Source: a virus | Reading direction: 5' to 3' (one strand) | Virus record (IMG/VR): IMGVR_UViG_3300050500_000499 | DNA: 48,915 nt | In this document: one piece after another, positions 1 to 48,915 of the stretch | Layout of the letters: each line of letters begins with the position of its first letter | Position numbering within the stretch: the first letter of the stretch is position 1 | Notes under the pieces: model-generated | What the model was told of the DNA's origin: nothing | Database searches by the model: none | The model's input: the letters and a program-made list of their open reading frames with translations, nothing else | Program-made: the position numbers and the translations under genes

Positions 1-127
1 TGTAGCATTGAGCTTGGTCCTTTCGGGTTTGGGTTTCAGTTTTGCAGTTCGGATTCGATCTCGCTGATCGTGTAGAGACGATCGACGATCTCTTTGCCGT
101 AGCGATCCATGTTCTCGACCGCGCCAG
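1..127. repeat. Terminal direct repeat copy 1, identical to 48789..48915. Implies a circular or terminally redundant genome of 48,788 bp.
   Basis: Read by eye: tgtagcattgagcttggtcc...gttctcgaccgcgccag occurs at 1-127 and again at 48789-48915. It cuts through coding sequence (vWA start codon and a 59-aa ORF), so it behaves as an end overlap, not a functional element. Confidence 0.9.
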
Positions 128-215
128 TGCGTTTCAGTTCGTCTTGCAGCTTGCGAAAGTTCTTTTCATTGATGCGCCAGACGGCGCCCATCATCGTGAC
201 GTGTTTCATGTTCAT
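36..215 (-). CDS. Hypothetical small protein, 59 aa, absent from the supplied ORF track.
   Basis: Reverse-strand ATG at 215 and TGA at 36-38, with GGGAG 4 nt upstream (aagggagcaATG). Translation MNMKHVTMMGAVWRINEKNFRKLQDELKRTGAVENMDRYGKEIVDRLYTISEIESELQN. It fills the gap between 223..597 and the vWA start across the junction. Confidence 0.6.
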   Translation of the reverse strand: MNMKHVTMMGAVWRINEKNFRKLQDELKRTGAVENMDRYGKEIVDRLYTISEIESELQN

Positions 216-222
216 TGCTCCC

Positions 223-597
223 TTATAGCATGTCGATTGTGGGGGCGGTGGCTTTTGGCGCGGGGGCTGCGCTTTGGGCTTTGGCCTCCTCGCGCTTGCG
301 CATCAGGGTCTCTTGCCAGCGTTTGTGGGCCTCGTGGTCAGGCTCCACTTTTGCGGCATCGATGCAAGAGAAGCAGATCGGCACATACTCGATGGGCATG
401 GAAGTGGCGATGATCTCGTAATCGGTGGGCCATGCGGCGCGGGAGCGGGCGGGCATTAGGCGGCGCAGGGTGTTGCCTTGAGTGATGGACTCGTAGACTT
501 TGCTCCATCGGGCGGTGTGGCCACAGGACAGACAGGATTGCGAGTGCAAGTGGACGGCGATATGGGGAAGTGTGGGGTCGGCGTTGTGCGAGTTCAT
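223..597 (-). CDS. Hypothetical zinc-ribbon-like protein, 124 aa.
   Basis: Two CxxC pairs (CLSCGH, CFSCID) followed by a K/E/A-rich tail. Lies on the coding strand of the leftward block, with AAAGG upstream of the ATG. Confidence 0.6.
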   Translation of the reverse strand: MNSHNADPTLPHIAVHLHSQSCLSCGHTARWSKVYESITQGNTLRRLMPARSRAAWPTDYEIIATSMPIEYVPICFSCIDAAKVEPDHEAHKRWQETLMRKREEAKAQSAAPAPKATAPTIDML

Positions 598-630
598 TGG
601 TCGATGCCTTTGGTGGCTGCGAGCAAGGGA

Positions 631-652
631 GGGCTGCCCTTTCGGGCAGCCC
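631..652 (-). terminator. Perfect 9-bp GC stem-loop after the stop of 660..854. It has no U-tract.
   Basis: gggctgccc tttc gggcagccc. On the reverse strand the loop is GAAA. It lies 8 nt downstream of the stop of the upstream gene. The lack of a T-run makes intrinsic termination uncertain. Confidence 0.35.
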
Positions 653-659
653 GATGGAA

Positions 660-854
660 CTACTTGTTAAGGATCGGCTTGAGAGCCTTGCCCCACTCGA
701 CCATCACTTCATCAGCTGCCGAGCTATTGACCAACTCAGAGGCCCAATCGAAGCAGGTCCCTCTCGATCTCCACCACAGGGGCTTGTGAGAGGGATCGCT
801 CTGGATATCCTGCACCGTCAGAGGCGCAATCAGATTGCTTCTCGGATCAGTCAT
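660..854 (-). CDS. Hypothetical protein, 64 aa.
   Basis: ATG preceded by ctaggagcgacac (AGGAG). No recognisable motif. Confidence 0.55.
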   Translation of the reverse strand: MTDPRSNLIAPLTVQDIQSDPSHKPLWWRSRGTCFDWASELVNSSAADEVMVEWGKALKPILNK

Positions 855-888
855 GTGTCGCTCCTAGGGGTTGTGGGGGCGTTGAGTC

Positions 889-932
889 GGCCCCAAGGGC
901 CTATATTGCCATGCAACATGGGCCCCTTTCAA
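889..932 (-). promoter_or_regulatory. Copy of the GGGGCC/GGCCCC long-loop stem-loop family, in an intergenic position.
   Basis: The reverse strand reads GAAAGGGGCCCATGTTGCATGGCAATATAGGCCCTTGGGGCC, close to the copy at 17684-17720. TTGAAA-N18-CAATAT can also be read through it. Confidence 0.45.
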
Positions 933-1011
933 TGCGGCAAAGTGTCGCACCTATCATGATACCGCACCGTGATACTATCTATAAACACTCAGTGGCGCGC
1001 TCTCTCGAGGA

Positions 1012-1971
1012 TCATGGCGCGCTCGACGTGGCGCTCGCATGGTATGAGTGACCGAGCTTGGCCACTGCGTAGGGCTCGGTCACGGGGAGGCCTTCGAGGG
1101 TGCGCCACCGGACCCAGAACTCCGCAAGAAACATCTTGACCATGTACCGCTTGGCAGCGTTGTTAATGCGACCGGGCGTCCAGAGGCGGCTGACGTCCTC
1201 CCCGGCCTTGCGGCGTTTCTTCCAGTCGTTGGTGCTGCAGCGCTCGCGGGCAGGATCGGTCTCGAGGCGGTTCTTGTAGTCATCGTATACGGCGCGCCAG
1301 GGTGAGGCCTTCCGCATGAACCCGCCGGTGAGGACTCCCATCAGTTTGGACTTGAGAAATGGGTTGTAGGTGACGCTGTCGCGGAGTGCGGTGTCGCCAG
1401 CGGCAGTGGTGTACTCGCGCTGGACGAGGTGTTCCTTGCGGCGGGACCGACCGCTGCCCCCGGCCACATCCAGCCCCGCGTACTTCCAGAAGCTAGAAAT
1501 GTGCCGGGCCTTGTGGGGGTTGAAGTAGGTGATGAGGACTCCGGCCATAGCTGGGCCGATGCCGTAGACCTGGGAGAGGTAAGTATCGTAGATGGGGATG
1601 CCCTCTAGAAGAAGGAGGAGCTGTTGAAACTGGACGCGTTCCTGGCGCTCAATTTGGAAGAACTGATTCGTTAGGACTAGCTCAGAGTAGTCGGAGATCA
1701 GCTCGTCGCCGGTGAAGCCCTCCCGTTCGGGGAGGGTGCGGTTCCGTGCCACGCCCTCTGTGAGTGTTCGATAGGAGGTACGGATGCGGTCAATGATCTT
1801 CTCGGCCTCCTCTTCGGCGGCCTCGGATTGCGGGTCGGGCTTGATGAGGCCTAGTTTGGCGCGGAAGTTTGCGCACAGGCGCAAACCGGCCTGCATTCGA
1901 AGCATCTGGAGATCGTAGGCCCCGCTGACCATGCAGCGGAGGGCGGTGATCTGTGAGTCTCGGTCAGTCAT
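1012..1971 (-). CDS. IS110-family Tnp-domain (Transposase_20, HhH)-like protein without a DEDD/RuvC-like domain, 319 aa.
   Basis: VYGIGPAMAGVLITYF, SSFWKYAGLDVAGGSGRSRRK and YNPFLKSKLMGV match the IS110 C-terminal signature (IPGIGxxTAxxLLAEIG, AAYAGLxPxxxxSG, GNxxLRxxL). The N-terminal 130 aa are helical and lack any GIDVAK-type DEDD start. Start has a GGGAG RBS. Confidence 0.6.
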   Translation of the reverse strand: MTDRDSQITALRCMVSGAYDLQMLRMQAGLRLCANFRAKLGLIKPDPQSEAAEEEAEKIIDRIRTSYRTLTEGVARNRTLPEREGFTGDELISDYSELVLTNQFFQIERQERVQFQQLLLLLEGIPIYDTYLSQVYGIGPAMAGVLITYFNPHKARHISSFWKYAGLDVAGGSGRSRRKEHLVQREYTTAAGDTALRDSVTYNPFLKSKLMGVLTGGFMRKASPWRAVYDDYKNRLETDPARERCSTNDWKKRRKAGEDVSRLWTPGRINNAAKRYMVKMFLAEFWVRWRTLEGLPVTEPYAVAKLGHSYHASATSSAP

Positions 1972-1994
1972 TAGTCGCTCCCTAGGACTTCATA

Positions 1995-2086
1995 GCACGC
2001 TGATGGGAGGTGGGTTGCTAGAATATGGTGGCACGCTGATCGAAGGTTGGGTTACTCGATGCTTGTGGCACGCTGAAGGCTCGCGG
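1995..2086. repeat. Three direct iteron-like repeats of GCACGCTGA, spaced 36-37 bp, upstream of the Tnp-like gene.
   Basis: GCACGCTGA begins at 1995, 2031 and 2068. The first two units extend to about 27 nt (gcacgctgatgggaggtgggttgct and gcacgctgatcgaaggttgggttact). They are followed by ggctcgcgg-ctc-ggctcgcgg. Confidence 0.6.
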
Positions 2087-2118
2087 CTCGGCTCGCGGAT
2101 CATGGCCCGGGCTCGCTT

Positions 2119-2520
2119 TTACTCCTTTTTCCACTTCTCGAGGATGGATTCTTCGACGTGGGACTGCGATGGGGGCGGCGTCGGTGTCGGTTCTGGGGCG
2201 CCCTTGCGCTCTTGTTCGGCTCGTAGCTGGTCCATGTAAAGGCGGAGGGCAGCGGCTTTTTCGTCGTCGATAGGAGTGGCAGGTGCGGTTGACGCTGTTG
2301 CTAGGGCTTGAGTGTGGACGGCTGCGTCGTGTTGAGTAATGTAGGCCGGGGGGCGCTTGCGGGCACGAAGGCGGGAGGCTTTGTCACGACAGCGTTTGTG
2401 GCAGTAGATTTGTTCTGCTTTGAGGGGCATAAATTCGCGTTGGCAAACGAGGCAGGTGATGGGCTTGAGGGGGGATGCGGCGGCGAGGCCGGGGATGCGG
2501 AAGGGGGGGATGCGGAACAT
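2119..2520 (-). CDS. Hypothetical zinc-ribbon protein, first gene of the leftward block, 133 aa.
   Basis: CLVCQ...CHKRC motif followed by a basic segment (RLRARKRP). Duplicated acaaggag RBS, with AAGGAG 8 nt before the ATG. Confidence 0.65.
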   Translation of the reverse strand: MFRIPPFRIPGLAAASPLKPITCLVCQREFMPLKAEQIYCHKRCRDKASRLRARKRPPAYITQHDAAVHTQALATASTAPATPIDDEKAAALRLYMDQLRAEQERKGAPEPTPTPPPSQSHVEESILEKWKKE

Positions 2521-2894
2521 GGGGTGGCTCCTTGTTCTCCTTGTTCTGGTTGTGGGGAGAGTAGCATGGTTTGGGGTGGGGGGATGCGAAAAGGGGCCAA
2601 GGGCCCTTTTGCTGCGCCTACCTTCCTGCCTGCCTGCCTGCCTTCTACGCCCCCCTGCGGGGGCGGCAAGGGCCGTTTTCTGTAGAGTAGGGTAGGTTGA
2701 TTTTGTTCTTAGAGTAAATTTTTTTTATCTACTTCCTGAAAAGGCACCTACCCGCCTCTCGGTGGAAAGGTGCACCCCCCTGGAGGGTGGGAGGGAGGGA
2801 TGGTAGGTGCGCGTAATGGGGCCCGCTGCAATCGGCAATTCGTCCAGGTTTCATAATCCAGGAAGTCTGGCTCACGTCCGCAGGGGGTGTGGCG

Positions 2895-2946
2895 AAAAGG
2901 TGCCATGTTGGCCCCCGGCATGGGCCCCTTGTGGCAGAATTGTCAC
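2895..2946 (-). promoter_or_regulatory. Stem-loop family copy with an upstream TGACAATTC box. Candidate leftward early promoter.
   Basis: The reverse strand reads GTGACAATTCTGCCACAAGGGGCCCATGCCGGGGGCCAACATGGCACCTTTT. This parallels TTGACAATTCCGGGAAAGGGGCCTATGCT at 44008-44036, but the -10 here (CATGCC) is poor. Confidence 0.3.
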
Positions 2947-2971
2947 GTGAAAAAATATTTGGTCGGGGGGC

Positions 2972-3000
2972 TTGACTCGCCCCCGCCGCTTTGCTAGATT
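2972..3000 (+). promoter_or_regulatory. Sigma70-type promoter for the rightward block.
   Basis: TTGACT (2972-2977), a 17-nt spacer, then TAGATT (2995-3000), 47 nt upstream of the ATG at 3047. Confidence 0.6.
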
Positions 3001-3009
3001 GCTTGGCAC

Positions 3010-3027
3010 GGTAGCAATGGTGCTACC
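3010..3027 (+). other. 5' UTR stem-loop of the first rightward transcript.
   Basis: ggtagca-atgg-tgctacc: a 7-bp stem with a 4-nt loop, just downstream of the predicted start site. Confidence 0.4.
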
Positions 3028-3046
3028 GATGGAAGGGAATTGAGCT

Positions 3047-3676
3047 ATGGCGAAAAATAAGCGCAGTGACCGGGCCCGCATCGACGCCGATGGCAAGGAG
3101 ATCCTGGACGTAGGTAATGCCGCCGGTGCGCGGTACAGCCTTGTGCAGCAGGACGGGGTTGACGCCGACGGCGACCCCAAGTACAAGTCAGTCGAGGACT
3201 TCGACGTATACCTTGACCCGCAGCACCCCAAGTACATAGGCGATTTCGGCGTTATCGCCTTTGCTACCATCGGCGTCCACACCAAGGTGGGTAATGTGGC
3301 CAATACCGTGCTGAACAATAAGGAAAAGCCCGGTACGCTGGATGATGCCCGAAATGCCATTACGGATTTCCTGAACGGAGTTCGGGAGGGTCAGTGGCGG
3401 GAACCGGGTGCGGCCATCGGCCCGCGCTACGACGTGGCGATTCTGGCCACAGCGATCGCTCAGGTCACGGGCAAGCCCGAGTCGGATTATACCGGCAAAA
3501 TGGACTGGCGAGTTGACCAGCGAACGGGAGGGCGGGTTGCCCCCGGTGCGGATGGTAGCTACGCAAAGGGGTCAATTACGTATCCCGCTTTTGCGATGCG
3601 GAACAAGGCAGTTGCGGCCAAGTATGCCGAACTCGGTGGTGCGACCGGCAAGGAAGTGGACCTGTCCGCACTCTGA
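3047..3676 (+). CDS. Hypothetical protein, first rightward gene, 209 aa.
   Basis: GAAGGGA RBS. Flanked by its own promoter and a downstream stem-loop. No motif recognised. Confidence 0.7.
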   Translation: MAKNKRSDRARIDADGKEILDVGNAAGARYSLVQQDGVDADGDPKYKSVEDFDVYLDPQHPKYIGDFGVIAFATIGVHTKVGNVANTVLNNKEKPGTLDDARNAITDFLNGVREGQWREPGAAIGPRYDVAILATAIAQVTGKPESDYTGKMDWRVDQRTGGRVAPGADGSYAKGSITYPAFAMRNKAVAAKYAELGGATGKEVDLSAL

Positions 3677-3701
3677 ACGCACTGACTAGCTGCGCGTTGT
3701 G

Positions 3702-3723
3702 GCCAGGGCCTACGGGCCCTGGC
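3702..3723 (+). terminator. GC-rich stem-loop after the first rightward gene.
   Basis: gccagggcc-tacg-ggccctggc: a perfect 9-bp stem 26 nt after the stop. There is no clear T-tract. GGGGGGCCCCCC (about 3771-3782) and aaaagggcccctttc (3828-3842) palindromes follow. Confidence 0.4.
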
Positions 3724-3886
3724 TGCGTTCTGTAGCCCGGCGCGCTTGCGCGGCCCCGCCCCCCAGGGCCAGGGGGGCCCCCCTCTATCGCTTTGCCACT
3801 TCCGCCGCGCGGAGTATTTTTGAAAGGAAAAGGGCCCCTTTCACTGTGGTCGCCCCACTCCTTTTCCTTTCCCCTATCCTTGCCCC

Positions 3887-4519
3887 ATGACTTTCACCAT
3901 GAACGCCGAACTCCACCCCGGAACCAAGTCGTGGCGCCCCACGCGCATCCGCTATTGGTATGAGTCGATTATCGACCAACTGCTGATCGATCCTTCGCTG
4001 AGCCAGCGCGAAATCGCCCGCCGCCTTGGCCGCAGCGAGGTGACGATCGGCACCGTGATGAACAGCGACATCTTCCGCGCCCTTTACGAGCAGCGGCGGA
4101 CCAAGGTTAATGCCGAGCTTCAGGAAAAGATCAATAGCCGATTGCTCGGGCTGGCCATCGACGCCATCGACATCACGCACGAGAAGTTGAAGCTCCAACG
4201 CGACAAGATTCCGTTCGAGGACCTGGTCGATGTCACGGATAAAACGCTCACGAGGCTCGGCTACGGGACCGCGAAAGCGGGCGGGCAAACAGCCGTCGTC
4301 GTCAACAACACGACGCAAATTGTTGCGCCAGTTAGCACTGACCAACTCGAGGCTGCACGGGAAAAATTCCTGAACTTGCAGCGCGCAAAGCTTGTAGCGG
4401 AGCCGGCCCTCCCCGAAGGGGAAAGCGCGCCCTCCGAGGATCTCGCGGCGGAAGTCGAGAAAGAGAATGTGGAGCTCGATCTCGCGGACGCCATCCCGCC
4501 TGGAGCAGAGCTGCTCTAA
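3887..4519 (+). CDS. HTH DNA-binding protein, candidate small terminase subunit, 210 aa.
   Basis: LSQREIARRLGRSEVTIGTVMN is a helix-turn-helix. It is followed by a helical middle region and an acidic tail. The reverse ORF 3785..4534 is a GC-rich shadow. Confidence 0.55.
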   Translation: MTFTMNAELHPGTKSWRPTRIRYWYESIIDQLLIDPSLSQREIARRLGRSEVTIGTVMNSDIFRALYEQRRTKVNAELQEKINSRLLGLAIDAIDITHEKLKLQRDKIPFEDLVDVTDKTLTRLGYGTAKAGGQTAVVVNNTTQIVAPVSTDQLEAAREKFLNLQRAKLVAEPALPEGESAPSEDLAAEVEKENVELDLADAIPPGAELL

Positions 4520-5073
4520 TGACAGAGGCACCATTAGAGCCAGCTCTATATCTAGGGGTCAGCGCTCCTGCCACCAGCAGCGCCGCCCCCTTGCTCCTTC
4601 CGCCGCGAGGCTTTAAGCCGGCAGGAACTCCGTTCTATGTTGAACCGTGTGCTAATCCTTATACACATCGCAGCAGAAGCACGAAGGTCCAAAAGGCAGG
4701 ACTGGCATATGAGAAAAAGGCGAAGGATTTCCTCCGCCGCCGCTTTGGCTCCCGGCTCGACCTCGGACCTTGGTACAAGTTCTTCGACGGCCACCGGACG
4801 CGATACTGCCAGCCCGACGCCGTTGTGCAGGATGAGGCATTGGGAATTTTGATTGTCGAAATCAAGTTGCGCTTTTCCGATCTGGCGTGGTGGCAGTTAA
4901 AGGAACTCTATGCTCCGGTGATTCGGAAATATTTCCAGGTAAAGCATTTGCGTCTGCTCTGTTTGTGCAAGTCGTTTGATCCGGCCGTCGTGGTGCCGGA
5001 AATCGTGCCGCTCATCGATAACTTCGATCCTCGCATCGAGGATTGTGTTTACGCCCAACTTTGGAGGCCCTAA
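4519..5073 (+). CDS. PD-(D/E)xK nuclease-fold protein, 184 aa.
   Basis: CQPDAVVQDEALGILIVEIKLR gives PD...ExK with a 14-residue spacing. TAATG start/stop overlap with the HTH gene. Confidence 0.55.
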   Translation: MTEAPLEPALYLGVSAPATSSAAPLLLPPRGFKPAGTPFYVEPCANPYTHRSRSTKVQKAGLAYEKKAKDFLRRRFGSRLDLGPWYKFFDGHRTRYCQPDAVVQDEALGILIVEIKLRFSDLAWWQLKELYAPVIRKYFQVKHLRLLCLCKSFDPAVVVPEIVPLIDNFDPRIEDCVYAQLWRP

Positions 5074-5369
5074 TGGCCAATGCGCTCGTTGCTGAAATTG
5101 CGGACATGGCGAACATTGGTGGGATGGTCGGCCAAGTTCCAGCATATCCGCCTATTGCCGAGCAGGTGCTGGCAATTGGGAGCGAGGTCAAGTCTGCCGC
5201 CTTCAATAATTCGACGCGCTTCATTCGGCTGTATGCTGAGTCTGCCTGCCATATTGCTGTGGGCGAGGACCCGACGGCGACAACGTCGATGACCAAGCTG
5301 GGGGCGGGGCAGACCGAATACTTTGGCGTGCGGCGCGGCTACAAAATCAGCGTCATCGCGGGAGTGTGA
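5073..5369 (+). CDS. Hypothetical protein, 98 aa.
   Basis: ATG at 5073 follows a GGAGG RBS and overlaps the upstream TAA. The track start at 5043 lies inside the upstream gene. Confidence 0.6.
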   Translation: MANALVAEIADMANIGGMVGQVPAYPPIAEQVLAIGSEVKSAAFNNSTRFIRLYAESACHIAVGEDPTATTSMTKLGAGQTEYFGVRRGYKISVIAGV

Positions 5370-5370
5370 A

Positions 5371-5532
5371 ATGACCCTCGGGCTCGCCTTTTGGATTCTA
5401 ATGATGCTCTGGCTGGTGTTTGGCCTGTGGTGGAATTGGCCGAATTACGGTCCCGTCGGGAGCAAATTTTTGCTCTTTCTCTTGCTGGTGCTGTTGGGCT
5501 GGAAAGCCTTCGGCCCTCCAATTCACGGCTGA
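5371..5532 (+). CDS. Small membrane protein with two predicted TM helices, 53 aa.
   Basis: MTLGLAFWILMMLWLVFGLWWNW...FLLFLLLVLLGWKAF. The ATG lies 1 nt after the upstream stop. Confidence 0.55.
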   Translation: MTLGLAFWILMMLWLVFGLWWNWPNYGPVGSKFLLFLLLVLLGWKAFGPPIHG

Positions 5533-5533
5533 C

Positions 5534-5629
5534 ATGATCTACGGACTCGGCTATTTGACTCTGGTGCTGCTCTGGCTAGGGCTGGGGCTCGGTCTGTGCC
5601 TGCTGATAGGAGGCTCGAATGCAAATTAA
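5534..5629 (+). CDS. Possible 31-aa single-TM peptide.
   Basis: MIYGLGYLTLVLLWLGLGLGLCLLIGGSNAN. The ATG lies 1 nt after the previous stop and the ORF overlaps the next start by 11 nt. It is short, so uncertain. Confidence 0.35.
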   Translation: MIYGLGYLTLVLLWLGLGLGLCLLIGGSNAN

Positions 5630-6116
5630 TCAAGGAACCAGTGTCAGCGATGCGCTCTTGCGCATTCTGTCTGATCCGGTGAAAACGAAGCAAGAGCTTG
5701 AGCGCCTCGAGGGAATTCGGATCGACGCCGAGGCTTCGATTGCGAAAGCCGAGGAGGCCCGCAAACAGGCTGACGCTACGGCGGCCGCTATCGAAAAAGC
5801 GCAAGCGGAGCACAAAGCACAAATCGAGGCGGGCAAACGCTTGCTCGATGATGGGCTAAAGGCGGTCCAGCAAAAGGAGCAGGACTTGGTTAGGCGGGAA
5901 AAATTGCTCGCAGATCGGCAGCAGGAGAACGAGTACAAGCTCTCCTCGATTGCCGACGCCGAGTCGAGGCTCGACAAAAAGGCCGTCGAGATCAATGAGC
6001 GAATGGAGGATATTCGCATAAAGGAAAGCGCGCTGGCGGCGCAGAGTAAAGCGTTGGAACAGCGCGAGCTCGAACTCAAGAATAGGTTCGATCAACTCCG
6101 GCAGCTTGCCGGCTGA
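5619..6116 (+). CDS. Coiled-coil protein, 165 aa.
   Basis: AGGAGG RBS. The sequence is dominated by E/K/A/Q/L heptad-like stretches. Confidence 0.65.
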   Translation: MQINQGTSVSDALLRILSDPVKTKQELERLEGIRIDAEASIAKAEEARKQADATAAAIEKAQAEHKAQIEAGKRLLDDGLKAVQQKEQDLVRREKLLADRQQENEYKLSSIADAESRLDKKAVEINERMEDIRIKESALAAQSKALEQRELELKNRFDQLRQLAG

Positions 6117-6143
6117 CCCTAGAACGCTGAAAGGGATTCCTCC

Positions 6144-6560
6144 ATGTCGAAAGCTGACGGATTCGAAACTTCGCTGCTCCAGCTTCTGTTCACGGCCACC
6201 ACGATTGTGGGGGTGGCGAGCGGAATCACGGGCTCTTATTGGCTCTCGCTACATTTCGCCGATCCAGGCGAGGCGGGCAACCAGGCAAGCTCTGAAACGG
6301 GCTACGGCGGTTATGCACGCCAGAGCGTTGCGCGCACGACAGCCGGCTTTACGATAACGGGTTCGCAGGTGACGCTCACGGCCAGCGTCACCTTTCCGCA
6401 GAGCACAAATACGGCCAGCACGATCACGCATTTCGGCGTGGGCACTGTTTCGCAAGGCTCGACCACGCTGTTCTATAGCGGAACCGTAACGCCCAACATT
6501 ACGATCAATACCAACGTCACACCTGCGCTCACCACCGGGACAAACATAACGGAGGACTAA
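6144..6560 (+). CDS. Conserved phage protein, fiber- or virion-associated type, 138 aa.
   Basis: SLHFADPGEAGNQASSETGYGGYARQ resembles the LHTxDPG...YARQ motif of a widespread small phage protein family. The C-terminal half is Thr-rich. Confidence 0.5.
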   Translation: MSKADGFETSLLQLLFTATTIVGVASGITGSYWLSLHFADPGEAGNQASSETGYGGYARQSVARTTAGFTITGSQVTLTASVTFPQSTNTASTITHFGVGTVSQGSTTLFYSGTVTPNITINTNVTPALTTGTNITED

Positions 6561-6866
6561 ATGGGAACGCCACTGACTCCGTCGCAGCTTGCGCATATCG
6601 CCGCGAAAACGAATGAGAGGGGCGCCGAATTCGAGCATCCCTACACTTTTGTGTCGGCAAATGCCGGGGGCGGCGACACGCTGATCCAGATCACGGCCCA
6701 TGTCCTGGTCCAAGACTTCAACGAAACTGGCCAGGACCGAATGGTCAAGGGGTTTTGGGCCAGTTATCCCGAGGGGAATCCGGTCGACATTCCGGCGGTC
6801 AATGCGACGATCGAGGGTGTGCTCGATAATGTGGAAAAGCGGATAAAGCAGGACATTCGTGCCTGA
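6561..6866 (+). CDS. Hypothetical protein, 101 aa.
   Basis: GGAGGA RBS, with the ATG directly after the upstream TAA. Confidence 0.6.
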   Translation: MGTPLTPSQLAHIAAKTNERGAEFEHPYTFVSANAGGGDTLIQITAHVLVQDFNETGQDRMVKGFWASYPEGNPVDIPAVNATIEGVLDNVEKRIKQDIRA

Positions 6867-7080
6867 TGTCGGACAAGGGGTCAAAGTCTATGTGGCGCCA
6901 GACTTCGGGCGTCAAGACGCCGTCGTTGTTGCTGTTTACGCCGACGATGTAATTGACGCTCGCGCCGTCAAAAGTGGTGAATTGATTCAGAGCGTCGTTC
7001 CTGCTATTCGTGGGGACGACGTTTTGTCGTATTGGGCTCCTCTACCGGAAGATTTTATTCCGGGAAGCGAGGGACATTAA
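6859..7080 (+). CDS. Hypothetical protein, 73 aa.
   Basis: GTG start overlapping the upstream stop. The next gene starts immediately after its own stop. Confidence 0.5.
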   Translation: MPDVGQGVKVYVAPDFGRQDAVVVAVYADDVIDARAVKSGELIQSVVPAIRGDDVLSYWAPLPEDFIPGSEGH

Positions 7081-9378
7081 ATGGCCTTCGCAAGTATTGG
7101 TGCTCTTGGCACTAATCAGAGCAAAACAGCTAATCAAACTAGTATCGTTTTGACGACGACTGCTGCTGCGTCGGCAGGTTCGCTCGTCGTCATCGTGGTT
7201 GCAGTCGATAACGATAATTCAGTCGATCCACCGGATGGTGCAAGTTTTGCTCGACTTCTTTCGGTTTCTGATAGTGGTGGGAATACTTGGACGACTGACG
7301 CTGTTGGTGGTGGCGGCACCTTTATGCAGGGTGCTATTGAAACCGGGTCGTCCTCGACGCAAGCGTGGGCAACGGTCGCAGTTGCCTATAGCGTTTTGAC
7401 GACTGGTATTGCTAATGGCGGTACTATCACTGCGAGCTTCAACACGGCGAACACCAGCCGTGATGCCTCTGCTATTCTTGCATGGAATTTCTCAATAGGG
7501 GCTGGCAACACTGTTTCTGATGACGGCATGGCAACTGGTGTTTCTGCCACAGGCGCCATTGCGCCAATAGATGTTACCACTAGCGCGACCGAGCATCTTC
7601 GCTTTGTTGGGTGCGCGCAAGAGTCAAATACTACTACGGCGTGGACACCCACGACCAACTTCACGAATATGCCCGGCAATCAAACGAGCGGCGGTGGTTC
7701 TAACGCTAACATGGGCGTTCGTGGTGAGTTCCGTATTGCCAGTGTCACCAGTGCGACCACAGCGCCGAATCCTTCTGGTTCCAATGGTGACAACTCAGCT
7801 ATTTATATTGCATTTAAGGAAGTGACTGGCCCGGCCACTGGGGCTGGAGCTAGTAGTGGTACTTGTACTGTTACTGGTGTCGGACAGAGTCGTGTTCCAG
7901 TTCCCGGCTCTGTGGTTGGGACCTGCGTAGTTAGTGGCGTTGGAGCTTCAAGGACGACGGCAATAGGAAGTGCCGCTGGCACATGCACTGTTACTGGTGT
8001 TATTCGTGCCTTTATATTCTCTGTGGGATCGGCTGCCGGAACGTGCACAGTTACAGGAATCGGAGTATCGAATACTGCGGTCGTAGGGTCGGCCGCAGGG
8101 ACGTGTACTGTTACTGGTGTCAGCCAGTCGCTGGCGCAGGCCGCAGGAAGCGCGAGTGGGACTTGCACTGTTACCGGCGTCAGTCAGAGCTTAGCACAGG
8201 CCGTCGGAAATGCGGCGGGCAGCGGCACTGCGACAGGAATCGGGGCCTCCACAGTTCCTGCTGTTGGCTCTGCTGCTGGAACGTGTACGGTTTCCGGAAC
8301 TATTCTGGCGATAATCTTCGCTGTTGGGTCTGCGGCCGGAACTTGCGTGGTAACGGGAATTGCGCCGCAAGGCGCGAGCGAGGGCGCAGGCAGCGCAGCC
8401 GGGACATGTACTGTTACCGGAATTGGCGTTAGCACAACGGCAGTTCCAGGATCGGCTACGGGAACGTGCACAGTTACTGGAATTGGTGTTTCTACTGTCG
8501 CTGCGGTCGGATCGGCTGCGGGGACCTGCACCGTCAATGGTGTTGGGACTGGTTATTATTTCGTTGTCGGCTCGACTGCTGGCTCCTGCACTGTTACTGG
8601 AATCGGAGTCTCGACTGTCACGGCTGTGGGCTCTGCGGCAGGGACATGCACTGTAACAGGAATCGGGGCGGCACGAACGGCTGTTGTCGGCTCGACTGCG
8701 GGAACTTGCACGGTAACGGGAATTGGTGTTTCGACGGTTCCGGTTGTCGGAAATGCGGCCGGCACGAGCACAGTGACGGGAATTGCGTTCGAGCAAAATT
8801 CGGGGGCGGGCAGCGCTGCGGGAACCAGTACGGTTACTGGAATCGGAGTGTCGCGCGCCGCCGTGCCGGGGTCAGCGGCCGGAACCTGCACGGTAAGCGG
8901 CATTGGTTCCTCCTCGACGCAAGCCGTCGGTTCCGCCGCTGGCACTTGCATTGTGACTGGCGTCAGTGTTTCGCGCACGACCGCCGTTGGCAGTGCAACA
9001 GGAACTTGTACGGTTACTGGAATCGGGGTCAGTCGCACGACTGCTATTGGTTCCGCAGCTGGAACGTGCACCGCCACTGGAATTGGTGCAAGCACTGTTC
9101 CGGTGGTCGGCAATGCGGCGGGTTCCTGTATCGTAACGGGTGTCGGGCTCACGATTGGTGGGGCGACAGAGACTACGGGCAGCGCCGCGGGAACCTGCAC
9201 GGTGACTGGCGTCGGGATGTCCACAGTACCGGTGGTCGGGAATGCGAGCGGTAGCTGCACGGTAACGGGAATTATTGTGGATGCGAATGCTCCGGCTGGC
9301 AACACGGGGTTGGCGGGCAGTCATGGCCACTTCTTCATCACGATGGGAAAAATGGGATGGATCAAAAAGGCGGCCTAG
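7081..9378 (+). CDS. Repeat-rich putative virion fiber or decoration protein, 765 aa.
   Basis: GAGGGA RBS. An S/T/N-rich N-terminal domain of 255 aa is followed by 24 tandem units of about 20 aa (consensus GSAAGTCTVTGIGVSTVPVV) and a 26-aa tail. The reverse ORFs across this region are shadows. Confidence 0.8.
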   Translation: MAFASIGALGTNQSKTANQTSIVLTTTAAASAGSLVVIVVAVDNDNSVDPPDGASFARLLSVSDSGGNTWTTDAVGGGGTFMQGAIETGSSSTQAWATVAVAYSVLTTGIANGGTITASFNTANTSRDASAILAWNFSIGAGNTVSDDGMATGVSATGAIAPIDVTTSATEHLRFVGCAQESNTTTAWTPTTNFTNMPGNQTSGGGSNANMGVRGEFRIASVTSATTAPNPSGSNGDNSAIYIAFKEVTGPATGAGASSGTCTVTGVGQSRVPVPGSVVGTCVVSGVGASRTTAIGSAAGTCTVTGVIRAFIFSVGSAAGTCTVTGIGVSNTAVVGSAAGTCTVTGVSQSLAQAAGSASGTCTVTGVSQSLAQAVGNAAGSGTATGIGASTVPAVGSAAGTCTVSGTILAIIFAVGSAAGTCVVTGIAPQGASEGAGSAAGTCTVTGIGVSTTAVPGSATGTCTVTGIGVSTVAAVGSAAGTCTVNGVGTGYYFVVGSTAGSCTVTGIGVSTVTAVGSAAGTCTVTGIGAARTAVVGSTAGTCTVTGIGVSTVPVVGNAAGTSTVTGIAFEQNSGAGSAAGTSTVTGIGVSRAAVPGSAAGTCTVSGIGSSSTQAVGSAAGTCIVTGVSVSRTTAVGSATGTCTVTGIGVSRTTAIGSAAGTCTATGIGASTVPVVGNAAGSCIVTGVGLTIGGATETTGSAAGTCTVTGVGMSTVPVVGNASGSCTVTGIIVDANAPAGNTGLAGSHGHFFITMGKMGWIKKAA
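7846..9297 (+). repeat. In-frame tandem array with a period of about 60 bp, 24 units.
   Basis: Units counted from the translation (aa 256-739). Twenty-one of 24 units keep the Cys. Codons differ between units at wobble positions (for example ggaagtgccgctggcacatgcact versus ggatcggctgccggaacgtgcaca). Confidence 0.85.
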
Positions 9379-10919
9379 CCGGAGCGAAAGCTGAGGTGCA
9401 AGGAGTCAGAGTTTCGCTTGCGGAACTGGTGAAGCTCTGCGCCGTCGATGATGATTTGTTCGCGCGTACCTTTTTCCCGCAGGCGACAAGGCAGAAAAGT
9501 CCGAAAATGCACGCGGCGGTCGATGGACTGCTGAATGATCCGAAGTCGAGGCTGCTCAATGTCATCCTCCCACGAGATTTTGCCAAAACGACCAAGCTTC
9601 GAATGTTTGCGGCCAAAAGGATTGCGTATGGGTTGTCGCGAACTATCCTCTATGTGGCGGCGAGCGAAATTAAGGCTACACAAAATATTCAATGGTTGCG
9701 GAATCGGCTTGAGGAAAAATTGGGCGCGGATGGCAAGAGGACGAAGCCACTATTGGCTTCCGTGTATGGACTCGATAAAGGGAAAAAGTGGACGGAAACG
9801 GAGCTGGAAATCCAGCATCGGTTGCTTGCGCATCCTATCTGGGTCTTGGGTGTGGGTATTACTAGTGACAGTATCCGTGGTATTAATTTCGATGATTATC
9901 GGCCTGATCTTATAATTCTCGACGATGTGCTCACGGATGAAAATGCTGCGAGCAAGGAGCAGAGGGAGAAAATAAATGCCCTCATTATGGGTGCGGTCAA
10001 AAACTCTTTGGCGCCTATCGCGGACGATGCAAACGCAAAAATTGTCGCCCTTAACACCCCCCAGCATAGTGACGATTTTGTTGCACGTGCAGAAAAGGAT
10101 ACGGAGTGGAAAACTGCGCGATACTCGTGTTGGACCAAGGAAACGGAAAGCTTGCCTACAGAATTCCAGGTTTCGGCGTGGCCCGAACGACATCCCACGG
10201 AACAACTTCGTCGTGAGAAGCTGGCAGCTGTTTCTGCGAACCGCCTCTCAATCTTTATTCGTGAAAAGGAGTGTAAGGTTGTCGCACGCGAAACCTGTAT
10301 GTTTTTGCCGGAATGGCTCCAATTCTATTCTGAAGCACCGGCGAGCGGTATCACGGTCTTGGCAATTGATCCTGTTCCGCCGCCGACTCCAGGCATGGAA
10401 AAGCGGAGGGAGTTATCTACCGATTTCGAGGCTCAAGGTGTTTGGCGCCGGTACGGAGATAAATTCTATCTTCTCGAAATGAGCTTGATGCGAGGGCATC
10501 AGCCGAATTTCACGGCGAGCAAATTTTTTGAATTGGCGATGCGATGGAGGATAAATTGGGCGATAATCGAAAGCGTGGCGGCGCAAAAGTATTTGAAATA
10601 CATTCTGGAACAGGAAATGATTCGGCGGAAACAGTGGTTCAACATTCAACTGTTCGAGGATATTCGGTCGAAAACAGTGAGGATAAACAGCATCCTGTCC
10701 GGCCCCGCGTCGAATGGCCGTCTGTTTGTTCGAGCAGAGCACGCGGAGCTGATCCAGCAGTTCACAGATTACCCTAACGTTGAGCACGACGACGCTCTCG
10801 ACATGGCGGCGATTGGGGTTTCGAGTCTTTTGAAGCCGTGGATGGATTCGATGGACGATAAAGGGTTCATCGATAATAGCACTGTTCCGAAACTCCGACT
10901 CGTGAGGGGATGTCCATGA
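9357..10919 (+). CDS. terL: Terminase large subunit, 520 aa.
   Basis: ILPRDFAKTT is Walker A-like. DLIILDDVLTDE is Walker B. The nuclease half carries LAIDPV and HDDALDMAAIG. Confidence 0.85.
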   Translation: MDQKGGLAGAKAEVQGVRVSLAELVKLCAVDDDLFARTFFPQATRQKSPKMHAAVDGLLNDPKSRLLNVILPRDFAKTTKLRMFAAKRIAYGLSRTILYVAASEIKATQNIQWLRNRLEEKLGADGKRTKPLLASVYGLDKGKKWTETELEIQHRLLAHPIWVLGVGITSDSIRGINFDDYRPDLIILDDVLTDENAASKEQREKINALIMGAVKNSLAPIADDANAKIVALNTPQHSDDFVARAEKDTEWKTARYSCWTKETESLPTEFQVSAWPERHPTEQLRREKLAAVSANRLSIFIREKECKVVARETCMFLPEWLQFYSEAPASGITVLAIDPVPPPTPGMEKRRELSTDFEAQGVWRRYGDKFYLLEMSLMRGHQPNFTASKFFELAMRWRINWAIIESVAAQKYLKYILEQEMIRRKQWFNIQLFEDIRSKTVRINSILSGPASNGRLFVRAEHAELIQQFTDYPNVEHDDALDMAAIGVSSLLKPWMDSMDDKGFIDNSTVPKLRLVRGCP

Positions 10920-12832
10920 CCACGCGCAAAATTGCGAAGGGCTCGCCGCTTCATCATTCGATTGCGGGAAAGCTCGAGGATAGGATCAAGTTCGGGTTGA
11001 GGGTGCAAACGCAATTCCATGATGTTTGGCAAAAGGCCGAGGACGCGGCGCTGGCCTATTTGCCGGAGCAGGAAATGGATGCACTCCGACGTAATGATCG
11101 GGAGCGGGGGCAGCCGCGCTACACGACGATTCAGATTCCTTATAGCTATGCGCTGCTAATGACGGCGCATACCTACTGGACCAGTGTTTTCTTCGCTCGG
11201 ACTCCTATTCACCAGTTTGCGGGGCGGCATGGGGAGGCGGAGCAAAAGGTCCAGGCGATGGAGGCACTGATTTCGTATCAGTGTGAAGTGGGGGAAATGA
11301 TGGCCCCTTACTATATCTGGCTCTATGATGTGGGCAAGTATGGGGTCGGGATTTTAGGAAACTATTGGTGCGAGGAGACGGTACAGTATGGGCAGCTCGA
11401 GGAAATTGTCGACCCGGTCCAAGGGAAAACACAAAAGCTCCAGGCTTCCATTCAAGTTCCTGGATATAAGGGGAATAAAATCTATAATGTTGCCCCTTTC
11501 GACTTCATCCACGATGGACATTTTCCTGTTGGCCGTTTCCAGGAAGGGGAGTTCTGTGGCGTTCGCAAAGTCATGGGATGGAACGAGGTCGTCCGCAGAA
11601 AAAATCAGGGATATTATATCGAGGAGAATTGTCGTTTTCTCAAAAAAGCGAACACCCCGCCGAAATCGCCGTCGAGCGCCCTGATTCGGCCCGAAACGGC
11701 GGGAACGTTTTCCGATGATAAATCGGACCATCCGTCGAGTGTGGAGGTGTGGGAAATCTACGTCGATCTGATCCAGGAGGAGTGGGAGCTAGGACCGAGC
11801 AAATATCCGGAAAAGTGGGTTTTCACGATTAGCAGTGATTATAGCGTGCTCCTTGGCGCCCAACCTCTGGGCGCCATTCATGGGAAATTCCCATTCTCTG
11901 TGGCGGAGTCGGAGGTCGAGGGCTATGGAATATATAATCGGGGAATTCCAGAAATCATCCGACCAGTCCAAAATACAATGGACTGGCTACTCAACACTCA
12001 CTTTTTCAATGTCAGAGCTGCACTCAATAATCAGTTCCTTGTCGACCCCTCCAAAGTTATTATTGAGGATGCTGAGGACGGGGGGCCGGGGTTCATTTAT
12101 CGTCTGCGACCGGAAGCGTATGGTTCTGATGTGCGGACTTTCTTCCATCAAATTCCGGTCCAGGATATGACGCAGGCGCACGTCGGTGATACGAATATGA
12201 TGTTCGGGATCGGCGAGCGCGTGATGGGAATCAATGATCAAATGTTCGGAGCGATGACGACCGGAGGAAGGAAAACAGCAACGGAGGTGCGGACGAGCAC
12301 CGGCTTCGGGGTGAATAGGCAGAAAACGCAATGCGAATACATGTCTGCTGCCTCCTTTGCGCCGCATGCGCAAATGTTGGTCCAGCAAACGCAGCAGTGG
12401 TACGACGCGCCGCAAGTTCTAAAGGTGGTCGGGGATCTGGCGATGCAGGCGGGGCCGAACTTCATGCAGGTGACGCCGGATCAGATTGCAGGGTTCTATG
12501 ATTATGTGCCAGTCGATGGAACACTCCCGGTCGATCGGATGGCGATGGCGAACATGTGGCTCTCGATCATGAATCAGTTGAGGGCGTATCCGAACTTGTT
12601 GATGCAGTTCGACATTGCTCGCATCTTCACACATATTGCTGGATTGACTGGGGTGAGGAATATCAATCAGTTCCGGGTACAAACGGCAGATGCGGGGATG
12701 TTGCAAATGGCGGCGCAGCAAGGGAATGTTGTGCCGCTGCGGCCTCCGGGAATGAGTCCGCAGGGCGGCGGCGCTCCGGCTCCAACGCCGCCGAGTCCGA
12801 GTAATGGTGGGGGCGAAAGTGGAGGTTATTGA
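10910..12832 (+). CDS. Portal protein, 640 aa.
   Basis: Lies directly downstream of terL, overlapping it. Size is typical, and the tail is Gly/Pro-rich. An alternative ATG at 10916 has better RBS spacing. Confidence 0.7.
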   Translation: MSMTTRKIAKGSPLHHSIAGKLEDRIKFGLRVQTQFHDVWQKAEDAALAYLPEQEMDALRRNDRERGQPRYTTIQIPYSYALLMTAHTYWTSVFFARTPIHQFAGRHGEAEQKVQAMEALISYQCEVGEMMAPYYIWLYDVGKYGVGILGNYWCEETVQYGQLEEIVDPVQGKTQKLQASIQVPGYKGNKIYNVAPFDFIHDGHFPVGRFQEGEFCGVRKVMGWNEVVRRKNQGYYIEENCRFLKKANTPPKSPSSALIRPETAGTFSDDKSDHPSSVEVWEIYVDLIQEEWELGPSKYPEKWVFTISSDYSVLLGAQPLGAIHGKFPFSVAESEVEGYGIYNRGIPEIIRPVQNTMDWLLNTHFFNVRAALNNQFLVDPSKVIIEDAEDGGPGFIYRLRPEAYGSDVRTFFHQIPVQDMTQAHVGDTNMMFGIGERVMGINDQMFGAMTTGGRKTATEVRTSTGFGVNRQKTQCEYMSAASFAPHAQMLVQQTQQWYDAPQVLKVVGDLAMQAGPNFMQVTPDQIAGFYDYVPVDGTLPVDRMAMANMWLSIMNQLRAYPNLLMQFDIARIFTHIAGLTGVRNINQFRVQTADAGMLQMAAQQGNVVPLRPPGMSPQGGGAPAPTPPSPSNGGGESGGY

Positions 12833-13128
12833 TGGCGAAAGCGCCGTTGACGAAGGATGATCGGGAGCATTTGCGGTGGGCGAGGGAGTTCGAAAATCTG
12901 CATCTGCATCCGGGGTGGAAGCTCTATGTGCATCTGCTGAATGAACATATAAAGCAAAAGGAAGAGGAGTGTATGAAGCCGGCGGGAAGTGTGGATGAGG
13001 CGATGAGGCAAAACGCCGCGAAAGGGGCCGTTTTGATGGGCCGTTTAGCACGGGACATAACTTCTGGCATCATAGCAGTTGCAAGGGATCTCAGGAACAC
13101 GAAGCTCGAGGAAAATGAGGTGGCTTAA
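12832..13128 (+). CDS. Hypothetical head-module protein, 98 aa.
   Basis: ATG at 12832 is 6 nt after GGAGG and overlaps the portal TGA (TGATG). The track start at 12829 is a TTG. Confidence 0.55.
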   Translation: MAKAPLTKDDREHLRWAREFENLHLHPGWKLYVHLLNEHIKQKEEECMKPAGSVDEAMRQNAAKGAVLMGRLARDITSGIIAVARDLRNTKLEENEVA

Positions 13129-14180
13129 TGTTGCGTTGGCAGGAAAAATTCCTTCCGCTTCGTGCCCCGGATGCAGAGGCCGGTGCGGCAGCACCTAGTT
13201 CTGGTTCGGGAGGTGCGGGGAGCGGCGGCGCGGGGAATGGAGCAAGTCCTCCCGGTGCGACAAGCCCTGACTCTGCGCCGTCGACTCCGCAACCGGTCGA
13301 GCCGAGCCGCGTCAGTGGCGAAACGGGGGATGATCGGCCGAAGGCGAATTTCGATTTTGCAGGCCTCTCACTCGATTACGAGGATGAGGTCGAGGTACCA
13401 GTTTCTGCTGAACCTTCTACGGGGAAGGGTCCGCAGGAGGCGCAACCGCATCAGGAACCTGGACAGGCAGTAAAGCCGCCCTCGGAGCAGACCACGGCTC
13501 CGTCGCCGGCCGAGCCGCCGGTCCAGGCTCCGCCAGCGACGCAGGAGCAGGAGGTAAAGCCTCCGCAGGCCGGTCAAGGGTCTGGTTCTCCTCCGGCCTC
13601 GCTTCAGGATACGTTGCGCGGGCTCGAGAATCCAGAAACTGCGAAGGCGGTGAAAACTTGGCTTTCGCAGAATATGTATTTGTTGAGCGAAGAGGAAAAA
13701 ACGGCGCTTGACACGGATGCGGTAGCGGCCATTCCAGGGCTGCTTTCCAGGGTCCATTTTGAGTCTGCCAAGAATGCGATGAATCTCATCAATAGCCTGG
13801 TGCCGCAAATGGTCCAGGATGGGGTGCAGCGCGTGCTGGCGGGGCAAACCAGGGCGAACGAGGCGATGACGGAGTTCTTCGCTGCGTGGCCTGGTTTGAA
13901 TCAAAGGGACCACGGCCCGCTCGTAGATCAGTTTGCGCGAATGTACCGGTCGGCGAATCCGAAGGCGTCCAGGCAGGATGCGATCAAGTTCGTCGGTGCG
14001 GCCATTCACGCGCACTTGGGCTTGTTGCCGCAACAGGCGGCAGCGCCGAAGCAAAATGGGGCCACGCCGCCCCGCCCTCAGCCGTTTGCTCCAGCCCGTC
14101 CCGGAGCGCGGCAGCCGATGTCGACAGTTGTGGAGGAAAGCCCGTGGGCTGGCCTTGGACAAAACTTCGACGATGAATAA
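13128..14180 (+). CDS. Putative scaffolding protein, 350 aa.
   Basis: Lies between portal and capsid. The N-terminal half is P/A/S/G/Q low-complexity and the C-terminal half is helical. TAATG overlap with the upstream gene. Confidence 0.5.
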   Translation: MLRWQEKFLPLRAPDAEAGAAAPSSGSGGAGSGGAGNGASPPGATSPDSAPSTPQPVEPSRVSGETGDDRPKANFDFAGLSLDYEDEVEVPVSAEPSTGKGPQEAQPHQEPGQAVKPPSEQTTAPSPAEPPVQAPPATQEQEVKPPQAGQGSGSPPASLQDTLRGLENPETAKAVKTWLSQNMYLLSEEEKTALDTDAVAAIPGLLSRVHFESAKNAMNLINSLVPQMVQDGVQRVLAGQTRANEAMTEFFAAWPGLNQRDHGPLVDQFARMYRSANPKASRQDAIKFVGAAIHAHLGLLPQQAAAPKQNGATPPRPQPFAPARPGARQPMSTVVEESPWAGLGQNFDDE

Positions 14181-14205
14181 CACCGCAACCAAATGAGGTT
14201 CGAAA

Positions 14206-15450
14206 ATGAGCGGTGTAGCTGGACTGCGCGGGACGGGCGATTGGGGAACCGATGAGCGTCCGAAAGATTTCCGCGAAAGCATTCTGTTCTTCTCGCCGCA
14301 AGGCGATTCGCCGATTTTTGCCCTGACAGGCAAGGCGGGCAAAAAGACGGTCACGGATCCGGAGTTCTCGTGGTGGGCGGAAAGCCAGAATCTGATTCGC
14401 CTCACCAATAGCGTGGCATTGACGTCCACGGATCTGACGGTCACGCTCGCGGCGTCGTCGATCGATCCGACGGCCACGCAGATGGCGAATCTCTACGGTA
14501 CTGCAACGCACCTCAAGCACGGCGACATTCTCATGGTCGAGCCGGCGACGGACAGCTCGACGTTCGCCCCGGAGATGCTCGAGGTCGATCTGGTGAACTC
14601 GGATTCGAGCTTCACCGTTCGACGTGGGGCAGGTGGCTCGACGGCTACGGCTGTCAGCAGCACGGCCAGCTTCCTCTTGATCGGGTCAGCGTATGCGGAA
14701 GGCACGGCGGCGCCCCGAGCAACCAGCCGGAATCCGGTCAAGTTTTTCAACTACACGCAGATCTTCAAGAACACGTACGAGATCAGCGGAACGGCGGATG
14801 CGACGACGGCGCGGACGGGCAACGCCTGGTCGAACGACAAGAAGCGCAAAATGTTCGATCACGCGAAGGCGATCGAGCTGAGCATGCTGTTCGGGCAGCG
14901 CGCAGAAACCACTGATCCGGATAACGGGAAGCCGAAGCGGTTCATGGGCAGCCTGCGGACGTTCATTCCGGCGGCGAACACTACGGTGTTTTCGACGGCG
15001 GTCACGGCCGCCCTGTTCGCGGATGCTATTGCGCCTGCTTATAACTTCGACATGGGCGGCGGCGACACCCGGATCGGGTTCTGCGGGAACTTTGCTCGGA
15101 TCGAAATGGGCAAGGTGATCCAGGCCACGACCGGGATCAAGATGGAGCTTGGAAGCGTCATCAAGCTGTGGGGGCTGAATTTCCAGGAATTCATCATGCC
15201 CCAGGGTCGGCTCTTGCTCAAGTCTCATCCGCTGCTCTCACAGCACCCGCTCTACAAGAAGTCGTTGTGGGTGCTCGATTTCAGCGCCATCAAATATGTG
15301 GCGCTCAAGGGGCGCGACACCAGCACCAAGGACGACGTCCAGACGAAGGATGAGGATCTGCGGCGCGGTTTCGTGCAAACCGAGTGTTCGATCATGGTTG
15401 ACGGCGGTGGGCTGAGCTGCGCCTACGTCGGCAACATTTCGGCCACGTAA
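14206..15450 (+). CDS. Major capsid protein, HK97 fold, DUF5309/SU10-like type, 414 aa.
   Basis: ILFFSPQGDSPIFALTGKAGKKTVTDPEFSWWAE fits the N-terminal signature of that capsid family. Position is after the scaffold candidate, and a strong terminator lies downstream. Confidence 0.8.
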   Translation: MSGVAGLRGTGDWGTDERPKDFRESILFFSPQGDSPIFALTGKAGKKTVTDPEFSWWAESQNLIRLTNSVALTSTDLTVTLAASSIDPTATQMANLYGTATHLKHGDILMVEPATDSSTFAPEMLEVDLVNSDSSFTVRRGAGGSTATAVSSTASFLLIGSAYAEGTAAPRATSRNPVKFFNYTQIFKNTYEISGTADATTARTGNAWSNDKKRKMFDHAKAIELSMLFGQRAETTDPDNGKPKRFMGSLRTFIPAANTTVFSTAVTAALFADAIAPAYNFDMGGGDTRIGFCGNFARIEMGKVIQATTGIKMELGSVIKLWGLNFQEFIMPQGRLLLKSHPLLSQHPLYKKSLWVLDFSAIKYVALKGRDTSTKDDVQTKDEDLRRGFVQTECSIMVDGGGLSCAYVGNISAT

Positions 15451-15477
15451 TCTGGGCCGGGGAAAGGAGACACGGAA

Positions 15478-15744
15478 ATGAGGCAAAATCTCGAGGACCC
15501 CCGGCTTTCCGGAAACATCCGGATGCTGGGAACGGCCAGCTCCAGGGTTGGCTTCTTCGGAGCCGCGGCGTCGGGACAGCCGGCCAGCTCGAATCAGGGC
15601 GCGGTTGCGACCACGGCGGCGGCCAGCTTCACGGCGACGCAATGGGGCTATAGCACGAGCACTCAGGCGAATGCTATCGTCACGTTGGTCAATCAGCTTC
15701 GGGCCGACCTCGTCACGCTCGGCTTGATTAAGGGCAGTGCCTAA
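15478..15744 (+). CDS. Small head-associated protein, 88 aa.
   Basis: AAGGAG RBS. RVGFFGAAASGQP...LVNQLRADLVTLGLIKG matches a small protein commonly found just after phage capsid genes. Confidence 0.6.
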   Translation: MRQNLEDPRLSGNIRMLGTASSRVGFFGAAASGQPASSNQGAVATTAAASFTATQWGYSTSTQANAIVTLVNQLRADLVTLGLIKGSA

Positions 15745-15772
15745 TCCTTCCTGGGCGCTGTGCGTTCAACTT

Positions 15773-15808
15773 GGCAGGAGGGGCAAATCAGCTTCTCCTG
15801 CCCTTTTG
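15773..15808 (+). terminator. Rho-independent terminator after the capsid genes.
   Basis: ggcaggag-N14-ctcctgcc followed by cttttgg. Confidence 0.65.
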
Positions 15809-15821
15809 GTGGAGAGTCAAG

Positions 15822-16772
15822 GTGTCGAAAAAGCCTCGCACAGTTTTCATCGCAATTCCGAGTTATAGTCAAAAGGTCTCGATTGCGACGAGTCATTCGC
15901 TAATGAATGCGATTGGCGAGATTACGGCGCTAGGGGCGCAGATTCACGTCGAAACGCTGTGTAATGACGCGCTGGTGGCGAGGGCGCGCAATACGCTTTT
16001 TGCGATGGCTTTTGAACGCGAGTACGATGATCTGGTCTTTGTCGATGATGATTTGGGGTGGGAACAGGGTGCGATCAAGCGGTTGCTCCAGCATCCGGTC
16101 GAGTGCGTTGGGGGGCTGTATCCGATTCGGAGGGAGGGCGAGGAGTATTTGTTCCGTTGGGATGTGACCAAGGGGCAGGCGCAAATCGATCCGACGAATG
16201 GATTGCTCGAGGTGGATAGCATTCCGACGGGATTCTTGAGGTTGACCAAGTCTTGTATTCGGAAAATGATTGAGGCGTATAGCGCCAGGGAATACTTGGA
16301 TGATTCGAGGAATCCAAAAAGCGCTTGGGCGGTGTTCGATTGTATGTTTGTGCCTGGTGACGAGAATGATAAAAGGGGAAGGTATTGGGGCGAGGACTTC
16401 GTATTCTGTCAGCGGTGGCGGCATATCGGCGGTCGGGTATGGTGCGATCCTTGGCTTAAGTTTCGACATGTCGGGGAAAAGGCATTCATCGGGTGCTTTG
16501 GGACCTACAAGAAACGGGAATTGCTGGCTGTTCAAAAGAAGCAAAAATTGCTCGATGAAGGAGAAAAGCAGGGTCAATCCCCGATCCAGGCGGTGACTGG
16601 AGCGAATCTGCCTCCTGGCTACGCGGAGGCTCAGGCGCAAAAGCGGAAGGAGGTGGTTGATCGAGCGAACGGGAACGTTACCCAACAGGAAAGCACAACT
16701 GAAAACCAACAGAACGTGTTGATCCAACGGCCTCCAGGTTCGGCCGGTAATGGTGCGGGCCTGGAGGCTTAA
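15822..16772 (+). CDS. GT-A fold glycosyltransferase-like protein.
   Basis: FIAIPSY, ARARN, LVFVDDDL (DxD) and YWGEDFVFCQRW motifs. I prefer the GTG at 15822 (GGAGAG RBS) because the track TTG at 15771 lies inside the terminator hairpin. The C-terminal 90 aa are low-complexity. Confidence 0.65.
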   Translation: MSKKPRTVFIAIPSYSQKVSIATSHSLMNAIGEITALGAQIHVETLCNDALVARARNTLFAMAFEREYDDLVFVDDDLGWEQGAIKRLLQHPVECVGGLYPIRREGEEYLFRWDVTKGQAQIDPTNGLLEVDSIPTGFLRLTKSCIRKMIEAYSAREYLDDSRNPKSAWAVFDCMFVPGDENDKRGRYWGEDFVFCQRWRHIGGRVWCDPWLKFRHVGEKAFIGCFGTYKKRELLAVQKKQKLLDEGEKQGQSPIQAVTGANLPPGYAEAQAQKRKEVVDRANGNVTQQESTTENQQNVLIQRPPGSAGNGAGLEA

Positions 16773-16791
16773 AAAGGGAAGGGAAGCGGAA

Positions 16792-17685
16792 ATGGGACTC
16801 GTGTATTGTTGTCCGACGAGGGGTAAGCCGGAGTACCTCGACGACATGGTTTGGGAGTCGATGGAAAAGGCGAGGCTGCCGGATACAAAATTCGTCATAG
16901 GGATCGATGAGGATGAGCAAGAGCTTTACGCGAATTCTAAGCTTCGAAAGGACGAACGTGTCATTTGGAGTTGCGAGCCAAGAGAAGATTCGCTCGGAGC
17001 AAAGTTCAATCGCGTTCAAAGCGTCGGAGCGCAAATCGAGGACGCCGATTGGTTCATCATGGGGGTCGACGATTTGGCCATCCAGAGTATTGCGTGGGAC
17101 GTCAACGTTTCGCAATTAGCGGAACACTATCCGGATGGGATCGGCTGCGTCAACTTTGGTCGGCAGTGGAATGAGCCAGGAATGCCCGCGTTCCAAATGT
17201 TGAGCAAAAAGTTTATTGAACTCAATGGATTTTTCATGGCGCCGTTTTTCCCGTTCTGGTGGCATGATACGTGGAATTTGGAAATGAGCAGGATGATCGG
17301 GAGGGATTGCTATCTGGATGTCGAGGTGCGGTATCCGCAAAAGGAACCGATGACGCCGCGACGCGATATTAGTTTTTGGGCGCTCTACTTCGATCTGATG
17401 CGGCCGGCGAGGGTGCAAAAGGCGAGGGAGATTATCCTGGTCAGCGATTCTCCGGCTTTTCTCAAGTATCAGCTCATCCAGCGATTGGATACGCTGGTGC
17501 AGGAGTTTGAGCAGCGGAATGCGCGCTGTCGTGATCCGCTATGGACGATGAAGTTCCAGGCGGAAAGAGTCACAGATCAGCTCGATGCGAGGCACGAGCG
17601 GCTGCTCGCGAAAGCGCAAAGTGTGTTGAGGGCGATTGAGCAGCACTCGGCGGAGGCGTTGGAAGAGGAGAGTAGGGCGGCGTAA
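16792..17685 (+). CDS. Second putative glycosyltransferase-like protein.
   Basis: ATG at 16792 follows aagggaagggaagcgga. VYCCPTRGKPE, IGIDEDE and FIMGVDDL (DxD-like) suggest a GT-A-like Rossmann core. The assignment is weaker than for the first gene. Confidence 0.45.
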   Translation: MGLVYCCPTRGKPEYLDDMVWESMEKARLPDTKFVIGIDEDEQELYANSKLRKDERVIWSCEPREDSLGAKFNRVQSVGAQIEDADWFIMGVDDLAIQSIAWDVNVSQLAEHYPDGIGCVNFGRQWNEPGMPAFQMLSKKFIELNGFFMAPFFPFWWHDTWNLEMSRMIGRDCYLDVEVRYPQKEPMTPRRDISFWALYFDLMRPARVQKAREIILVSDSPAFLKYQLIQRLDTLVQEFEQRNARCRDPLWTMKFQAERVTDQLDARHERLLAKAQSVLRAIEQHSAEALEEESRAA

Positions 17686-17720
17686 GGGGCCCATGTAGGG
17701 GCCCGATATAGGCCCCTTTT
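17684..17720 (+). terminator. GGGGCC/GGCCCC stem-loop family copy with a T-tract.
   Basis: AAGGGGCCCATGTAGGGGCCCGATATAGGCCCCTTTT. The inner hairpin GGGGCC-cgatata-GGCCCC plus TTTT resembles an intrinsic terminator. Confidence 0.55.
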
Positions 17721-17734
17721 GCAGGAGCTTTTCG

Positions 17735-18418
17735 ATGACTGGAGCCGAAGCGGTCGCGCAGATTCAGCAGGGAATTGGGTGGCGGAGTGATCTGGCCACG
17801 GAGATTCTGGCGACGCTCAATTTTGCCCAGGACGAGGTGGAAAAGCCAGGCATGACGTTGCCGGAGTTTCTGAAAACTGAAGCGCTGGTAACGGCCAGTG
17901 ATGGGAATCAGGAGATTCCGGTCAGTTCGAACTTTATCAAGGAAGTCGAGTTCAAGTCGGGGGCGCTGCGGTATCAGGGGACGGCGACGAGCCGGACGTT
18001 TTTCCTGGAAAAAATGAGTCGGATGGACGCAGAGAAATATTTCTATGGGGATTGGCGTGGGACGTTTGATCCGCAGGTGGATTCGGATATTGTGCAGAGT
18101 GGAATTCCAAGGGCTTATGTCCTTTATCAGTCTGTGATTCGAATTTATCCGATCCCGGACCAGGATTATACGCTTCAGTGGAGCTACTATCAACATGATT
18201 CGGATATCGAGAATTCGGCTACGACTAATAATTGGCTGACCTATCATCCGTGGCTGATCGTTGGTGGGGCGGGGTGGAAAATTGCGAGTGATATTCAAAA
18301 TCAGGCGGCGATGCAAAAGTTCGCGCAATTGCGAATGGATGCAAGTCGGGCGCTGATAGCCTCTGTGGTTGAGCGTGAAATTGCTGGTCGGCGTTTCGCA
18401 CTAGGCAGCAGACTGTAG
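17735..18418 (+). CDS. Putative head-tail adaptor or tail structural protein, 227 aa.
   Basis: AGGAG RBS. It is the first gene after the terminator and lies upstream of the fiber. IRIYPIPDQDYTLQWSYY resembles an adaptor-family pattern. The call rests mostly on position. Confidence 0.4.
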   Translation: MTGAEAVAQIQQGIGWRSDLATEILATLNFAQDEVEKPGMTLPEFLKTEALVTASDGNQEIPVSSNFIKEVEFKSGALRYQGTATSRTFFLEKMSRMDAEKYFYGDWRGTFDPQVDSDIVQSGIPRAYVLYQSVIRIYPIPDQDYTLQWSYYQHDSDIENSATTNNWLTYHPWLIVGGAGWKIASDIQNQAAMQKFAQLRMDASRALIASVVEREIAGRRFALGSRL

Positions 18419-18427
18419 GAGGCGCCC

Positions 18428-19444
18428 GTGGGGCTCGAATCGCCAAGTTTTGTCAATGATTTCGTCACGACCAATCCTGATGGGAGCGATGCTCGGAGTC
18501 AGGGGGACGATCATATTCGGAATATGAAATCGGCGCTCAGGGCGACGCTTCCGAATGCAGATAGAGCGTTCTATTTCCCGACGGCGACGACGAAAACGGC
18601 GGATTTTGTTGTTGCGTCGACGGATATGAATAAAACGTTTTTCGTCGATGTGACGAGTCCGAGCACCAGCTTGATCGTGACGCTGCCGACATTAACGGCG
18701 TCGAGTGATGGTTGGTTTTGCACTTTTATCAAAACCACTCAGGACGCAAAGCCGCTGATGATATTCCCGGCGAGCGGGACGCTTCAATCGGGGTTCGTGA
18801 CGGGAATGTCGAGCGCTCGAAGGGCTGCTGCGGGCATCCCGTTCCGGGCGATGTGGAGCGGGGGACTGTGGGTCATTGAGCGCTGTTTCAAGGACCCGAT
18901 CGGTGCTTATATAGATGTGCCGTATGCGTTCCTTCAGCCGGGGCTCGAATGGGCGAGTGGGCAAACGCTGGCAAGTTCGACGCTTTATCCGGAGTTTTTC
19001 GCTTATGCTGGCACGTTGACGCTCCAGGATCGGCGGGGGCGGGTCGGGTTCGGCCGTGACGATATGGGTGGAAGTGCGGCGAATCGACTTACTACGGCGT
19101 CGGGCGGAATAACAGGAACCAGTCTAGGAAGTGCTGGCGGGAATCAAACGGCGCAACTGATTACGTCGAATCTGCCCCCGCACTCGCATGTGATAACGGT
19201 GGCTTCGACGACGCCGAATCCCTCAGTGAATATCAGGAATATAACTTCGTCGACCGGCACGGTGACAATGATGACGGATGCGGCGAATGCAATAGCGGCG
19301 GCTCAACCGCTGGCGAATTTCATGTCGGGGGCGAGTAGCATGTCGCACTTGCACTCGGCAACAGCGGGCGATACGGGGAGTGCAAATGCGTTCGCCGTTG
19401 TGAATCCGGGAATCGTCACCAATATCATGGTTGTCACAGAATAG
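18428..19444 (+). CDS. Tail fiber protein with a phage tail-collar domain, 338 aa.
   Basis: N-terminal GDDHIRNMKSALRATLPN. Collar signature LYPEFFAYAG...LQDRRGRVGFGRDDMGG...LITSNLPPHSHV. Confidence 0.8.
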   Translation: MGLESPSFVNDFVTTNPDGSDARSQGDDHIRNMKSALRATLPNADRAFYFPTATTKTADFVVASTDMNKTFFVDVTSPSTSLIVTLPTLTASSDGWFCTFIKTTQDAKPLMIFPASGTLQSGFVTGMSSARRAAAGIPFRAMWSGGLWVIERCFKDPIGAYIDVPYAFLQPGLEWASGQTLASSTLYPEFFAYAGTLTLQDRRGRVGFGRDDMGGSAANRLTTASGGITGTSLGSAGGNQTAQLITSNLPPHSHVITVASTTPNPSVNIRNITSSTGTVTMMTDAANAIAAAQPLANFMSGASSMSHLHSATAGDTGSANAFAVVNPGIVTNIMVVTE

Positions 19445-19453
19445 GAGAGGGAT

Positions 19454-19648
19454 ATGCCTCCACGAAGTCAGGCGCAGCGGCGTGCCATGTATGCAGCGGC
19501 GAGCGGACAGTCGATGCTCGGAATTCCGCAAGGTGTTGGGCAGGAGTATGCGGCTGCTGATCCCGGCGGAAAACTGCCGGAGAGGAAAGTGAGCCCGAAG
19601 AAAAGCCTCCAAGCGATGGTAAAGCGGAGCAAAAGTCGTGGCAAGTAA
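19454..19648 (+). CDS. DUF3008-like small basic protein, 64 aa.
   Basis: RSQAQRRAMYAAASGQS...GKLPERK pattern. GGAGAGGG RBS. Confidence 0.5.
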   Translation: MPPRSQAQRRAMYAAASGQSMLGIPQGVGQEYAAADPGGKLPERKVSPKKSLQAMVKRSKSRGK

Positions 19649-20237
19649 GCCGACATACGGCGCTATGTGGCCGATCTATGCGAAGTATTGGGATCGCATG
19701 GATGTCAATGATAATAGGGAAAATGAGGTGCTCGCTGCTTGTAAAAAATTGATCAATTCCAAACACCGCTATATGACCGTTGAGTCTTTGACGAATGTAC
19801 CCTGGGACATGGTCGCGGTCCTGCATATGAGGGAGTCGAGTGCGAATTTTCAGCGACAGCTGGGTCAGGGAGATCCACTCGGCACGGTGTCGGTGCATGA
19901 ACCGAAGGGGATGGGGCCCTATCTCACCTTCGAGGAAAGTGCGGCGGACATTATGAGGCAAAAGGGGTACGATAAAATCATTGATTGGAGGCTAGAGAAA
20001 AAGTTATATTATTGTGAAAACTGGAATGGGTGGGGATATTGGATGTTTCGGGGGAATATGCCGAGCCCCTTCCTTTGGGGAGCAACGAATATTCAGAAAA
20101 TTGGCAAATACGTGGCGGATGGGGTATGGGATTCGACGGTATGGGATTCGCAGATTGGGTGTGCCGCCCTTTTGAAGGGGATAATGGCGCTCAATGGGCC
20201 GATCGAGGGGCCGATCTACTTCAAACGAGAGGACTAG
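19638..20237 (+). CDS. Lysozyme-family protein (COG5526-like), putative endolysin, 199 aa.
   Basis: VPWDMVAVLHMRES, GQGDPLG, ENWNGWGYW, SPFLWGATN and IGKYVADGVWD fit the Rhizobiales-type lysozyme-family signature. It precedes the holin and spanins. Confidence 0.65.
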   Translation: MASKPTYGAMWPIYAKYWDRMDVNDNRENEVLAACKKLINSKHRYMTVESLTNVPWDMVAVLHMRESSANFQRQLGQGDPLGTVSVHEPKGMGPYLTFEESAADIMRQKGYDKIIDWRLEKKLYYCENWNGWGYWMFRGNMPSPFLWGATNIQKIGKYVADGVWDSTVWDSQIGCAALLKGIMALNGPIEGPIYFKRED

Positions 20238-20241
20238 GAAA

Positions 20242-20586
20242 ATGGAACTGAATAGGGAACAGGTGAAAAGTGCGATCCGCTGGTTTATTTCGACGTTCAG
20301 CGGGATTTTCATCGGATGGGCGACGGCGAAGGGCTGGGACGTGAGTGGAATCACGTCGATTTTCTCGAATGAGTCGATTATCGGGCTTGTGGCGAGCGCC
20401 GTTGTGTTGATCTGGGGCTGGTTTTCTAAAACTAAGCCGGGTCTAATCAATGCGGCGGTGGGAGCGGTGCCGGAAATCAAAAAGGTCGAAATCCAAGCCA
20501 CGAGTCTGGCACCGGCGGCGGTCCAATCGGCGAGTGATATTGTGCAAAAGACTGGGCCCACGGTGGTTGCAAGCGGGAAGCTGTGA
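20242..20586 (+). CDS. Putative holin, 114 aa.
   Basis: Two hydrophobic helices (FISTFSGIFIGWATA, IIGLVASAVVLIWGWF). Sits between the endolysin and the spanins. Confidence 0.55.
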   Translation: MELNREQVKSAIRWFISTFSGIFIGWATAKGWDVSGITSIFSNESIIGLVASAVVLIWGWFSKTKPGLINAAVGAVPEIKKVEIQATSLAPAAVQSASDIVQKTGPTVVASGKL

Positions 20587-20828
20587 TGTTTTCGTGGATC
20601 AGCCTGGCGCTCGCAGTGCTCCAATTGGTGAACAAGATTACCGATTGGGCACTGGAGCAGAAAGCGATAAGTGAGGGGGAGCGACGAGAAATCGCGAGGC
20701 AAACTGCCTCGATTCTGAAAAAGGTGGGGGTTCGGGATGAAATTGTCGCAAGCATTCGCAATCTCGATGATAGTGCTCTCGACCTCGAGCTGCACAAGCT
20801 TGAACCCGGAGCCGGGGGCGGTGGATAG
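20586..20828 (+). CDS. N-terminally membrane-anchored lysis-cassette protein, i-spanin candidate.
   Basis: MFSWISLALAVLQLV TM segment followed by a charged helix. TGATG overlap with the holin. The o-spanin ORF starts inside it in another frame. Confidence 0.5.
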   Translation: MFSWISLALAVLQLVNKITDWALEQKAISEGERREIARQTASILKKVGVRDEIVASIRNLDDSALDLELHKLEPGAGGGG

Positions 20829-20961
20829 CTATTGCCAGCTTTATCTGCAAGTTGTCAGGGCGAAAGGAGAGGGAAATATTAATGCTCCAACGGAGGTGAA
20901 GCGTAGGATTCTGGCAAATGAGAAAACGTACCGCGAACTCTGCGAAGCAAAAAAGCAATGA
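20737..20961 (+). CDS. o-spanin-like outer-membrane lipoprotein, 74 aa.
   Basis: Signal peptide plus a lipobox-like sequence, MKLSQAFAISMIVLSTSSC. DSYCQLY...RRILANEKTYRELC resembles alphaproteobacterial phage o-spanins. It overlaps the upstream gene by 92 nt. Confidence 0.6.
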   Translation: MKLSQAFAISMIVLSTSSCTSLNPEPGAVDSYCQLYLQVVRAKGEGNINAPTEVKRRILANEKTYRELCEAKKQ

Positions 20962-21389
20962 CGACGCTGCCTTGGGGCATAACGATTGGCGACATTGTCG
21001 AGGTTGTATTCATTATCCTTTCTGTGGTTGTTATAATTTCGGCTATGCGCTACGATATTCGAACGCTCAAGCATGGGATGACTGGACTTGCGCAGCGACA
21101 GGAGGCGCTTGAGTCGAGGATTGGAAGCGTTGAGAAAAGTCTCCAGGGGCAGGCAAAGGCGATCCTCGAGCAATTTGTGCAAAGTGAACGAGAGATTGGA
21201 GAAACGGTTATGGCGATTCGAGAAAGGGTTACACAGGTCGAATTGTATATGAGGGATAATTTTGTGCGAAAAGAAACCTTCAATCCGATATTGGCAGAGA
21301 TTCGGGGTGAGTTGCGAGGAATAGGAAGCTCCATAGAAGCTCGATTGTTGCGAATGGAGTCGAAAATAGACGTGAAGGCGAAAGGCTAA
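20958..21389 (+). CDS. TM plus coiled-coil protein, alternative i-spanin candidate, 143 aa.
   Basis: N-terminal TM VVFIILSVVVIISAM followed by a long helical region. ATGA overlap with the o-spanin. Confidence 0.5.
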   Translation: MTTLPWGITIGDIVEVVFIILSVVVIISAMRYDIRTLKHGMTGLAQRQEALESRIGSVEKSLQGQAKAILEQFVQSEREIGETVMAIRERVTQVELYMRDNFVRKETFNPILAEIRGELRGIGSSIEARLLRMESKIDVKAKG

Positions 21390-21391
21390 AA

Positions 21392-22954
21392 ATGCCGAGC
21401 ATCGATATTAATGACGTAGGGGCCATTGGTGTTATTCGGGATCAGCCTTCGCATGAGCTTGTGCCGGAGGCATGGAATTTTCTGAATAATGTCAGGATTA
21501 TTGAGAATTCTATCGGCCGGCTCGGGGGGTATACGCAGGTTTTCGGAACTGTGCCGCAAGCGCCGCAGCACTTGGCGGGTGTGCGGAGAGGGAATGAACA
21601 GCTTTGGCTTTATTTCAGTCTGACTGGAGCGTTTGCGGCGGATAGCACGAATTCGAACTTCACAACGGTCACGCGCAGTTCGTCGGTGTATGCGGCGGCG
21701 GTGGGGGCGGATTGGAATTCGACGTTCCTTGGAGGTATAACGATTGCGAACAATGGAACGGATTTGCCGCAGTATTGGCCGACGGCGAGCACGAGCGTCC
21801 TGCTGGCGGATTTGCCGAATTGGCCAAGTTTTTTGCGCGCGAAGGTTATTCGATCCTTTGGCCCCTACCTCATGGCGATGAATCTGACGGCGAGTGGAGT
21901 GACGCAGCCGCACGATGTTCGATGGAGTCATCCGGCTGATCCGGGCGCTGTGCCGACCTCGTGGGACATCACTGATCCGACCGTTGATGCTGGTCAGGTA
22001 ACGCTGCCGGACATTGAGAGTGGCGGAATCGTTGATGGCCTGCCGCTCCAAGGACGATTCTATGTCTACAAGGAGAATAGTGTTTGGCGCTTCCGAGCGA
22101 CCGGGGGGCGGTTCGTGTTCGATCAGGACGCCTTTCTGGAAACGATCGGATTGCTGTGCGCGAGGGCACTTGCAGTAACGGGCGACGGGAAGCGGCATAT
22201 TTTCGCGTCCCAGGACGATATAATGTTGCATGATGGAAACGGAGCACGGAGTGTGCTCGACAAAAAATTGAAGCGGACACTTTTTGGTTCGATTGATGTT
22301 ACCAATTATCGCAACAGCTTTATGATGATTCATCCGTTGAGGGGCGAAGCCTGGTTCTGTTATCCGGAAACTGGGAATAGTTTTCCGAATCGGGCAATTA
22401 TCTATAATTATGAGAGTGATAGGATTTCAGAGGGTGATTGCGATTGGAGGCATTGGGCCCCCGGCGTGATTCAGACTAGCGATGCGGAAACTTGGAATTC
22501 GACAAGCGGTACGTGGGATGAGGATACGGGGCTTTGGTCGAATTCGGATCGACGCAAAATCGTGCTTGTCCGCACAGCGGTGAACGAGTTCGCGCTACTC
22601 GATACTGGAGCAACGCGGGATGGCACAGTTTTCACAGGGACGCTTCAGCGGACAGGATTGGGAATTATTGGGAGGAAAAGGAATGGAGATTGGATTGAGG
22701 ATTTCCAGCAGCGGAAACTGGTCACTCGACTTTGGCCAAAAGTGAGTGGGGGCGCCGTTTCGATCCGGATTGGGAGTCATCAGGTTCCGGATGGAGCAGT
22801 GACTTGGAGTGCAGCGAAAACGTTCGATCCAAGTGTCCAGCGGTATGTGGATTTCGTGGTCGAGGGGCCTGCGATCGCACTCGAAATCAGTGGCACAACG
22901 CCGTTCAAAATCGACGGCTATAAGATCGAAATGGAACTGACTGGGAATTTCTGA
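21392..22954 (+). CDS. Tail structural protein, nozzle or tubular-B-like candidate, 520 aa.
   Basis: Large beta-rich protein in the tail module. The assignment rests on position and size only. Confidence 0.45.
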   Translation: MPSIDINDVGAIGVIRDQPSHELVPEAWNFLNNVRIIENSIGRLGGYTQVFGTVPQAPQHLAGVRRGNEQLWLYFSLTGAFAADSTNSNFTTVTRSSSVYAAAVGADWNSTFLGGITIANNGTDLPQYWPTASTSVLLADLPNWPSFLRAKVIRSFGPYLMAMNLTASGVTQPHDVRWSHPADPGAVPTSWDITDPTVDAGQVTLPDIESGGIVDGLPLQGRFYVYKENSVWRFRATGGRFVFDQDAFLETIGLLCARALAVTGDGKRHIFASQDDIMLHDGNGARSVLDKKLKRTLFGSIDVTNYRNSFMMIHPLRGEAWFCYPETGNSFPNRAIIYNYESDRISEGDCDWRHWAPGVIQTSDAETWNSTSGTWDEDTGLWSNSDRRKIVLVRTAVNEFALLDTGATRDGTVFTGTLQRTGLGIIGRKRNGDWIEDFQQRKLVTRLWPKVSGGAVSIRIGSHQVPDGAVTWSAAKTFDPSVQRYVDFVVEGPAIALEISGTTPFKIDGYKIEMELTGNF

Positions 22955-23586
22955 TGGTTTATCGCCCGAGAGGACTTGGTGCACCCTCCGATGTTGCGGA
23001 GTTGGCGCGCTTTGTCGAAGACGAATTGAAGGCGATCGAGCGAGCGCAAGCAGAGACTATTGCCCTCGAACTGCGGCCCACACATCGGGAACCGGAGCGG
23101 CCGCGCGAGGGCATGATTGTTTACGCGGATGGAAGTGATTGGAATCCGGGCTCCGGCGTCGGCGTTTACGTTTACGATGGAAATGCGTGGGCGCGGTTTC
23201 TCGATGACTACGAGGAAGGCACATTCACGCCGCAACTCACGTTTGGCGGCGGCTCCACTGGCATGACCGGCACGTTCACCGGCAGCTACACCAAGATCGG
23301 CGATCGAGTTTTTGGCGAACTTCGCATTGTGCTAACGGCTAAGGGATCGTCGACCGGTACCGCCCTCATCACGGGCCTGCCGTTCACCGCGGGCGCGACG
23401 GCTATTGGCTCTATCCAGGTCAACAACATGGCAGCCGGGACGATCACTATGGTGACGGCTCCAATTTCCTCGGGTACAGCCACTGTCAGTCCACAACGCT
23501 ACGCGGCGGGCGCCTTGACCGCGTTGGCGGAGACCGACTTCACCGATACGAGCGTCGTGACCGTTTCGTTCCAATACAAGGTTTAG
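22954..23586 (+). CDS. Tail fiber or receptor-binding-type structural protein, 210 aa.
   Basis: PREGMIVYADGSDWNPGSGVGVYVYDGNAWARF is a recurrent podophage fiber N-terminal motif. The C-terminal half is G/T-rich beta sequence. Confidence 0.55.
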   Translation: MVYRPRGLGAPSDVAELARFVEDELKAIERAQAETIALELRPTHREPERPREGMIVYADGSDWNPGSGVGVYVYDGNAWARFLDDYEEGTFTPQLTFGGGSTGMTGTFTGSYTKIGDRVFGELRIVLTAKGSSTGTALITGLPFTAGATAIGSIQVNNMAAGTITMVTAPISSGTATVSPQRYAAGALTALAETDFTDTSVVTVSFQYKV

Positions 23587-23589
23587 AGT

Positions 23590-24024
23590 ATGAAGCAGGA
23601 GCAGGTATATTTGCTTGAACCGGAGCAGTTTCGGCATTATTGGCCGGACATTCGGAATGCGATTCGGAGGATTCCGCAATACGACGAACAGTTTGCGGAT
23701 GAGGAAATGTTCGAGGCGGCGGTAAAAGGGGCCCTACAGTTTTGGGTTTTATCCGACGGCGCAATTCAATGCATATTGATTACCGAAATCCGGTCGAATC
23801 GGAAGGGAAAAGTGTTGCGCTTCCTCGGGGCCGTCGGGCAGGCGTGGGACGTTTTTCATCCGAGCCTCGAAAGCATTTTAGACCGCGTTTGCATCGGGCT
23901 CGGATGTGAGAGGATCGAGGTTGTGGCGGCCCGGCGGGGCTGGAGCAGGAAGCTGAGGGATATGGGATTCCGGTTCTCGCATGAGATTCTTGTGCGGGAC
24001 GCGAAGCGGGAAAAGGAGAATTGA
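23590..24024 (+). CDS. Hypothetical protein, possibly GNAT-like fold, 144 aa.
   Basis: VVAARRGWSRKLRDMGFRF resembles the C-terminal beta-alpha element of acetyltransferase-fold proteins. The similarity is weak. Confidence 0.3.
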   Translation: MKQEQVYLLEPEQFRHYWPDIRNAIRRIPQYDEQFADEEMFEAAVKGALQFWVLSDGAIQCILITEIRSNRKGKVLRFLGAVGQAWDVFHPSLESILDRVCIGLGCERIEVVAARRGWSRKLRDMGFRFSHEILVRDAKREKEN

Positions 24025-24025
24025 A

Positions 24026-25186
24026 ATGGGCAGCGGCGAGACGACACCGGCAACGACCACCACGCAAACCACGATTAGTCCGGAGCAACGCCAACTGCTC
24101 AACATGGCGATGCCCTATTTGCAACAGTTCGGGCAGAGCAATATAACGGCGCCGGGGCCGGAGTCGATTGCCGGGTTCAATCCGACGCAGGTTGCGGGTC
24201 AAAATCAGGTCCTGGGTTCGACCATGGCCATGAACAACATTTTGACCGGAGCGGGCCAGAGCAATCAATTTCTCACTTCTGGCGCCGCGCTCGACCCTCG
24301 GTCGAATCCTGGACTCCAGGGAACGATTGATGCCAGCGTTCGACCGATTTATCAAAATCTTGGAGAAAGTGTGCTACCGGCGCTTCGTGGTCAGGCGATC
24401 GTCGGTGGCGCCGGTGTTCCTGGAGCCAATTATGGAGGAAGCCGGTTGGGGATCGCGGAAGGTCTGGCGGCCCGCGGGGCGAGTCAGGCGGCGGGTGACA
24501 CGGCGAGCAAGCTTGCCTATCAAGGATATAATACGGGGCTCGACGCCATGCTCAAGAGTATGGGATTGGCCCCCTCGATTGCACAGAGTCAGGCAATTCC
24601 GGGTTTGACCACAACGGCGGTGGGCGATACGCAGCGGAGCCTGGCGCAGGCGCTGTTGAGTGCTCAAACGGGGCAGAGCCAGTTCGAACAGTATTTGCCT
24701 CTGCTAAAGGGTCAAGCATTTTTGGGTGGCTTGAATGCGATTCCTGGGGCTGGCAGCGTCACTACGGGGCCTGGAGTAACTCAGCCGAGCGGATTGCAAA
24801 CGGCACTTGGTATTGGTGCAACGGGGGCCGGAATTTTGGGTGGGCTTGGAGCCCTGGGGGGCACGAGTGGATTAGCGGGCCTATTACCTTTATTCACATC
24901 CAGCGACATGCGCTTGAAGCGCGATATTGTCCGGATTGGAACGCTGTTCGATGGGACGCCCGTTTATCGTTATCGGTATGCAGGCAATCAGGCGACGCAT
25001 ATCGGCGTCATGGCGCAGGATATAGAGAAGTTTGCGCCGGAAGCTGTGACGGAAATTGGCGGATTCAAGTTGGTCAATCTCGACCTTGCAACGCGTAGAG
25101 CTATGGAGGAACAAAATGGTATCGCCGCTCGATCCACAAATGGCGTTCGATCCGATGCCGATGTCGCTGTGGGACAACCTGGCTGA
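24026..25186 (+). CDS. Virion protein with a C-terminal peptidase S74 intramolecular-chaperone domain, 386 aa.
   Basis: AAGGAGAA RBS. The body is Gly/Ala/Gln-rich. SSDMRLKRDIVRIG...VYRYRY...HIGVMAQDIEKFAPEAV matches the SDxRxK autoproteolytic chaperone signature (from 24899). Confidence 0.7.
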   Translation: MGSGETTPATTTTQTTISPEQRQLLNMAMPYLQQFGQSNITAPGPESIAGFNPTQVAGQNQVLGSTMAMNNILTGAGQSNQFLTSGAALDPRSNPGLQGTIDASVRPIYQNLGESVLPALRGQAIVGGAGVPGANYGGSRLGIAEGLAARGASQAAGDTASKLAYQGYNTGLDAMLKSMGLAPSIAQSQAIPGLTTTAVGDTQRSLAQALLSAQTGQSQFEQYLPLLKGQAFLGGLNAIPGAGSVTTGPGVTQPSGLQTALGIGATGAGILGGLGALGGTSGLAGLLPLFTSSDMRLKRDIVRIGTLFDGTPVYRYRYAGNQATHIGVMAQDIEKFAPEAVTEIGGFKLVNLDLATRRAMEEQNGIAARSTNGVRSDADVAVGQPG

Positions 25187-25763
25187 GCAGCTTGCAGCGC
25201 AGGGCGTCGAGCCGCCGATGGCTTTCGCCGGTGAAGCGCCCACGCAGCCGGGCGTCGGTTTACCGCCGCGTCCAGTTCCGAGCATGGGTATAGCGACGCC
25301 GCAAGCTGTGGCGGAACAACATGCTCAGCGGCCGCAACCAGCGCCAGCGAAGAGTCAGAATAGGGTGCCGCAGCCGCCAGCCGGACCGCCAATTCCGGTC
25401 AATCAGTTCGTGGGCCCCATACCTCCAGAGAACAGCGGCTCGCCGCTTGATCCGCAACAGCAGCCAATGGCAATGGCAGAACCTAGTTCGTCGCTCGATA
25501 TTCGATCGACGGCGCAGCAGCAGGGACAAGGCGGAGGGCTCGGCCAGGTCAATTCGCGCAGCGTCCGGGATTCGCTGGGCTTGGCGCTCCAAGGGTTGAA
25601 AATGATGGAGGCGCCGCAATTGCGCGCCCCGCATCCGGTGGCACCGCCGCGGCCGGACACGGGAGGATTGGGTAAAATTGATCCGATTGTCCTGATGCAA
25701 AATGCGCAGAAAACTGGTGTTGCTCCACTATTGCTGCTGTCGCAGCTCCTTGGGAGGGGATGA
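25116..25763 (+). CDS. Pro/Gln-rich internal virion protein candidate, 215 aa.
   Basis: ATG at 25116 is 6 nt after GGAGG. The track start at 25056 is a TTG deep inside the upstream gene. Confidence 0.5.
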   Translation: MVSPLDPQMAFDPMPMSLWDNLAEQLAAQGVEPPMAFAGEAPTQPGVGLPPRPVPSMGIATPQAVAEQHAQRPQPAPAKSQNRVPQPPAGPPIPVNQFVGPIPPENSGSPLDPQQQPMAMAEPSSSLDIRSTAQQQGQGGGLGQVNSRSVRDSLGLALQGLKMMEAPQLRAPHPVAPPRPDTGGLGKIDPIVLMQNAQKTGVAPLLLLSQLLGRG

Positions 25764-26563
25764 TGGCTGATCAGAATTTTCTTGACCCGCGCGACGAGCA
25801 AATGATGCGGCAGGACACTGGTCCAGGGCTAGCGGATCGCTGGAGGGGTTGGCTGGCCAGTCCGCAGAATCAAGCCTTTCTGATTCAGGCGGGCACCGCG
25901 ATGCTCCAGCCGAGGCCAGAGGGTCAAACGGCCATAGGGCAAATTGCGGGCTCACTTGGAGCGGGGGGTGAGGCCGCTGCTCGTGTTTCGAAGCAGGAGG
26001 AGGAAGCGACGGAGGCTGCGTCGAGGCAGGCGTATCGGGCGTCGAATGCTGATGCCAATCAGCAAAAAGGGGAAGCGGCACTCTTGCGCGGGCAAGCGGC
26101 GCTAGATCGAGCCGCCACGCTTGCGGAAGGAGGCGGTCGGCCTATGACCGAGGCGCAGCGCCTTCAGTTTCGGTTGAAGGCGCAGACGAAATATAGGGAT
26201 TGGATCGCGAAGCCAGAGGACCCGATTGGTGAGCCTCTGTTGAAAATTCTGGGGGCGAAAACAAAGGTGGATGTAGAGCAAAATCCGGAGTTGCGGCGGC
26301 GGGCCCTCGAATGGTTTTACGAGGGCGCCCCCGATGCAGCGCCGGCGTCGCGCGCCGTTCCGCAGCAGAACCAAACGCCAGTTCCAGGCAACAGCCGGAT
26401 CATGACTCCGAGCGAAGGAGTGGCGAGCGGTGCTTATAATGCGACGGAAGTGTCGAATGCCGTTGAGGCGATTTATGCGGGCAAACGGAGTCGCGAAAGC
26501 ATTCTGCAGCAATATGAGCAAAGGACGGGGCGGCCACGCTCTGACGTACTAGGACAGCTATAA
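25760..26563 (+). CDS. Internal virion protein candidate, 267 aa.
   Basis: GGGAGGGG RBS. Helical and A/Q/E/R-rich. Lies immediately upstream of the giant protein. Confidence 0.5.
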   Translation: MMADQNFLDPRDEQMMRQDTGPGLADRWRGWLASPQNQAFLIQAGTAMLQPRPEGQTAIGQIAGSLGAGGEAAARVSKQEEEATEAASRQAYRASNADANQQKGEAALLRGQAALDRAATLAEGGGRPMTEAQRLQFRLKAQTKYRDWIAKPEDPIGEPLLKILGAKTKVDVEQNPELRRRALEWFYEGAPDAAPASRAVPQQNQTPVPGNSRIMTPSEGVASGAYNATEVSNAVEAIYAGKRSRESILQQYEQRTGRPRSDVLGQL

Positions 26564-29500
26564 TGGCGAATCCGTATTTGGAGCCGGAGGCAGAGGAACA
26601 ACCTGCGCCCCCACAGCCGTCGGCGGATCGTGGTCCGAGCCCGATGAATCCCTATCTGTATCAGGCAGAGGGGAATGCAAATCCGTATATGGATGCTCCG
26701 CAGCCGCAGCCGTCGCAAATGGAAAATGCGGCGTTGAGTCCGAGTGCGGGCCCTGGCTATTTCGATGTGGCTGTTGATTCGGCGATGCGCGGCGGCGCTC
26801 GCGGAATGGAAAAGGTTTCCAATTTCTATGAAGGCATTAAGCGGAAGTTGAGTGGCGAAACCTTTTTTCATGTCCCGGAGCAGCCGGAGGCGACGGCGGC
26901 CAACCCTGAGGTCGAGGGCTTGCTCAACACGCCGATGCAACAGGGGTGGACTAGTCCGAAGTGGTGGGCCGCTCAGGCCGTCAATGCGATTAGTGAAAGT
27001 TGGCCGGAAATGGTTGCGGCGGGGCTCGGCGGTCGGGTCGGCGGCATGCCTGGAATGGTTACGGGGATGTCGGCGGGGAGTGGATTGTTGTCGCTGATTC
27101 CAGCGTTCAAGGAGGCGAAGGCGAAAGGCTTGAGTGACGACGACGCAGTAACGGAGGCGGCGAAGGTTGCAGCGGTCAATGGTGGCACGGCGATGCTCGC
27201 AGGAGTTGCGGGCATGCAAGGCTTCACCGGGGCGCTGATGCACGGAAAGACCGTCGAAGCGCTCAAGGTCCCGATCAAGGAAGCCTTGGTCCAGCTCGGT
27301 CTGGTCCAGCCGACGATTGCGGTGGCCGGCTCTATTGCAAGGGGAATTGCGCAAGGCAAAGAGCTTCAGGATATCAGTCCGTGGGACGTGGCACACGAGG
27401 CGTCGCTCGGCGTTTTGACCCAAGCGCCGTTCACTGGTTATCAGATTCTGGCTCTGTCGAGGCCCCGCCGTGCGCCGAGCCCGCCGGCCGGAGTCGAGCA
27501 TTTGCAGGGGGCGACGGAGGGTGTGCCGGCGCGCGAAATTCCGGTGCAGGATATTCCTGCTGGTGAGAGGATGCCAGCGCCGGAGGGATGGATTGCGGAG
27601 CAAAATACACCGCAGGTTCAAGCGCCGACGTTTTATTCGGCGATCAAGAAATTTGTCGAGGAAAAGGGACAAAATACTGCCACGGGAGAGCAGTGGAGCG
27701 GCACGATTCGGAATGCGCCGGGGATCAAGCTCGAGGAATTCGAAGCGCTGGGGCTTCCAGCATTTTTAGGAGACGAAAAAGGGAGGATTTCGAAAGCGGA
27801 TTTGCTAGCGCATATTGAGGAAAATCAAATCCAGTTGCTGGAAAAAGAATTGACTTCTGGTCCGCCGCTGAAGTGGACACAAACAGAATCTGGATTGCTG
27901 GTGGCCGATGCTCCAGAGGGGACGCGCTACGTTATTGGTCCGCGTCCGGACGGTACGTATACCGTTGCAAATTCGCGCGGCGGTCGCGTTCAGGCTCGGG
28001 ACATAGCTTCGGCCCAAACGCTGGCACAGCAAATTGAAGCACAACGAAGATCTGGACAGGGAGGCGAAACTCAATATGGGGCTTATACGCTGCCGGGACC
28101 AAAGGAGAAGTATGGCGAACTCTTATTCAAGCTGCCAGACGAGGTGGCGAAGCTGGAGGATCAATATAATAGGCTCAATGAAGAATTCATGGCGGCCAGA
28201 GCCGACAATCCACTTTCGACAAGGACGCAGGAGCTTGCGAAGCAATTGCAAGAGGTGGCGGGAAGGTATGCGCAAGAGCGTGAGGGCAAGTTCAAGGCGC
28301 CGCACTTTGGCGAGGAGGGCCGCAATCTGCTGGCTCATGCAAGGTATACTAGCCGCCTCGACAGAGATGGCAAGAATACGCTATTCGTGGAGGAGATTCA
28401 AAGTGATTGGCATCAGAGGGGGAGAAAGCAGGGATACACTGATCCAGAGAAAGTAGCGCAATTAGATCAAGTACGAGAACGGATAAATCAGCTTAGGGAC
28501 AGCACTGATGGCATACTGAATAGCCTTGACGATTTGGGATTCGACAGTACTAGTCGGGCGCGTGCAGCTCTCGTGCGGGAGGGACTAGAGTCTTGGGATA
28601 TTCCTCCAGAATATAGACCCAAGTTACAAGAGTATGTTGATACGCGGCGAGAGTTCCTTCGCCTGCATGATGAGGTTGGTACGGCTGTTGCGGATGCGCC
28701 CTTTAAAAGCTCTTGGGACGAGTTGATGTTCAAGCGCCTCTTGCGCTATGCTGCCGACAATGGATATGAGAGGATTTCGTGGACGAATGGAGATCAGCAA
28801 ATTGCAAGGTATCCCGGCTTGGGCGAAGTCCAAGCGCGGGGCATGGTCGATTTTTATGGCAGCTCGAATAAGATTGGCGCATTGGACAAGATTGCCCAAA
28901 AGTGGGCGAAGAAGCTCGGCATGGATGGAGGCGAGACGACGTTCGATGTGGGGCCACAGGCGATTCGAGCAGACGAGCCTATGGCGAATACGATTGCTGG
29001 TCAAAGACAGCTTTTGAATGCGACCAGGAATCGATATATCAATGTCTCTCCGGAGGCGGGGAGCCGCATCAAGCGGGGGCTGCCGCTATTCGAGCAGAAG
29101 GTTGCTGCACAGGTCATCGATCCGGGTGTGGCGATGGGGGAGGTACCGGGAATCCGCGCGGCGGCGCGCCAGGCAATCAAGGTTTTGGAAAACGTTCGAA
29201 AGGCGATGGGACTCGAAGGGACAGATTTGCGCAAAATCGAGTTGTATCATGATCCAAACGACACGAGTCGAGGCTGGTATCATCCGGACGAGAAAATCAT
29301 TCGCATAAATCTGGCGAATGCACAATCGCCGGAGCAGATTTATTCGACGCTCGCCCACGAATTCGGACATCATTTGATGTACGACGTTTTTGATAAATTG
29401 CCGCCGGAGAAAAAAGTTGCAATTTTCGACGATTACGACAAGTTCGTAATGCGGATGAAAACTGATCCGAGTGCCGCGAACGCCCTCGTGCGACGTAGAG

Positions 29501-32500
29501 CTCCGATTTCTGAGTTCAATGAGCCAAGCTCGACTAGTTGGAGGAATTTGCGTTGGATCGACATGCCACAAGCGGAGCGCGAGTATTGGTTCGGTTTTAA
29601 TGAGTGGTTTGCGGATAACGTGGCGCGGTGGGCGACCACAGACGCCAAGCCTATGTCTGTTGTCGATAAGTTTTTCTCGTCGCTGGGCCGCGTTATCCGG
29701 GATGTGGTGCGCGCCGTTCGACAGGCGGTGACCGGGGAATCGTTCGAAGCGGCACCCGCAATGCGCGCATGGCTCGACAGTTTCATACAGCAGAATGGAG
29801 TGTTTGGACCGGAGGTGGCCAGCACCATGCACTTGCAAGGATTGCTGAAAAATGCTCGTGCGTTGCAAACCGAAGGGACGGAGGCACCGGCTACCCCGCA
29901 AATGGGGAGCACGGGAGGTGGAAGGGCGATCCTCGACGGCGCGGGCGCTGGGGCCGAAGGTCGAGCCTTTGCGGCGCACGGGGATCGGATGAATTGGTTT
30001 TATAAGGTTGCACTTTCGCTTCAGCAGATTGCGAAGCGGAACGAGCACATTTTGCCGCTTCAGCTTTATCGGGAGTTGACCGATTTGCTGAACCTCGAAA
30101 CCATAACGGCATTGAATCAAGCTGATATTAATGTCATGCGGCCGTGGAAGCACTTGAGCCGCGAGGAAGGCGAGGCCCTCGGCCGATTCATCGACGATTA
30201 TGCAAATGGTCGGTTCATGGACCCGAAGGAATTGGCGAAGGACGGACTGCGGAGGCCCACCGATACTGAGCTGCGAGCTCTTATCAAGAAACATGGATTG
30301 ACGGAAAGGGGGGCGAAGCAATTTGGCGCTATTATTACTGATTTGCGAAATGATTTGATGCGATACAAGGACATATTGATGGCGGAAACTAGTCGCATCC
30401 GCGATCCGATCGAACAAGCGCAAGCGATGGAGCGCGTCGAGGCGCAGATTCGTGCAATGGACAGCATTCCGTTCATGCCCTTTGCTCGATTTGGCGATTA
30501 CACCGCCACGACGTATACAGTTGATGGAAAGGTGAAGGAATTCTATCGGTTTGAAACGCAAAAGGCGAGAGATCGCGCCGTTGAGCAAATGCAGGCCGCC
30601 GCGGCGCAGGGCGAACAGGTGAAATCTGGGTTCCTGCACAAGGATGTGCATCCGTTGCTCGGGATGCCCCCAGGCATGCTCGATCGGATTGCAGACAAAT
30701 TGAATTTGAGTCAAAATATGAGGGATTCGATCGACCAGCTCAAGTTCGAATATGCGCCCGCGCAAAGCTTCAGGCATCATTTCCAGCAAAAGGATTTCAC
30801 GCCGGGCTATTCACAAGACTGGCAGCGCGCCTACGCGCAATACAAGTTTCATGGGTCGCATTATTTCGCTCGGATCAAATATGCCGATCAAATGCGAGAT
30901 ATGATTGCGGAAATGACCAATGAACGCTTGACCCGGAACGACCACACGAAGCTCGACCAGATTCGGAATTTGATGACAGAGCACTTGGACACCGTGCTGA
31001 ATCCGAAGGCGGATTATGCTCGGTTGAAGGGAGCGATGTTCCACTTCCACATGGGATTCAGAGTCTCCACCGCCGCGATCAATTTGACTCAGGTCCCGCT
31101 GGTGGCGTGGCCGAATTTGAGCAGTCATTTCGGCGATTTTAAGTCGGCCGCCGCACTGATTCGAGCAACGGGAAAATCGAACACTCTGTTCCGCCGCATG
31201 ACCACGTCGCATATGGCAGCGGACGAATTGCGGATTCTGCAACAGGGCGCCGACGACGGATTGACTGCTCCAAAACAAGCGTATGAACTTGGGGCGTTGA
31301 GCGAAGGGCGGAATCTGTTCAAGGGGCTTGGAAAGGGAATTGAGCGGACCTGGCAGGAAGGCGCGGAGCTTTCCGCTAAAATGTTCGAAATGAGTGAGCA
31401 ATGGGGGCGGACGACGACCCTGCTCGGTGCCTATGATTTGGCGAAAAAGGATCTCGGTTCGAAGTTCGTCCAGAACAGCATTCAGGCGAACCAGTTGCTT
31501 TATCTGCGACTCCGGGAAAAGAATTGGAGTCACGAGGAAGCCGCAGCATACACCGCCGCCACGGTCGCAGTCAAGGAATCCATGTTCGAATATGGGTATC
31601 ATGCGCGGCCGAAAATGTTTCAAGGCGGACTTGGCGCCGTTTTGCTTTTTAAGAGCTTCCAGCAGAACGTGCTGTTCAATTTGTGGAATAATAAGGGAAG
31701 CTTTGTCCGGCAAATGCTATTGCTCGGCGGCGCCGCCGGCCTGGCCGGACTGCCGTTTTCTGAAGACATTAGCTCGATCATGAAAATGCTGAGCAAGCGA
31801 TTTTTGTCCAGTGATTTCGACCTCGAGGACGAAGTGCGGAAGCAAGTTCGAGCATTGAGCAATGGAGCCATTTCGCCTGATCTGGTGATGCACGGCGTTG
31901 GACGTTATGCGTTCGGCGTCCCGCATGTTTTGGATTTGATGGGCTCGACGCTCGGTTTAAGGGACAAAAATGAATACGCTGGAACGTTCCCGGAGCCGCG
32001 GGGCGTTTCGATTAGCCGCAGCATTGGGATGGGACAAGTTTTGCCGTTCGACGTAGGTAGAGCCTTCTCGCCCTCGAAGAGCCCGGAGCGGAATGAATTG
32101 CAGCAAATCCAAAGGGCGAGCGGTGCAGCGTTCGGAATAGGATTCTCGCTTTACAATTTCGCGACGAGCAATCCATTCACAGAGCCAGACAGGAAGAAAT
32201 GGGAGCAGATAATGCCTGCCGCAATTCGCGACGTGAGCACGGCGTGGCGCTTTGCAGAGGAAGGCGGCGAAAGGAATCGACGCGGGAACCAGATCATCAA
32301 GTTCGACCCTTATGATACGATGGGGGCCGCAGAGATTTTAGCAAGGGGTCTTGGCTTCCAGCCGACCAGGCTCGTAGCCCGACAGGAAAACATTGCTGCG
32401 AAAGCGGAGGCGGTGGAGTATTGGGAAATCAGGCGCCAGTTGCTCATGAGGCAATATTGGAGCGCCGTGAAGGACAACAATCCGGAGCAGATCGAGTCGG

Positions 32501-32730
32501 TGATCGAAGCCGTAAAAGCGTTCAATCGGGGCCTGCCTGAAGAAGCAAAAGCGAAAGCAATAACAGGAACGAACTTGCGACAATCAATAGTGAGAAGAGC
32601 ACAAGATAGAGCTCGACAAGAATCGGGGCTGCCAACGGGGCGGAGAGACACAACGCTTTATCAAAGCATCGACGCGCTTTATCCCGAAGGCGCGCCTCCC
32701 GGCTTGCAAGACATTCGACGAGTGCAGTGA
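26563..32730 (+). CDS. Giant polyvalent internal-virion or ejection protein, 2055 aa.
   Basis: HEFGHH zincin motif at 29356-29373. PFARFG (PLxRFG-type motif) at 30478-30495. LFVEEIQSDWHQRG box near 28390. Gly-zipper hydrophobic segments near the N-terminus and around aa 1700. TAATG start overlap. Confidence 0.8.
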   Translation: MANPYLEPEAEEQPAPPQPSADRGPSPMNPYLYQAEGNANPYMDAPQPQPSQMENAALSPSAGPGYFDVAVDSAMRGGARGMEKVSNFYEGIKRKLSGETFFHVPEQPEATAANPEVEGLLNTPMQQGWTSPKWWAAQAVNAISESWPEMVAAGLGGRVGGMPGMVTGMSAGSGLLSLIPAFKEAKAKGLSDDDAVTEAAKVAAVNGGTAMLAGVAGMQGFTGALMHGKTVEALKVPIKEALVQLGLVQPTIAVAGSIARGIAQGKELQDISPWDVAHEASLGVLTQAPFTGYQILALSRPRRAPSPPAGVEHLQGATEGVPAREIPVQDIPAGERMPAPEGWIAEQNTPQVQAPTFYSAIKKFVEEKGQNTATGEQWSGTIRNAPGIKLEEFEALGLPAFLGDEKGRISKADLLAHIEENQIQLLEKELTSGPPLKWTQTESGLLVADAPEGTRYVIGPRPDGTYTVANSRGGRVQARDIASAQTLAQQIEAQRRSGQGGETQYGAYTLPGPKEKYGELLFKLPDEVAKLEDQYNRLNEEFMAARADNPLSTRTQELAKQLQEVAGRYAQEREGKFKAPHFGEEGRNLLAHARYTSRLDRDGKNTLFVEEIQSDWHQRGRKQGYTDPEKVAQLDQVRERINQLRDSTDGILNSLDDLGFDSTSRARAALVREGLESWDIPPEYRPKLQEYVDTRREFLRLHDEVGTAVADAPFKSSWDELMFKRLLRYAADNGYERISWTNGDQQIARYPGLGEVQARGMVDFYGSSNKIGALDKIAQKWAKKLGMDGGETTFDVGPQAIRADEPMANTIAGQRQLLNATRNRYINVSPEAGSRIKRGLPLFEQKVAAQVIDPGVAMGEVPGIRAAARQAIKVLENVRKAMGLEGTDLRKIELYHDPNDTSRGWYHPDEKIIRINLANAQSPEQIYSTLAHEFGHHLMYDVFDKLPPEKKVAIFDDYDKFVMRMKTDPSAANALVRRRAPISEFNEPSSTSWRNLRWIDMPQAEREYWFGFNEWFADNVARWATTDAKPMSVVDKFFSSLGRVIRDVVRAVRQAVTGESFEAAPAMRAWLDSFIQQNGVFGPEVASTMHLQGLLKNARALQTEGTEAPATPQMGSTGGGRAILDGAGAGAEGRAFAAHGDRMNWFYKVALSLQQIAKRNEHILPLQLYRELTDLLNLETITALNQADINVMRPWKHLSREEGEALGRFIDDYANGRFMDPKELAKDGLRRPTDTELRALIKKHGLTERGAKQFGAIITDLRNDLMRYKDILMAETSRIRDPIEQAQAMERVEAQIRAMDSIPFMPFARFGDYTATTYTVDGKVKEFYRFETQKARDRAVEQMQAAAAQGEQVKSGFLHKDVHPLLGMPPGMLDRIADKLNLSQNMRDSIDQLKFEYAPAQSFRHHFQQKDFTPGYSQDWQRAYAQYKFHGSHYFARIKYADQMRDMIAEMTNERLTRNDHTKLDQIRNLMTEHLDTVLNPKADYARLKGAMFHFHMGFRVSTAAINLTQVPLVAWPNLSSHFGDFKSAAALIRATGKSNTLFRRMTTSHMAADELRILQQGADDGLTAPKQAYELGALSEGRNLFKGLGKGIERTWQEGAELSAKMFEMSEQWGRTTTLLGAYDLAKKDLGSKFVQNSIQANQLLYLRLREKNWSHEEAAAYTAATVAVKESMFEYGYHARPKMFQGGLGAVLLFKSFQQNVLFNLWNNKGSFVRQMLLLGGAAGLAGLPFSEDISSIMKMLSKRFLSSDFDLEDEVRKQVRALSNGAISPDLVMHGVGRYAFGVPHVLDLMGSTLGLRDKNEYAGTFPEPRGVSISRSIGMGQVLPFDVGRAFSPSKSPERNELQQIQRASGAAFGIGFSLYNFATSNPFTEPDRKKWEQIMPAAIRDVSTAWRFAEEGGERNRRGNQIIKFDPYDTMGAAEILARGLGFQPTRLVARQENIAAKAEAVEYWEIRRQLLMRQYWSAVKDNNPEQIESVIEAVKAFNRGLPEEAKAKAITGTNLRQSIVRRAQDRARQESGLPTGRRDTTLYQSIDALYPEGAPPGLQDIRRVQ

Positions 32731-33047
32731 AAGGGGGCCATGTAGTGGAACAGCTTGGGCCCCTTTCCCTGATCGGCTTCTTGTTCATAGCAACTCCTCC
32801 TCCAGAGCGTTACGATTTCCCATACAAGGGCGAATTGACCATTGTGCGGGTTCATCGACTCGAAGCGAACAGATTGTGTGATTCGCAGCGGACGACGGTT
32901 TTCGGGAATGTCGGGGCCTGCGCAATTCTGCATTCGGCCTCCCGTTGCACCATTATCATCAATGTCGATAGTGTGATGACGGAGACGAGCCTACTGCGAC
33001 ACGAGGTGGCGCATTGTAATGGCTGGCCCGGACATCATCCGCGCTAG
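32727..33047 (+). CDS. Small HExxH-motif protein, putative zinc metallopeptidase-like, start uncertain.
   Basis: LLRHEVAHCNGWPGHH near the C-terminus. The track GTG at 32727 overlaps the stem-loop. In-frame GTG at 32745 or TTG at 32781 are alternatives. A hydrophobic N-terminus (LSLIGFLFIA) suggests export. Confidence 0.5.
   Translation: MKGGHVVEQLGPLSLIGFLFIATPPPERYDFPYKGELTIVRVHRLEANRLCDSQRTTVFGNVGACAILHSASRCTIIINVDSVMTETSLLRHEVAHCNGWPGHHPR
32730..32768 (+). terminator. GGGGCC/GGCCCC stem-loop family copy after the giant gene.
   Basis: AAAGGGGGCCATGTAGTGGAACAGCTTGGGCCCCTTTCC, starting at the last base of the stop codon. Confidence 0.45.
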
Positions 33048-33078
33048 AGCCGCGCAAAGATCACCATTATTAGGAAGC

Positions 33079-33108
33079 TTGTGGCGAGTACAAGAGTGAG
33101 CGCCACAA
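33079..33108. terminator. Stem-loop in the convergent gap between the two blocks.
   Basis: ttgtggcg-N14-cgccacaa: a perfect 8-bp stem in the only intergenic space between the converging gene sets. Confidence 0.4.
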
Positions 33109-33122
33109 TTAGCTCCTCATAT

Positions 33123-33224
33123 TCAGAACCAAAGAGCGGGGATTTCATAATAGCGCTCATTCGATTCGACGATGTGGCTGAACTGGCCGTCGGGGACGGC
33201 TATGACAGGTACTGTTTCCTTCAT
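33123..33224 (-). CDS. Possible 33-aa terminal ORF of the leftward block.
   Basis: ATGA overlap with the stop of the helicase-like gene. Translation MKETVPVIAVPDGQFSHIVESNERYYEIPALWF. It is short, so uncertain. Confidence 0.35.
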   Translation of the reverse strand: MKETVPVIAVPDGQFSHIVESNERYYEIPALWF

Positions 33225-34456
33225 TGCAGGGGGTCTCCGGTTTGCTTTGATGCATTGAACAGGACGAAATCGGCGTCGCCCTGTTTTATCATAGTCAAAA
33301 GGTTGCCATGAACGGCAGCGCGAAGGGCTGCTTGGAATTCGACAAAGGACATAAAGTTCATCGAACGGGACCAAAGGTCTTTGACGCTCTGACCGCCGAT
33401 GTTGCGGACAAAGGTGACGATTTCATTGACATGGCGGGCTTCGTCCACCACGCCGATGGATTCGAAAACGCGGATCATGTCCTGTTCATTTGACGTTATA
33501 ATCTGTTCGGCTTCGACCAGGTCTTCGCGTTCGATGATGAGCTTGTCTCGTTTTGAAGCGGCAAGGACAAGAGCAAATTTATGTAAATGTGTTTGCTTCC
33601 GCGCAATGTAGCCTCCAAATCTGTCACTCGCAAGGTGTGGAGGTCGAGCGCTATGATCGTTGTGTCGAGTGTACCAATCACGGCCCCAGATTCGTGCATC
33701 AGTTGACAGGATATAGGGTCCTGCAAGTTGAGATATCGCTGTAAGATCGTCAGTAAGTGCTTTTTCGAGCTGTCGATATTGGTCATGGGGGATCACCTCG
33801 TCGGGATAGGGGACTAGTTGGCGTTTTTTGTCACTGTAGACAAAAACGATTCGACTTGTGAGGCCACCTCCAACCATTGCTTCGGGGAAATTGGCTCTGA
33901 GCCATGCTGGAGTTGTCGCAGCGATAAGGTTAAGCCAAGGATGGTCGACTTCAATATTTCCGCTGCTTTTTGTCTCATGACGAAATTTGTCTGCTTGTCC
34001 GTCCCACATTCGGATAAGAAACGATAGGAGCTGGTCGTCATCAGTCCGCAAAAATGTTCCAAGTTCTCCAATGCCGACCGTAAGGCACGACATCGGAATG
34101 CGGGCGAGTTGTCCATTGAGGTCGACATATTCGCAGTACTCCACAGCAGAGGAGAGCGCCTGAGCAAGAGCTTGCCAGGTCATAGATTCTGGGCCGAAGT
34201 GGATTCCGGGGACTTTTTCCAAAAGGCGTAAACCAACTCCCATTGTTGTCGACTTCTGCACCACACCAGCCGGAGCGACGAGAATGATGTAGAAATTCGG
34301 TGTCCACTGGAATTTGTGCATGTCCAGCCATACACGGCGTCGAAGCGCTCCCGCGAGCATTGACACTCCGGACCAAAAATGGAACTTGACTGGAGCTTCG
34401 GAGTCCTTTGCAAAGTCAACGTAAGCTTCCAACCAATTTTTAAAGATTCGAGCCAC
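33221..34456 (-). CDS. DUF3987/SF3-like helicase-type ATPase with a deviant P-loop, 411 aa.
   Basis: GTG start after GAGGAAG. ILVAPAGVVQKSTT sits where a Walker A is expected, with Gln replacing the Gly before the Lys. IGELGTFL and SRIVFVY resemble downstream NTPase strands. Confidence 0.5.
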   Translation of the reverse strand: MARIFKNWLEAYVDFAKDSEAPVKFHFWSGVSMLAGALRRRVWLDMHKFQWTPNFYIILVAPAGVVQKSTTMGVGLRLLEKVPGIHFGPESMTWQALAQALSSAVEYCEYVDLNGQLARIPMSCLTVGIGELGTFLRTDDDQLLSFLIRMWDGQADKFRHETKSSGNIEVDHPWLNLIAATTPAWLRANFPEAMVGGGLTSRIVFVYSDKKRQLVPYPDEVIPHDQYRQLEKALTDDLTAISQLAGPYILSTDARIWGRDWYTRHNDHSARPPHLASDRFGGYIARKQTHLHKFALVLAASKRDKLIIEREDLVEAEQIITSNEQDMIRVFESIGVVDEARHVNEIVTFVRNIGGQSVKDLWSRSMNFMSFVEFQAALRAAVHGNLLTMIKQGDADFVLFNASKQTGDPLQ

Positions 34457-34466
34457 TTTGGCTTCC

Positions 34467-34592
34467 TCATTTTAGGCGTGCCTTATGCTTTTCGATTACC
34501 CGTTCCAATTTGGAGCGGACTTGTGCATCGAGCTTTTCACCCTCAATGCCCAGGTGGCCAGTCATTTGCTCATGCAGTTCGAAGATGTTCAT
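34467..34592 (-). CDS. Small hypothetical protein, 41 aa.
   Basis: ATGA overlap with the stop of the PolA C-fragment. Translation MNIFELHEQMTGHLGIEGEKLDAQVRSKLERVIEKHKARLK. The longer track ORF would run into polA. Confidence 0.45.
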   Translation of the reverse strand: MNIFELHEQMTGHLGIEGEKLDAQVRSKLERVIEKHKARLK

Positions 34593-35335
34593 ATTGGAAC
34601 CTTTTGACAGTCGCCCCACGACACCGGGGAGGCCGATAAACCCCACGGGATGTGGAGTGGTTTGGGATAAGGAACAGGAACGGGAAGCGCCGCCCGGATT
34701 TGCGGAATGCAATCGGATCGATGGCTCGGGACCTGGAACACAATGCTGTCATGCACCTGGAGCAGGAGTTCGACCCAGGGGCAGCGCGATTTCAATTGGA
34801 GGGCTCCGCGGAAGCAGGTTTCCGCGACCGTTGATTGCGGGCCCCAGGCGAGCGCTTCAGGGAAAATTGAATCGATACGATCATAGAAGATGATCCGATA
34901 GCCGAAGGCATTTTGAATTGTCCGATTCGTCGCAAGGCTTCGTTCCACTCGCTGATGCCAGCCCTTAACGCCGGGGTGGAGTCCGAACCAGTAGGACTGA
35001 AAGCGACTCCAGAAATCCCGGCTATAGCCCAACGTGGATGCAAGTGTTGGAGGTTTTCCGCCATAGTGAGTACCGTGCACTCCACTCTTAAACTTCTGGC
35101 GGACGGCTTTACGCTCCGCCCCGATGAGCCTCGTGAACTGTGTGCCAAGCATATGCTCCGCGTTTTCACTATGAATGTCATAGCCCGTTAGAGCCGCGTT
35201 CAGGAGGAAATCGTCCTCCGCCTCGGCTGCAACAACGAGGGCATCAGCTCCAGCCAAGTCGGCGTCGAAGAGGATATAGCCGGGATCGGGGACGAAGATT
35301 TTCCTGATATTCGGAAGCTTGTATTCGGTTAGCAT
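34589..35335 (-). CDS. polA: Family A DNA polymerase C-terminal fragment with palm and fingers motifs A, B and C, 248 aa.
   Basis: IRKIFVPDPGYILFDADLAGADAL is motif A. RQKFKSGVHGTHYGG is motif B. LLQVHDSIVFQV is motif C. Confidence 0.85.
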   Translation of the reverse strand: MLTEYKLPNIRKIFVPDPGYILFDADLAGADALVVAAEAEDDFLLNAALTGYDIHSENAEHMLGTQFTRLIGAERKAVRQKFKSGVHGTHYGGKPPTLASTLGYSRDFWSRFQSYWFGLHPGVKGWHQRVERSLATNRTIQNAFGYRIIFYDRIDSIFPEALAWGPQSTVAETCFRGALQLKSRCPWVELLLQVHDSIVFQVPSHRSDCIPQIRAALPVPVPYPKPLHIPWGLSASPVSWGDCQKVPI

Positions 35336-35643
35336 CCGCTCGTCCTCGACAGGATATAGGCCCCGCGACCGTGGGAGATTTCGTAGTGAGCATTAACGGA
35401 GCGTAGCGTACTTCGCATTCGCGCAATGTAGCTCACTATGGATTCGATCTTGCATTCGCGGCCGAGCCGTTGCGCGAGCCAGGGGCCGGAACAGCCATTG
35501 CGGCCTGCAATATGGAGATGGATGAAAATCTCTGCCCGCTGGTGGCAGAAAATCATTACATCCTTCCAATAAACGATGGCGGGGCGGCCTCGGACCCAGA
35601 GCAAGGGAGGCTCGAGTCTAACGTCCTGTGGACCCAAATCCAC
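35329..35643 (-). CDS. Winged-helix (OmpR/PhoB Trans_reg_C-like) DNA-binding protein, start uncertain.
   Basis: AEIFIHLHIAGRNGCSGPWLAQRLG...IESIVSYIARMRSTLRSVNAHYEISHGRGAYIL fits the wHTH pattern. Candidate starts are GTG 35643, TTG 35637 or ATG 35556. The stop overlaps the PolA-C start (ATGCTAA). Confidence 0.5.
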   Translation of the reverse strand: MDLGPQDVRLEPPLLWVRGRPAIVYWKDVMIFCHQRAEIFIHLHIAGRNGCSGPWLAQRLGRECKIESIVSYIARMRSTLRSVNAHYEISHGRGAYILSRTSGC

Positions 35644-36073
35644 GGCCCCCACGATCAGTTCCTGGAAGGTGGGTGGCCTCCGCAACCTCGGGGGTCGCAG
35701 GCCGGGGAAGTAGGAGGAGTTGGGCGATACGGTCTTCGTGACGGACATGATAGAGGTCCCAGCCAGTGTTGCAGAGGAGGACGATGAGTTCACCAGTGTA
35801 ATCGGGGTCGATGACGCCGGGGGCATTGGCGACAAAAACGCCCTTCGCCGCCAGACCAGAGCGTGAGCAAACCAGGATGCAATGATTTGGAGGCGGAATG
35901 ACACAAATACCCGTTCGAACGGCGCAGGTCATTTGCGCGCCGATGCTTTTATGTGTTGAGCGCCCCGATTCTGTTTTTAGATAGGCGTGCACGTCGTAGC
36001 CGATCGAATTCGGAAGGGCGCGAATCGGCGGAAGGGCGTCGGCAGCAAAGCGAAAGTAGAGTAGACGATCCAT
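35618..36073 (-). CDS. dut: dUTP diphosphatase (trimeric dUTPase), 151 aa.
   Basis: PNSIGYDVHAY, GLAAKGVFV, GVIDPDYTGELIVLLCN, GDRIAQLLL and GFGSTGR are the canonical dUTPase motifs. The ATG lies 1 nt after the PolA-N stop. Confidence 0.9.
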   Translation of the reverse strand: MDRLLYFRFAADALPPIRALPNSIGYDVHAYLKTESGRSTHKSIGAQMTCAVRTGICVIPPPNHCILVCSRSGLAAKGVFVANAPGVIDPDYTGELIVLLCNTGWDLYHVRHEDRIAQLLLLPRPATPEVAEATHLPGTDRGGRGFGSTGR

Positions 36074-36074
36074 G

Positions 36075-37823
36075 TTAGTCTTCCTCTCCCATAGGAATGT
36101 TTTGCAGGTTCCCTCCGCGACCGAAGGCATTGCTGCTGCTGGACCAGCGGAAGGTTGAGGTGCCAGCAGTATTGAACATGCATTTCATGCGGCCATCCGG
36201 TTCGAGTTCAGCCTTGATGAAGGTATTATGGTAAATGCCAATGGACCTGCAATCGATCAAACAATCAAATATGCGGCTCAGTTCGGGATTTCTCGATTTC
36301 AGCTCTTGCAAGGCTTCGTAGTTGATGGTAGATTTTCCAGTTTTGCGGTTTGTTTGGCCTTTTAAGCCAAGAATTTCGTAGAACAAGGTCTTTTGTTGAT
36401 GTACGGATTCCCACCAATTCGATTTTGATGTTTTCAAAAAAGGCTTCAGCCAGGTTTGTGGGATAATCGACGACAACCAGGAATGTCGTTCCCCCAGGGC
36501 AGTGGATAGTTCGAAGGCGAGCCTGGCGCGTGCCTCGCGATTTATGCGAACGCCTTTTTGCATCATGGAGAGCGCCATGGAATTCTTTCGCTTTTCCCAT
36601 TCCCACAGCTCGCTCATGCCATGATCGCGAATCAGAGTACGAAGGGCGCTTGCGCATTCGAATGTCCTCAAACTGTCCTCAGCATTATAGCGCAGATTTT
36701 GTTCCCAGTCGATGGAATTGTTCCATTCCTTTAAGTCCTCCTTCCAATACCAGTGGTAGCGGCAATAGAGGGAAGAAAGATAATCCAGCCCCTTCGGTGT
36801 TCCAGGAAAGAGTAAGTGATGCGCCAGCATCGTATCAAAATCGAGTCTGGGGCAACGTCCCCAACTGGATTCGATGTATTGGAGATCGTATAGGTAATTC
36901 TGCCCCTCGATTTGAATGTTTGGATGCGAAAGGATGGCCACAATGCACTGGACAAGTTCGATTTCCTCCCGTTCACTCCAAAAGTTGCGCCAGATTTTGC
37001 CCTCGGGCCGCACGAACGGGATTACGAGGGCCGTCCCTGTTTCGTCGTAAGGTCCTGTAGCAAAGGACATACAGGTGATGAATCCGCGCGCCGTTTCGAT
37101 GTCGTGGGACAGGCGTAGACCGTTTCCACGGTCAAGCTGCCCTTTCCACAAGCCCAGCAGTTCCCGAGTTTCGGCAAAGCTTCCAGGTGCGAGAACCTTT
37201 GGACCAGTAAGTGGACGCCACATGTTTTGCAGTGCACGAGGAACGCGAGTTCTAAGGTCATGGACGGTCACCGCTCTTTGATACCAAGCTCGCATTATCG
37301 CGGCCGGATGCAGAATCGGGAGCACCTTTAGCTGGAGTCCAGGGATGGTCGCCGACTCCAGCATGGAGCCACGCCAAGAAGTTATCCCGCCAGGGACACG
37401 GACGGTCGCACCATTTCCAGTTGACGTTGATGATATTGAGCAGCAGTCGGCCGTTGCCCACATAGCATAGTTGCCAGCGGCAATGACAAGTCGGGGTTTT
37501 ACCGCTCGAATCTGGGCTTCCAAACGCTGAATTTCCGATACAGCGAAATTCGTTGGACATAAGCCACGATAGCGGGGCGAGGTTGTCGAAGAATCGTGGA
37601 AGAAATGCCATGCCTCATTGTCCTCCGGTTGAGCGTTGAACACATTTGTGCACAGGATCGAGTTGCGCGCGATCCCTGCCTCGGCCAGCATGCGATCCAG
37701 TTCGAGGCCGGCGCCCCCGACAAAGGGACGCTTTTGCACCGCCTCCTCGGAGCCCCAGCTTTCGCCGACGAGCATTATCGGGGCGTCGAGGGGGCCGCTG
37801 GTGCAGTCGAACAGGGAGGTCAC
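36075..37823 (-). CDS. polA: Family A DNA polymerase N-terminal fragment: UDG family-4-like domain, 3'-5' exonuclease and thumb, 582 aa.
   Basis: GESWGSEE...PFVGGAGLELD...ILHPAAIMR is UDG4-like. HDIETA, NYLYDLQY and YNAEDS are Exo I-III. The fragment ends ...FRWSSSSNAFGRGGNLQNIPMGEED, the box that precedes motif A. GTG start. Confidence 0.85.
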   Translation of the reverse strand: MTSLFDCTSGPLDAPIMLVGESWGSEEAVQKRPFVGGAGLELDRMLAEAGIARNSILCTNVFNAQPEDNEAWHFFHDSSTTSPRYRGLCPTNFAVSEIQRLEAQIRAVKPRLVIAAGNYAMWATADCCSISSTSTGNGATVRVPGGITSWRGSMLESATIPGLQLKVLPILHPAAIMRAWYQRAVTVHDLRTRVPRALQNMWRPLTGPKVLAPGSFAETRELLGLWKGQLDRGNGLRLSHDIETARGFITCMSFATGPYDETGTALVIPFVRPEGKIWRNFWSEREEIELVQCIVAILSHPNIQIEGQNYLYDLQYIESSWGRCPRLDFDTMLAHHLLFPGTPKGLDYLSSLYCRYHWYWKEDLKEWNNSIDWEQNLRYNAEDSLRTFECASALRTLIRDHGMSELWEWEKRKNSMALSMMQKGVRINREARARLAFELSTALGERHSWLSSIIPQTWLKPFLKTSKSNWWESVHQQKTLFYEILGLKGQTNRKTGKSTINYEALQELKSRNPELSRIFDCLIDCRSIGIYHNTFIKAELEPDGRMKCMFNTAGTSTFRWSSSSNAFGRGGNLQNIPMGEED

Positions 37824-38119
37824 TCGGCCTTGTCCTCGTTATGGCGCGCAATGAGTTCGCCGGGCCAGCCTGGCACGTCGACGAACCACTCGTTTTTGTC
37901 GATGACAAGGAAGGCTTCGACGGTGAGTTGCCAAGCACGATTGATGACGTCGTCGACTGGCATTTGCTGTCCGCTATTAAGGGGCGGATTCATGCCGATG
38001 CGGACCAGTTCGATGAACAGGTTGCCTTCCGCGGTGAGCCGAAAGCGTTCATTGAGCAGGACCTGGTGGCGCTGGACGGCGCCAGGATCGATAGTTACGA
38101 CTTCGGGTTTCGTTCGCAT
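37820..38119 (-). CDS. Hypothetical protein, 99 aa.
   Basis: GTGA overlap with the polA-N start. No motif recognised. Confidence 0.55.
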   Translation of the reverse strand: MRTKPEVVTIDPGAVQRHQVLLNERFRLTAEGNLFIELVRIGMNPPLNSGQQMPVDDVINRAWQLTVEAFLVIDKNEWFVDVPGWPGELIARHNEDKAE

Positions 38120-38176
38120 CAGATAAGTCCTTTGTCGTAGGCCTTTTCGGTTTCGTGGATCTTGCGAGCAGCAAAG

Positions 38177-39556
38177 TCAAAGAGCTTCGACTCCGACGTC
38201 GGTGGACTCCGGGGGCTGCGGTTGAGGCTGGTCGTCCTTTTGCGAGTTGACCAGGGCGAGATTGAAGGCTTTTTCGTCTTGCTCGATTCCTAGGGCCTTG
38301 CGGCGCAGCCGGCGAGCAGCAACAAGAGTGCTACCGCTACCGCAACAAGGGTCAAGAACTGTATCTCCACTAAGCGTCGAGCATGAGATAAGTTGTTCGA
38401 GGAGCGGGACTGGCTTTTCCGGTCCATACTCACGGTCAGCACGGCCCACGCGATTATGACGAAGGATATCGACAGGTGCATGATAGAGACCCTTATCGCC
38501 TTTGGTCGCGTACATGATCCATTCACAGGTGCGACGGAAGCCGGAGCGGCCCCAGGGGGCGAGCCCCTCACTATCCGACTTCACCCAGGTTATGGGAGTG
38601 CGGAAAACGTCCCAGCCTGCGCGCTGCGCCGCTTCCTTGAGCCACGTAAAGAGGTCGATATCGCAAAAGATAAACATATTTGCGCGTTGTCGAGTGACCC
38701 GGAAGCCTTCGCTAATAATGCATTGCAGCAGGCTTTTAGCTGTTGCAGGATCGTCGGTGTAGTTATGATGTTGGACAGTACGTGCACGAAAGCCTCCGCT
38801 GTCCGCTCCGATACCATATGGCGGGTCGGCAAGGATAAGATCGAATTGACCTTCATCGAGACTGGGCATGAGGTGAAGGAGATTGCCGCGGCGGACCTGA
38901 ATATCGGGCGCGGCGTCGAGTTGCGGCTGGCGTTTGATAAGTTCGGCTGCGAACGCTTTTTCCTCTTTGGCGTAGACGAGGTGGAGCGCCTCCGTTGCAT
39001 TGCGCGCCTTTTGGATCGCCGGATCATCGAGGTGTCTTGCTATGATGTTGGCTTCGCGAACGGCGACGCCGGCCCACCGCATTTGACCCTCGCTCGGATT
39101 CGAGGTCGCCTTTTGGGCCAGTTCGCGCCCCGTGTCGAGGCCGGTTTGCTGTGGATTTTCAGTTAAGCGCAATTGGTGGATTTCAGCAAGCGCAGAAATG
39201 CGGTCCTGCCAGGGCAGTTCCTCCCGCATGATATTCTCATGCAGTTCGACAGTTTTCAGATCACCGAACGACAGATTGTCATTCAGTTCTGTGACCGGGA
39301 CCTCGCCGGGGGTAATGATCTGTCGATTACAATGGAAAATGTGACCCGCGTTCCCGATGGCGTCAATGGCGCGAAGTCGACGTCCCCCAGCGACAAGAAC
39401 GAAATTTTCGCTGTCTCTGCGGCGGTGTACGACTGGAGGGTGATATAGCCCGTTTGTCGCGATGTCGGCAGCGAGATCTTGTACTGCACGGAGATCCATG
39501 GTTCGGCGCTGTCGGGAGTCGGGGACATCAAGCTCACTCCTTTTGATGATTCGCAT
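38177..39556 (-). CDS. ParB-like nuclease domain fused to an N6/N4 DNA methyltransferase, 459 aa.
   Basis: N-terminus SRQRR...LAADIATNGLYHPPVV...LVAGGRRLRA is ParB/Srx-like. DLILADPPYG is motif IV and it precedes LDPCCGSGST (motif I), giving a beta-class order. Confidence 0.85.
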   Translation of the reverse strand: MRIIKRSELDVPDSRQRRTMDLRAVQDLAADIATNGLYHPPVVHRRRDSENFVLVAGGRRLRAIDAIGNAGHIFHCNRQIITPGEVPVTELNDNLSFGDLKTVELHENIMREELPWQDRISALAEIHQLRLTENPQQTGLDTGRELAQKATSNPSEGQMRWAGVAVREANIIARHLDDPAIQKARNATEALHLVYAKEEKAFAAELIKRQPQLDAAPDIQVRRGNLLHLMPSLDEGQFDLILADPPYGIGADSGGFRARTVQHHNYTDDPATAKSLLQCIISEGFRVTRQRANMFIFCDIDLFTWLKEAAQRAGWDVFRTPITWVKSDSEGLAPWGRSGFRRTCEWIMYATKGDKGLYHAPVDILRHNRVGRADREYGPEKPVPLLEQLISCSTLSGDTVLDPCCGSGSTLVAARRLRRKALGIEQDEKAFNLALVNSQKDDQPQPQPPESTDVGVEAL

Positions 39557-39580
39557 TTTGGGGAACCTCGGGGTTCGGGC

Positions 39581-39610
39581 AAAAAAAGGGGGAGCGCATT
39601 CGCGCGCTCC
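39581..39610 (-). terminator. Rho-independent terminator on the reverse strand.
   Basis: The reverse strand reads GGAGCGC-gcgaat-GCGCTCC followed by CCCTTTTTTTG. It lies between the SSB-like gene and the ParB-methyltransferase gene. Confidence 0.7.
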
Positions 39611-39631
39611 AGTTTATGCGAAGCAAGCGTG

Positions 39632-40099
39632 TCAAGTCAGCTTCGCAACCTTGCGAACCTCGGCGTACTTGATGTTGGGATCGTTTTTGTCGCTCCTCTG
39701 GCCAACCTTGACCATGAAGGGGCCGCGGCCCTTGAGGCGGCTGATCTTGTCGCCGAAGGTTCCGCCAGCATCATTCAAGCCCGCGGCGTCGAACAAACGG
39801 CCGAAGCCCACGTTTTTCCCTTCACCCAGGTCGAGGGCTCCGGAGTCGGTAACGTCGATCCAGAGGGTCATCGGGACCAGGACCTTGTCGCGGCCGAGTT
39901 CCTTTTTGAGATTCTCGTCGAGGATGGAGAACAGGACCGTGGCTTGAGGCGAGAGATTGCGGGAGGCGTCGCCGTCGCGGAACTGGATGGCCTTTTCGCC
40001 ATCGTCGATGATGGCTTTGTATTCGCCCTCGCGAGGCACTTTTACCGTCGTCGAAAGAGGTCCGGCAACGGGGGCGTCGAGTAGTGCTTTCATATCCAT
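39632..40099 (-). CDS. Putative single-stranded DNA-binding protein, gp2.5/DUF2815-like, 155 aa.
   Basis: ATG at 40099 (MDMKALLDAP...). The upstream part of the 315-aa track ORF is non-coding-like. The call rests on position beside the recombination genes and on a beta-rich sequence with a basic tail. It is weak. Confidence 0.35.
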   Translation of the reverse strand: MDMKALLDAPVAGPLSTTVKVPREGEYKAIIDDGEKAIQFRDGDASRNLSPQATVLFSILDENLKKELGRDKVLVPMTLWIDVTDSGALDLGEGKNVGFGRLFDAAGLNDAGGTFGDKISRLKGRGPFMVKVGQRSDKNDPNIKYAEVRKVAKLT

Positions 40100-40203
40100 G
40101 ATTGGATATCCTAGTCGGACAGGGTCAGGTTGCAGAGCTGGAGGCAGGTGTCCGAGTCCCACCAAGTCTCTGATTCGGGCGTTCGCCCAGAATTCTTTGA
40201 CTG

Positions 40204-40461
40204 TCAAGCGTTTCCGGAACGTTCGCTTTCCGGAGCCGGATGCATTTCCCATTCGGCGACTCCGTGGCCAGTGATAGCCTCGACGCCGTGCGCCATTACC
40301 ATTTGCATGAGCAGTATGAATCCTTCCTTTATCTTTGGGTCTTGTTTGGCAGGATGGAGGAGGATGGAGCCGATCAGCTCTGCATTTTCCATCGAATGCT
40401 CTTCTGCGATGTAGGCGTTCCACCATATTCCTTCCTGACGAAGGGCGAGTCGGAGTTTCAT
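40204..40461 (-). CDS. Hypothetical protein, 85 aa.
   Basis: ATGA overlap with the upstream stop. Starts MKLRLALRQEGIWWNAYIAEE. Confidence 0.5.
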   Translation of the reverse strand: MKLRLALRQEGIWWNAYIAEEHSMENAELIGSILLHPAKQDPKIKEGFILLMQMVMAHGVEAITGHGVAEWEMHPAPESERSGNA

Positions 40462-40709
40462 GTGGCGCTCTCTTTCGCTGGAGCTTCGCTCCAAAGTCCT
40501 TCGATGGCATTGCCGATTGCATCGAGAGAGTTGGCAACACCGTCAAGTCTTTCGCCGAGGTGGGCCGCAAGCCCTTCAATGGCTCCCATTGAGGTCATGG
40601 CGTCGGCGTTGCCCAGATTTTTAATCTGGCGTGCCACCTCGAATAAGGCGAGGGCTATAGCAAAACTGCCTTCGCCACTATTTGCACGTTCTTCCCAGTC
40701 GTTCATCAT
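40458..40709 (-). CDS. Hypothetical protein, 83 aa.
   Basis: 4-nt overlap with the upstream ATPase gene. Helical, with a repeated GN-A-I/M-EGL pattern. Confidence 0.5.
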   Translation of the reverse strand: MMNDWEERANSGEGSFAIALALFEVARQIKNLGNADAMTSMGAIEGLAAHLGERLDGVANSLDAIGNAIEGLWSEAPAKESAT

Positions 40710-41596
40710 GCTGCACTCGCTTTTGCTGCGGCGACCCGCTTTTGATAGGCCGCGACAATTGGGGTGAAGTCCGGCACCAGTTCTTGGCCGATCGGCAGAA
40801 TTCGATTCTTGAGATCGGCCTCATTGTCCATTGTGCGCCAGGTGAATTTTTGCGCCCCCCTTTTCGACAAGACCACCTCGCCGAAGAAGCGAGGAACACG
40901 GGGGCCGAGCTTCGAGCCGAGGGCGGCCGCGACCACCTTGGAGGTGCCACTGACTTCGTCCGGTTCGCGCACAATGTGGGCGTTGCAGATGAAATAGGAG
41001 GTCAAATCGGCCTGGAATTTAAGGAGGATATTTTCCTCTAAGCCCATGGCGATGCCCCACTCGCCTTGGTGCGGGCTCGGCTTGAAGCCCACAGTATTCT
41101 GCATCACGATATGGTTGAGGCCGGAGAGCGAGTCCAAGCACACAGCGCACTCTGGACCCAGCTTCTCGATGGGACCGAACTCTTTGCCCGTCCTTTCGCA
41201 CTTGAAGTTCTCGCACAGATCGAAGAATTTGCCAAGCTGCTTCATCTGGTCCTTGGCCACGCCCATTTTGAGCTTGGAAAGGTCCTCATAAGACATCACG
41301 TTTGCCAGTTGTCCGGCTTGGCGTAAGCTGCCCCAGCCGGGCGAAGCCGGGGGCACATAGCTCCAGTGCAGGAGATTGAGGTCGTAGCCTTTTCTGCTAA
41401 TTTCATCCAACAGGGATTCGATGCCGCCGGGCTCCGTGCTGATAACGAAGGTGCGGACACGATTCAAGATTAGCGTGGCGAGGGCAGTGGTTTTCCCAGA
41501 GCCGGGCGCGCCCATGTTTAAGAGCGATGGAGGCTGTAAAAGCCCCATAGGATTTGAGCCAGGGCTGGCGACACCTGCAACGTGGTCAACTGGCAT
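40706..41596 (-). CDS. AAA_24/Sak4-like RecA-family ATPase, 296 aa.
   Basis: LLNMGAPGSGKTTALATL is Walker A. FVISTEPGG follows, and CLDSLSG is Walker B-like. Confidence 0.7.
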   Translation of the reverse strand: MPVDHVAGVASPGSNPMGLLQPPSLLNMGAPGSGKTTALATLILNRVRTFVISTEPGGIESLLDEISRKGYDLNLLHWSYVPPASPGWGSLRQAGQLANVMSYEDLSKLKMGVAKDQMKQLGKFFDLCENFKCERTGKEFGPIEKLGPECAVCLDSLSGLNHIVMQNTVGFKPSPHQGEWGIAMGLEENILLKFQADLTSYFICNAHIVREPDEVSGTSKVVAAALGSKLGPRVPRFFGEVVLSKRGAQKFTWRTMDNEADLKNRILPIGQELVPDFTPIVAAYQKRVAAAKASAA

Positions 41597-41662
41597 TGTC
41601 GAGTTTCCTTTTCCAGTGGAGGCAGCGGAAGCGGGAGTCGGTGGTTTGGCCGCTCCAGCTCG

Positions 41663-42724
41663 CTAGGGAATTCTGGCAAGTTCCAAGGTAGGATTCGGTG
41701 GGATGGCGAGACCAAGACTGGCAATTTTCGCAATACTTGTAGAGGGCGAGGCGATCGAGGTCTCGGCGATCGGGTTTCGAGCGAGGGGATTCCATCGGGC
41801 AACCTTGTAGCTGGAGTTCCAGCGGTCCGGGTGGGGGCTCGTGCAGCGGTCCATGAAGGGGCAGTTGCCGTACATTGTGCAGGCTTCGCCGAGGTTCCAG
41901 TCGAAGTATTGCTCCTGCCAGGCGCGCGTGATGCGCCAGAGATCGCGGCGCAATTGTTCGTGCCAGCGCTCGATCAGGAATTGCGAGTAGGGTTTGATCG
42001 CCTCGACCTGGCGAATCTCCTTTTTAGTGATGATGATTCCGCGCACGACAACAGTCGAACAATTAATGCCCATTTGCTGAAGCGCCCAGCAGTAGCCGAG
42101 GAATTGAGATCGCAGATTCCATTTGTCGGACCAATTCGTTTCGAGGCGGCCCGCCGTTTTTTCGTCGCGGATGACGACTTGACGCGAGGCTCCATTTGTT
42201 AGTTCTCCGAGGAGGTCGAAGCGGCCGACATAAATCCAGGGCTCGCCAGTGACAGGATGAAGGGGGAAGTATTTCTCCTTATCCCCTATAACGTCAGCCC
42301 ACGGAGCGGCAGGCTCCAGGGGAATGGCGAAAGAGAATTCGACGGAGGTTTGCCCATCGAAGGAATAGGGTTGAACGTGGTCGGTGCGAGGGGGATATTT
42401 TTGGATGTAGGACTCGACGGCGGCCCACATATTTTCGCGGGTTTTTGCGGTGTCTTTTTTCGGTTCGAAATCATCCCACTCGTGAAAAAATCGTGCAAGA
42501 GCGCGGCCCGTCGCACTCGGGGTGTCGAGCCCGTCCTCGTAGGTTGCCCGATAAAAGGATTCGAGTGAAGCGGAAACGCAGCCGCCGGCATGGAGGTCGA
42601 TGCTGGTTTCGGCGGGCCGCAGGCCGAGGCAGAATTCGGTATGGAACTTTTGCAGACATGTTCGGGCACACGACATCATCGTGGAGTCCATGTAGTGCGG
42701 AAGCAGGGATTGAGTCTCGGTCAT
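41663..42724 (-). CDS. Cas4/RecB-like PD-(D/E)xK exonuclease with an Fe-S type Cys cluster, 353 aa.
   Basis: N-terminal Cys (MMSCARTC). GRFDLLGE, VVIRDEKTAG and RSQFLGYCWAL (QxxxY) motifs. C-terminal GEACTMYGNCPFMDRC. Confidence 0.75.
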   Translation of the reverse strand: MTETQSLLPHYMDSTMMSCARTCLQKFHTEFCLGLRPAETSIDLHAGGCVSASLESFYRATYEDGLDTPSATGRALARFFHEWDDFEPKKDTAKTRENMWAAVESYIQKYPPRTDHVQPYSFDGQTSVEFSFAIPLEPAAPWADVIGDKEKYFPLHPVTGEPWIYVGRFDLLGELTNGASRQVVIRDEKTAGRLETNWSDKWNLRSQFLGYCWALQQMGINCSTVVVRGIIITKKEIRQVEAIKPYSQFLIERWHEQLRRDLWRITRAWQEQYFDWNLGEACTMYGNCPFMDRCTSPHPDRWNSSYKVARWNPLARNPIAETSIASPSTSIAKIASLGLAIPPNPTLELARIP

Positions 42725-43305
42725 GCGGGGAGCCTTTCCAATTCGCGTTTCAGCGAGGTGAGCATGTCGGCGGGCTCTCCAGCGTTCTGGATGCTGATAA
42801 CTCTAACGTCGGGAGGCTTGACCCAATTGCCAAGGTCGCCAGTCCAAGAGCAGCCGGGGCGCTGGATTTGAATAATGAGAAGGCGGAAAACGCCCTCGTT
42901 TCGGATAAAGGGCTCGATGTCGCCGGGGGTGCGCAGATCGTCGAACAGGAAATGGCGATAGTACATTTCCTGTTCCTGTGTTGCGCGGTGGGCGAGCTGG
43001 CCGAAGATCGATTCGCCATGCAACAGGTGCATAAAGCGGCCGAACTCGACTATCCATTTGCGGTGGGAAACTTGGGTGCCGGGAATGAGGGATTTTTTCG
43101 TCTCACCATCAGCGAGATTCAAGCTCGATGGGGTGTATAGGTTGTCGGGGTAAAAGGTCGCGGTTAGCGCCATGCGGATAGGGTCGGCGAAGCTGAGTTT
43201 GCAAACCTCGTGATTTGCAATCAGGAGTTCGGCAAGAGTCGTCTTGCCGGAACCAGGAGGCGCGTTGAGGAAAATGAATTTGGGGAGGCTGAGGCTGTGG
43301 GTCAT
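42721..43305 (-). CDS. dNMP kinase-like P-loop kinase, 194 aa.
   Basis: FIFLNAPPGSGKTTLAELL followed by SFADPIR, as in phage deoxynucleoside monophosphate kinases. Confidence 0.6.
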   Translation of the reverse strand: MTHSLSLPKFIFLNAPPGSGKTTLAELLIANHEVCKLSFADPIRMALTATFYPDNLYTPSSLNLADGETKKSLIPGTQVSHRKWIVEFGRFMHLLHGESIFGQLAHRATQEQEMYYRHFLFDDLRTPGDIEPFIRNEGVFRLLIIQIQRPGCSWTGDLGNWVKPPDVRVISIQNAGEPADMLTSLKRELERLPA

Positions 43306-43538
43306 AGCATGTCCACGGTTGGAGTAACTTTGCGGGAGGAGCCGGAGCCAGAGCTAGGGCGGCCGGAGCGCGAAGATTCGCTCGCCCGCCCCCGAAGGAT
43401 GCGGAGGATGCACACCAATTCCTGGAGAACGGGGTCGGATTTCGGGTCGGGGAGCGCGATTAGCTCATTGCGTCGGGCCTGAAGGTCGAGGGTCGGCCGG
43501 TCGCGCAAATCGGGGAACAAATCCATGACGTCAGGCAT
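43302..43538 (-). CDS. Hypothetical protein, 78 aa.
   Basis: ATGA overlap downstream and an 8-nt overlap upstream. Confidence 0.5.
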   Translation of the reverse strand: MPDVMDLFPDLRDRPTLDLQARRNELIALPDPKSDPVLQELVCILRILRGRASESSRSGRPSSGSGSSRKVTPTVDML

Positions 43539-43761
43539 TGGTGCTCCTTGGCAGGAAGCAATAGGTGCGCCCCTGCGGCAATTCGTTGTGGCGTTGCGCG
43601 TAGCGGAAGCTATTAAGACTCGCGATGTGCTCAGAGGAAAGCAGGACTTCGGCGATACGCCGTCCGCTTTCGTCGAGCAACAAAACGTGCGGATGGGGGC
43701 AGTGGCCGCAGGACCAGATTTGGATCGAGGCGGCGCGCGGCGGGGGGTCGATGTCGGTCAT
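43531..43761 (-). CDS. Hypothetical protein, 76 aa.
   Basis: CGHCPHPH motif. ATGA overlap with the RHH gene. Confidence 0.5.
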   Translation of the reverse strand: MTDIDPPPRAASIQIWSCGHCPHPHVLLLDESGRRIAEVLLSSEHIASLNSFRYAQRHNELPQGRTYCFLPRSTNA

Positions 43762-43964
43762 TGGACTTCTCCGGCATGGAGTTTAACGCCCCGCGATTCG
43801 AGGTATTTGATGATGAGTTCTTGGATGATTTTGCTCCGCTCGCCGTAGCGCGGATTGCGGGTCACAGGATCATGAATCTCTGGAAGCATTTCGAAGTGGG
43901 CGTTCACCGTCGCGTCGATGTTGATGCGAAGGCGAACGTAGGGAGCTTTTCGGTTCGGAGTCAT
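43758..43964 (-). CDS. Ribbon-helix-helix (Arc/MetJ/CopG-like) DNA-binding protein, 68 aa.
   Basis: YVRLRINIDATVNAHFEML (beta strand then helix) and RSKIIQELIIKYLE (second helix). It is the first gene after the promoter-like element. Confidence 0.55.
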   Translation of the reverse strand: MTPNRKAPYVRLRINIDATVNAHFEMLPEIHDPVTRNPRYGERSKIIQELIIKYLESRGVKLHAGEVQ

Positions 43965-43984
43965 TAGGGGTTCAGTTACTCGCT

Positions 43985-44022
43985 AAAAGGGGCCTGTGTT
44001 GGGGGGCAGCATAGGCCCCTTT
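43985..44022 (-). terminator. GGGGCC/GGCCCC stem-loop family copy with a T-tract on the reverse strand.
   Basis: The reverse strand reads GAAAGGGGCCTATGCTGCCCCCCAACACAGGCCCCTTTTAG. Confidence 0.5.
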
Positions 44023-44036
44023 CCCGGAATTGTCAA
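44008..44036 (-). promoter_or_regulatory. Sigma70-type promoter overlapping the stem-loop.
   Basis: The reverse strand reads TTGACA (44036-44031), a 17-nt spacer attccgggaaaggggcc, then TATGCT (44013-44008). It lies upstream of the RHH gene. Confidence 0.55.
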
Positions 44037-44051
44037 GAAAAAAATACGAGT

Positions 44052-44228
44052 TCATGGATAGCCGCTCCCACCATTGAGGTAATTGACGCGGGCGCGAGCA
44101 TCGGCTTCAGCAGAGTCGCCTTCGAACGTTTCAAGTTTCATCCACTGTTGGTCAAGCCAATAACCGATTTCATAATAAAAACGCGCTGGGTTTGAGCCGC
44201 TGTATAGGAATTTGCGGTAGGTGTGCAT
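44052..44228 (-). CDS. Hypothetical protein, 58 aa.
   Basis: ATG at 44228 follows aaaggaatcctcccc. The longer track ORF overlaps the upstream gene. Confidence 0.45.
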   Translation of the reverse strand: MHTYRKFLYSGSNPARFYYEIGYWLDQQWMKLETFEGDSAEADARARVNYLNGGSGYP

Positions 44229-44241
44229 GGGGAGGATTCCT

Positions 44242-44613
44242 TTATGCGTTGTGATAGCCGTCGAGAATTTGGATTTGATTTTTGAGTCCCTTTTCGTAGG
44301 ACTCTCGGAGGCGGGCGTCCAGATCGGGACGGGAAATGCAGGAGCGGCAAATGCCGCTGGCGACGCACGTTTTAGCATGTGTGAGGTCGATTGGCATCAA
44401 GAGGCAGAATCGGAGCGGTGTGTTGTGCGCAGTGAACTCTGTCGTGCAGTCGAGGCAAATGCAGAGGGGGCCTGTGCCGGGCTTGGCGTTGCGGATTATG
44501 GAGAGGGAATTGTCGATGGCCTCGACAATAGCAAGAGACTCTTCGGTAGGAGAGCCAAGGGTTCGAGCTAGGAGGTTGAGCGGCCCGATTATGTGGAGTT
44601 CATAAAGTTCCAT
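44242..44613 (-). CDS. Cys-rich hypothetical protein, 123 aa.
   Basis: CICLDC and CVASGICRSC clusters. TAATG overlap upstream. Confidence 0.55.
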   Translation of the reverse strand: MELYELHIIGPLNLLARTLGSPTEESLAIVEAIDNSLSIIRNAKPGTGPLCICLDCTTEFTAHNTPLRFCLLMPIDLTHAKTCVASGICRSCISRPDLDARLRESYEKGLKNQIQILDGYHNA

Positions 44614-44933
44614 TAAAGCTTCTCCAGTTCGGCTTGATCGAGAGTCTTGAGCAGCAAGCCGATGAGGACTATTTCGAAGTCGGATCGGCGGCGGCCCGGC
44701 TTGTGGATTGTACGAATCTCAATATGACGCTCCGTCCCGAGATCGTTATCCGACCAAGTGCTATGTTCGAAGGACTCGCCTCGGAGCCACCAGTTGAGAG
44801 CTTGGGTGGCGGAGTGCTTGTGTTTGAAGAGTCGAGGGGGGTCGCTGGTCGAAGGTTCGGCTCGGGTGAATCCATAGCTGGAGAGGCTTGGGAGGAAGCC
44901 GCCGCTTGGTTTGTGTCGGATGGCGAAGAACAT
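44613..44933 (-). CDS. Hypothetical protein, 106 aa.
   Basis: Starts MFFAIRHKPSGGFLP and contains PRLFKHKHSATQALNWWLRG. No function recognised. Confidence 0.55.
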   Translation of the reverse strand: MFFAIRHKPSGGFLPSLSSYGFTRAEPSTSDPPRLFKHKHSATQALNWWLRGESFEHSTWSDNDLGTERHIEIRTIHKPGRRRSDFEIVLIGLLLKTLDQAELEKL

Positions 44934-44945
44934 GGATGGAGTCCT

Positions 44946-45341
44946 TCATTGCTCGATTTTGGATCGGAGGACATGCTCTATTTCCTCATGCAGCGTGGCG
45001 GGAAGCTTGGCAGGACCGAACAGTGCGCGGATACGGAAGTCGAAGCCGCGCTTAATAGAATGCTCGTGCAGGGCTGCAAGCATGCCGCTGCTCCAGTCGT
45101 GATCCGTATAGTAGACGGAGTAATCGGCGACGGGGAGCCAGGCGAGGCCGGCCTTGATTCCGAGTTCGCGTTCCTCGGGCTTCGAGTCGTCGAGGAATTG
45201 TGTGTAGAGCAGATGGGAGGCGTGAATGCTCTCGCCGCGATTAACGCAATCGCGGGCGCACCATCGAGCATAGGCAATATTGTCGTCGATGGTGCGCCCA
45301 TTGCGCGCCGCGTAGGGGGATTCGAGGATGACTCGCTTCAT
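44946..45341 (-). CDS. DUF4406 / nucleoside 2-deoxyribosyltransferase-like protein, 131 aa.
   Basis: MKRVILESPYAA...ASHLLYTQFLDD...ERELGIKAGLAWL pattern. GAGG RBS. The track start at 45359 overlaps the upstream gene. Confidence 0.5.
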   Translation of the reverse strand: MKRVILESPYAARNGRTIDDNIAYARWCARDCVNRGESIHASHLLYTQFLDDSKPEERELGIKAGLAWLPVADYSVYYTDHDWSSGMLAALHEHSIKRGFDFRIRALFGPAKLPATLHEEIEHVLRSKIEQ

Positions 45342-45343
45342 GA

Positions 45344-45547
45344 TTATACCTCGGGGCAAAGGATGTGGTAGCGGAGGCAGCCGAAGCGCGCCGCGGGCGC
45401 GCTGTCCTCATCGATGAAGGAATAGCGACAATGTTTTACGCCCTTTCGGATAGGTTGGCCGCAGATGTCGCAGCGATAGTCCTTGCGGGCGCGCGGGCTG
45501 GTTTCGCTGAGGCGGCGGATTAGCGGTAGGTCGACAGAGTCAGTCAT
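45344..45547 (-). CDS. Small zinc-ribbon protein, paralog of 46733..46972, 67 aa.
   Basis: YRCDICGQPIRKGVKHCRY...CLRYHILCP. ATG at 45547 overlaps the upstream stop by 8 nt. Confidence 0.55.
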   Translation of the reverse strand: MTDSVDLPLIRRLSETSPRARKDYRCDICGQPIRKGVKHCRYSFIDEDSAPAARFGCLRYHILCPEV

Positions 45548-45797
45548 TTTTCGCTCCTTCCTCCTTTTCCTCCTCCTTTTCCTCCTCGTCTTCATCGTCG
45601 CCGAGGACTTCATTTTCGAACCAGCAGAGGAATTCGCCTACGTCGGTCCACTGGTTTTCGCTGGCTTCGAAGGAGACCATGTCGCGCTTGTTGGGCCACG
45701 GTATGGAGTCAATAGCGACCAGGTCGCTGATGGCTTCGAGCAAGCGGCCAATGGCCTCGCGGGCGCGGCTGTGTTCGGAGTCGAGGTCAATTGCCAT
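45540..45797 (-). CDS. Acidic protein with a poly-D/E tail, 85 aa.
   Basis: C-terminus is GDDEDEEEKEEEKEEGAKND, and the body is also acidic. Confidence 0.55.
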   Translation of the reverse strand: MAIDLDSEHSRAREAIGRLLEAISDLVAIDSIPWPNKRDMVSFEASENQWTDVGEFLCWFENEVLGDDEDEEEKEEEKEEGAKND

Positions 45798-46281
45798 GGT
45801 GCAGGGCTCCGGTTGAGGTTGCGGTTAAGGCGGCCTCGATGGCGTCGCGGGCGTCGAGGCGAGGATCATCGCTGTTGCCGTTGCTGCGCTTGGCGACGAG
45901 GCCGACAAGGCAGTTCGCCGCGGCAGTGACGCTGGCGTGCATGTCGGTGTTCTCGCGCACGAGACGTTCGTTCGAGGAGCGAAGCTCGTCGCGTTCGATT
46001 TTGAGCGCCTTTATGGTTTCCTCGGCGACCTTGATCTGGGCGCGCAGGGATTCGCATTGGTCCTTGGTATACGCAAGCTCGTTGTCGAGCTGCTCCCACT
46101 CGGCTTGCGCTTGCGCATACGCTTGGCTGCGGTAGCGGGGAGGGGCGTAGGCTTGGCCGGAGATCGGTGGCGCCATCGGCGCGGGGGCCTTCGGCTCAAG
46201 TCTCGTGTTCGTGTTGTTTTCGGACATGGAGGGGGTTCCTGATTGAGGGGCAGGGTTACGCAAAATTCGCGGGAGATTCAT
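45787..46281 (-). CDS. Coiled-coil protein, 164 aa.
   Basis: The central region WEQLDNELAYTKDQCESLRAQIKVAEETIKALKIERDELRSSNERLVREN has a heptad character. Confidence 0.55.
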   Translation of the reverse strand: MNLPRILRNPAPQSGTPSMSENNTNTRLEPKAPAPMAPPISGQAYAPPRYRSQAYAQAQAEWEQLDNELAYTKDQCESLRAQIKVAEETIKALKIERDELRSSNERLVRENTDMHASVTAAANCLVGLVAKRSNGNSDDPRLDARDAIEAALTATSTGALHHGN

Positions 46282-46505
46282 ACACTACTCCTGTTGGGCT
46301 GGGACTCACACGAGGACTTCATTTTCGAATCAGCAGAGGAAGCGCGGCTCTGCTCCAGGCCGAGAATTATCGCCGGAGCCTGCCAAGGATATTGGCCGTT
46401 CTGATTACAGCGGCAGACCAGCAGTCCCTTGAAATCGTCTTCGTAAATGCTGGTGGCGAAGTTGTCGTTGCCGACCTCATCCACCGCGATCCATCTTGAC
46501 GCCAT
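46278..46505 (-). CDS. Hypothetical protein, 75 aa.
   Basis: ATG at 46505 follows GGAGG. ATGA overlap downstream. Confidence 0.5.
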   Translation of the reverse strand: MASRWIAVDEVGNDNFATSIYEDDFKGLLVCRCNQNGQYPWQAPAIILGLEQSRASSADSKMKSSCESQPNRSSV

Positions 46506-46507
46506 TT

Positions 46508-46723
46508 TCAGCGCCTCCAGCCGTTGAAGTTTCCGATGTGGAATAGGCCGCAATGGGAGCAGGAGTAAGTGTCGAGGCGCTTTGGGGTTCCTCTGTTTCC
46601 CTTCTTGCTCTGCATGCGGCGGGCGACAGATTTCGCCAAGGCAAGGGACGCGAAACCGGCCTTGCCTTGGCACGCAGATCGAGGCTCATGGTCTGCGTTT
46701 TGGTATGGGCGGAGAGGCTTCAC
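46508..46723 (-). CDS. Small zinc-ribbon-like protein, 71 aa.
   Basis: GTG start after GAGGAGG. Cys residues in ACQGK and YSCSHCGLFHIG. Confidence 0.5.
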   Translation of the reverse strand: MKPLRPYQNADHEPRSACQGKAGFASLALAKSVARRMQSKKGNRGTPKRLDTYSCSHCGLFHIGNFNGWRR

Positions 46724-46732
46724 TTGACCTCC

Positions 46733-46972
46733 TCAATAATGGTGTTGCGGAAGGGGCGCTTCACGCCCCTCCATCGGTGGGCAGGTGAAGTGGAAGCGGA
46801 CGCAGCGGAGGTTGCGGCGATCGAGCGCAAGGTTGTAGCGGTAAACGAATCTGGTGTGCTTTTCCCCACTCGGAATTAGGAATCCGCATAAGCCGCAAGT
46901 GTGGGCGAGTTTTGCTCGCGGTTGCGATTCGCAGATGAGGGTGATAGGACTCTGGTCAAAGGTTGCTGACAT
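46733..46972 (-). CDS. Small zinc-ribbon protein, paralog of 45344..45547, 79 aa.
   Basis: ATG at 46972 follows AGGAG. HTCGLCGFLIPSGEKHTRF...CVRFHFTCP aligns with the other copy. Confidence 0.5.
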   Translation of the reverse strand: MSATFDQSPITLICESQPRAKLAHTCGLCGFLIPSGEKHTRFVYRYNLALDRRNLRCVRFHFTCPPMEGREAPLPQHHY

Positions 46973-47171
46973 TGGAGGCTCCTGATTTTGGCTTCGCTTT
47001 GCGGGGCCGGTTGTGTGGTGTACGAGGGCGGGGGGCGAGAGAGCAGAATTCGATGCCTTCCTTTTCCAGGAGGTAGGTGAGCAAGGCTTCCTGGCGGGAG
47101 TGTTCGGGGACCTGGTAGACCAGGACATTATTCGTGTTTTCGGGGTCGATAACGAGGAGGCGAGTAATCAT
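46956..47171 (-). CDS. Hypothetical protein, 71 aa.
   Basis: AGGAG RBS. ATGA overlap with the upstream stop. Confidence 0.5.
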   Translation of the reverse strand: MITRLLVIDPENTNNVLVYQVPEHSRQEALLTYLLEKEGIEFCSLAPRPRTPHNRPRKAKPKSGASNVSNL

Positions 47172-47425
47172 TGTGAGGACTCCTGCTCATCATCGAATGC
47201 GACGCGCATGAGGGTTAAGAGTTCGTTGCAGCTGCGAGCATAGCGGGCGAGCCGCCGCAACAAGTGGTCGCTGTGGGGCCACGAGTGGCGCCAGAGCTTG
47301 TGGTAGGCGAAGCGGGCGCCGCGTGTCGATTGGGACTCGAGGCGGGGGATTTCGAATGAGCCTTTATTCGGCATTGGGGGGAGCGCCTGTTTTTCGCTCT
47401 TGGGGGGTGGGGCCGCTTCCTGCAC
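47168..47425 (-). CDS. Hypothetical protein, start uncertain (GTG 47425 or ATG 47374).
   Basis: The 5' part of the 180-aa track ORF overlaps 47439..48101. AGGAG lies 10 nt before GTG 47425. No motif recognised. Confidence 0.4.
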   Translation of the reverse strand: MQEAAPPPKSEKQALPPMPNKGSFEIPRLESQSTRGARFAYHKLWRHSWPHSDHLLRRLARYARSCNELLTLMRVAFDDEQESSQ

Positions 47426-47438
47426 TCCGGTGGTGCTC

Positions 47439-48101
47439 CTATAGCTGATCGGTGCTCGGGGCTTGGTGGCGGCGGAGTTTGGCGTCGCAAGTGTCATGAT
47501 GCACAACCCAGGCGTCGGTGCCCGCGTGCTTTGTGGCCTTGCCGCTGCCGGCTTCGACCCAGGTGCCGCAGGAAATGCAGGCTTTGCCGAATTTGTTTGT
47601 AATGGTGGTTGATTTGGCGTTGGTGGCGTTGGTGTAGCAGGATGGGCAGAGCTTTTGGCCGTGCCGCGGTCCATAGGTGGGGACTCGGAAGTTGGAGGTG
47701 CGCATGCCACAATCGGCGCAGGGGACAGTCGTGGCCTTTTGATAGCAAGCTAGACAGTACTTGTGGCCAGCGTGGTAGTGGACTTGGGCCGCGCGCAGAG
47801 CCATGCCGCAGTCGTAGCAGGAAAAGCTGCGAGGCGGCGGGGGTGCCGGCTTCGGCTGGGGCGGAGCGCTCGGCCTAATGGTGGGGCGCGCGGTGGCGGC
47901 GAAGGGGTCGCCCACAACCATGATGCGGCCGGTGAGGATTTCCTCCCAGTCTTTGTTCAGCTTTTTGAGCTCTTCGTTGGCCTTGCGCATGGCAAGGAGC
48001 GCCTCGGCGTTGTTGGTCGAGGTTGTGAGCTTCAAGAGCTTGATGAGCCGGGTGAGGCTAAACGCCTCACCCTTATCTGCTCCGTTGCCGGGCCCGGTCA
48101 T
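47439..48101 (-). CDS. DUF2786-like N-terminus plus a multi-CxxC zinc-finger protein, 220 aa.
   Basis: LIKLLKLTTSTNNAEALLAMRKANEEL is DUF2786-like. It is followed by a Pro-rich linker and then CYDC, CLAC, CADC, CPSC and CISC pairs. Confidence 0.6.
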   Translation of the reverse strand: MTGPGNGADKGEAFSLTRLIKLLKLTTSTNNAEALLAMRKANEELKKLNKDWEEILTGRIMVVGDPFAATARPTIRPSAPPQPKPAPPPPRSFSCYDCGMALRAAQVHYHAGHKYCLACYQKATTVPCADCGMRTSNFRVPTYGPRHGQKLCPSCYTNATNAKSTTITNKFGKACISCGTWVEAGSGKATKHAGTDAWVVHHDTCDAKLRRHQAPSTDQL

Positions 48102-48796
48102 TGGTCCTCTCTGCTCCCGGTTTGGTCGGTCAACATGCCGCCGAAGTGGGAGCGCTCGTCGTCATCGAACTCCATTGAGGTGCCAAATTGAGAGTAACGT
48201 GTGCGCTTTTTGGCCAGGGATTTTGCGGCCTCCTCGAGCAGAGCCTTTTGGACGCTAACGGTGTTGCCCGGATTGGCTCCAAGCGAGGCTCCGAGCTTTT
48301 CGTTGTTGAAGTCGCAGCCGAGGAAGGTGACCTGATAGCCTTGGGCGCGGGCCCAGTTCAAGAAGCCGGAGGCTTGGTCGAGGTCGGTGAACTTGCTGTC
48401 ATTTTCGTCGCCGTCGGTCGCGATGGTCAAATGGGCCTTGCTCGGGGCTTCGTCGCGGAGGCGCCAGCAGGCGAGCTGGATTCCATCATATAATGGTGTC
48501 ATGCCGCCGGTCGGCTGGATTTGAGGAATGTGGTCCACGACAAGGGGCTGCCAGTCGTTGACGTGGCAGTCGCGGTAGCACACGTCCATGCCGCCGCTGC
48601 TAAAGCCGACGACATAGATCGAGGTATTAATCTTGTCCCATTGCAGGCATTGGACGTAGGCGTCGATTGCCTTGCAAATGTCGGTCCATTGCGAGATCAT
48701 GGAGCTCGAGCAGTCGAGCAAAATGATGTCGCGCTGAGTCGAAATGCGGGCGGGGATGCCAGAGCGGATAGCTGGGGTTTGGTCTTCGTGTAGCAT
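48098..48796 (-). CDS. von Willebrand factor A (vWA) domain protein, 232 aa.
   Basis: MIDAS residues: ILLDCSSSM (DxSxS), GGMTPL (Thr) and IATDGDEND (Asp). The start codon lies inside the terminal repeat (48796 = position 8). Confidence 0.75.
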   Translation of the reverse strand: MLHEDQTPAIRSGIPARISTQRDIILLDCSSSMISQWTDICKAIDAYVQCLQWDKINTSIYVVGFSSGGMDVCYRDCHVNDWQPLVVDHIPQIQPTGGMTPLYDGIQLACWRLRDEAPSKAHLTIATDGDENDSKFTDLDQASGFLNWARAQGYQVTFLGCDFNNEKLGASLGANPGNTVSVQKALLEEAAKSLAKKRTRYSQFGTSMEFDDDERSHFGGMLTDQTGSREDQ

Positions 48797-48915
48797 TGAG
48801 CTTGGTCCTTTCGGGTTTGGGTTTCAGTTTTGCAGTTCGGATTCGATCTCGCTGATCGTGTAGAGACGATCGACGATCTCTTTGCCGTAGCGATCCATGT
48901 TCTCGACCGCGCCAG
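48789..48915. repeat. Terminal direct repeat copy 2, identical to 1..127.
   Basis: Same 127 nt as the window start, at an offset of 48,788. Confidence 0.9.

Follow-up and report, generated by a model that had tools for sequence, protein, structure and literature searches.

Organization of the locus

The window, a stretch of 48,915 nucleotides recorded as IMGVR_UViG_3300050500_000499 in IMG/VR, carries on its minus strand a gene for a TIGR-associated protein (tasA), a short repeat array directly upstream of it and, further upstream, an ORF for a zinc ribbon protein:

2119..2520, minus strand: upstream ORF of 133 aa with a CxxC...CxxxC zinc ribbon, in the same operon as tasA
2075..2118, minus strand: leader of 44 nt, which follows the stop codon of the zinc-ribbon ORF and precedes the first edge repeat
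1993..2074, minus strand: two-unit dual-repeat TIGR array, from Tandem Repeats Finder and the sequence
1978..1983, minus strand: AGGGAG ribosome-binding site, read off the sequence, 6 nt before the ATG of tasA
1012..1971, minus strand: tasA, an intact ORF for a TIGR-associated protein of 319 aa
993..1023, minus strand: orphan edge repeats (AGCGCGCCA, two copies) at the 3' end of tasA

With an exact terminal repeat of 127 bp, the window is the genome of a phage in complete form, about 48.8 kb in length. The source samples (JGI 3300009156, 3300009162) are of rhizosphere/soil origin. The genome has a GC content of 56% and encodes structural proteins (terminase, portal-like protein, major head protein, virion and ejection proteins) as well as replication-related functions (primase, split DNA polymerase, exonuclease, Sak4-like protein and dNMP kinase). 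A ParB-methyltransferase fusion is also encoded, at a site that is not adjacent to tasA. None of the ORFs tested coded for an integrase, and a megablast search with 25 kb of the sequence against 50,697 phage records yielded no match.

From the left side of a divergent intergenic region at 2521-3046, a block of minus-strand genes proceeds through the zinc-ribbon ORF, the array, tasA and a set of small ORFs, and continues over the terminal repeat into the replication genes. Counted from the divergent region, tasA is the second ORF, and we infer that it stands at the head of a probable early block. No sigma-70-like promoter for the tasA operon was found. The 133-aa ORF showed a sub-threshold match to the N-terminal domain of NinG (E 2.6e-4) and otherwise matched PHROGs of unknown function; it had no homologue in 22 related loci. 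An earlier note made from the sequence alone had described the gene as the second of an early operon, with a normal ribosome-binding site, and as something other than an insertion sequence; its position, its ribosome-binding site and its distinctness from insertion sequences were borne out, and early expression is probable. It had further interpreted the protein as one half of an IS110-type recombinase, and it is this interpretation that had to be revised.

The protein is a TasA-class member of the TIGR-Tas systems

The domain organization was derived from an AlphaFold2 (AF2) model built on an alignment of 61 relatives, which was of high confidence (pLDDT 88, pTM 0.82), together with the alignment itself:

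Residues ~3-122: coiled coil (AF2 model and alignment)
Residues ~126-311: Nop C-terminal domain

The first ~125 residues are modelled as three helices (H3-40, H50-71 and H95-122) with no nuclease fold among them, in line with the helical segment of about 130 residues noted before. The protein starts 8 residues ahead of the first conserved helix (consensus LRxMVRGAYDLQxLRMQ), which is followed in the alignment by a variable acidic linker. This start lines up with that of 60 relatives and recurs in most of the 150 best-scoring phmmer relatives, from a family with 2,567 cluster representatives at E<=1e-3. TasA retains all 38 residues that are invariant in the alignment of 61 sequences, of which it is by construction one.

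The NCBIfam model NF052498 ("TIGR-Tas system RNA-guided endonuclease", TIGR_Tas_endo) matched TasA at 112.2 bits, above its curated cutoff of 100 bits, and it matched 61 of the 61 relatives much more strongly than either the Pfam model Transposase_20 (PF02371) or the NCBIfam IS110 model. The match to PF02371 covered residues 130-180 (E=0.13) and fell below the gathering score of that model. Among the close relatives, PF02371 matched 30 of 61 (best E 1e-6) and the IS110 model 17 of 61. The match of the C-terminal part to the IS110 Tnp domain claimed in the earlier note thus holds as a remote homology at the level of the family, but in this protein it extends over only 51 residues, at 13.1 bits against the required 21.3. 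In PHROGs, the protein falls into phrog_4285, which carries the label "transposase" (E 3.6e-30).

Comparisons with solved structures gave the same picture. In the PDB, the TasA sequence matched TaTasR (9mty, E 3e-12) and SpTasH (E 6.7e-9) and no others, and a profile of the 61 relatives raised these matches to 6e-16 and 1.6e-13, respectively. IS621 was reached neither by the sequence nor by the profile, and the link to it is visible at the level of the fold only. In a Foldseek search with the TasA model, the top matches were ten TasH and TasR cryo-EM chains (E 1e-8 to 7e-7, probability 1.0), the best being TasH 9w04/9w03 and TasR 9mty with TM-scores of up to 0.69 on the target. The resemblance to IS621 that had been anticipated was recovered as a distant match (E 6.6e-3, TM 0.35), far below the TasH and TasR chains, while Nop5/Nop56 gave E-values above 0.3 (0.4-2.4) and TM-scores of about 0.3.

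As the earlier note had observed, the DEDD/RuvC-like half of IS110 recombinases is missing: there was no match to PF01548 up to E 10 in the tasA ORF, and none in the neighbouring ORFs or in the 61 relatives. Nor did Pfam detect an HNH or RuvC domain in TasA or in any of the 61 members. The nuclease domains of TasH and TasR are located at the N-terminus (PMC12045711). Since the protein begins right at the coiled-coil helix, with no room for an N-terminal HNH or RuvC domain, it belongs to the TasA subtype, and the word "endonuclease" in the NCBIfam product name does not fit a protein that has no nuclease domain.

The GIGP motif to which the earlier note had pointed is indeed there, and its G137, G139 and P140 are conserved. 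By contrast, the serine of the GGSG segment to which the earlier note had assigned catalysis, S173, falls in a variable alignment column (A in 24, R in 19 and S in 5 of the 61 sequences); the nearby S176 is conserved within the clade of TasA, but the aligned residue in TaTasR is a lysine. Close to the C-terminus, Y301 is invariant (61/61), and essentially all of the 61 sequences have a histidine in one of two alignment columns, 310 or 311. Y289 and H296 of SpTasH, which process the guide precursor of that protein (PMC13421893), align to Y301 and H308 of TasA, and a C-terminal Tyr/His pair is a mark of the dual-repeat Tas clade (bioRxiv 10.64898/2026.09.09.750476). The guide-RNA-processing pair of the dual-repeat Tas proteins is conserved in the TasA sequence, and catalysis by this pair is predicted.

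Taken together, the product of 1012..1971 is a TasA-class member of the TIGR-Tas systems described by Faure et al. (2025, PMC12045711), and, with the array described below, the locus displays every feature of a dual-repeat TIGR-TasA system that can be read from sequence. It lacks the N-terminal RuvC or HNH nuclease of TasR and TasH. It also lacks the hallmarks of IS110 recombinases, having no DEDD domain, only a sub-threshold Tnp match, no conserved catalytic serine and no bridge RNA, and those of the box C/D snoRNP proteins Nop5/Nop56/58, having no fibrillarin-binding N-terminal domain and a distant fold. The suggestion of a newly domesticated transposase fragment is therefore replaced by membership in a class with a curated NCBI model of its own, the cutoff of which was passed. 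The implied direction of descent, from IS110 to a domesticated domain, is opposed by Faure et al., who place TasA as the probable ancestor and IS110 as a later fusion with a DEDD transposase (PMC12045711).

A two-unit guide array upstream of tasA

The array ends 21 nt before the start codon of tasA, on the same strand, and consists of the following elements:

2066-2074, minus strand: edge repeat AGCGTGCCA, array unit 1
2057-2065, minus strand: spacer 1A, CAAGCATCG
2048-2056, minus strand: loop repeat AGTAACCCA, array unit 1
2038-2047, minus strand: spacer 1B, ACCTTCGATC
2029-2037, minus strand: edge repeat AGCGTGCCA, array unit 2
2020-2028, minus strand: spacer 2A, CCATATTCT
2011-2019, minus strand: loop repeat AGCAACCCA, array unit 2
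2002-2010, minus strand: spacer 2B, CCTCCCATC
1993-2001, minus strand: degenerate terminal edge, AGCGTGCTA

On the tasA strand the array reads AGCGUGCCA, CAAGCAUCG, AGUAACCCA, ACCUUCGAUC, AGCGUGCCA, CCAUAUUCU, AGCAACCCA, CCUCCCAUC, AGCGUGCUA, with AGCGUGCCA as the edge repeat and AG[U/C]AACCCA as the loop repeat. Edge and loop repeats are both 9 nt long and the spacers are 9, 10, 9 and 9 nt, yielding units of 37 and 36 nt, in keeping with the alternating repeats of 8-12 nt, spacers of about 9 nt and units of about 36 nt by which TIGR arrays are recognized; Tandem Repeats Finder reported a period of 37 (score 99) at 1995-2076. The two internal edges and the two loops show no deviation from the family consensus, while the terminal edge has mutated from CCA to CTA, degenerate terminal repeats being normal in TIGR arrays (PMC12045711). 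The edge and loop repeats alike have the form AG-N4-CCA, in which box C is CCA, as in PMC12045711, and AG takes the place of UG as box D, both here and in the relatives that share the repeat consensus. A chain of at least five AG....CCA repeats at a spacing of 17-20 nt occurred once in the genome, on the tasA strand, and in 0 of 100 genomes simulated with a first-order Markov model.

A bridge-RNA-like structured transcript in the neighbouring non-coding DNA had been put forward as something to look for. Sequence for guide RNAs is indeed present, in the form of the TIGR array, but a structured bridge RNA is not: no Rfam families or tRNAs were found, and the 160 nt upstream of tasA folded less stably than shuffled controls (z = +1.45), a low degree of structure that fits a dual-repeat array and speaks against the presence of a bridge RNA. 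What lies immediately before tasA is guide-RNA sequence and not the iterons of the earlier note, by which the array at 1993-2074 was probably meant, although another set of repeats is located at 2491-2596.

Further copies of the repeats surround the array and the gene. Three degenerate, off-register edge-like copies, which fall into repeat family D9, lie in the leader:

2109-2117, minus strand: AGCGAGCCC
2089-2097, minus strand: CGCGAGCCG
2077-2085, minus strand: CGCGAGCCT

These copies appear to be relics of the array. Of the two orphan edges at the other end of tasA, one (1015-1023) forms the last three codons of the gene, Ser-Ala-Pro, and the other (993-1001) lies 10 nt past its TGA; neither is followed by a loop repeat. 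Genome-wide, the edge consensus AGCGNGCCA has six sites on both strands, four of which flank tasA on its own strand (two in the array, one over the last codons and one past the stop). The downstream arrays of related loci begin at or over the tas stop codon, so the orphan edges are probably what is left of a downstream array that has since disappeared. The array is the smallest among the loci examined and, with only two guides where close relatives have tens, together with the orphan and degenerate edges, it may be eroding.

Conservation of the array in related loci

For comparison, we examined 25 related loci, of which 22 were viral (L001-L022) and three were contigs with three close homologues (L046, L047 and L048). 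Nineteen of the 25 have the same AGCG.GCCA and AG.AA.CCA repeats immediately next to tas, either upstream or downstream of it. The repeats invariably share the strand of the gene, and the other strand yielded no chain of them. The repeats were fixed between loci whereas the spacers, of about 9 nt, were unrelated. The smallest arrays had a few repeats, the longest single chain comprised 58, and L046 had about 100 repeats (roughly 50 units). No chain with this repeat motif was present in L014, L015, L017, L018, L020 or L049, although L018 and L020 have arrays with periods of 36 or 39 nt and other repeats.

The contig L048, which was assembled from an independent JGI sample, contains an identical stretch of 2,093 bp that includes the array. 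Exact whole-unit matches to either guide were absent from the viral and metagenome collections, and the guides were found elsewhere only on the identical short contigs L048 and L049. None of 11 neighbouring proteins had a homologue in the 22 related viral loci. Since no neighbouring gene accompanies tas in other phages, the gene and its array appear to travel as a self-contained module.

Search for targets of the guides

In the TIGR-Tas systems, spacer A pairs with one of the two target strands, and spacer B with the neighbouring segment of the opposite strand; no PAM is required and a gap of 0-2 bp between the two stretches is tolerated (PMC12045711). Since the published cut gives 8-nt 3' overhangs, the target should read 5'-spacer A followed by the reverse complement of spacer B-3'. 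For the two units, this predicts 5'-CAAGCATCG GATCGAAGGT-3' and 5'-CCATATTCT GATGGGAGG-3' on one strand, or, written whole, the 18/19-bp duplexes 5'-CAAGCATCGGATCGAAGGT-3' and 5'-CCATATTCTGATGGGAGG-3'. As this geometry is a deduction from the overhang, both arrangements were searched, that is spacer A plus the reverse complement of spacer B, and the reverse complement of spacer A plus spacer B.

No site within 3 mismatches was identified in the whole genome of the phage for either unit, in either geometry or with the 9/10-nt spacer variants. At 4 mismatches there were five sites, four of them distinct, which by a rough estimate is about the number expected by chance. Two adjacent pairs of single-spacer near-matches, at 5020-5037 and 18479-18495, joined a spacer of one unit to a spacer of the other and were wrongly oriented, so that they were judged to be chance. 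Likewise, 192 unique spacer pairs of the relatives had no match within 1 mismatch in the window or in any of the loci. We conclude firmly that the natural targets are not in the phage itself. Because neither predicted target occurs in its own genome, the targets most likely belong to the host or to mobile elements that compete with it or with the phage.

Searches of external collections for exact matches gave only scattered ones, in numbers close to rough estimates for random 18/19-mers, and we judged them to be at the level of chance. In viral contigs, unit 1 had one exact match and unit 2 had three in one geometry and two in the other, on sequences of 30 to 52% GC. Unit 1 had 17 matches in 185,579 species genomes, as compared to about 13 expected by a rough estimate, and these were scattered over taxa and in unrelated contexts. 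Unit 2 had 29 matches in metagenomes from unrelated environments. The authors who described the family met with the same difficulty in finding natural targets.

Proposed function and alternative explanations

It is highly probable, in our view, that this tailed phage, with its complete genome of 48.8 kb, carries a dual-repeat TIGR-TasA system of minimal size in its early leftward operon, and that the system acts by the mechanism outlined here. Transcription would start in the divergent region at about 2521-3046 and proceed through the zinc-ribbon gene and the two-unit array into tasA. TasA would dimerize through its coiled coil, as in other Tas proteins, and Y301 together with H311 or H308 would cut the precursor inside the edge repeats, by analogy with Y289 and H296 of SpTasH, which would release one tigRNA of 37 nt and one of 36 nt. 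With spacers A and B of each tigRNA placed on adjacent stretches of opposite DNA strands, the complex would recognize 18/19 bp and would bind and bend the target, thereby blocking transcription or replication as in other TasA proteins, at sites carried by the host or by competing mobile elements. It should not cut the target, because TasA has no HNH or RuvC domain.

In short, TasA is most likely an early-expressed, RNA-guided and non-cleaving binder of DNA of the host or of a rival element. The idea of an early factor that targets DNA, as proposed in the earlier note, is thereby probably correct, albeit by means of a guide array and not of protein-bound iterons. RNA-guided DNA binding and repression of transcription have been reported for TasA proteins (bioRxiv 10.64898/2026.09.09.750476); MbTasA, for which repression was shown, is from a bacterium of the Minisyncoccota (CPR), and the study centres on stem-loop systems. 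The TasA proteins shown to repress come from other lineages, whereas the locus described here is of the dual-repeat type, and we transfer the functional steps from Tas proteins with at most about 20% identity in structural alignments.

The position of the repeats may add a layer of regulation. Maturation of the guides would also trim the 5' UTR of tasA, whose start codon comes 21 nt after the last edge, and, speculatively, could couple the output of guides to the expression of TasA; cleavage at the edge repeats near the start and around the stop may in addition shape the tasA mRNA. A more specific version, in which two fixed guides in the 5' UTR silence two loci of the host or of a rival early in infection while cuts at the edges on both sides of the gene, before the start and over the last three codons, excise its mRNA and autoregulate it, is in our view rather unlikely.

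The alternative to a functional system that deserves most attention, although we hold it to be improbable, is that of a decaying remnant, a two-unit array with orphan repeats that has lost useful targeting. It would account for the presence of two units where the relatives have 5 to about 100 repeats, for the orphan edges 3' of tasA and the degenerate copies in the leader, for the CTA of the terminal edge and for the failure of the search to find a target. Yet the ORF is intact, with 38 of 38 invariant residues kept in the alignment of which TasA is by construction a part, the internal edges and loops match the consensus without exception, the array persists unchanged in the 2,093-bp stretch of the independent sample L048, and degeneration of terminal repeats is a normal feature of TIGR arrays (PMC12045711).

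Two further explanations have much lower probabilities. Guidance of TasA to the genome of its own phage, as a means to time expression, replication, partition or packaging, is very improbable given that no site within 3 mismatches exists for either guide in either geometry in the complete genome and that the 4-mismatch sites are about as frequent as chance would have it. Control of the viral life cycle is nevertheless among the roles proposed in the literature, tasA heads the block of early and replication genes, and a ParB-methyltransferase gene, albeit not an adjacent one, is present elsewhere in the genome. Least likely, and by our estimate almost negligible, is a domesticated IS110 Tnp half that acts as protein only, without guide RNA, in iteron binding, serine recombination or replication initiation. 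The weak PF02371 match, which is stronger in 30 of 61 relatives, the distant structural match to IS621 and the tandem repeats adjoining tasA all point in its direction, but the protein agrees far more closely with the Tas model and the solved Tas structures, conservation is lacking at Ser173, the residue put forward as catalytic, the repeats show the exact edge-spacer-loop-spacer layout of guides, and the variable spacers between fixed repeats in the relatives are the opposite of what is expected from iterons. A minimal but functional TIGR-TasA system thus remains our preferred explanation.

Comparison with known systems

TIGR-Tas systems were first described in 2025 (PMC12045711), and the locus adds no new principle to them, but it is a convenient test case. 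Its closest counterpart is the dual-repeat TIGR-TasA type represented by FpTIGR of Flavonifractor plautii (PMC12045711), with which it shares a solo, nuclease-free Nop-domain protein, an adjacent array on the same strand with alternating 9-nt repeats, 9-nt spacers and a 36-nt period, a CCA box C, the location in a phage and the Tyr/His processing pair. It differs in that there are two units instead of the typical 5-15, in that the array lies within an operon, 21 nt before a start codon and without a terminator, in that box D is AG and not UG, and in that orphan edges overlap the 3' end of the gene. Box D is UG in TasR arrays as well.

Among solved structures, SpTasH of Salicola phage CGphi29 (PDB 9w03/9w04/21kl) and TaTasR (9mty) are the best matches in both sequence and structure. 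They have in common with TasA the coiled-coil dimer scaffold, the Nop domain and the C-terminal ...PY....KLGH motif with the processing residues, at 16-20% identity in structural alignments. SpTasH and TaTasR cut DNA with an N-terminal HNH and RuvC domain, respectively, whereas TasA has neither. To IS110/IS621 there is a remote homology in the coiled coil and in the RNA-binding "Tnp" domain, and both IS110/IS621 and TIGR systems use a two-part guide between box C/D-like motifs (PMC12045711). Unlike these elements, TasA has no DEDD/RuvC domain, conserved catalytic serine or bridge RNA, and its locus is not mobile as an insertion sequence and has its guides in arrayed 36-nt units. The predicted action, an RNA-guided complex on DNA that blocks polymerases, is the same as that of dCas9-like and type IV or V-M CRISPR interference, although TasA has an unrelated fold, its guide is divided between the two DNA strands and a PAM is not needed.

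The closest relative in a cultured phage is ORF034 of Ralstonia phage RSL1, annotated as "transposase", which is 31% identical over 97% of TasA. It is followed by an unannotated stretch of 1.4 kb with a 36-nt periodicity and repeats of the AG..(C)CC type, that is a TIGR array. RSL1 differs in being a jumbo phage, in the length and downstream position of the array and in the size of the protein (345 aa).

Three things are particular to the present locus: its two-guide array is part of an operon, there are traces of a formerly larger array, and the genome is complete and excludes self-targeting. With a nuclease-free effector, two guides, a complete phage genome and no self-target, it lends itself well to study, because knowledge of the host would narrow the search for what a phage TasA binds to two sites of 18/19 bp. 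If the more specific version with two fixed silencing guides is true, the system would be a natural, hard-wired TIGR repressor rather than a diversifying, defence-like array. More broadly, phage genes annotated as "IS110 transposase", such as ORF034 of RSL1, may be Tas proteins with unannotated guide arrays.

Edge repeats and other repeats around tasA

Repeats outside the two-unit guide-RNA (TIGR) array were found on both sides of tasA, the gene for the nuclease-free TIGR-TasA protein, and in the early region:

993-1023, minus strand, two orphan TIGR edge repeats (AGCGCGCCA)
2075-2118, minus strand, three degenerate edge-like copies (AGCGAGCCC, CGCGAGCCG and CGCGAGCCT) in the leader upstream of the array
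2491-2610 and 2662-2679, 12-nt core GGGGATGCGRAA in three copies, part of a 17-nt repeat family

Of the two orphan edge repeats at 993-1023, one constitutes the final three codons of tasA and the second is located 10 nt past the stop codon; neither is followed by loop repeats. The pair resembles what would be left of a downstream array that has been lost; alternatively, the two copies are possibly a site on the tasA mRNA that is bound or cleaved by TasA. The edge-like copies in the leader are irregularly spaced, at 20, 12 and 11 nt.

At its annotated start, the zinc-ribbon ORF upstream of the array has the residues FRIP-FRIP, which are encoded by a tandem pair of GGGGATGCGRAA copies; the third copy is located 74 nt beyond this pair. 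Also present in the divergent early region are GGGGCCAAGGGCCCTTTT and GGCGGCAAGGGCCGTTTT, both of them GC hairpins with T-runs. These repeats and hairpins could serve as operators or terminators, and they may be what the earlier note referred to as upstream iterons. The translation-initiation context is nearly identical in tasA (1978-1990) and the next ORF, 660-854 (856-868), both on the minus strand, with CCTAGG(G)AGCGAC-N2/3-ATG in common.

Near-matches to spacers (guide halves) of different array units were located side by side at 5020-5037 and 18479-18495, with one mismatch to each spacer and with the combinations 1B+2B and 2B+1A. Since neither orientation nor pairing suits a single tigRNA, we rejected both sites as tigRNA targets and attribute the matches to chance.

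Genome completeness and other phage genes

The window, with a GC content of 56%, is a complete phage genome of ~48.8 kb, terminally redundant or circularly assembled, and carries an exact direct terminal repeat of 127 bp (1-127 = 48789-48915). Three of its other features are:

26563-32730, 2,055-aa ORF in the structural block
34589-35335 and 36075-37823, minus strand, DNA polymerase, apparently split into two ORFs
38177-39556, minus strand, ParB-like N-terminal domain fused to a DNA methyltransferase

Over its C-terminal 750 aa, the 2,055-aa ORF has matches to giant proteins of phages, among them 'DarB-like antirestriction' (phrog_10089); it also contains a short metalloprotease-like stretch. 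The polymerase ORFs match one common PHROG profile, at positions 554-986 and 996-1233, and are separated by another ORF (35329-35904) and a spacer of about 170 nt. TasA sometimes shares an operon with ParB homologues in other phages; here, the ParB-methyltransferase gene does not adjoin tasA.

Annotation of related loci

A related locus was identified in Ralstonia phage RSL1:

L050 (our handle for this locus) about 3500-4830, corresponding to about 14250-15580 in NC_010811.2, RSL1 tas locus

ORF034, which bears the annotation 'transposase', is homologous to Tas (31% identity) and is followed by a 1.4-kb unannotated gap that consists of a TIGR array with a 36-nt period and roughly 35 units. Both the Tas homologue and the array are overlooked in the public annotation. 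The NCBIfam TIGR-Tas model NF052498 was matched by all 61 of the 61 relatives tested, and its product name, 'RNA-guided endonuclease', would be the wrong label for tasA (1012-1971) and for other nuclease-free TasA proteins.

Follow-up and report, generated by a model that had tools for sequence, protein, structure and literature searches.

The 765-aa repeat protein encoded at positions 7081 to 9378 of the window (the whole 48,915-nucleotide stretch of viral DNA analyzed here) is probably, judging by gene association and by analogy with the Gp80-decorated fibers discussed below, the rope of a beads-on-a-string virion fiber; it would combine an N-terminal jelly-roll head with 24 repeats that dock beads and an anchor at the C terminus. 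Because its gene is always encoded beside a gene for a Gp80-type protein, the product is most likely a fiber string and not a free-standing beta-helix of the ice-binding type. The relevant features are as follows:

5619..6116, plus strand: 165-aa protein rich in Ala, Glu, Lys, and Gln, upstream of the proposed bead gene (from its sequence)
6144..6560, plus strand: Gp80-type protein of 138 aa, proposed bead subunit (PF23140, 1.5e-12; phrog_240; PDB 8jou chain a, E 5e-4)
6561..6866, plus strand: 101-aa open reading frame (ORF) between the proposed bead and rope genes
6859..7080, plus strand: 73-aa ORF immediately preceding the repeat-protein gene
7081..9378, plus strand: 765-aa repeat protein, proposed rope or backbone of the Gp80-decorated fiber (ORF call, homologs)
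7081..7845, plus strand: N-terminal globular domain (aa 1-255), predicted all-beta jelly-roll-type sandwich, proposed distal head (AF2, Foldseek)
7846..9297, plus strand: array of 24 units of ~20 aa (aa 256-739), proposed bead-docking sites (unit parsing, autocorrelation)
9298..9375, plus strand: C-terminal tail of 26 aa (aa 740-765, ...GSHGHFFITMGKMGWIKKAA), proposed virion-proximal anchor (near-identity with P0001 and P0002)
9357..10919, plus strand: terminase large subunit, terL, given for context (phrog_38, 1.8e-60)

The ORF opens with an ATG and overlaps terL by 22 nt, and its position upstream of terL in a cluster of virion genes is as an earlier, sequence-only account of this DNA (the preliminary description) had stated. 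ORF and unit parsing likewise confirmed that account's 24 tandem units at aa 256-739 of a 765-aa product, 21 of them with a Cys. The unit consensus is GSAAGTCTVTGIGVSTVPVV; 22 units are 20 aa long, and the other two, at aa 416 and aa 677, measure 21 and 23 aa, respectively. BLOSUM autocorrelation of the protein peaks at a lag of 20 residues (2.42), far above chance: none of 200 shuffles exceeds 0.28. The Cys occupies unit position 7, where three units depart from the pattern, the one at aa 376 with Gly and those at aa 557 and 577 with Ser; one extra Cys is found at aa 178, in the N-domain.

At the DNA level, the units have diverged heavily at wobble positions while the peptide is kept, in line with the preliminary description. 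Mean identity among the 24 units is 56% for protein (76% over a 12-aa core) and 55% for nucleotides, third-codon-position identity between units is 0.30, exact DNA repeats are no longer than 19 nt, and TRF detects no array in the region of the gene. Where two units share a residue, they use the same codon at a frequency of 0.314, compared with 0.317 ± 0.015 when codons are drawn at random according to codon usage in this phage. Between units, synonymous change has reached full saturation, with purifying selection acting on the peptide. The earlier reading of selection on the protein therefore holds, whereas its second half, active selection against recombination between units, was rejected, since codon identity at the random level indicates plain saturation and is not evidence of active recombination avoidance. 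Individual units are positionally orthologous with those of two homologs, and the comparison of repeat numbers among relatives that had been suggested gave 24, 24, and 15 units for the 765-aa protein, P0001, and P0002, respectively.

Homologs of the protein amount to at least 630 cluster representatives at E<=1e-3 (clusters at 50% identity), the longest members of the repeat family reaching ~3,000 aa, and the strict 20-residue period is kept across the 630 clusters. This regularity, the positional orthology of units despite saturated synonymous sites, and the location of the gene in a virion module with conserved neighbors all argue against a low-complexity, largely disordered linker or non-structural protein whose repeat has no specific partner. 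A composition made up mainly of Gly, Thr, Ala, Val, and Ser and the low confidence of the full-length AF2 model over aa 141-262 and much of aa 348-419 would suit such a linker, but we regard it as very improbable. The repeat, whose family the preliminary description did not recognize, belongs to no annotated family: Pfam and PHROGs yield zero families at E<=0.1 for the 765-aa protein, and likewise for its homologs in Mae-JY04 and MW202711; a PDB sequence search with the 765-aa protein finds no match; and a family profile spanning three units retrieves only chance hits from the PDB. If the rope reading is true, this previously unannotated family gains a function and a testable assembly rule.

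Across the family (1,777 units from 121 homologs), position 7 is Ser in 37%, Gly in 34%, Ala in 20%, and Cys in only 7% of units. The Cys ladder at this position, and with it the TCT pattern, is hence a quirk of this lineage and not a defining feature of the family. The preliminary description had likened the ladder to TCT/TxT-type ice-binding or adhesin beta-helices, in which a flat Thr face would be displayed and the Cys ladder would be functional. T-C-T-V-T does recur in most units of the 765-aa protein, AF2 predicts an all-beta structure for the repeat region, and short Thr-rich tandem beta repeats are a trait shared with the TmAFP (TCT) and InaZ (TxT) beta-solenoids. The repeats of TmAFP-type ice-binding proteins, however, are 12 aa long and carry disulfide-forming Cys pairs, whereas the unit here has a period of 20 and a single, replaceable Cys. 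Sequence, profile, and fold searches of the PDB give no match to antifreeze or ice-nucleation proteins, and the genomic context is that of a phage fiber module. The likeness does not hold up, and an ice-binding helix seems to us barely tenable; the case warns against taking a lineage-specific Cys/Thr pattern for an ice-binding-type solenoid.

A second property of the family is that odd unit positions are all tiny (Gly, Ala, Ser, or Cys) and even positions larger. This fits what would be expected of a strand packed in a groove, although it would also suit the core of a very thin solenoid. Strong i/i+20 covariation was considered as evidence to separate a solenoid from a hairpin meander and was dropped as a within-protein lineage effect: covariation at the same position of adjacent units is lost when units are shuffled within each protein (position 7: 0.621 versus 0.605, z = 1.7). 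Rung-on-rung stacking thus has no support from sequence statistics, and a uniformity within a protein that is independent of unit adjacency fits each unit meeting the same partner. The earlier proposal of a beta-solenoid rung accordingly survives in part, the region being beta-rich and repetitive, while its stacking finds no support in these statistics.

The main result concerns the gene neighborhood. A gene of the PF23140 type (Pfam name: Podophage GP4 fiber I protein gp80), encoding 138-146 aa, adjoins or is near the repeat protein in 12 of the 12 contexts examined, which comprise the window, L004, L006, L007, L008, L009, L010, L011, L012, MW202711, the Microcystis phage Mae-JY04, and the gp80-gp79 pair of GP4. 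The backbones of these contexts span podo-, sipho-, and myophages, including SU10-type podophages (L006 and L007), a phage with a P22-type portal (L008), a myophage with Baseplate_J and a sheath initiator (L009), and one with a lambda-like tail tip (L011). Of 50,697 phage records, only 316 contain Gp80 homologs, and ~240 mycobacteriophage records carry Gp80-type genes. Two control proteins, one with the N-domain and no repeat (P0123) and one with the N-domain and a 16-aa repeat (P0140), have no PF23140 neighbor even at E<=1. Counting against the rope, the Gp80 gene of L010 lies ~5 kb from the repeat protein, and P0122 has a 20-aa repeat yet no detectable Gp80 neighbor. Upstream ORFs of ~140 aa in L013-L015 were considered as cryptic Gp80 relatives and rejected, as they have no PF23140 match; BLASTP of those in L014 and L015 against the window's Gp80-like protein gave no convincing similarity.

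The invariant Gp80-type neighbor went unnoticed in the preliminary description, and it points to a different mechanism from the one suggested there.

Gp80-type whisker dimers have been described as wrapping a rope "like beads on a string," with the rope completing the incomplete sandwich of each monomer (PMC12609058). In GP4 Fiber-1, according to the passages on this fiber in PMC12609058 and PMC11445570, gp80 dimers sit on such a rope, which is attached via the Ig-like fiber-tail adaptor gp77 (8JOU; Zheng et al. 2023); the account in PMC12609058 has the rope as an independent protein bearing five dimers. The window resembles GP4 in having a Gp80-type gene beside a 20-residue tandem-repeat protein within a virion module, and in both phages the Peptidase_S74 tail fiber is separate (23981..25186 in the window; a Pfam scan found no C-terminal S74 intramolecular chaperone domain in the 765-aa protein itself). 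It differs in that its array has 24 near-perfect repeats, compared with ~10-11 degenerate ones in gp79, and in that a 255-aa jelly-roll head is added and no gp77 collar was detected. The repeat number of gp79 matches the 10 gp80 chains in PDB 8jou, and gp79 is a candidate for the GP4 rope. BLASTP of the 765-aa protein against gp79 gives an in-register, ungapped alignment of 69 aa (E = 1e-3 in a single comparison), and the family unit HMM scores gp79 at E = 3, so that homology is not significant. The PDB sequence set lacks gp79, gp78, and their 112-aa neighbor in GP4. Another GP4 protein, gp81, was set aside as the rope, as it belongs to a different, 12-fold assembly (8jov).

A common 20-residue period recurs in three proteins encoded beside Gp80 genes, with repeats that are unrelated in sequence: besides the window protein, lag-20 autocorrelation peaks are found in GP4 gp79 (0.28 versus a shuffle maximum of 0.15) and in gp32 of mycobacteriophage Kwksand96 (0.96 versus 0.17). 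The latter, a "minor tail protein," has approximately eight 20-aa repeats and is encoded immediately upstream of the Gp80-type gp33; its repeat differs in sequence (S/T-Q-x-L-x-L-x-K...) and in location, being N-terminal and followed by a Gly-rich domain.

In the felixounaviruses Bas63 and Sf14, whisker dimers of the Gp80 fold are threaded one after another along a rope completing their sandwiches, and the rope has its C-terminal end at the virion; in Bas63 this end is connected to the collar (PMC12609058). The Bas63 rope consists of a short extension at the N terminus of the collar protein and bears only two dimers, whereas the proposed rope in the window would be large, a protein in its own right, and tipped by a distal head. 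Bas63 apparently has fewer rope residues per bead, which makes the stoichiometry in the window uncertain. The bead-chain neck fiber of the Anabaena myophage A-1(L) (gp82-gp81-gp80), in which trimers are chained head to tail without a rope (PMC10966104), shares with the proposed structure a long beaded fiber on a neck adaptor ring in a cyanophage; it differs in its rope-less trimers, and A-1(L) "gp80" is unrelated to GP4 gp80.

Structure prediction had been suggested earlier as a check. The full-length AF2 monomer model shows, in each unit, an 8-residue strand, a 2-residue turn, and a second 8-residue strand, and one hairpin per unit is consistent with hairpin insertion into a bead. Confidence is uneven, with pLDDT of 72-89 over aa 440-740, values below 50 across much of the first half of the array despite near-identical repeats, and a pTM of 0.45. 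The folding of the C-terminal half in this model without any partner counts against the rope, as the array may be self-sufficient. It could then be the rigid stalk of a fiber, perhaps oligomeric, built either as a two-layer, thin beta-solenoid or as an extended meander of beta-hairpins. The Gp80-type protein would in that case not sheathe the array but act as a separate partner, for example as a base adaptor, a tip, or an assembly factor. The regular strand-turn-strand units favor such a stalk, as do Foldseek matches in BFVD to other, uncharacterized long phage fiber-like repeat proteins, with low TM, and the best PDB match, the beta-helix adhesin EtpA, which is non-significant. Nothing in the PDB falls below E 0.48, so there is no full-length fold match at E<=0.001. 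The low confidence in the first half, the missing adjacency-dependent covariation, and the Gp80 linkage and shared period of unrelated Gp80-adjacent repeats, both of which it leaves unexplained, lead us to regard an autonomous stalk as rather unlikely.

Returning to the rope, the layout of the family bears on its polarity. In nearly all 121 proteins, the array occupies the C-terminal half and is followed by a short tail, and the N terminus bears exchangeable heads (Laminin_G_3, GDSL, apiosidase-like, and CBM domains). The tail of the 765-aa protein is nearly identical in P0001 and P0002, despite a different N-terminal head in P0001; related endings of the form ...KxAA occur in P0003, P0007, P0028, and MW202711, and the C-terminal end of P0052 is a gpL-like tail-tip domain. 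Together with the collar-bound C terminus of the Bas63 rope, the C-terminal array and short tail and the swapped heads support the polarity of the rope model. For the head of the window protein, AF2 (32 homologs) gives a pLDDT of 85 and a pTM of 0.87; the best Foldseek matches are the jelly rolls of PRD1 P3 and PR772 (E ~4e-4, TM<=0.29), and the domain is also found stand-alone (~250 aa) and joined to other repeat types.

We infer that the rope is physically threaded through its beads as follows. Each 20-aa unit would form a short beta-hairpin or strand pair of tiny residues that inserts into the groove of a single Gp80-type subunit, completing its incomplete beta-sandwich. The 24 units would accommodate ~24 Gp80 subunits, or 12 dimers, and fiber length would be set by repeat number. 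The short conserved C-terminal tail would anchor the fiber on the virion, and the N-terminal jelly-roll domain would be the distal head, probably binding a surface or glycan. The Cys at position 7 would be a small buried residue, exchangeable with Ser, Gly, and Ala. A disulfide between this Cys and the bead was considered and is ruled out, as the Gp80-type protein has no Cys.

More tentatively, and with some doubt, the 20-residue repeat could be a general docking unit for Gp80-type beads, one repeat per bead. Such a modular sheathed fiber would vary in length with unit number (8 to >30) and carry swappable heads (lectin, esterase, glycosidase, or jelly-roll), and the two-gene module would move between podo-, sipho-, and myophages. 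At least three unrelated repeats (the window family, GP4 gp79, and mycobacteriophage gp32) would share a 20-residue pitch imposed by the bead, reached by convergence or kept through divergence, and a gene would be assigned to the GP4 "rope." If the rope reading is right, it would link the hundreds of phage genomes with Gp80-type genes, the ~240 mycobacteriophage records among them, to a specific partner protein. It would also explain how phages make long accessory fibers that can vary in length and present lectins or enzymes as heads, and it would suggest which gene encodes the rope in the GP4 structure.

In the window ORFs that were scanned with Pfam, and among the Pfam records shown for genes of the related loci, there is no Gp77-type collar (PF23148), which counts against the rope; a divergent or different anchor may take its place. 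The 101-aa ORF has no Pfam, PHROG, or PDB match and the 73-aa ORF no significant Pfam or PHROG match, and BLASTP against GP4 collar gp77 was negative for both; an 85-aa ORF holds the position of the latter in L004. A promoter and terminator scan of the cluster found nothing above chance. The 165-aa protein upstream of the bead gene is probably a coiled coil, judging from its sequence, and is possibly a further member of the module; its place is taken in L004, L006, and L007 by ORFs of 165-172 aa.

The 765-aa protein carries 24 tandem units (aa 256-739; 22 of 20 aa, one of 21 and one of 23 when split on Gly anchors) followed by a 26-aa tail, and its autocorrelation is highest at lag 20, where it reaches 2.42; shuffled sequences do not exceed 0.28. 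Position 7 of the unit is Cys in 21 of the 24, and the preliminary description of tandem units of about 20 aa with one Cys each is thereby borne out.

Features of the window
5619..6116, +, Ala/Glu/Lys/Gln-rich protein of 165 aa, probably coiled-coil, just upstream of the Gp80-like gene
6144..6560, +, Gp80-type protein of 138 aa (PF23140 'Podophage GP4 fiber I protein gp80', 1.5e-12)
7081..9378, +, 765-aa repeat protein, 22-nt overlap with terL
8466..9254, +, overlapping ORF, 262 aa, repetitive
8556..9305, -, overlapping ORF, 249 aa, repetitive
16750..17685, +, glycosyltransferase-like gene inside the structural module (phrog_14945, 1.8e-10)
23981..25186, +, separate tail fibre with a Peptidase_S74 intramolecular chaperone domain (1.5e-8)
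26563..32730, +, 2,055-aa ORF, no Pfam match
36075..37823, -, one ORF with a UDG-superfamily domain, a family-A DNA polymerase 3'-5' exonuclease and a partial polymerase domain

TRF detects no DNA-level array in the repeat region, where no exact repeat at the DNA level exceeds 19 nt. Units share 56% protein identity (76% in a 12-aa core) and only 30% identity at third codon positions. The same residue is encoded by the same codon at a frequency of 0.314, and codon usage in this phage predicts 0.317 +/- 0.015; the synonymous sites have simply reached saturation, and the peptide is under purifying selection. The earlier view that the peptide is kept while the DNA diverges therefore stands, whereas the selection against recombination that it also proposed is not needed. 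The units are positionally orthologous with those of the close relatives P0001 and P0002 (P labels denote homologues from protein collections): 18/20 positions agree in the aberrant 'VIRAFIFSV' unit, the last three units are also conserved, and the change in unit number (24, 24 and 15 in the window protein, P0001 and P0002) falls mid-array. Long ORFs across the repeat region (7803..9330, on the - strand and in other + frames) are repetitive themselves and look like by-products of repeat composition, not genes.

The protein, whose repeat the preliminary description did not recognise, has no relative in Pfam, PHROG or PDB. Homologues number 170 word-index hits in large protein collections, and a search of 1.84 billion proteins gives 630 cluster representatives at E<=1e-3. 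Across 1,777 units taken from 121 homologues, the commonest spacing is exactly 20 and the consensus is G-S-A-A-G-T-[S/G/A/C]-T-[A/V]-T-[G/A]-V-G-x-S-x-x-x-x-V, in which tiny residues fill every odd position and larger or polar ones every even position, without a phase break. Position 7 is Ser in 37%, Gly in 34%, Ala in 20% and Cys in just 7%, the Cys-rich members being only the window protein, P0001, P0002, P0043 and part of P0019. The Cys ladder is thus not a family hallmark, and an ice-binding role, suggested by the T-C-T pattern, is very improbable. From N to C terminus, members comprise variable globular domains (Laminin_G_3, GDSL esterase, apiosidase-like, CBM_4_9, F5/8-C or the domain seen in the window protein), the main array, which lies in the C-terminal half, and a short lineage-specific tail; the family is widespread, unannotated and modular. 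Among P0001-P0120, many C-termini finish in '...AA' (KKAA, KRAA, LLLAA, LMALAA, RRAA), and tail classes such as '...RSMKRRYG' and '...SSGFSFFGV' recur, which may reflect different virion anchors.

The 138-aa neighbour, which also matches PDB 8jou chain a, belongs to a family whose genes adjoin or lie close to that of the repeat protein in 12/12 contexts (the window and 11 others, GP4 and Microcystis phage Mae-JY04 among them). The backbones concerned are those of SU10-type podophages, P22-portal phages, myophages and lambda-like siphophages. Because Gp80 homologues occur in only 316/50,697 phage records, this linkage is not due to chance. No Gp80 neighbour was detected for two relatives of the N-terminal domain, P0123 (without the repeat) and P0140 (with a 16-aa repeat), nor for P0122, whose different 20-aa repeat makes it either a counter-example or a case of a divergent bead. 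Another relative of this domain, P0128, carries a 22-aa repeat. The 5619..6116 protein may be a third module component, since ORFs of 165-172 aa occupy its position in three of the compared loci (L004, L006 and L007).

Gp80 bead-on-rope fibres are already known from cryo-EM of 2023-2025. In PMC12609058, the Gp80-fold 'whisker/Fiber-1' proteins of Bas63, Sf14 and GP4 are described as dimers arranged end to end around a rope, 'like beads on a string', the rope passing through a groove of each monomer and completing an incomplete sandwich; in Bas63 the Ig-like collar protein supplies it as an N-terminal extension. PDB 8jou contains 10 gp80 and 3 gp77 chains. The obvious candidate for the GP4 rope is gp79 (L003 2206-3183; 325 aa, virion-associated by annotation), encoded directly after gp80, which has no Pfam family or PDB entry though flanked by the solved gp77, gp80 and gp81. 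Its 10-11 or so Gly-rich repeats give an autocorrelation maximum at lag 20 and align in register with the window repeats, with homology non-significant by HMM. In Mycobacterium phage Kwksand96, the 'minor tail protein' gp32 (L017 3789-4949), directly upstream of the Gp80-type gp33 (4980-5369), has about eight repeats of unrelated sequence (S/T-Q-x-L-x-L-x-K...), whose period is again exactly 20. Gp80 homologues are present in about 240 Mycobacterium phage records, and such pairings may be common in actinophages. Three unrelated repeats thus share one period and one type of neighbour, which is most simply explained if the bead sets the pitch.

Full-length AF2 modeling (41 sequences; mean pLDDT 61, pTM 0.45) left much of the array's first half below 50, and at aa 440-740 (pLDDT 72-89) predicted two 8-residue strands with 2-residue turns per unit. 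Such regular strand pairs would also suit the solenoid originally proposed, and the array could perhaps fold on its own. A self-folding solenoid or meander stalk is nevertheless unlikely: Foldseek of the full-length model against PDB returned nothing significant (top match EtpA beta-helix, E = 0.48), and the strongest covariation, between the same position of neighbouring units, is lost on shuffling units within the array, and hence reflects uniformity inside each protein rather than rung contacts. BFVD matches were only uncharacterised fibre-like phage proteins.

We consider the window protein to be probably the rope of a Gp80-decorated fibre. Its 24 units would dock Gp80-like subunits, about 24 of them given an uncertain stoichiometry; the predicted hairpin is compatible with insertion into the bead groove, and the tiny odd positions suit tight packing. 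The tail would serve as the anchor: P0001 and P0002 have almost the same one despite P0001's different head, related endings are seen in P0003, P0007 and MW202711, P0052 terminates in a gpL-like tail-tip domain, and the polarity is that of Bas63. A Gp77 collar for attachment was not found among the window ORFs scanned, nor by BLASTP of the 101-aa and 73-aa ORFs that precede the repeat gene. The N-terminal domain (aa 1-255) would then form the distal head. Modeled alone (32 homologues), it is confidently all-beta (pLDDT 85, pTM 0.87), with a weak jelly-roll likeness to PRD1 P3 and PR772 (E about 4e-4, TM<=0.29) that gives no basis for assigning function. Its homologues (P0121-P0162; query 7081..7845) include a free-standing form of about 250 aa and forms fused to other tandem repeats of at least three kinds, with period 20 ('GSFALTGQxAKLTQ'), 22 ('LFTDTDTFYA') and 16 ('RRAFVSFAELExP'). 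As a rope, the window protein would differ from those of known Gp80 fibres in being a large independent protein that combines 24 near-perfect repeats with a distal head.

The Peptidase_S74 fibre resembles GP4 gp76, and its presence means that this phage possesses two fibre systems or more. Glycosylation of virion proteins, with the Thr/Ser-rich repeats perhaps among the targets, is conceivable; a glycosyltransferase-like gene lies at the same place in MW202711, and locus L010 has a Glyco_transf_9 gene. The 2,055-aa ORF presumably encodes an internal virion or ejection protein.

Follow-up and report, generated by a model that had tools for sequence, protein, structure and literature searches.

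The family A DNA polymerase of this phage is very probably a replicative enzyme made as two separately translated polypeptides, which assemble non-covalently. In the window, meaning the whole 48,915-nt stretch of DNA analysed here, the polymerase reading frame stops after NLQNIPMGEED and a new start precedes LPNIRK, so that no single polypeptide carries thumb, palm and fingers. The N-terminal product (polN) would bring in the proofreading exonuclease and the thumb, together with a UDG-like domain and the motifs that contact the primer (TxxR...NLQNIP). It would associate physically with the C-terminal product (polC), whose share comprises motif C, the fingers with motif B, and the palm strand on which the motif A aspartate lies. 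Between the two genes there would be a slot for accessory genes, filled here and in the subclade of the window by a dUTPase gene and a small, probably DNA-binding, ORF (ORF3). The first-pass annotation had reasoned that the enzyme must work as two polypeptides, and this is supported by the recurrent and conserved cut, the intact catalytic residues, purifying selection and the separate starts of the C halves.

All four genes lie on the minus strand and are tightly packed or overlapping (Table 1). The C-terminus of polN, ...GGNLQNIPMGEED, is followed by TAA, and a single base (36074) separates this stop from the ATG of the dUTPase gene (36073), which is preceded by the purine run GGAGAGGAAG. The GTG of ORF3 at 35643 creates a 26-nt overlap with the end of the dUTPase gene, and the stop of ORF3 (35329) and the ATG of polC (35335) overlap by 7 nt (ATGCTAA), with polC beginning MLTEYKLPNIRKIFVPDPGYILFDAD. 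The coordinates, frames, gap and overlaps originally reported were reproduced base for base. Since the genes are co-directional and translationally coupled in this manner, polN, the dUTPase and polC are probably made together from one transcript. Promoter and terminator counts were at the chance level. The 739-bp insert between the halves is about 96% coding, on the same strand as the polymerase, and its GC content (0.57-0.58, against 0.563 for the genome) matches that of the genome, giving no sign of recent import; no meaningful repeats were found flanking it. No second polymerase was detected among the scanned ORFs of the replication module.

Table 1 Features of the split polymerase locus and its surroundings, with positions in the window.
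Feature	Position	Strand	Description
ParB-N + N6/N4 DNA methyltransferase fusion	38177-39556	-	Upstream; syntenic polymerase neighbour in relatives
99-aa ORF	37820-38119	-	Stop overlaps polN start; without family match
polN	36075-37823	-	582 aa, GTG start; UDG-like domain, 3'-5' exonuclease, thumb, palm motifs 1/2
UDG-like domain of polN	37278-37796 (aa 10-182)	-	Family-4-like; Pfam UDG 2.3e-19
3'-5' exonuclease region of polN	36633-37103	-	Pfam DNA_pol_A_exo1 4.3e-09
NLQNIP box of polN (motif 2)	36093-36110	-	Equivalent to E. coli Pol I 675-680; polN stop follows after five codons
dUTPase	35618-36073	-	151 aa, trimeric type, ATG start, TAG stop
ORF3	35329-35643	-	104 aa, GTG start; small conserved protein
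polC	34589-35335	-	248 aa, ATG start behind GAGGA; motifs A, B, C
41-aa ORF	34467-34592	-	4-nt overlap with polC stop; called in independent assemblies
DUF3987 primase/helicase-like protein	33221-34456	-	Conserved downstream neighbour; Pfam DUF3987 1.8e-13, phrog_14296 DNA primase 3.3e-73

The two products divide one polymerase domain between them. The Pfam DNA_pol_A profile matches polN at aa 472-580 (1.9e-05, profile positions 33-135) and polC (3.2e-19) at positions 140-347, directly after; the two spans are exactly complementary, which counts for a two-subunit polymerase. The break thus falls at profile position 135-140 or so, after the thumb and motif 2. In the alignment of polC with solved structures, N9-I10-R11 corresponds to R593-I594-R595 of Taq and R688-I689-R690 of E. 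coli, placing the cut in the loop formed by residues 681-687 of E. coli Pol I, at about 685/686. This loop is acidic, variable in length and on the surface: from NLQNIP to the point equivalent to N9-I10-R11, there are 7 residues in E. coli and 10-25 in continuous members of the clade. polN runs 5 residues past NLQNIP and polC starts 7 residues before LPNIRK, and in the alignment these ends together make up the whole linker of continuous homologues. Both the continuous homologues and the solved structures therefore bear out the proposed breakpoint between NLQNIP and motif A.

The catalytic features of polC are those of a family A polymerase in the profile match, the alignment and the predicted model. 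Motif A contains D26, motif B in the fingers K83, H87 and Y91, and motif C H195-D196-S197; D26, K83, Y91 and H195-D196 are conserved in 81 relatives. When polC is modelled by itself with AF2 (pLDDT 96, pTM 0.88), its 9 N-terminal residues are unstructured, and the model superposes on the fingers and palm of Pol I and Pol theta with TM-scores of 0.70-0.79. With motifs A, B and C all present and a compact fold predicted for it in isolation, polC might act as a minimal polymerase, leaving polN as a separate, functional exonuclease/UDG-type repair factor, and exonuclease and polymerase are indeed separate genes in some T7-like cyanophages. We nevertheless regard two independent proteins as unlikely: judged from its homology to Pol I, polN carries the thumb and the TxxR/NLQNIP motifs that bind the primer, so that polC alone would lack most duplex contacts, and the polN and polC genes are always adjacent and coupled.

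In polN, the best PDB matches of the N-terminal domain are family-4 UDGs (1ui0 at 7.9e-09). The domain keeps most of the GE..G, PF, N and HPA positions, with GESWG in place of GEGPG, but does not have the N-terminal ~30 residues of Thermus UDG, including the Cys-bearing segment; its uracil-excision activity is putative. The exonuclease retains motifs Exo I (D241/E243), Exo II (N309/D313) and Exo III (Y379/D383), and none of these six residues varies among the 81 relatives. The fusion of a family-4 UDG-like domain to the exonuclease and polymerase is shared with the UDG-PolAs of N4-like cluster 17, SPO1, SP-10 and SP-15 (PMC10201439). The clade of the window is distinct from these published enzymes: position B3 of motif B is His, motif C reads HDS, and phage records yielded no close match. 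The N-terminal UDG-like domain is a general trait of the polymerase clade and of the published UDG-PolAs and is not peculiar to this locus.

To place the cut among related phages, we compared 81 sampled polymerase loci. Most relatives encode one continuous polymerase, and 15 of the 81 loci are cut in the same linker. Parsimony on 100 bootstrap NJ trees gave 6-7 changes of state, indicating that the cut arose several times, with at least 6 independent changes needed. Every C half among the split relatives begins with a start codon of its own, located 1-13 codons ahead of LPNIRK (ATG in 12 of the 14 split loci examined), and most sit behind an SD-like purine run. The best 120 homologues of polC (51-91% identity) are all stand-alone proteins of 230-317 aa, and the start point of polC is shared by about 30 of the top 150 representatives at 50% identity. 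Judged from these homologues, the same two-gene layout is kept in hundreds of diverged lineages, and its recurrence in so many related phages argues for a working design and not for damage. The cultured lytic Vibrio phage vB_VspS_VS-ABTNL-3 has the same cut with different cargo. In a scan of a genome collection, the polymerases recovered were all continuous and on MAG contigs, and no host could be assigned reliably.

A self-splicing intron (group I, group II or of an unknown type) bearing two ORFs would restore a single polymerase mRNA. Phage PolA genes are classic intron hosts, with group I introns at E. coli position 674 in SPO1, SP82, Bastille and Pf-WMP3, at 676 in phiL7 and at 881 in PhiI/W31 (PMC3428280). 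The sites at 674 and 676 lie only ~10 codons upstream of the present cut, so that the same PNLQNIP region is interrupted by ORF-carrying DNA; the Pf-WMP3 intron begins with a stop codon, and exon ends here would give a plausible linker length. However, the present cut is located in the variable linker and spares the conserved box. An Rfam search, which covers curated intron families only, returned nothing at E<=10 for 34000-38500 and nothing at the gathering score for 13 other split loci. The insert is almost entirely same-strand coding sequence with coupled or overlapping starts, and each C half in the split relatives is provided with its own start codon. In addition, none of the cargo ORFs tested has a nuclease domain (HNH, GIY-YIG, LAGLIDADG or homing endonuclease), and the 40-265 nt between NLQNIP and LPNIRK in five split loci (L063, L007, L056, L019 and L050) are too short for a ribozyme plus an ORF. 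An intron is therefore very unlikely, and the earlier argument against a simple one is upheld by the empty Rfam search and the separate C-half starts. For the OM43 phages MEP401/MEP402, the choice between intron and fission was left open by the authors (PMC10580990); these phages were absent among the relatives found for the polymerase of the window.

The gene might instead be broken and decaying, with a host polymerase used in its place and the ORFs as pseudogene pieces; disruption by an insertion is what one would expect by default of an interrupted ORF. Comparison with the relative whose polC is 91% identical (L094) gave dN/dS values of 0.15 for polN, 0.18 for the dUTPase and 0.23 for ORF3, which are rough since dS is near saturation; for polC, pN was 0.094 with pS saturated. 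These values point to purifying selection on polN and polC and also on the cargo. The motif A Asp, the motif C His-Asp and the six exonuclease residues are identical in 16 of 16 split-flagged forms and in all continuous forms scored. Such constraint contradicts the idea that homologues are decaying pseudogene pieces, and with the layout persisting across the diverged lineages and in the cultured lytic Vibrio phage, we give decay hardly any credence. Finally, the notion that this metagenomic contig is an assembly or sequencing artefact, hiding a continuous polymerase gene, can practically be dismissed, because four independent assemblies (ENA, JGI two samples, Logan) agree with 100% identity over the 8.7-kb region, the contig ends share a 127-bp overlap typical of a closed circular assembly, and the inserted genes are undamaged and have conserved counterparts in diverged relatives. 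The window is a complete phage genome, and at least 21 contigs encode an identical polC protein.

Essential replication enzymes that reassemble from two polypeptides, with DNA between the halves, are known from the split B-family gp43A/gp43B of some T4-related phages and from nrdA of Aeromonas phage Aeh1, a case of genes-in-pieces. In both, the inserted DNA either is a homing endonuclease gene or descends from one. The present polymerase belongs to family A, not B, and genes-in-pieces via a free-standing homing endonuclease does not fit the cargo ORFs, in which nuclease domains were not found. Two halves parted by a free-standing same-strand ORF are likewise seen in fractured genes that carry split inteins, with an endonuclease in between (Dassa et al. 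2009, PMC2677866). Unlike in those genes, there are no intein halves at the break and no endonuclease: with only 5 and 7 residues beyond the conserved boxes, aligning with the continuous linker, there is no room for an N-intein of ~100 aa and a C-intein of ~35 aa. A split intein is thus ruled out, and the initial exclusion of an intein was correct. An intein-like insert seen in some relatives had no Pfam match.

A close precedent is the exonuclease|polymerase gene fission of family A polymerases in T7-like cyanophages (S-SBP1/S-TIP37-like), where it was inferred that the two halves remain together and that the newly created termini are exposed to solvent (Czernecki et al. 2023, PMC10201439; also PMC12695635). 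There, as here, two adjacent genes encode a family A phage polymerase. The cyanophage cut runs between the exonuclease and polymerase domains, whereas the one described here splits the polymerase domain itself between motif 2 (NLQNIP) and motif A, which leaves the thumb on one chain and the fingers/palm core on the other. The cyanophage type of split therefore does not describe this locus, where, in addition, cargo genes occupy the gap and the cut arose several times. Exonuclease/polymerase splits of family A enzymes are already published; a cut inside the polymerase domain, combined with cargo, is a new variation.

The dUTPase gene between the halves is complete, as first proposed. The five motifs of trimeric dUTPases are readable (SIGYDV, SRSG, GVIDPDYTGE, DRIAQ, RGGRGFGSTGR), and the protein matches Pfam dUTPase (8.4e-18) and phrog_135 (1.1e-29). 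A search of related genomes found a dUTPase in the same slot in diverged relatives (L005, L006, L011, L089-L092, L094, L096-L098). ORF3 homologues occupy the same place in L094 (63% identity), L096, L097, L089 and L005. ORF3 of the window has no Pfam, PHROG or PDB (phmmer) match of its own, and it and the L005 ORF3 each returned only themselves from 5.8 billion proteins; an exact look-up of a 107-aa ORF3 call was not on record. The syntenic ORF of L005 matches Trans_reg_C (1.1e-5, marginally under the cut-off) and PDB 3q9v (0.014); its alignment with ORF3 has z = 2.75, a score reached by 40 of 2000 shuffles. The best PDB matches of the ORF3 family profile are winged-helix regulators (E 0.35-0.7), and an AF2 model from the single sequence had a pLDDT of 40, too low for use. 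The GTG start and the overlaps assigned to ORF3 hold. The winged-helix label, alone among the items originally reported, was not confirmed as worded and is hinted at through the L005 match; ORF3 may be a winged-helix DNA binder. A single terminator-like hairpin was noted within ORF3.

In the subclade of the window, the order polN-dUTPase-small ORF-polC forms a conserved operon, and the cargo differs elsewhere: across split loci it includes dUTPase, Trans_reg_C-like, HTH_3, HAD-like, GcrA-like and DUF3310 ORFs and unknowns. The cut is clade-wide and older than the cargo, the cargo varies by lineage, and L063 is cargo-free, with a stop, 7 nt and an ATG (a single metagenomic contig, in which the stop could be a sequencing frameshift). 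The dUTPase/ORF3 pair is therefore probably not the cause of the split. The two uracil-handling functions noted at the locus, the UDG-like domain and the dUTPase, are both present, the former as a clade-wide trait. dUTP-processing genes also lie beside the UDG-PolA of a Caldanaerobius prophage (PMC10201439); here the dUTPase gene is inside the polymerase locus, not next to it, and its product would lower dUTP for a polymerase with a uracil-recognition domain. No thymidylate-synthase-like gene, a hint of an hmU pathway as in SPO1, was found among the early-module ORFs scanned. A further-reaching proposal, which we put forward only as a doubtful conjecture, is that the motif 2-motif A loop of this UDG-PolA clade is a fission-and-capture site that arose by selection and not by neutral chance; the modular holoenzyme would combine a proofreading, uracil-sensing, DNA-gripping subunit with a minimal catalytic subunit, and the nested dUTPase, which a large subclade retains in the slot, would be its physical or kinetic partner, yielding a uracil-exclusion replicase in fixed proportion from one coupled operon.

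As a two-subunit polymerase, the locus suggests that an enzyme of the Pol I type can withstand being cut, in nature, between the half that grips DNA, with thumb and exonuclease, and a 248-aa catalytic core. Made repeatedly in evolution, this cut would provide those who engineer polymerases, or want them to assemble conditionally, with an existing place to split the enzyme, and would be a natural system for studying how a palm assembles from two chains. Virome surveys and annotations that use PolA as a marker, for example through the motif B position, may take such halves for truncated genes or pseudogenes. The slot between them would be a compact example of gene fission creating a protected, co-expressed landing place for accessory genes, and the gene captured here is a dUTPase, beside a polymerase with a uracil-recognition domain.

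The polymerase locus (34589-37823, minus strand) holds four co-directional ORFs, and when we re-read their coordinates and junctions they were exactly those of the first-pass annotation. The ATG of polC, the C-terminal catalytic half, shares an ATGCTAA overlap with the stop codon of ORF3, the small ORF that follows the dUTPase gene.

Genes of the split polymerase locus, with rough Nei-Gojobori dN/dS values against the close relative L094
Gene	Coordinates	Strand	Product	Junction or terminus	dN/dS
polN	36075-37823	-	582 aa	ends ...GGNLQNIPMGEED-TAA	0.15
dUTPase ORF	36073-35618	-	151 aa	ATG one base past the polN stop	0.18
ORF3	35643-35329	-	104 aa	GTG start; 26-nt overlap with the dUTPase gene	0.23
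polC	35335-34589	-	248 aa	starts MLTEYKLPNIRKIFVPDPGYILFDAD	
DUF3987					0.06

In Pfam, polN (the N-terminal half) matched UDG (2.3e-19, aa 10-182), DNA_pol_A_exo1 (4.3e-09) and, over profile positions 33-135, an early part of DNA_pol_A; polC matched DNA_pol_A over profile positions 140-347 (3.2e-19), directly continuing the portion on polN. The middle ORF matched dUTPase (8.4e-18), and the PHROGs assignments agreed with Pfam at the locus. The N-terminal domain of polN also matched family-4 UDG structures in the PDB (1ui0, 7.9e-09). The early module common to the dUTPase and the UDG-type polymerase also encodes a deoxynucleoside monophosphate kinase (42721-43305, minus strand; phrog_139, 9.2e-23). 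No thymidylate-synthase-like gene was found among the early-module ORFs scanned, and there is therefore no evidence for a modified-base pathway. A terminator-like hairpin with a T-rich tail (TTTCTGCCACCAGCGGGCAGAGA TTTTCATCCA) lies inside ORF3, between dUTPase and polC (35529-35551, minus strand); such sites occur in the region about as often as expected by chance.

Alignment to solved polymerases placed N9-I10-R11 of polC at R593-I594-R595 of Taq and R688-I689-R690 of E. coli, and NLQNIP, the motif 2 box near the end of polN, corresponds to E. coli 675-680 (numbering checked against PMC3428280). This places the break in the loop at E. coli 681-687, after motif 2 and before the strand that bears motif A, and confirms the proposed breakpoint. 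The thumb, exonuclease and UDG-like domain are on polN, and polC holds the motif A Asp (D26), motif B (K83, H87, Y91) and motif C (H195-D196-S197). Modelled by itself in AF2 with 49 homologues, polC gave a very confident fold (pLDDT 96, pTM 0.88; first 9 residues unstructured) that superposes on the fingers and palm in structures of Pol I, Pol theta and Pol nu at TM 0.70-0.79.

We considered an intron, a split intein and an assembly artefact as explanations of the interruption. In phage polA, group I introns carrying HNH endonucleases are inserted at sites 674, 676 and 881 (PMC3428280), the first two ~10 codons upstream of the present cut, but the locus shows no defining feature of such introns. 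A known intron was set aside, because Rfam gave no match to the window locus at E<=10, and 13 further split loci likewise had no match at gathering score. No repeats were found flanking the insert, whose composition equals that of the genome. A split intein was ruled out by the ends of the two halves: polN runs 5 residues past NLQNIP and polC starts 7 residues ahead of LPNIRK, the box near its start, and in an alignment the two stretches jointly span the full linker of continuous homologues, leaving no room for intein halves. The 'fractured genes' with split inteins (PMC2677866) are hence excluded as a parallel, since the locus is without such halves. An assembly artefact was ruled out by four independent assemblies with 100% identity across an 8.7-kb region (ENA ERZ27257649, JGI 3300006196, JGI 3300009147, Logan SRR5689928) and by the exact polC protein on at least 21 contigs. 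Because this identity (window 33000-39000 versus the relative loci L085-L088) spans samples from four separate projects, it suggests a very recent common source, for example a clonal host or prophage that is widespread, or an inoculum common to the samples.

The same interruption was searched for in 80 IMG/VR loci and named phage records, which gave 81 polymerases scorable at both halves. The linker was continuous in 66 (boxes 0-75 nt apart; typical sequence NLQNIPKGG[DE]...LPN[IV]R) and cut between NLQNIP and LPNIRK in 15, always just past the acidic stretch. All 14 split loci examined have a separate start codon for the C half, 1-13 codons ahead of LPNIRK (ATG in 12 of them), and most of the C-half starts in split loci sit behind a Shine-Dalgarno-like purine run. 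In a neighbor-joining tree, the window fell inside a clade of split forms and the other split forms were scattered among continuous ones; Fitch parsimony required 7 state changes on this tree and 6-7 in all 100 bootstrap replicates. The closest phage records (Microcystis phage Mel-JY34, MW202489 and a Desulfofustis phage) carry one continuous polymerase gene of 779-826 aa in the same neighbourhood as in the window, ParB-methylase ... polymerase ... DUF3987. In the cultured Vibrio phage vB_VspS_VS-ABTNL-3, the cut and that of the window are one alignment column apart (columns 614 and 615), and an unrelated 184-aa ORF separates the halves. An exhaustive polC search of 1.84 billion representatives returned 5920 matches, and ~30 of the best 150 were stand-alone proteins that begin, in the alignment, at polC residues 2-9. 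The best 120 matches in a 5.8-billion-protein collection were all stand-alone (230-317 aa, 51-91% identity), many of them on 45-52-kb contigs. One relative, L052 (IMGVR_UViG_3300009702_000057), is continuous at the NLQNIP linker and has a frame break that separates the UDG-like domain from the exonuclease (...YLINPNLP / VLQFLSKLP...); this break may reflect another type of fission or an error in sequencing.

The genes between the halves varied among lineages. A dUTPase with or without an ORF3-like gene occupies the slot in the window, L005, L006 and L011, and the slots of other relatives hold a HAD-like putative phosphatase (L009, 7610-8098; 1.7e-3), a GcrA-like ORF (L008, 7970-8257; 2.7e-4), HTH proteins (L048 and L076, the latter an HTH_3 protein at 6305-6889, 7.9e-7), DUF3310 (L090, 3774-4037) or several small ORFs without assigned family; in L063 the slot is empty (stop, 7 nt, ATG). 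The gene contexts of ten stand-alone polC homologues were variations on polN - dUTPase - small ORF(s) - polC - DUF3987, with DUF3310 ahead of the dUTPase (L090-92), two small ORFs behind it (L089), or two small ORFs and no dUTPase (L093). In the window's subclade, then, a dUTPase nested between the halves is a conserved part of the operon.

Homologues at the same position in L094 (63% identity), L096, L097, L089 and L005 show ORF3 to be a real gene; the L005 copy has its start codon at an identical 26-nt overlap with the end of the dUTPase gene. The earlier assignment of ORF3 as a winged-helix protein is no more than plausible: ORF3 of the window had no match in Pfam, PHROGs or PDB, and that of L005 matched Trans_reg_C at 1.1e-5 (score 25.8 versus a 26.2-bit cut-off) and a response-regulator DNA-binding domain in PDB at 0.014. 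The two proteins align only marginally (z = 2.75; score reached by 40 of 2000 shuffles), and the top PDB matches of a five-member family profile were winged-helix regulators at non-significant E values of 0.35-0.7.

We next compared residues in 16 split-flagged forms (a flag that takes in L052) and 65 continuous ones. The motif A Asp, the motif C His-Asp and all six exonuclease residues were identical in 16/16 split-flagged forms and in every continuous form scored; among the former, the motif B Lys was K in 14 and R in 2, and the motif B Tyr was present in 15. The decaying-pseudogene reading was assessed against L094, whose polC is 91% identical; polC gave pN 0.094 with pS saturated. The ratios in the table are rough because synonymous sites are near saturation, but none of the estimates suggests decay. 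Across the clade (loci L001-L084), position B3 of motif B (E. coli F762; window motif B 35063-35101) was His in 80/80 relatives with a residue at that column, and the PolA classification paper gives only Phe, Tyr and Leu there. The steric-gate Glu (E710) position was Asp in 79 of the 81 polymerases, and motif C (window 34745-34753) was HDS, not HDE, in 71 of 75 relatives with a residue there. In relatives from three lineages (L058, L060-L062, L067, L075, L018) the polymerase reaches ~1080-1100 aa because ..VHG of motif B is directly followed by a ~295-aa insert. This insert starts with Cys (CVTAGHEVLTPEGW) and ends ...VTGN before S/T-NYGG; it looks intein-like, but Pfam found no intein or endonuclease domain in it.

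An exact 127-bp direct repeat at 1-127 and 48789-48915 indicates that the window is a closed, complete ~48.8-kb phage genome. The genome encodes a terminase and an SU10-type portal and has a replication module; no second polymerase was found among the replication-module ORFs scanned. The largest ORF (2055 aa, 26563-32730, plus strand) has no Pfam family on record, and its counterparts of 2002-2384 aa are kept beside the replication module in relatives. A 319-aa ORF (1012-1971, minus strand) matched a transposase-annotated PHROG (phrog_4285, 3.6e-30), which is unusual within an otherwise lytic-looking phage genome.

Fission of a family A polymerase gene was published for T7-like cyanophages and there called the first case in PolAs (PMC10201439; also PMC12695635), but that cut lies between the exonuclease and polymerase domains, whereas the present one lies between motif 2 and motif A. 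UDG-PolA fusions, with a neighbouring dUTP-processing gene in one prophage, have been described (PMC10201439), and OM43 phages carry a split DNA polymerase with a small ORF of no known function, the mechanism being left open (PMC10580990). In the literature, which we covered incompletely, we found no description of the motif 2/motif A cut, its recurrence or the nested dUTPase.

Taken together, two separately initiated, conserved and selected genes hold a complete, intact Pol I-type enzyme in a coupled operon layout; recurrence, selection and intact residues support the first-pass interpretation that the enzyme works as two polypeptides and that an intein or simple intron fails to account for it. 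With the thumb and primer-binding motifs on one chain (polN) and the catalytic residues on the other (polC), the halves would associate non-covalently and rebuild the palm. The split B-family gp43 and the genes-in-pieces nrdA of T4-related phages are functional analogues. The coupled layout may help balanced synthesis of both halves, and the dUTPase may keep the dUTP pool small for a polymerase that carries a uracil-recognition domain. One plausible history would begin with a small frameshift or stop in a tolerant, length-variable loop, with re-initiation, the state seen in L063; the gap opened between the two genes would then have served as a place where accessory genes could land and be co-expressed. 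The locus is a UDG-type family A polymerase whose gene has undergone fission inside the polymerase domain, an event that recurs among its relatives; it has a cargo slot, a conserved nested dUTPase and probable subunit association, and should be of solid interest to polymerase and phage-genomics specialists.
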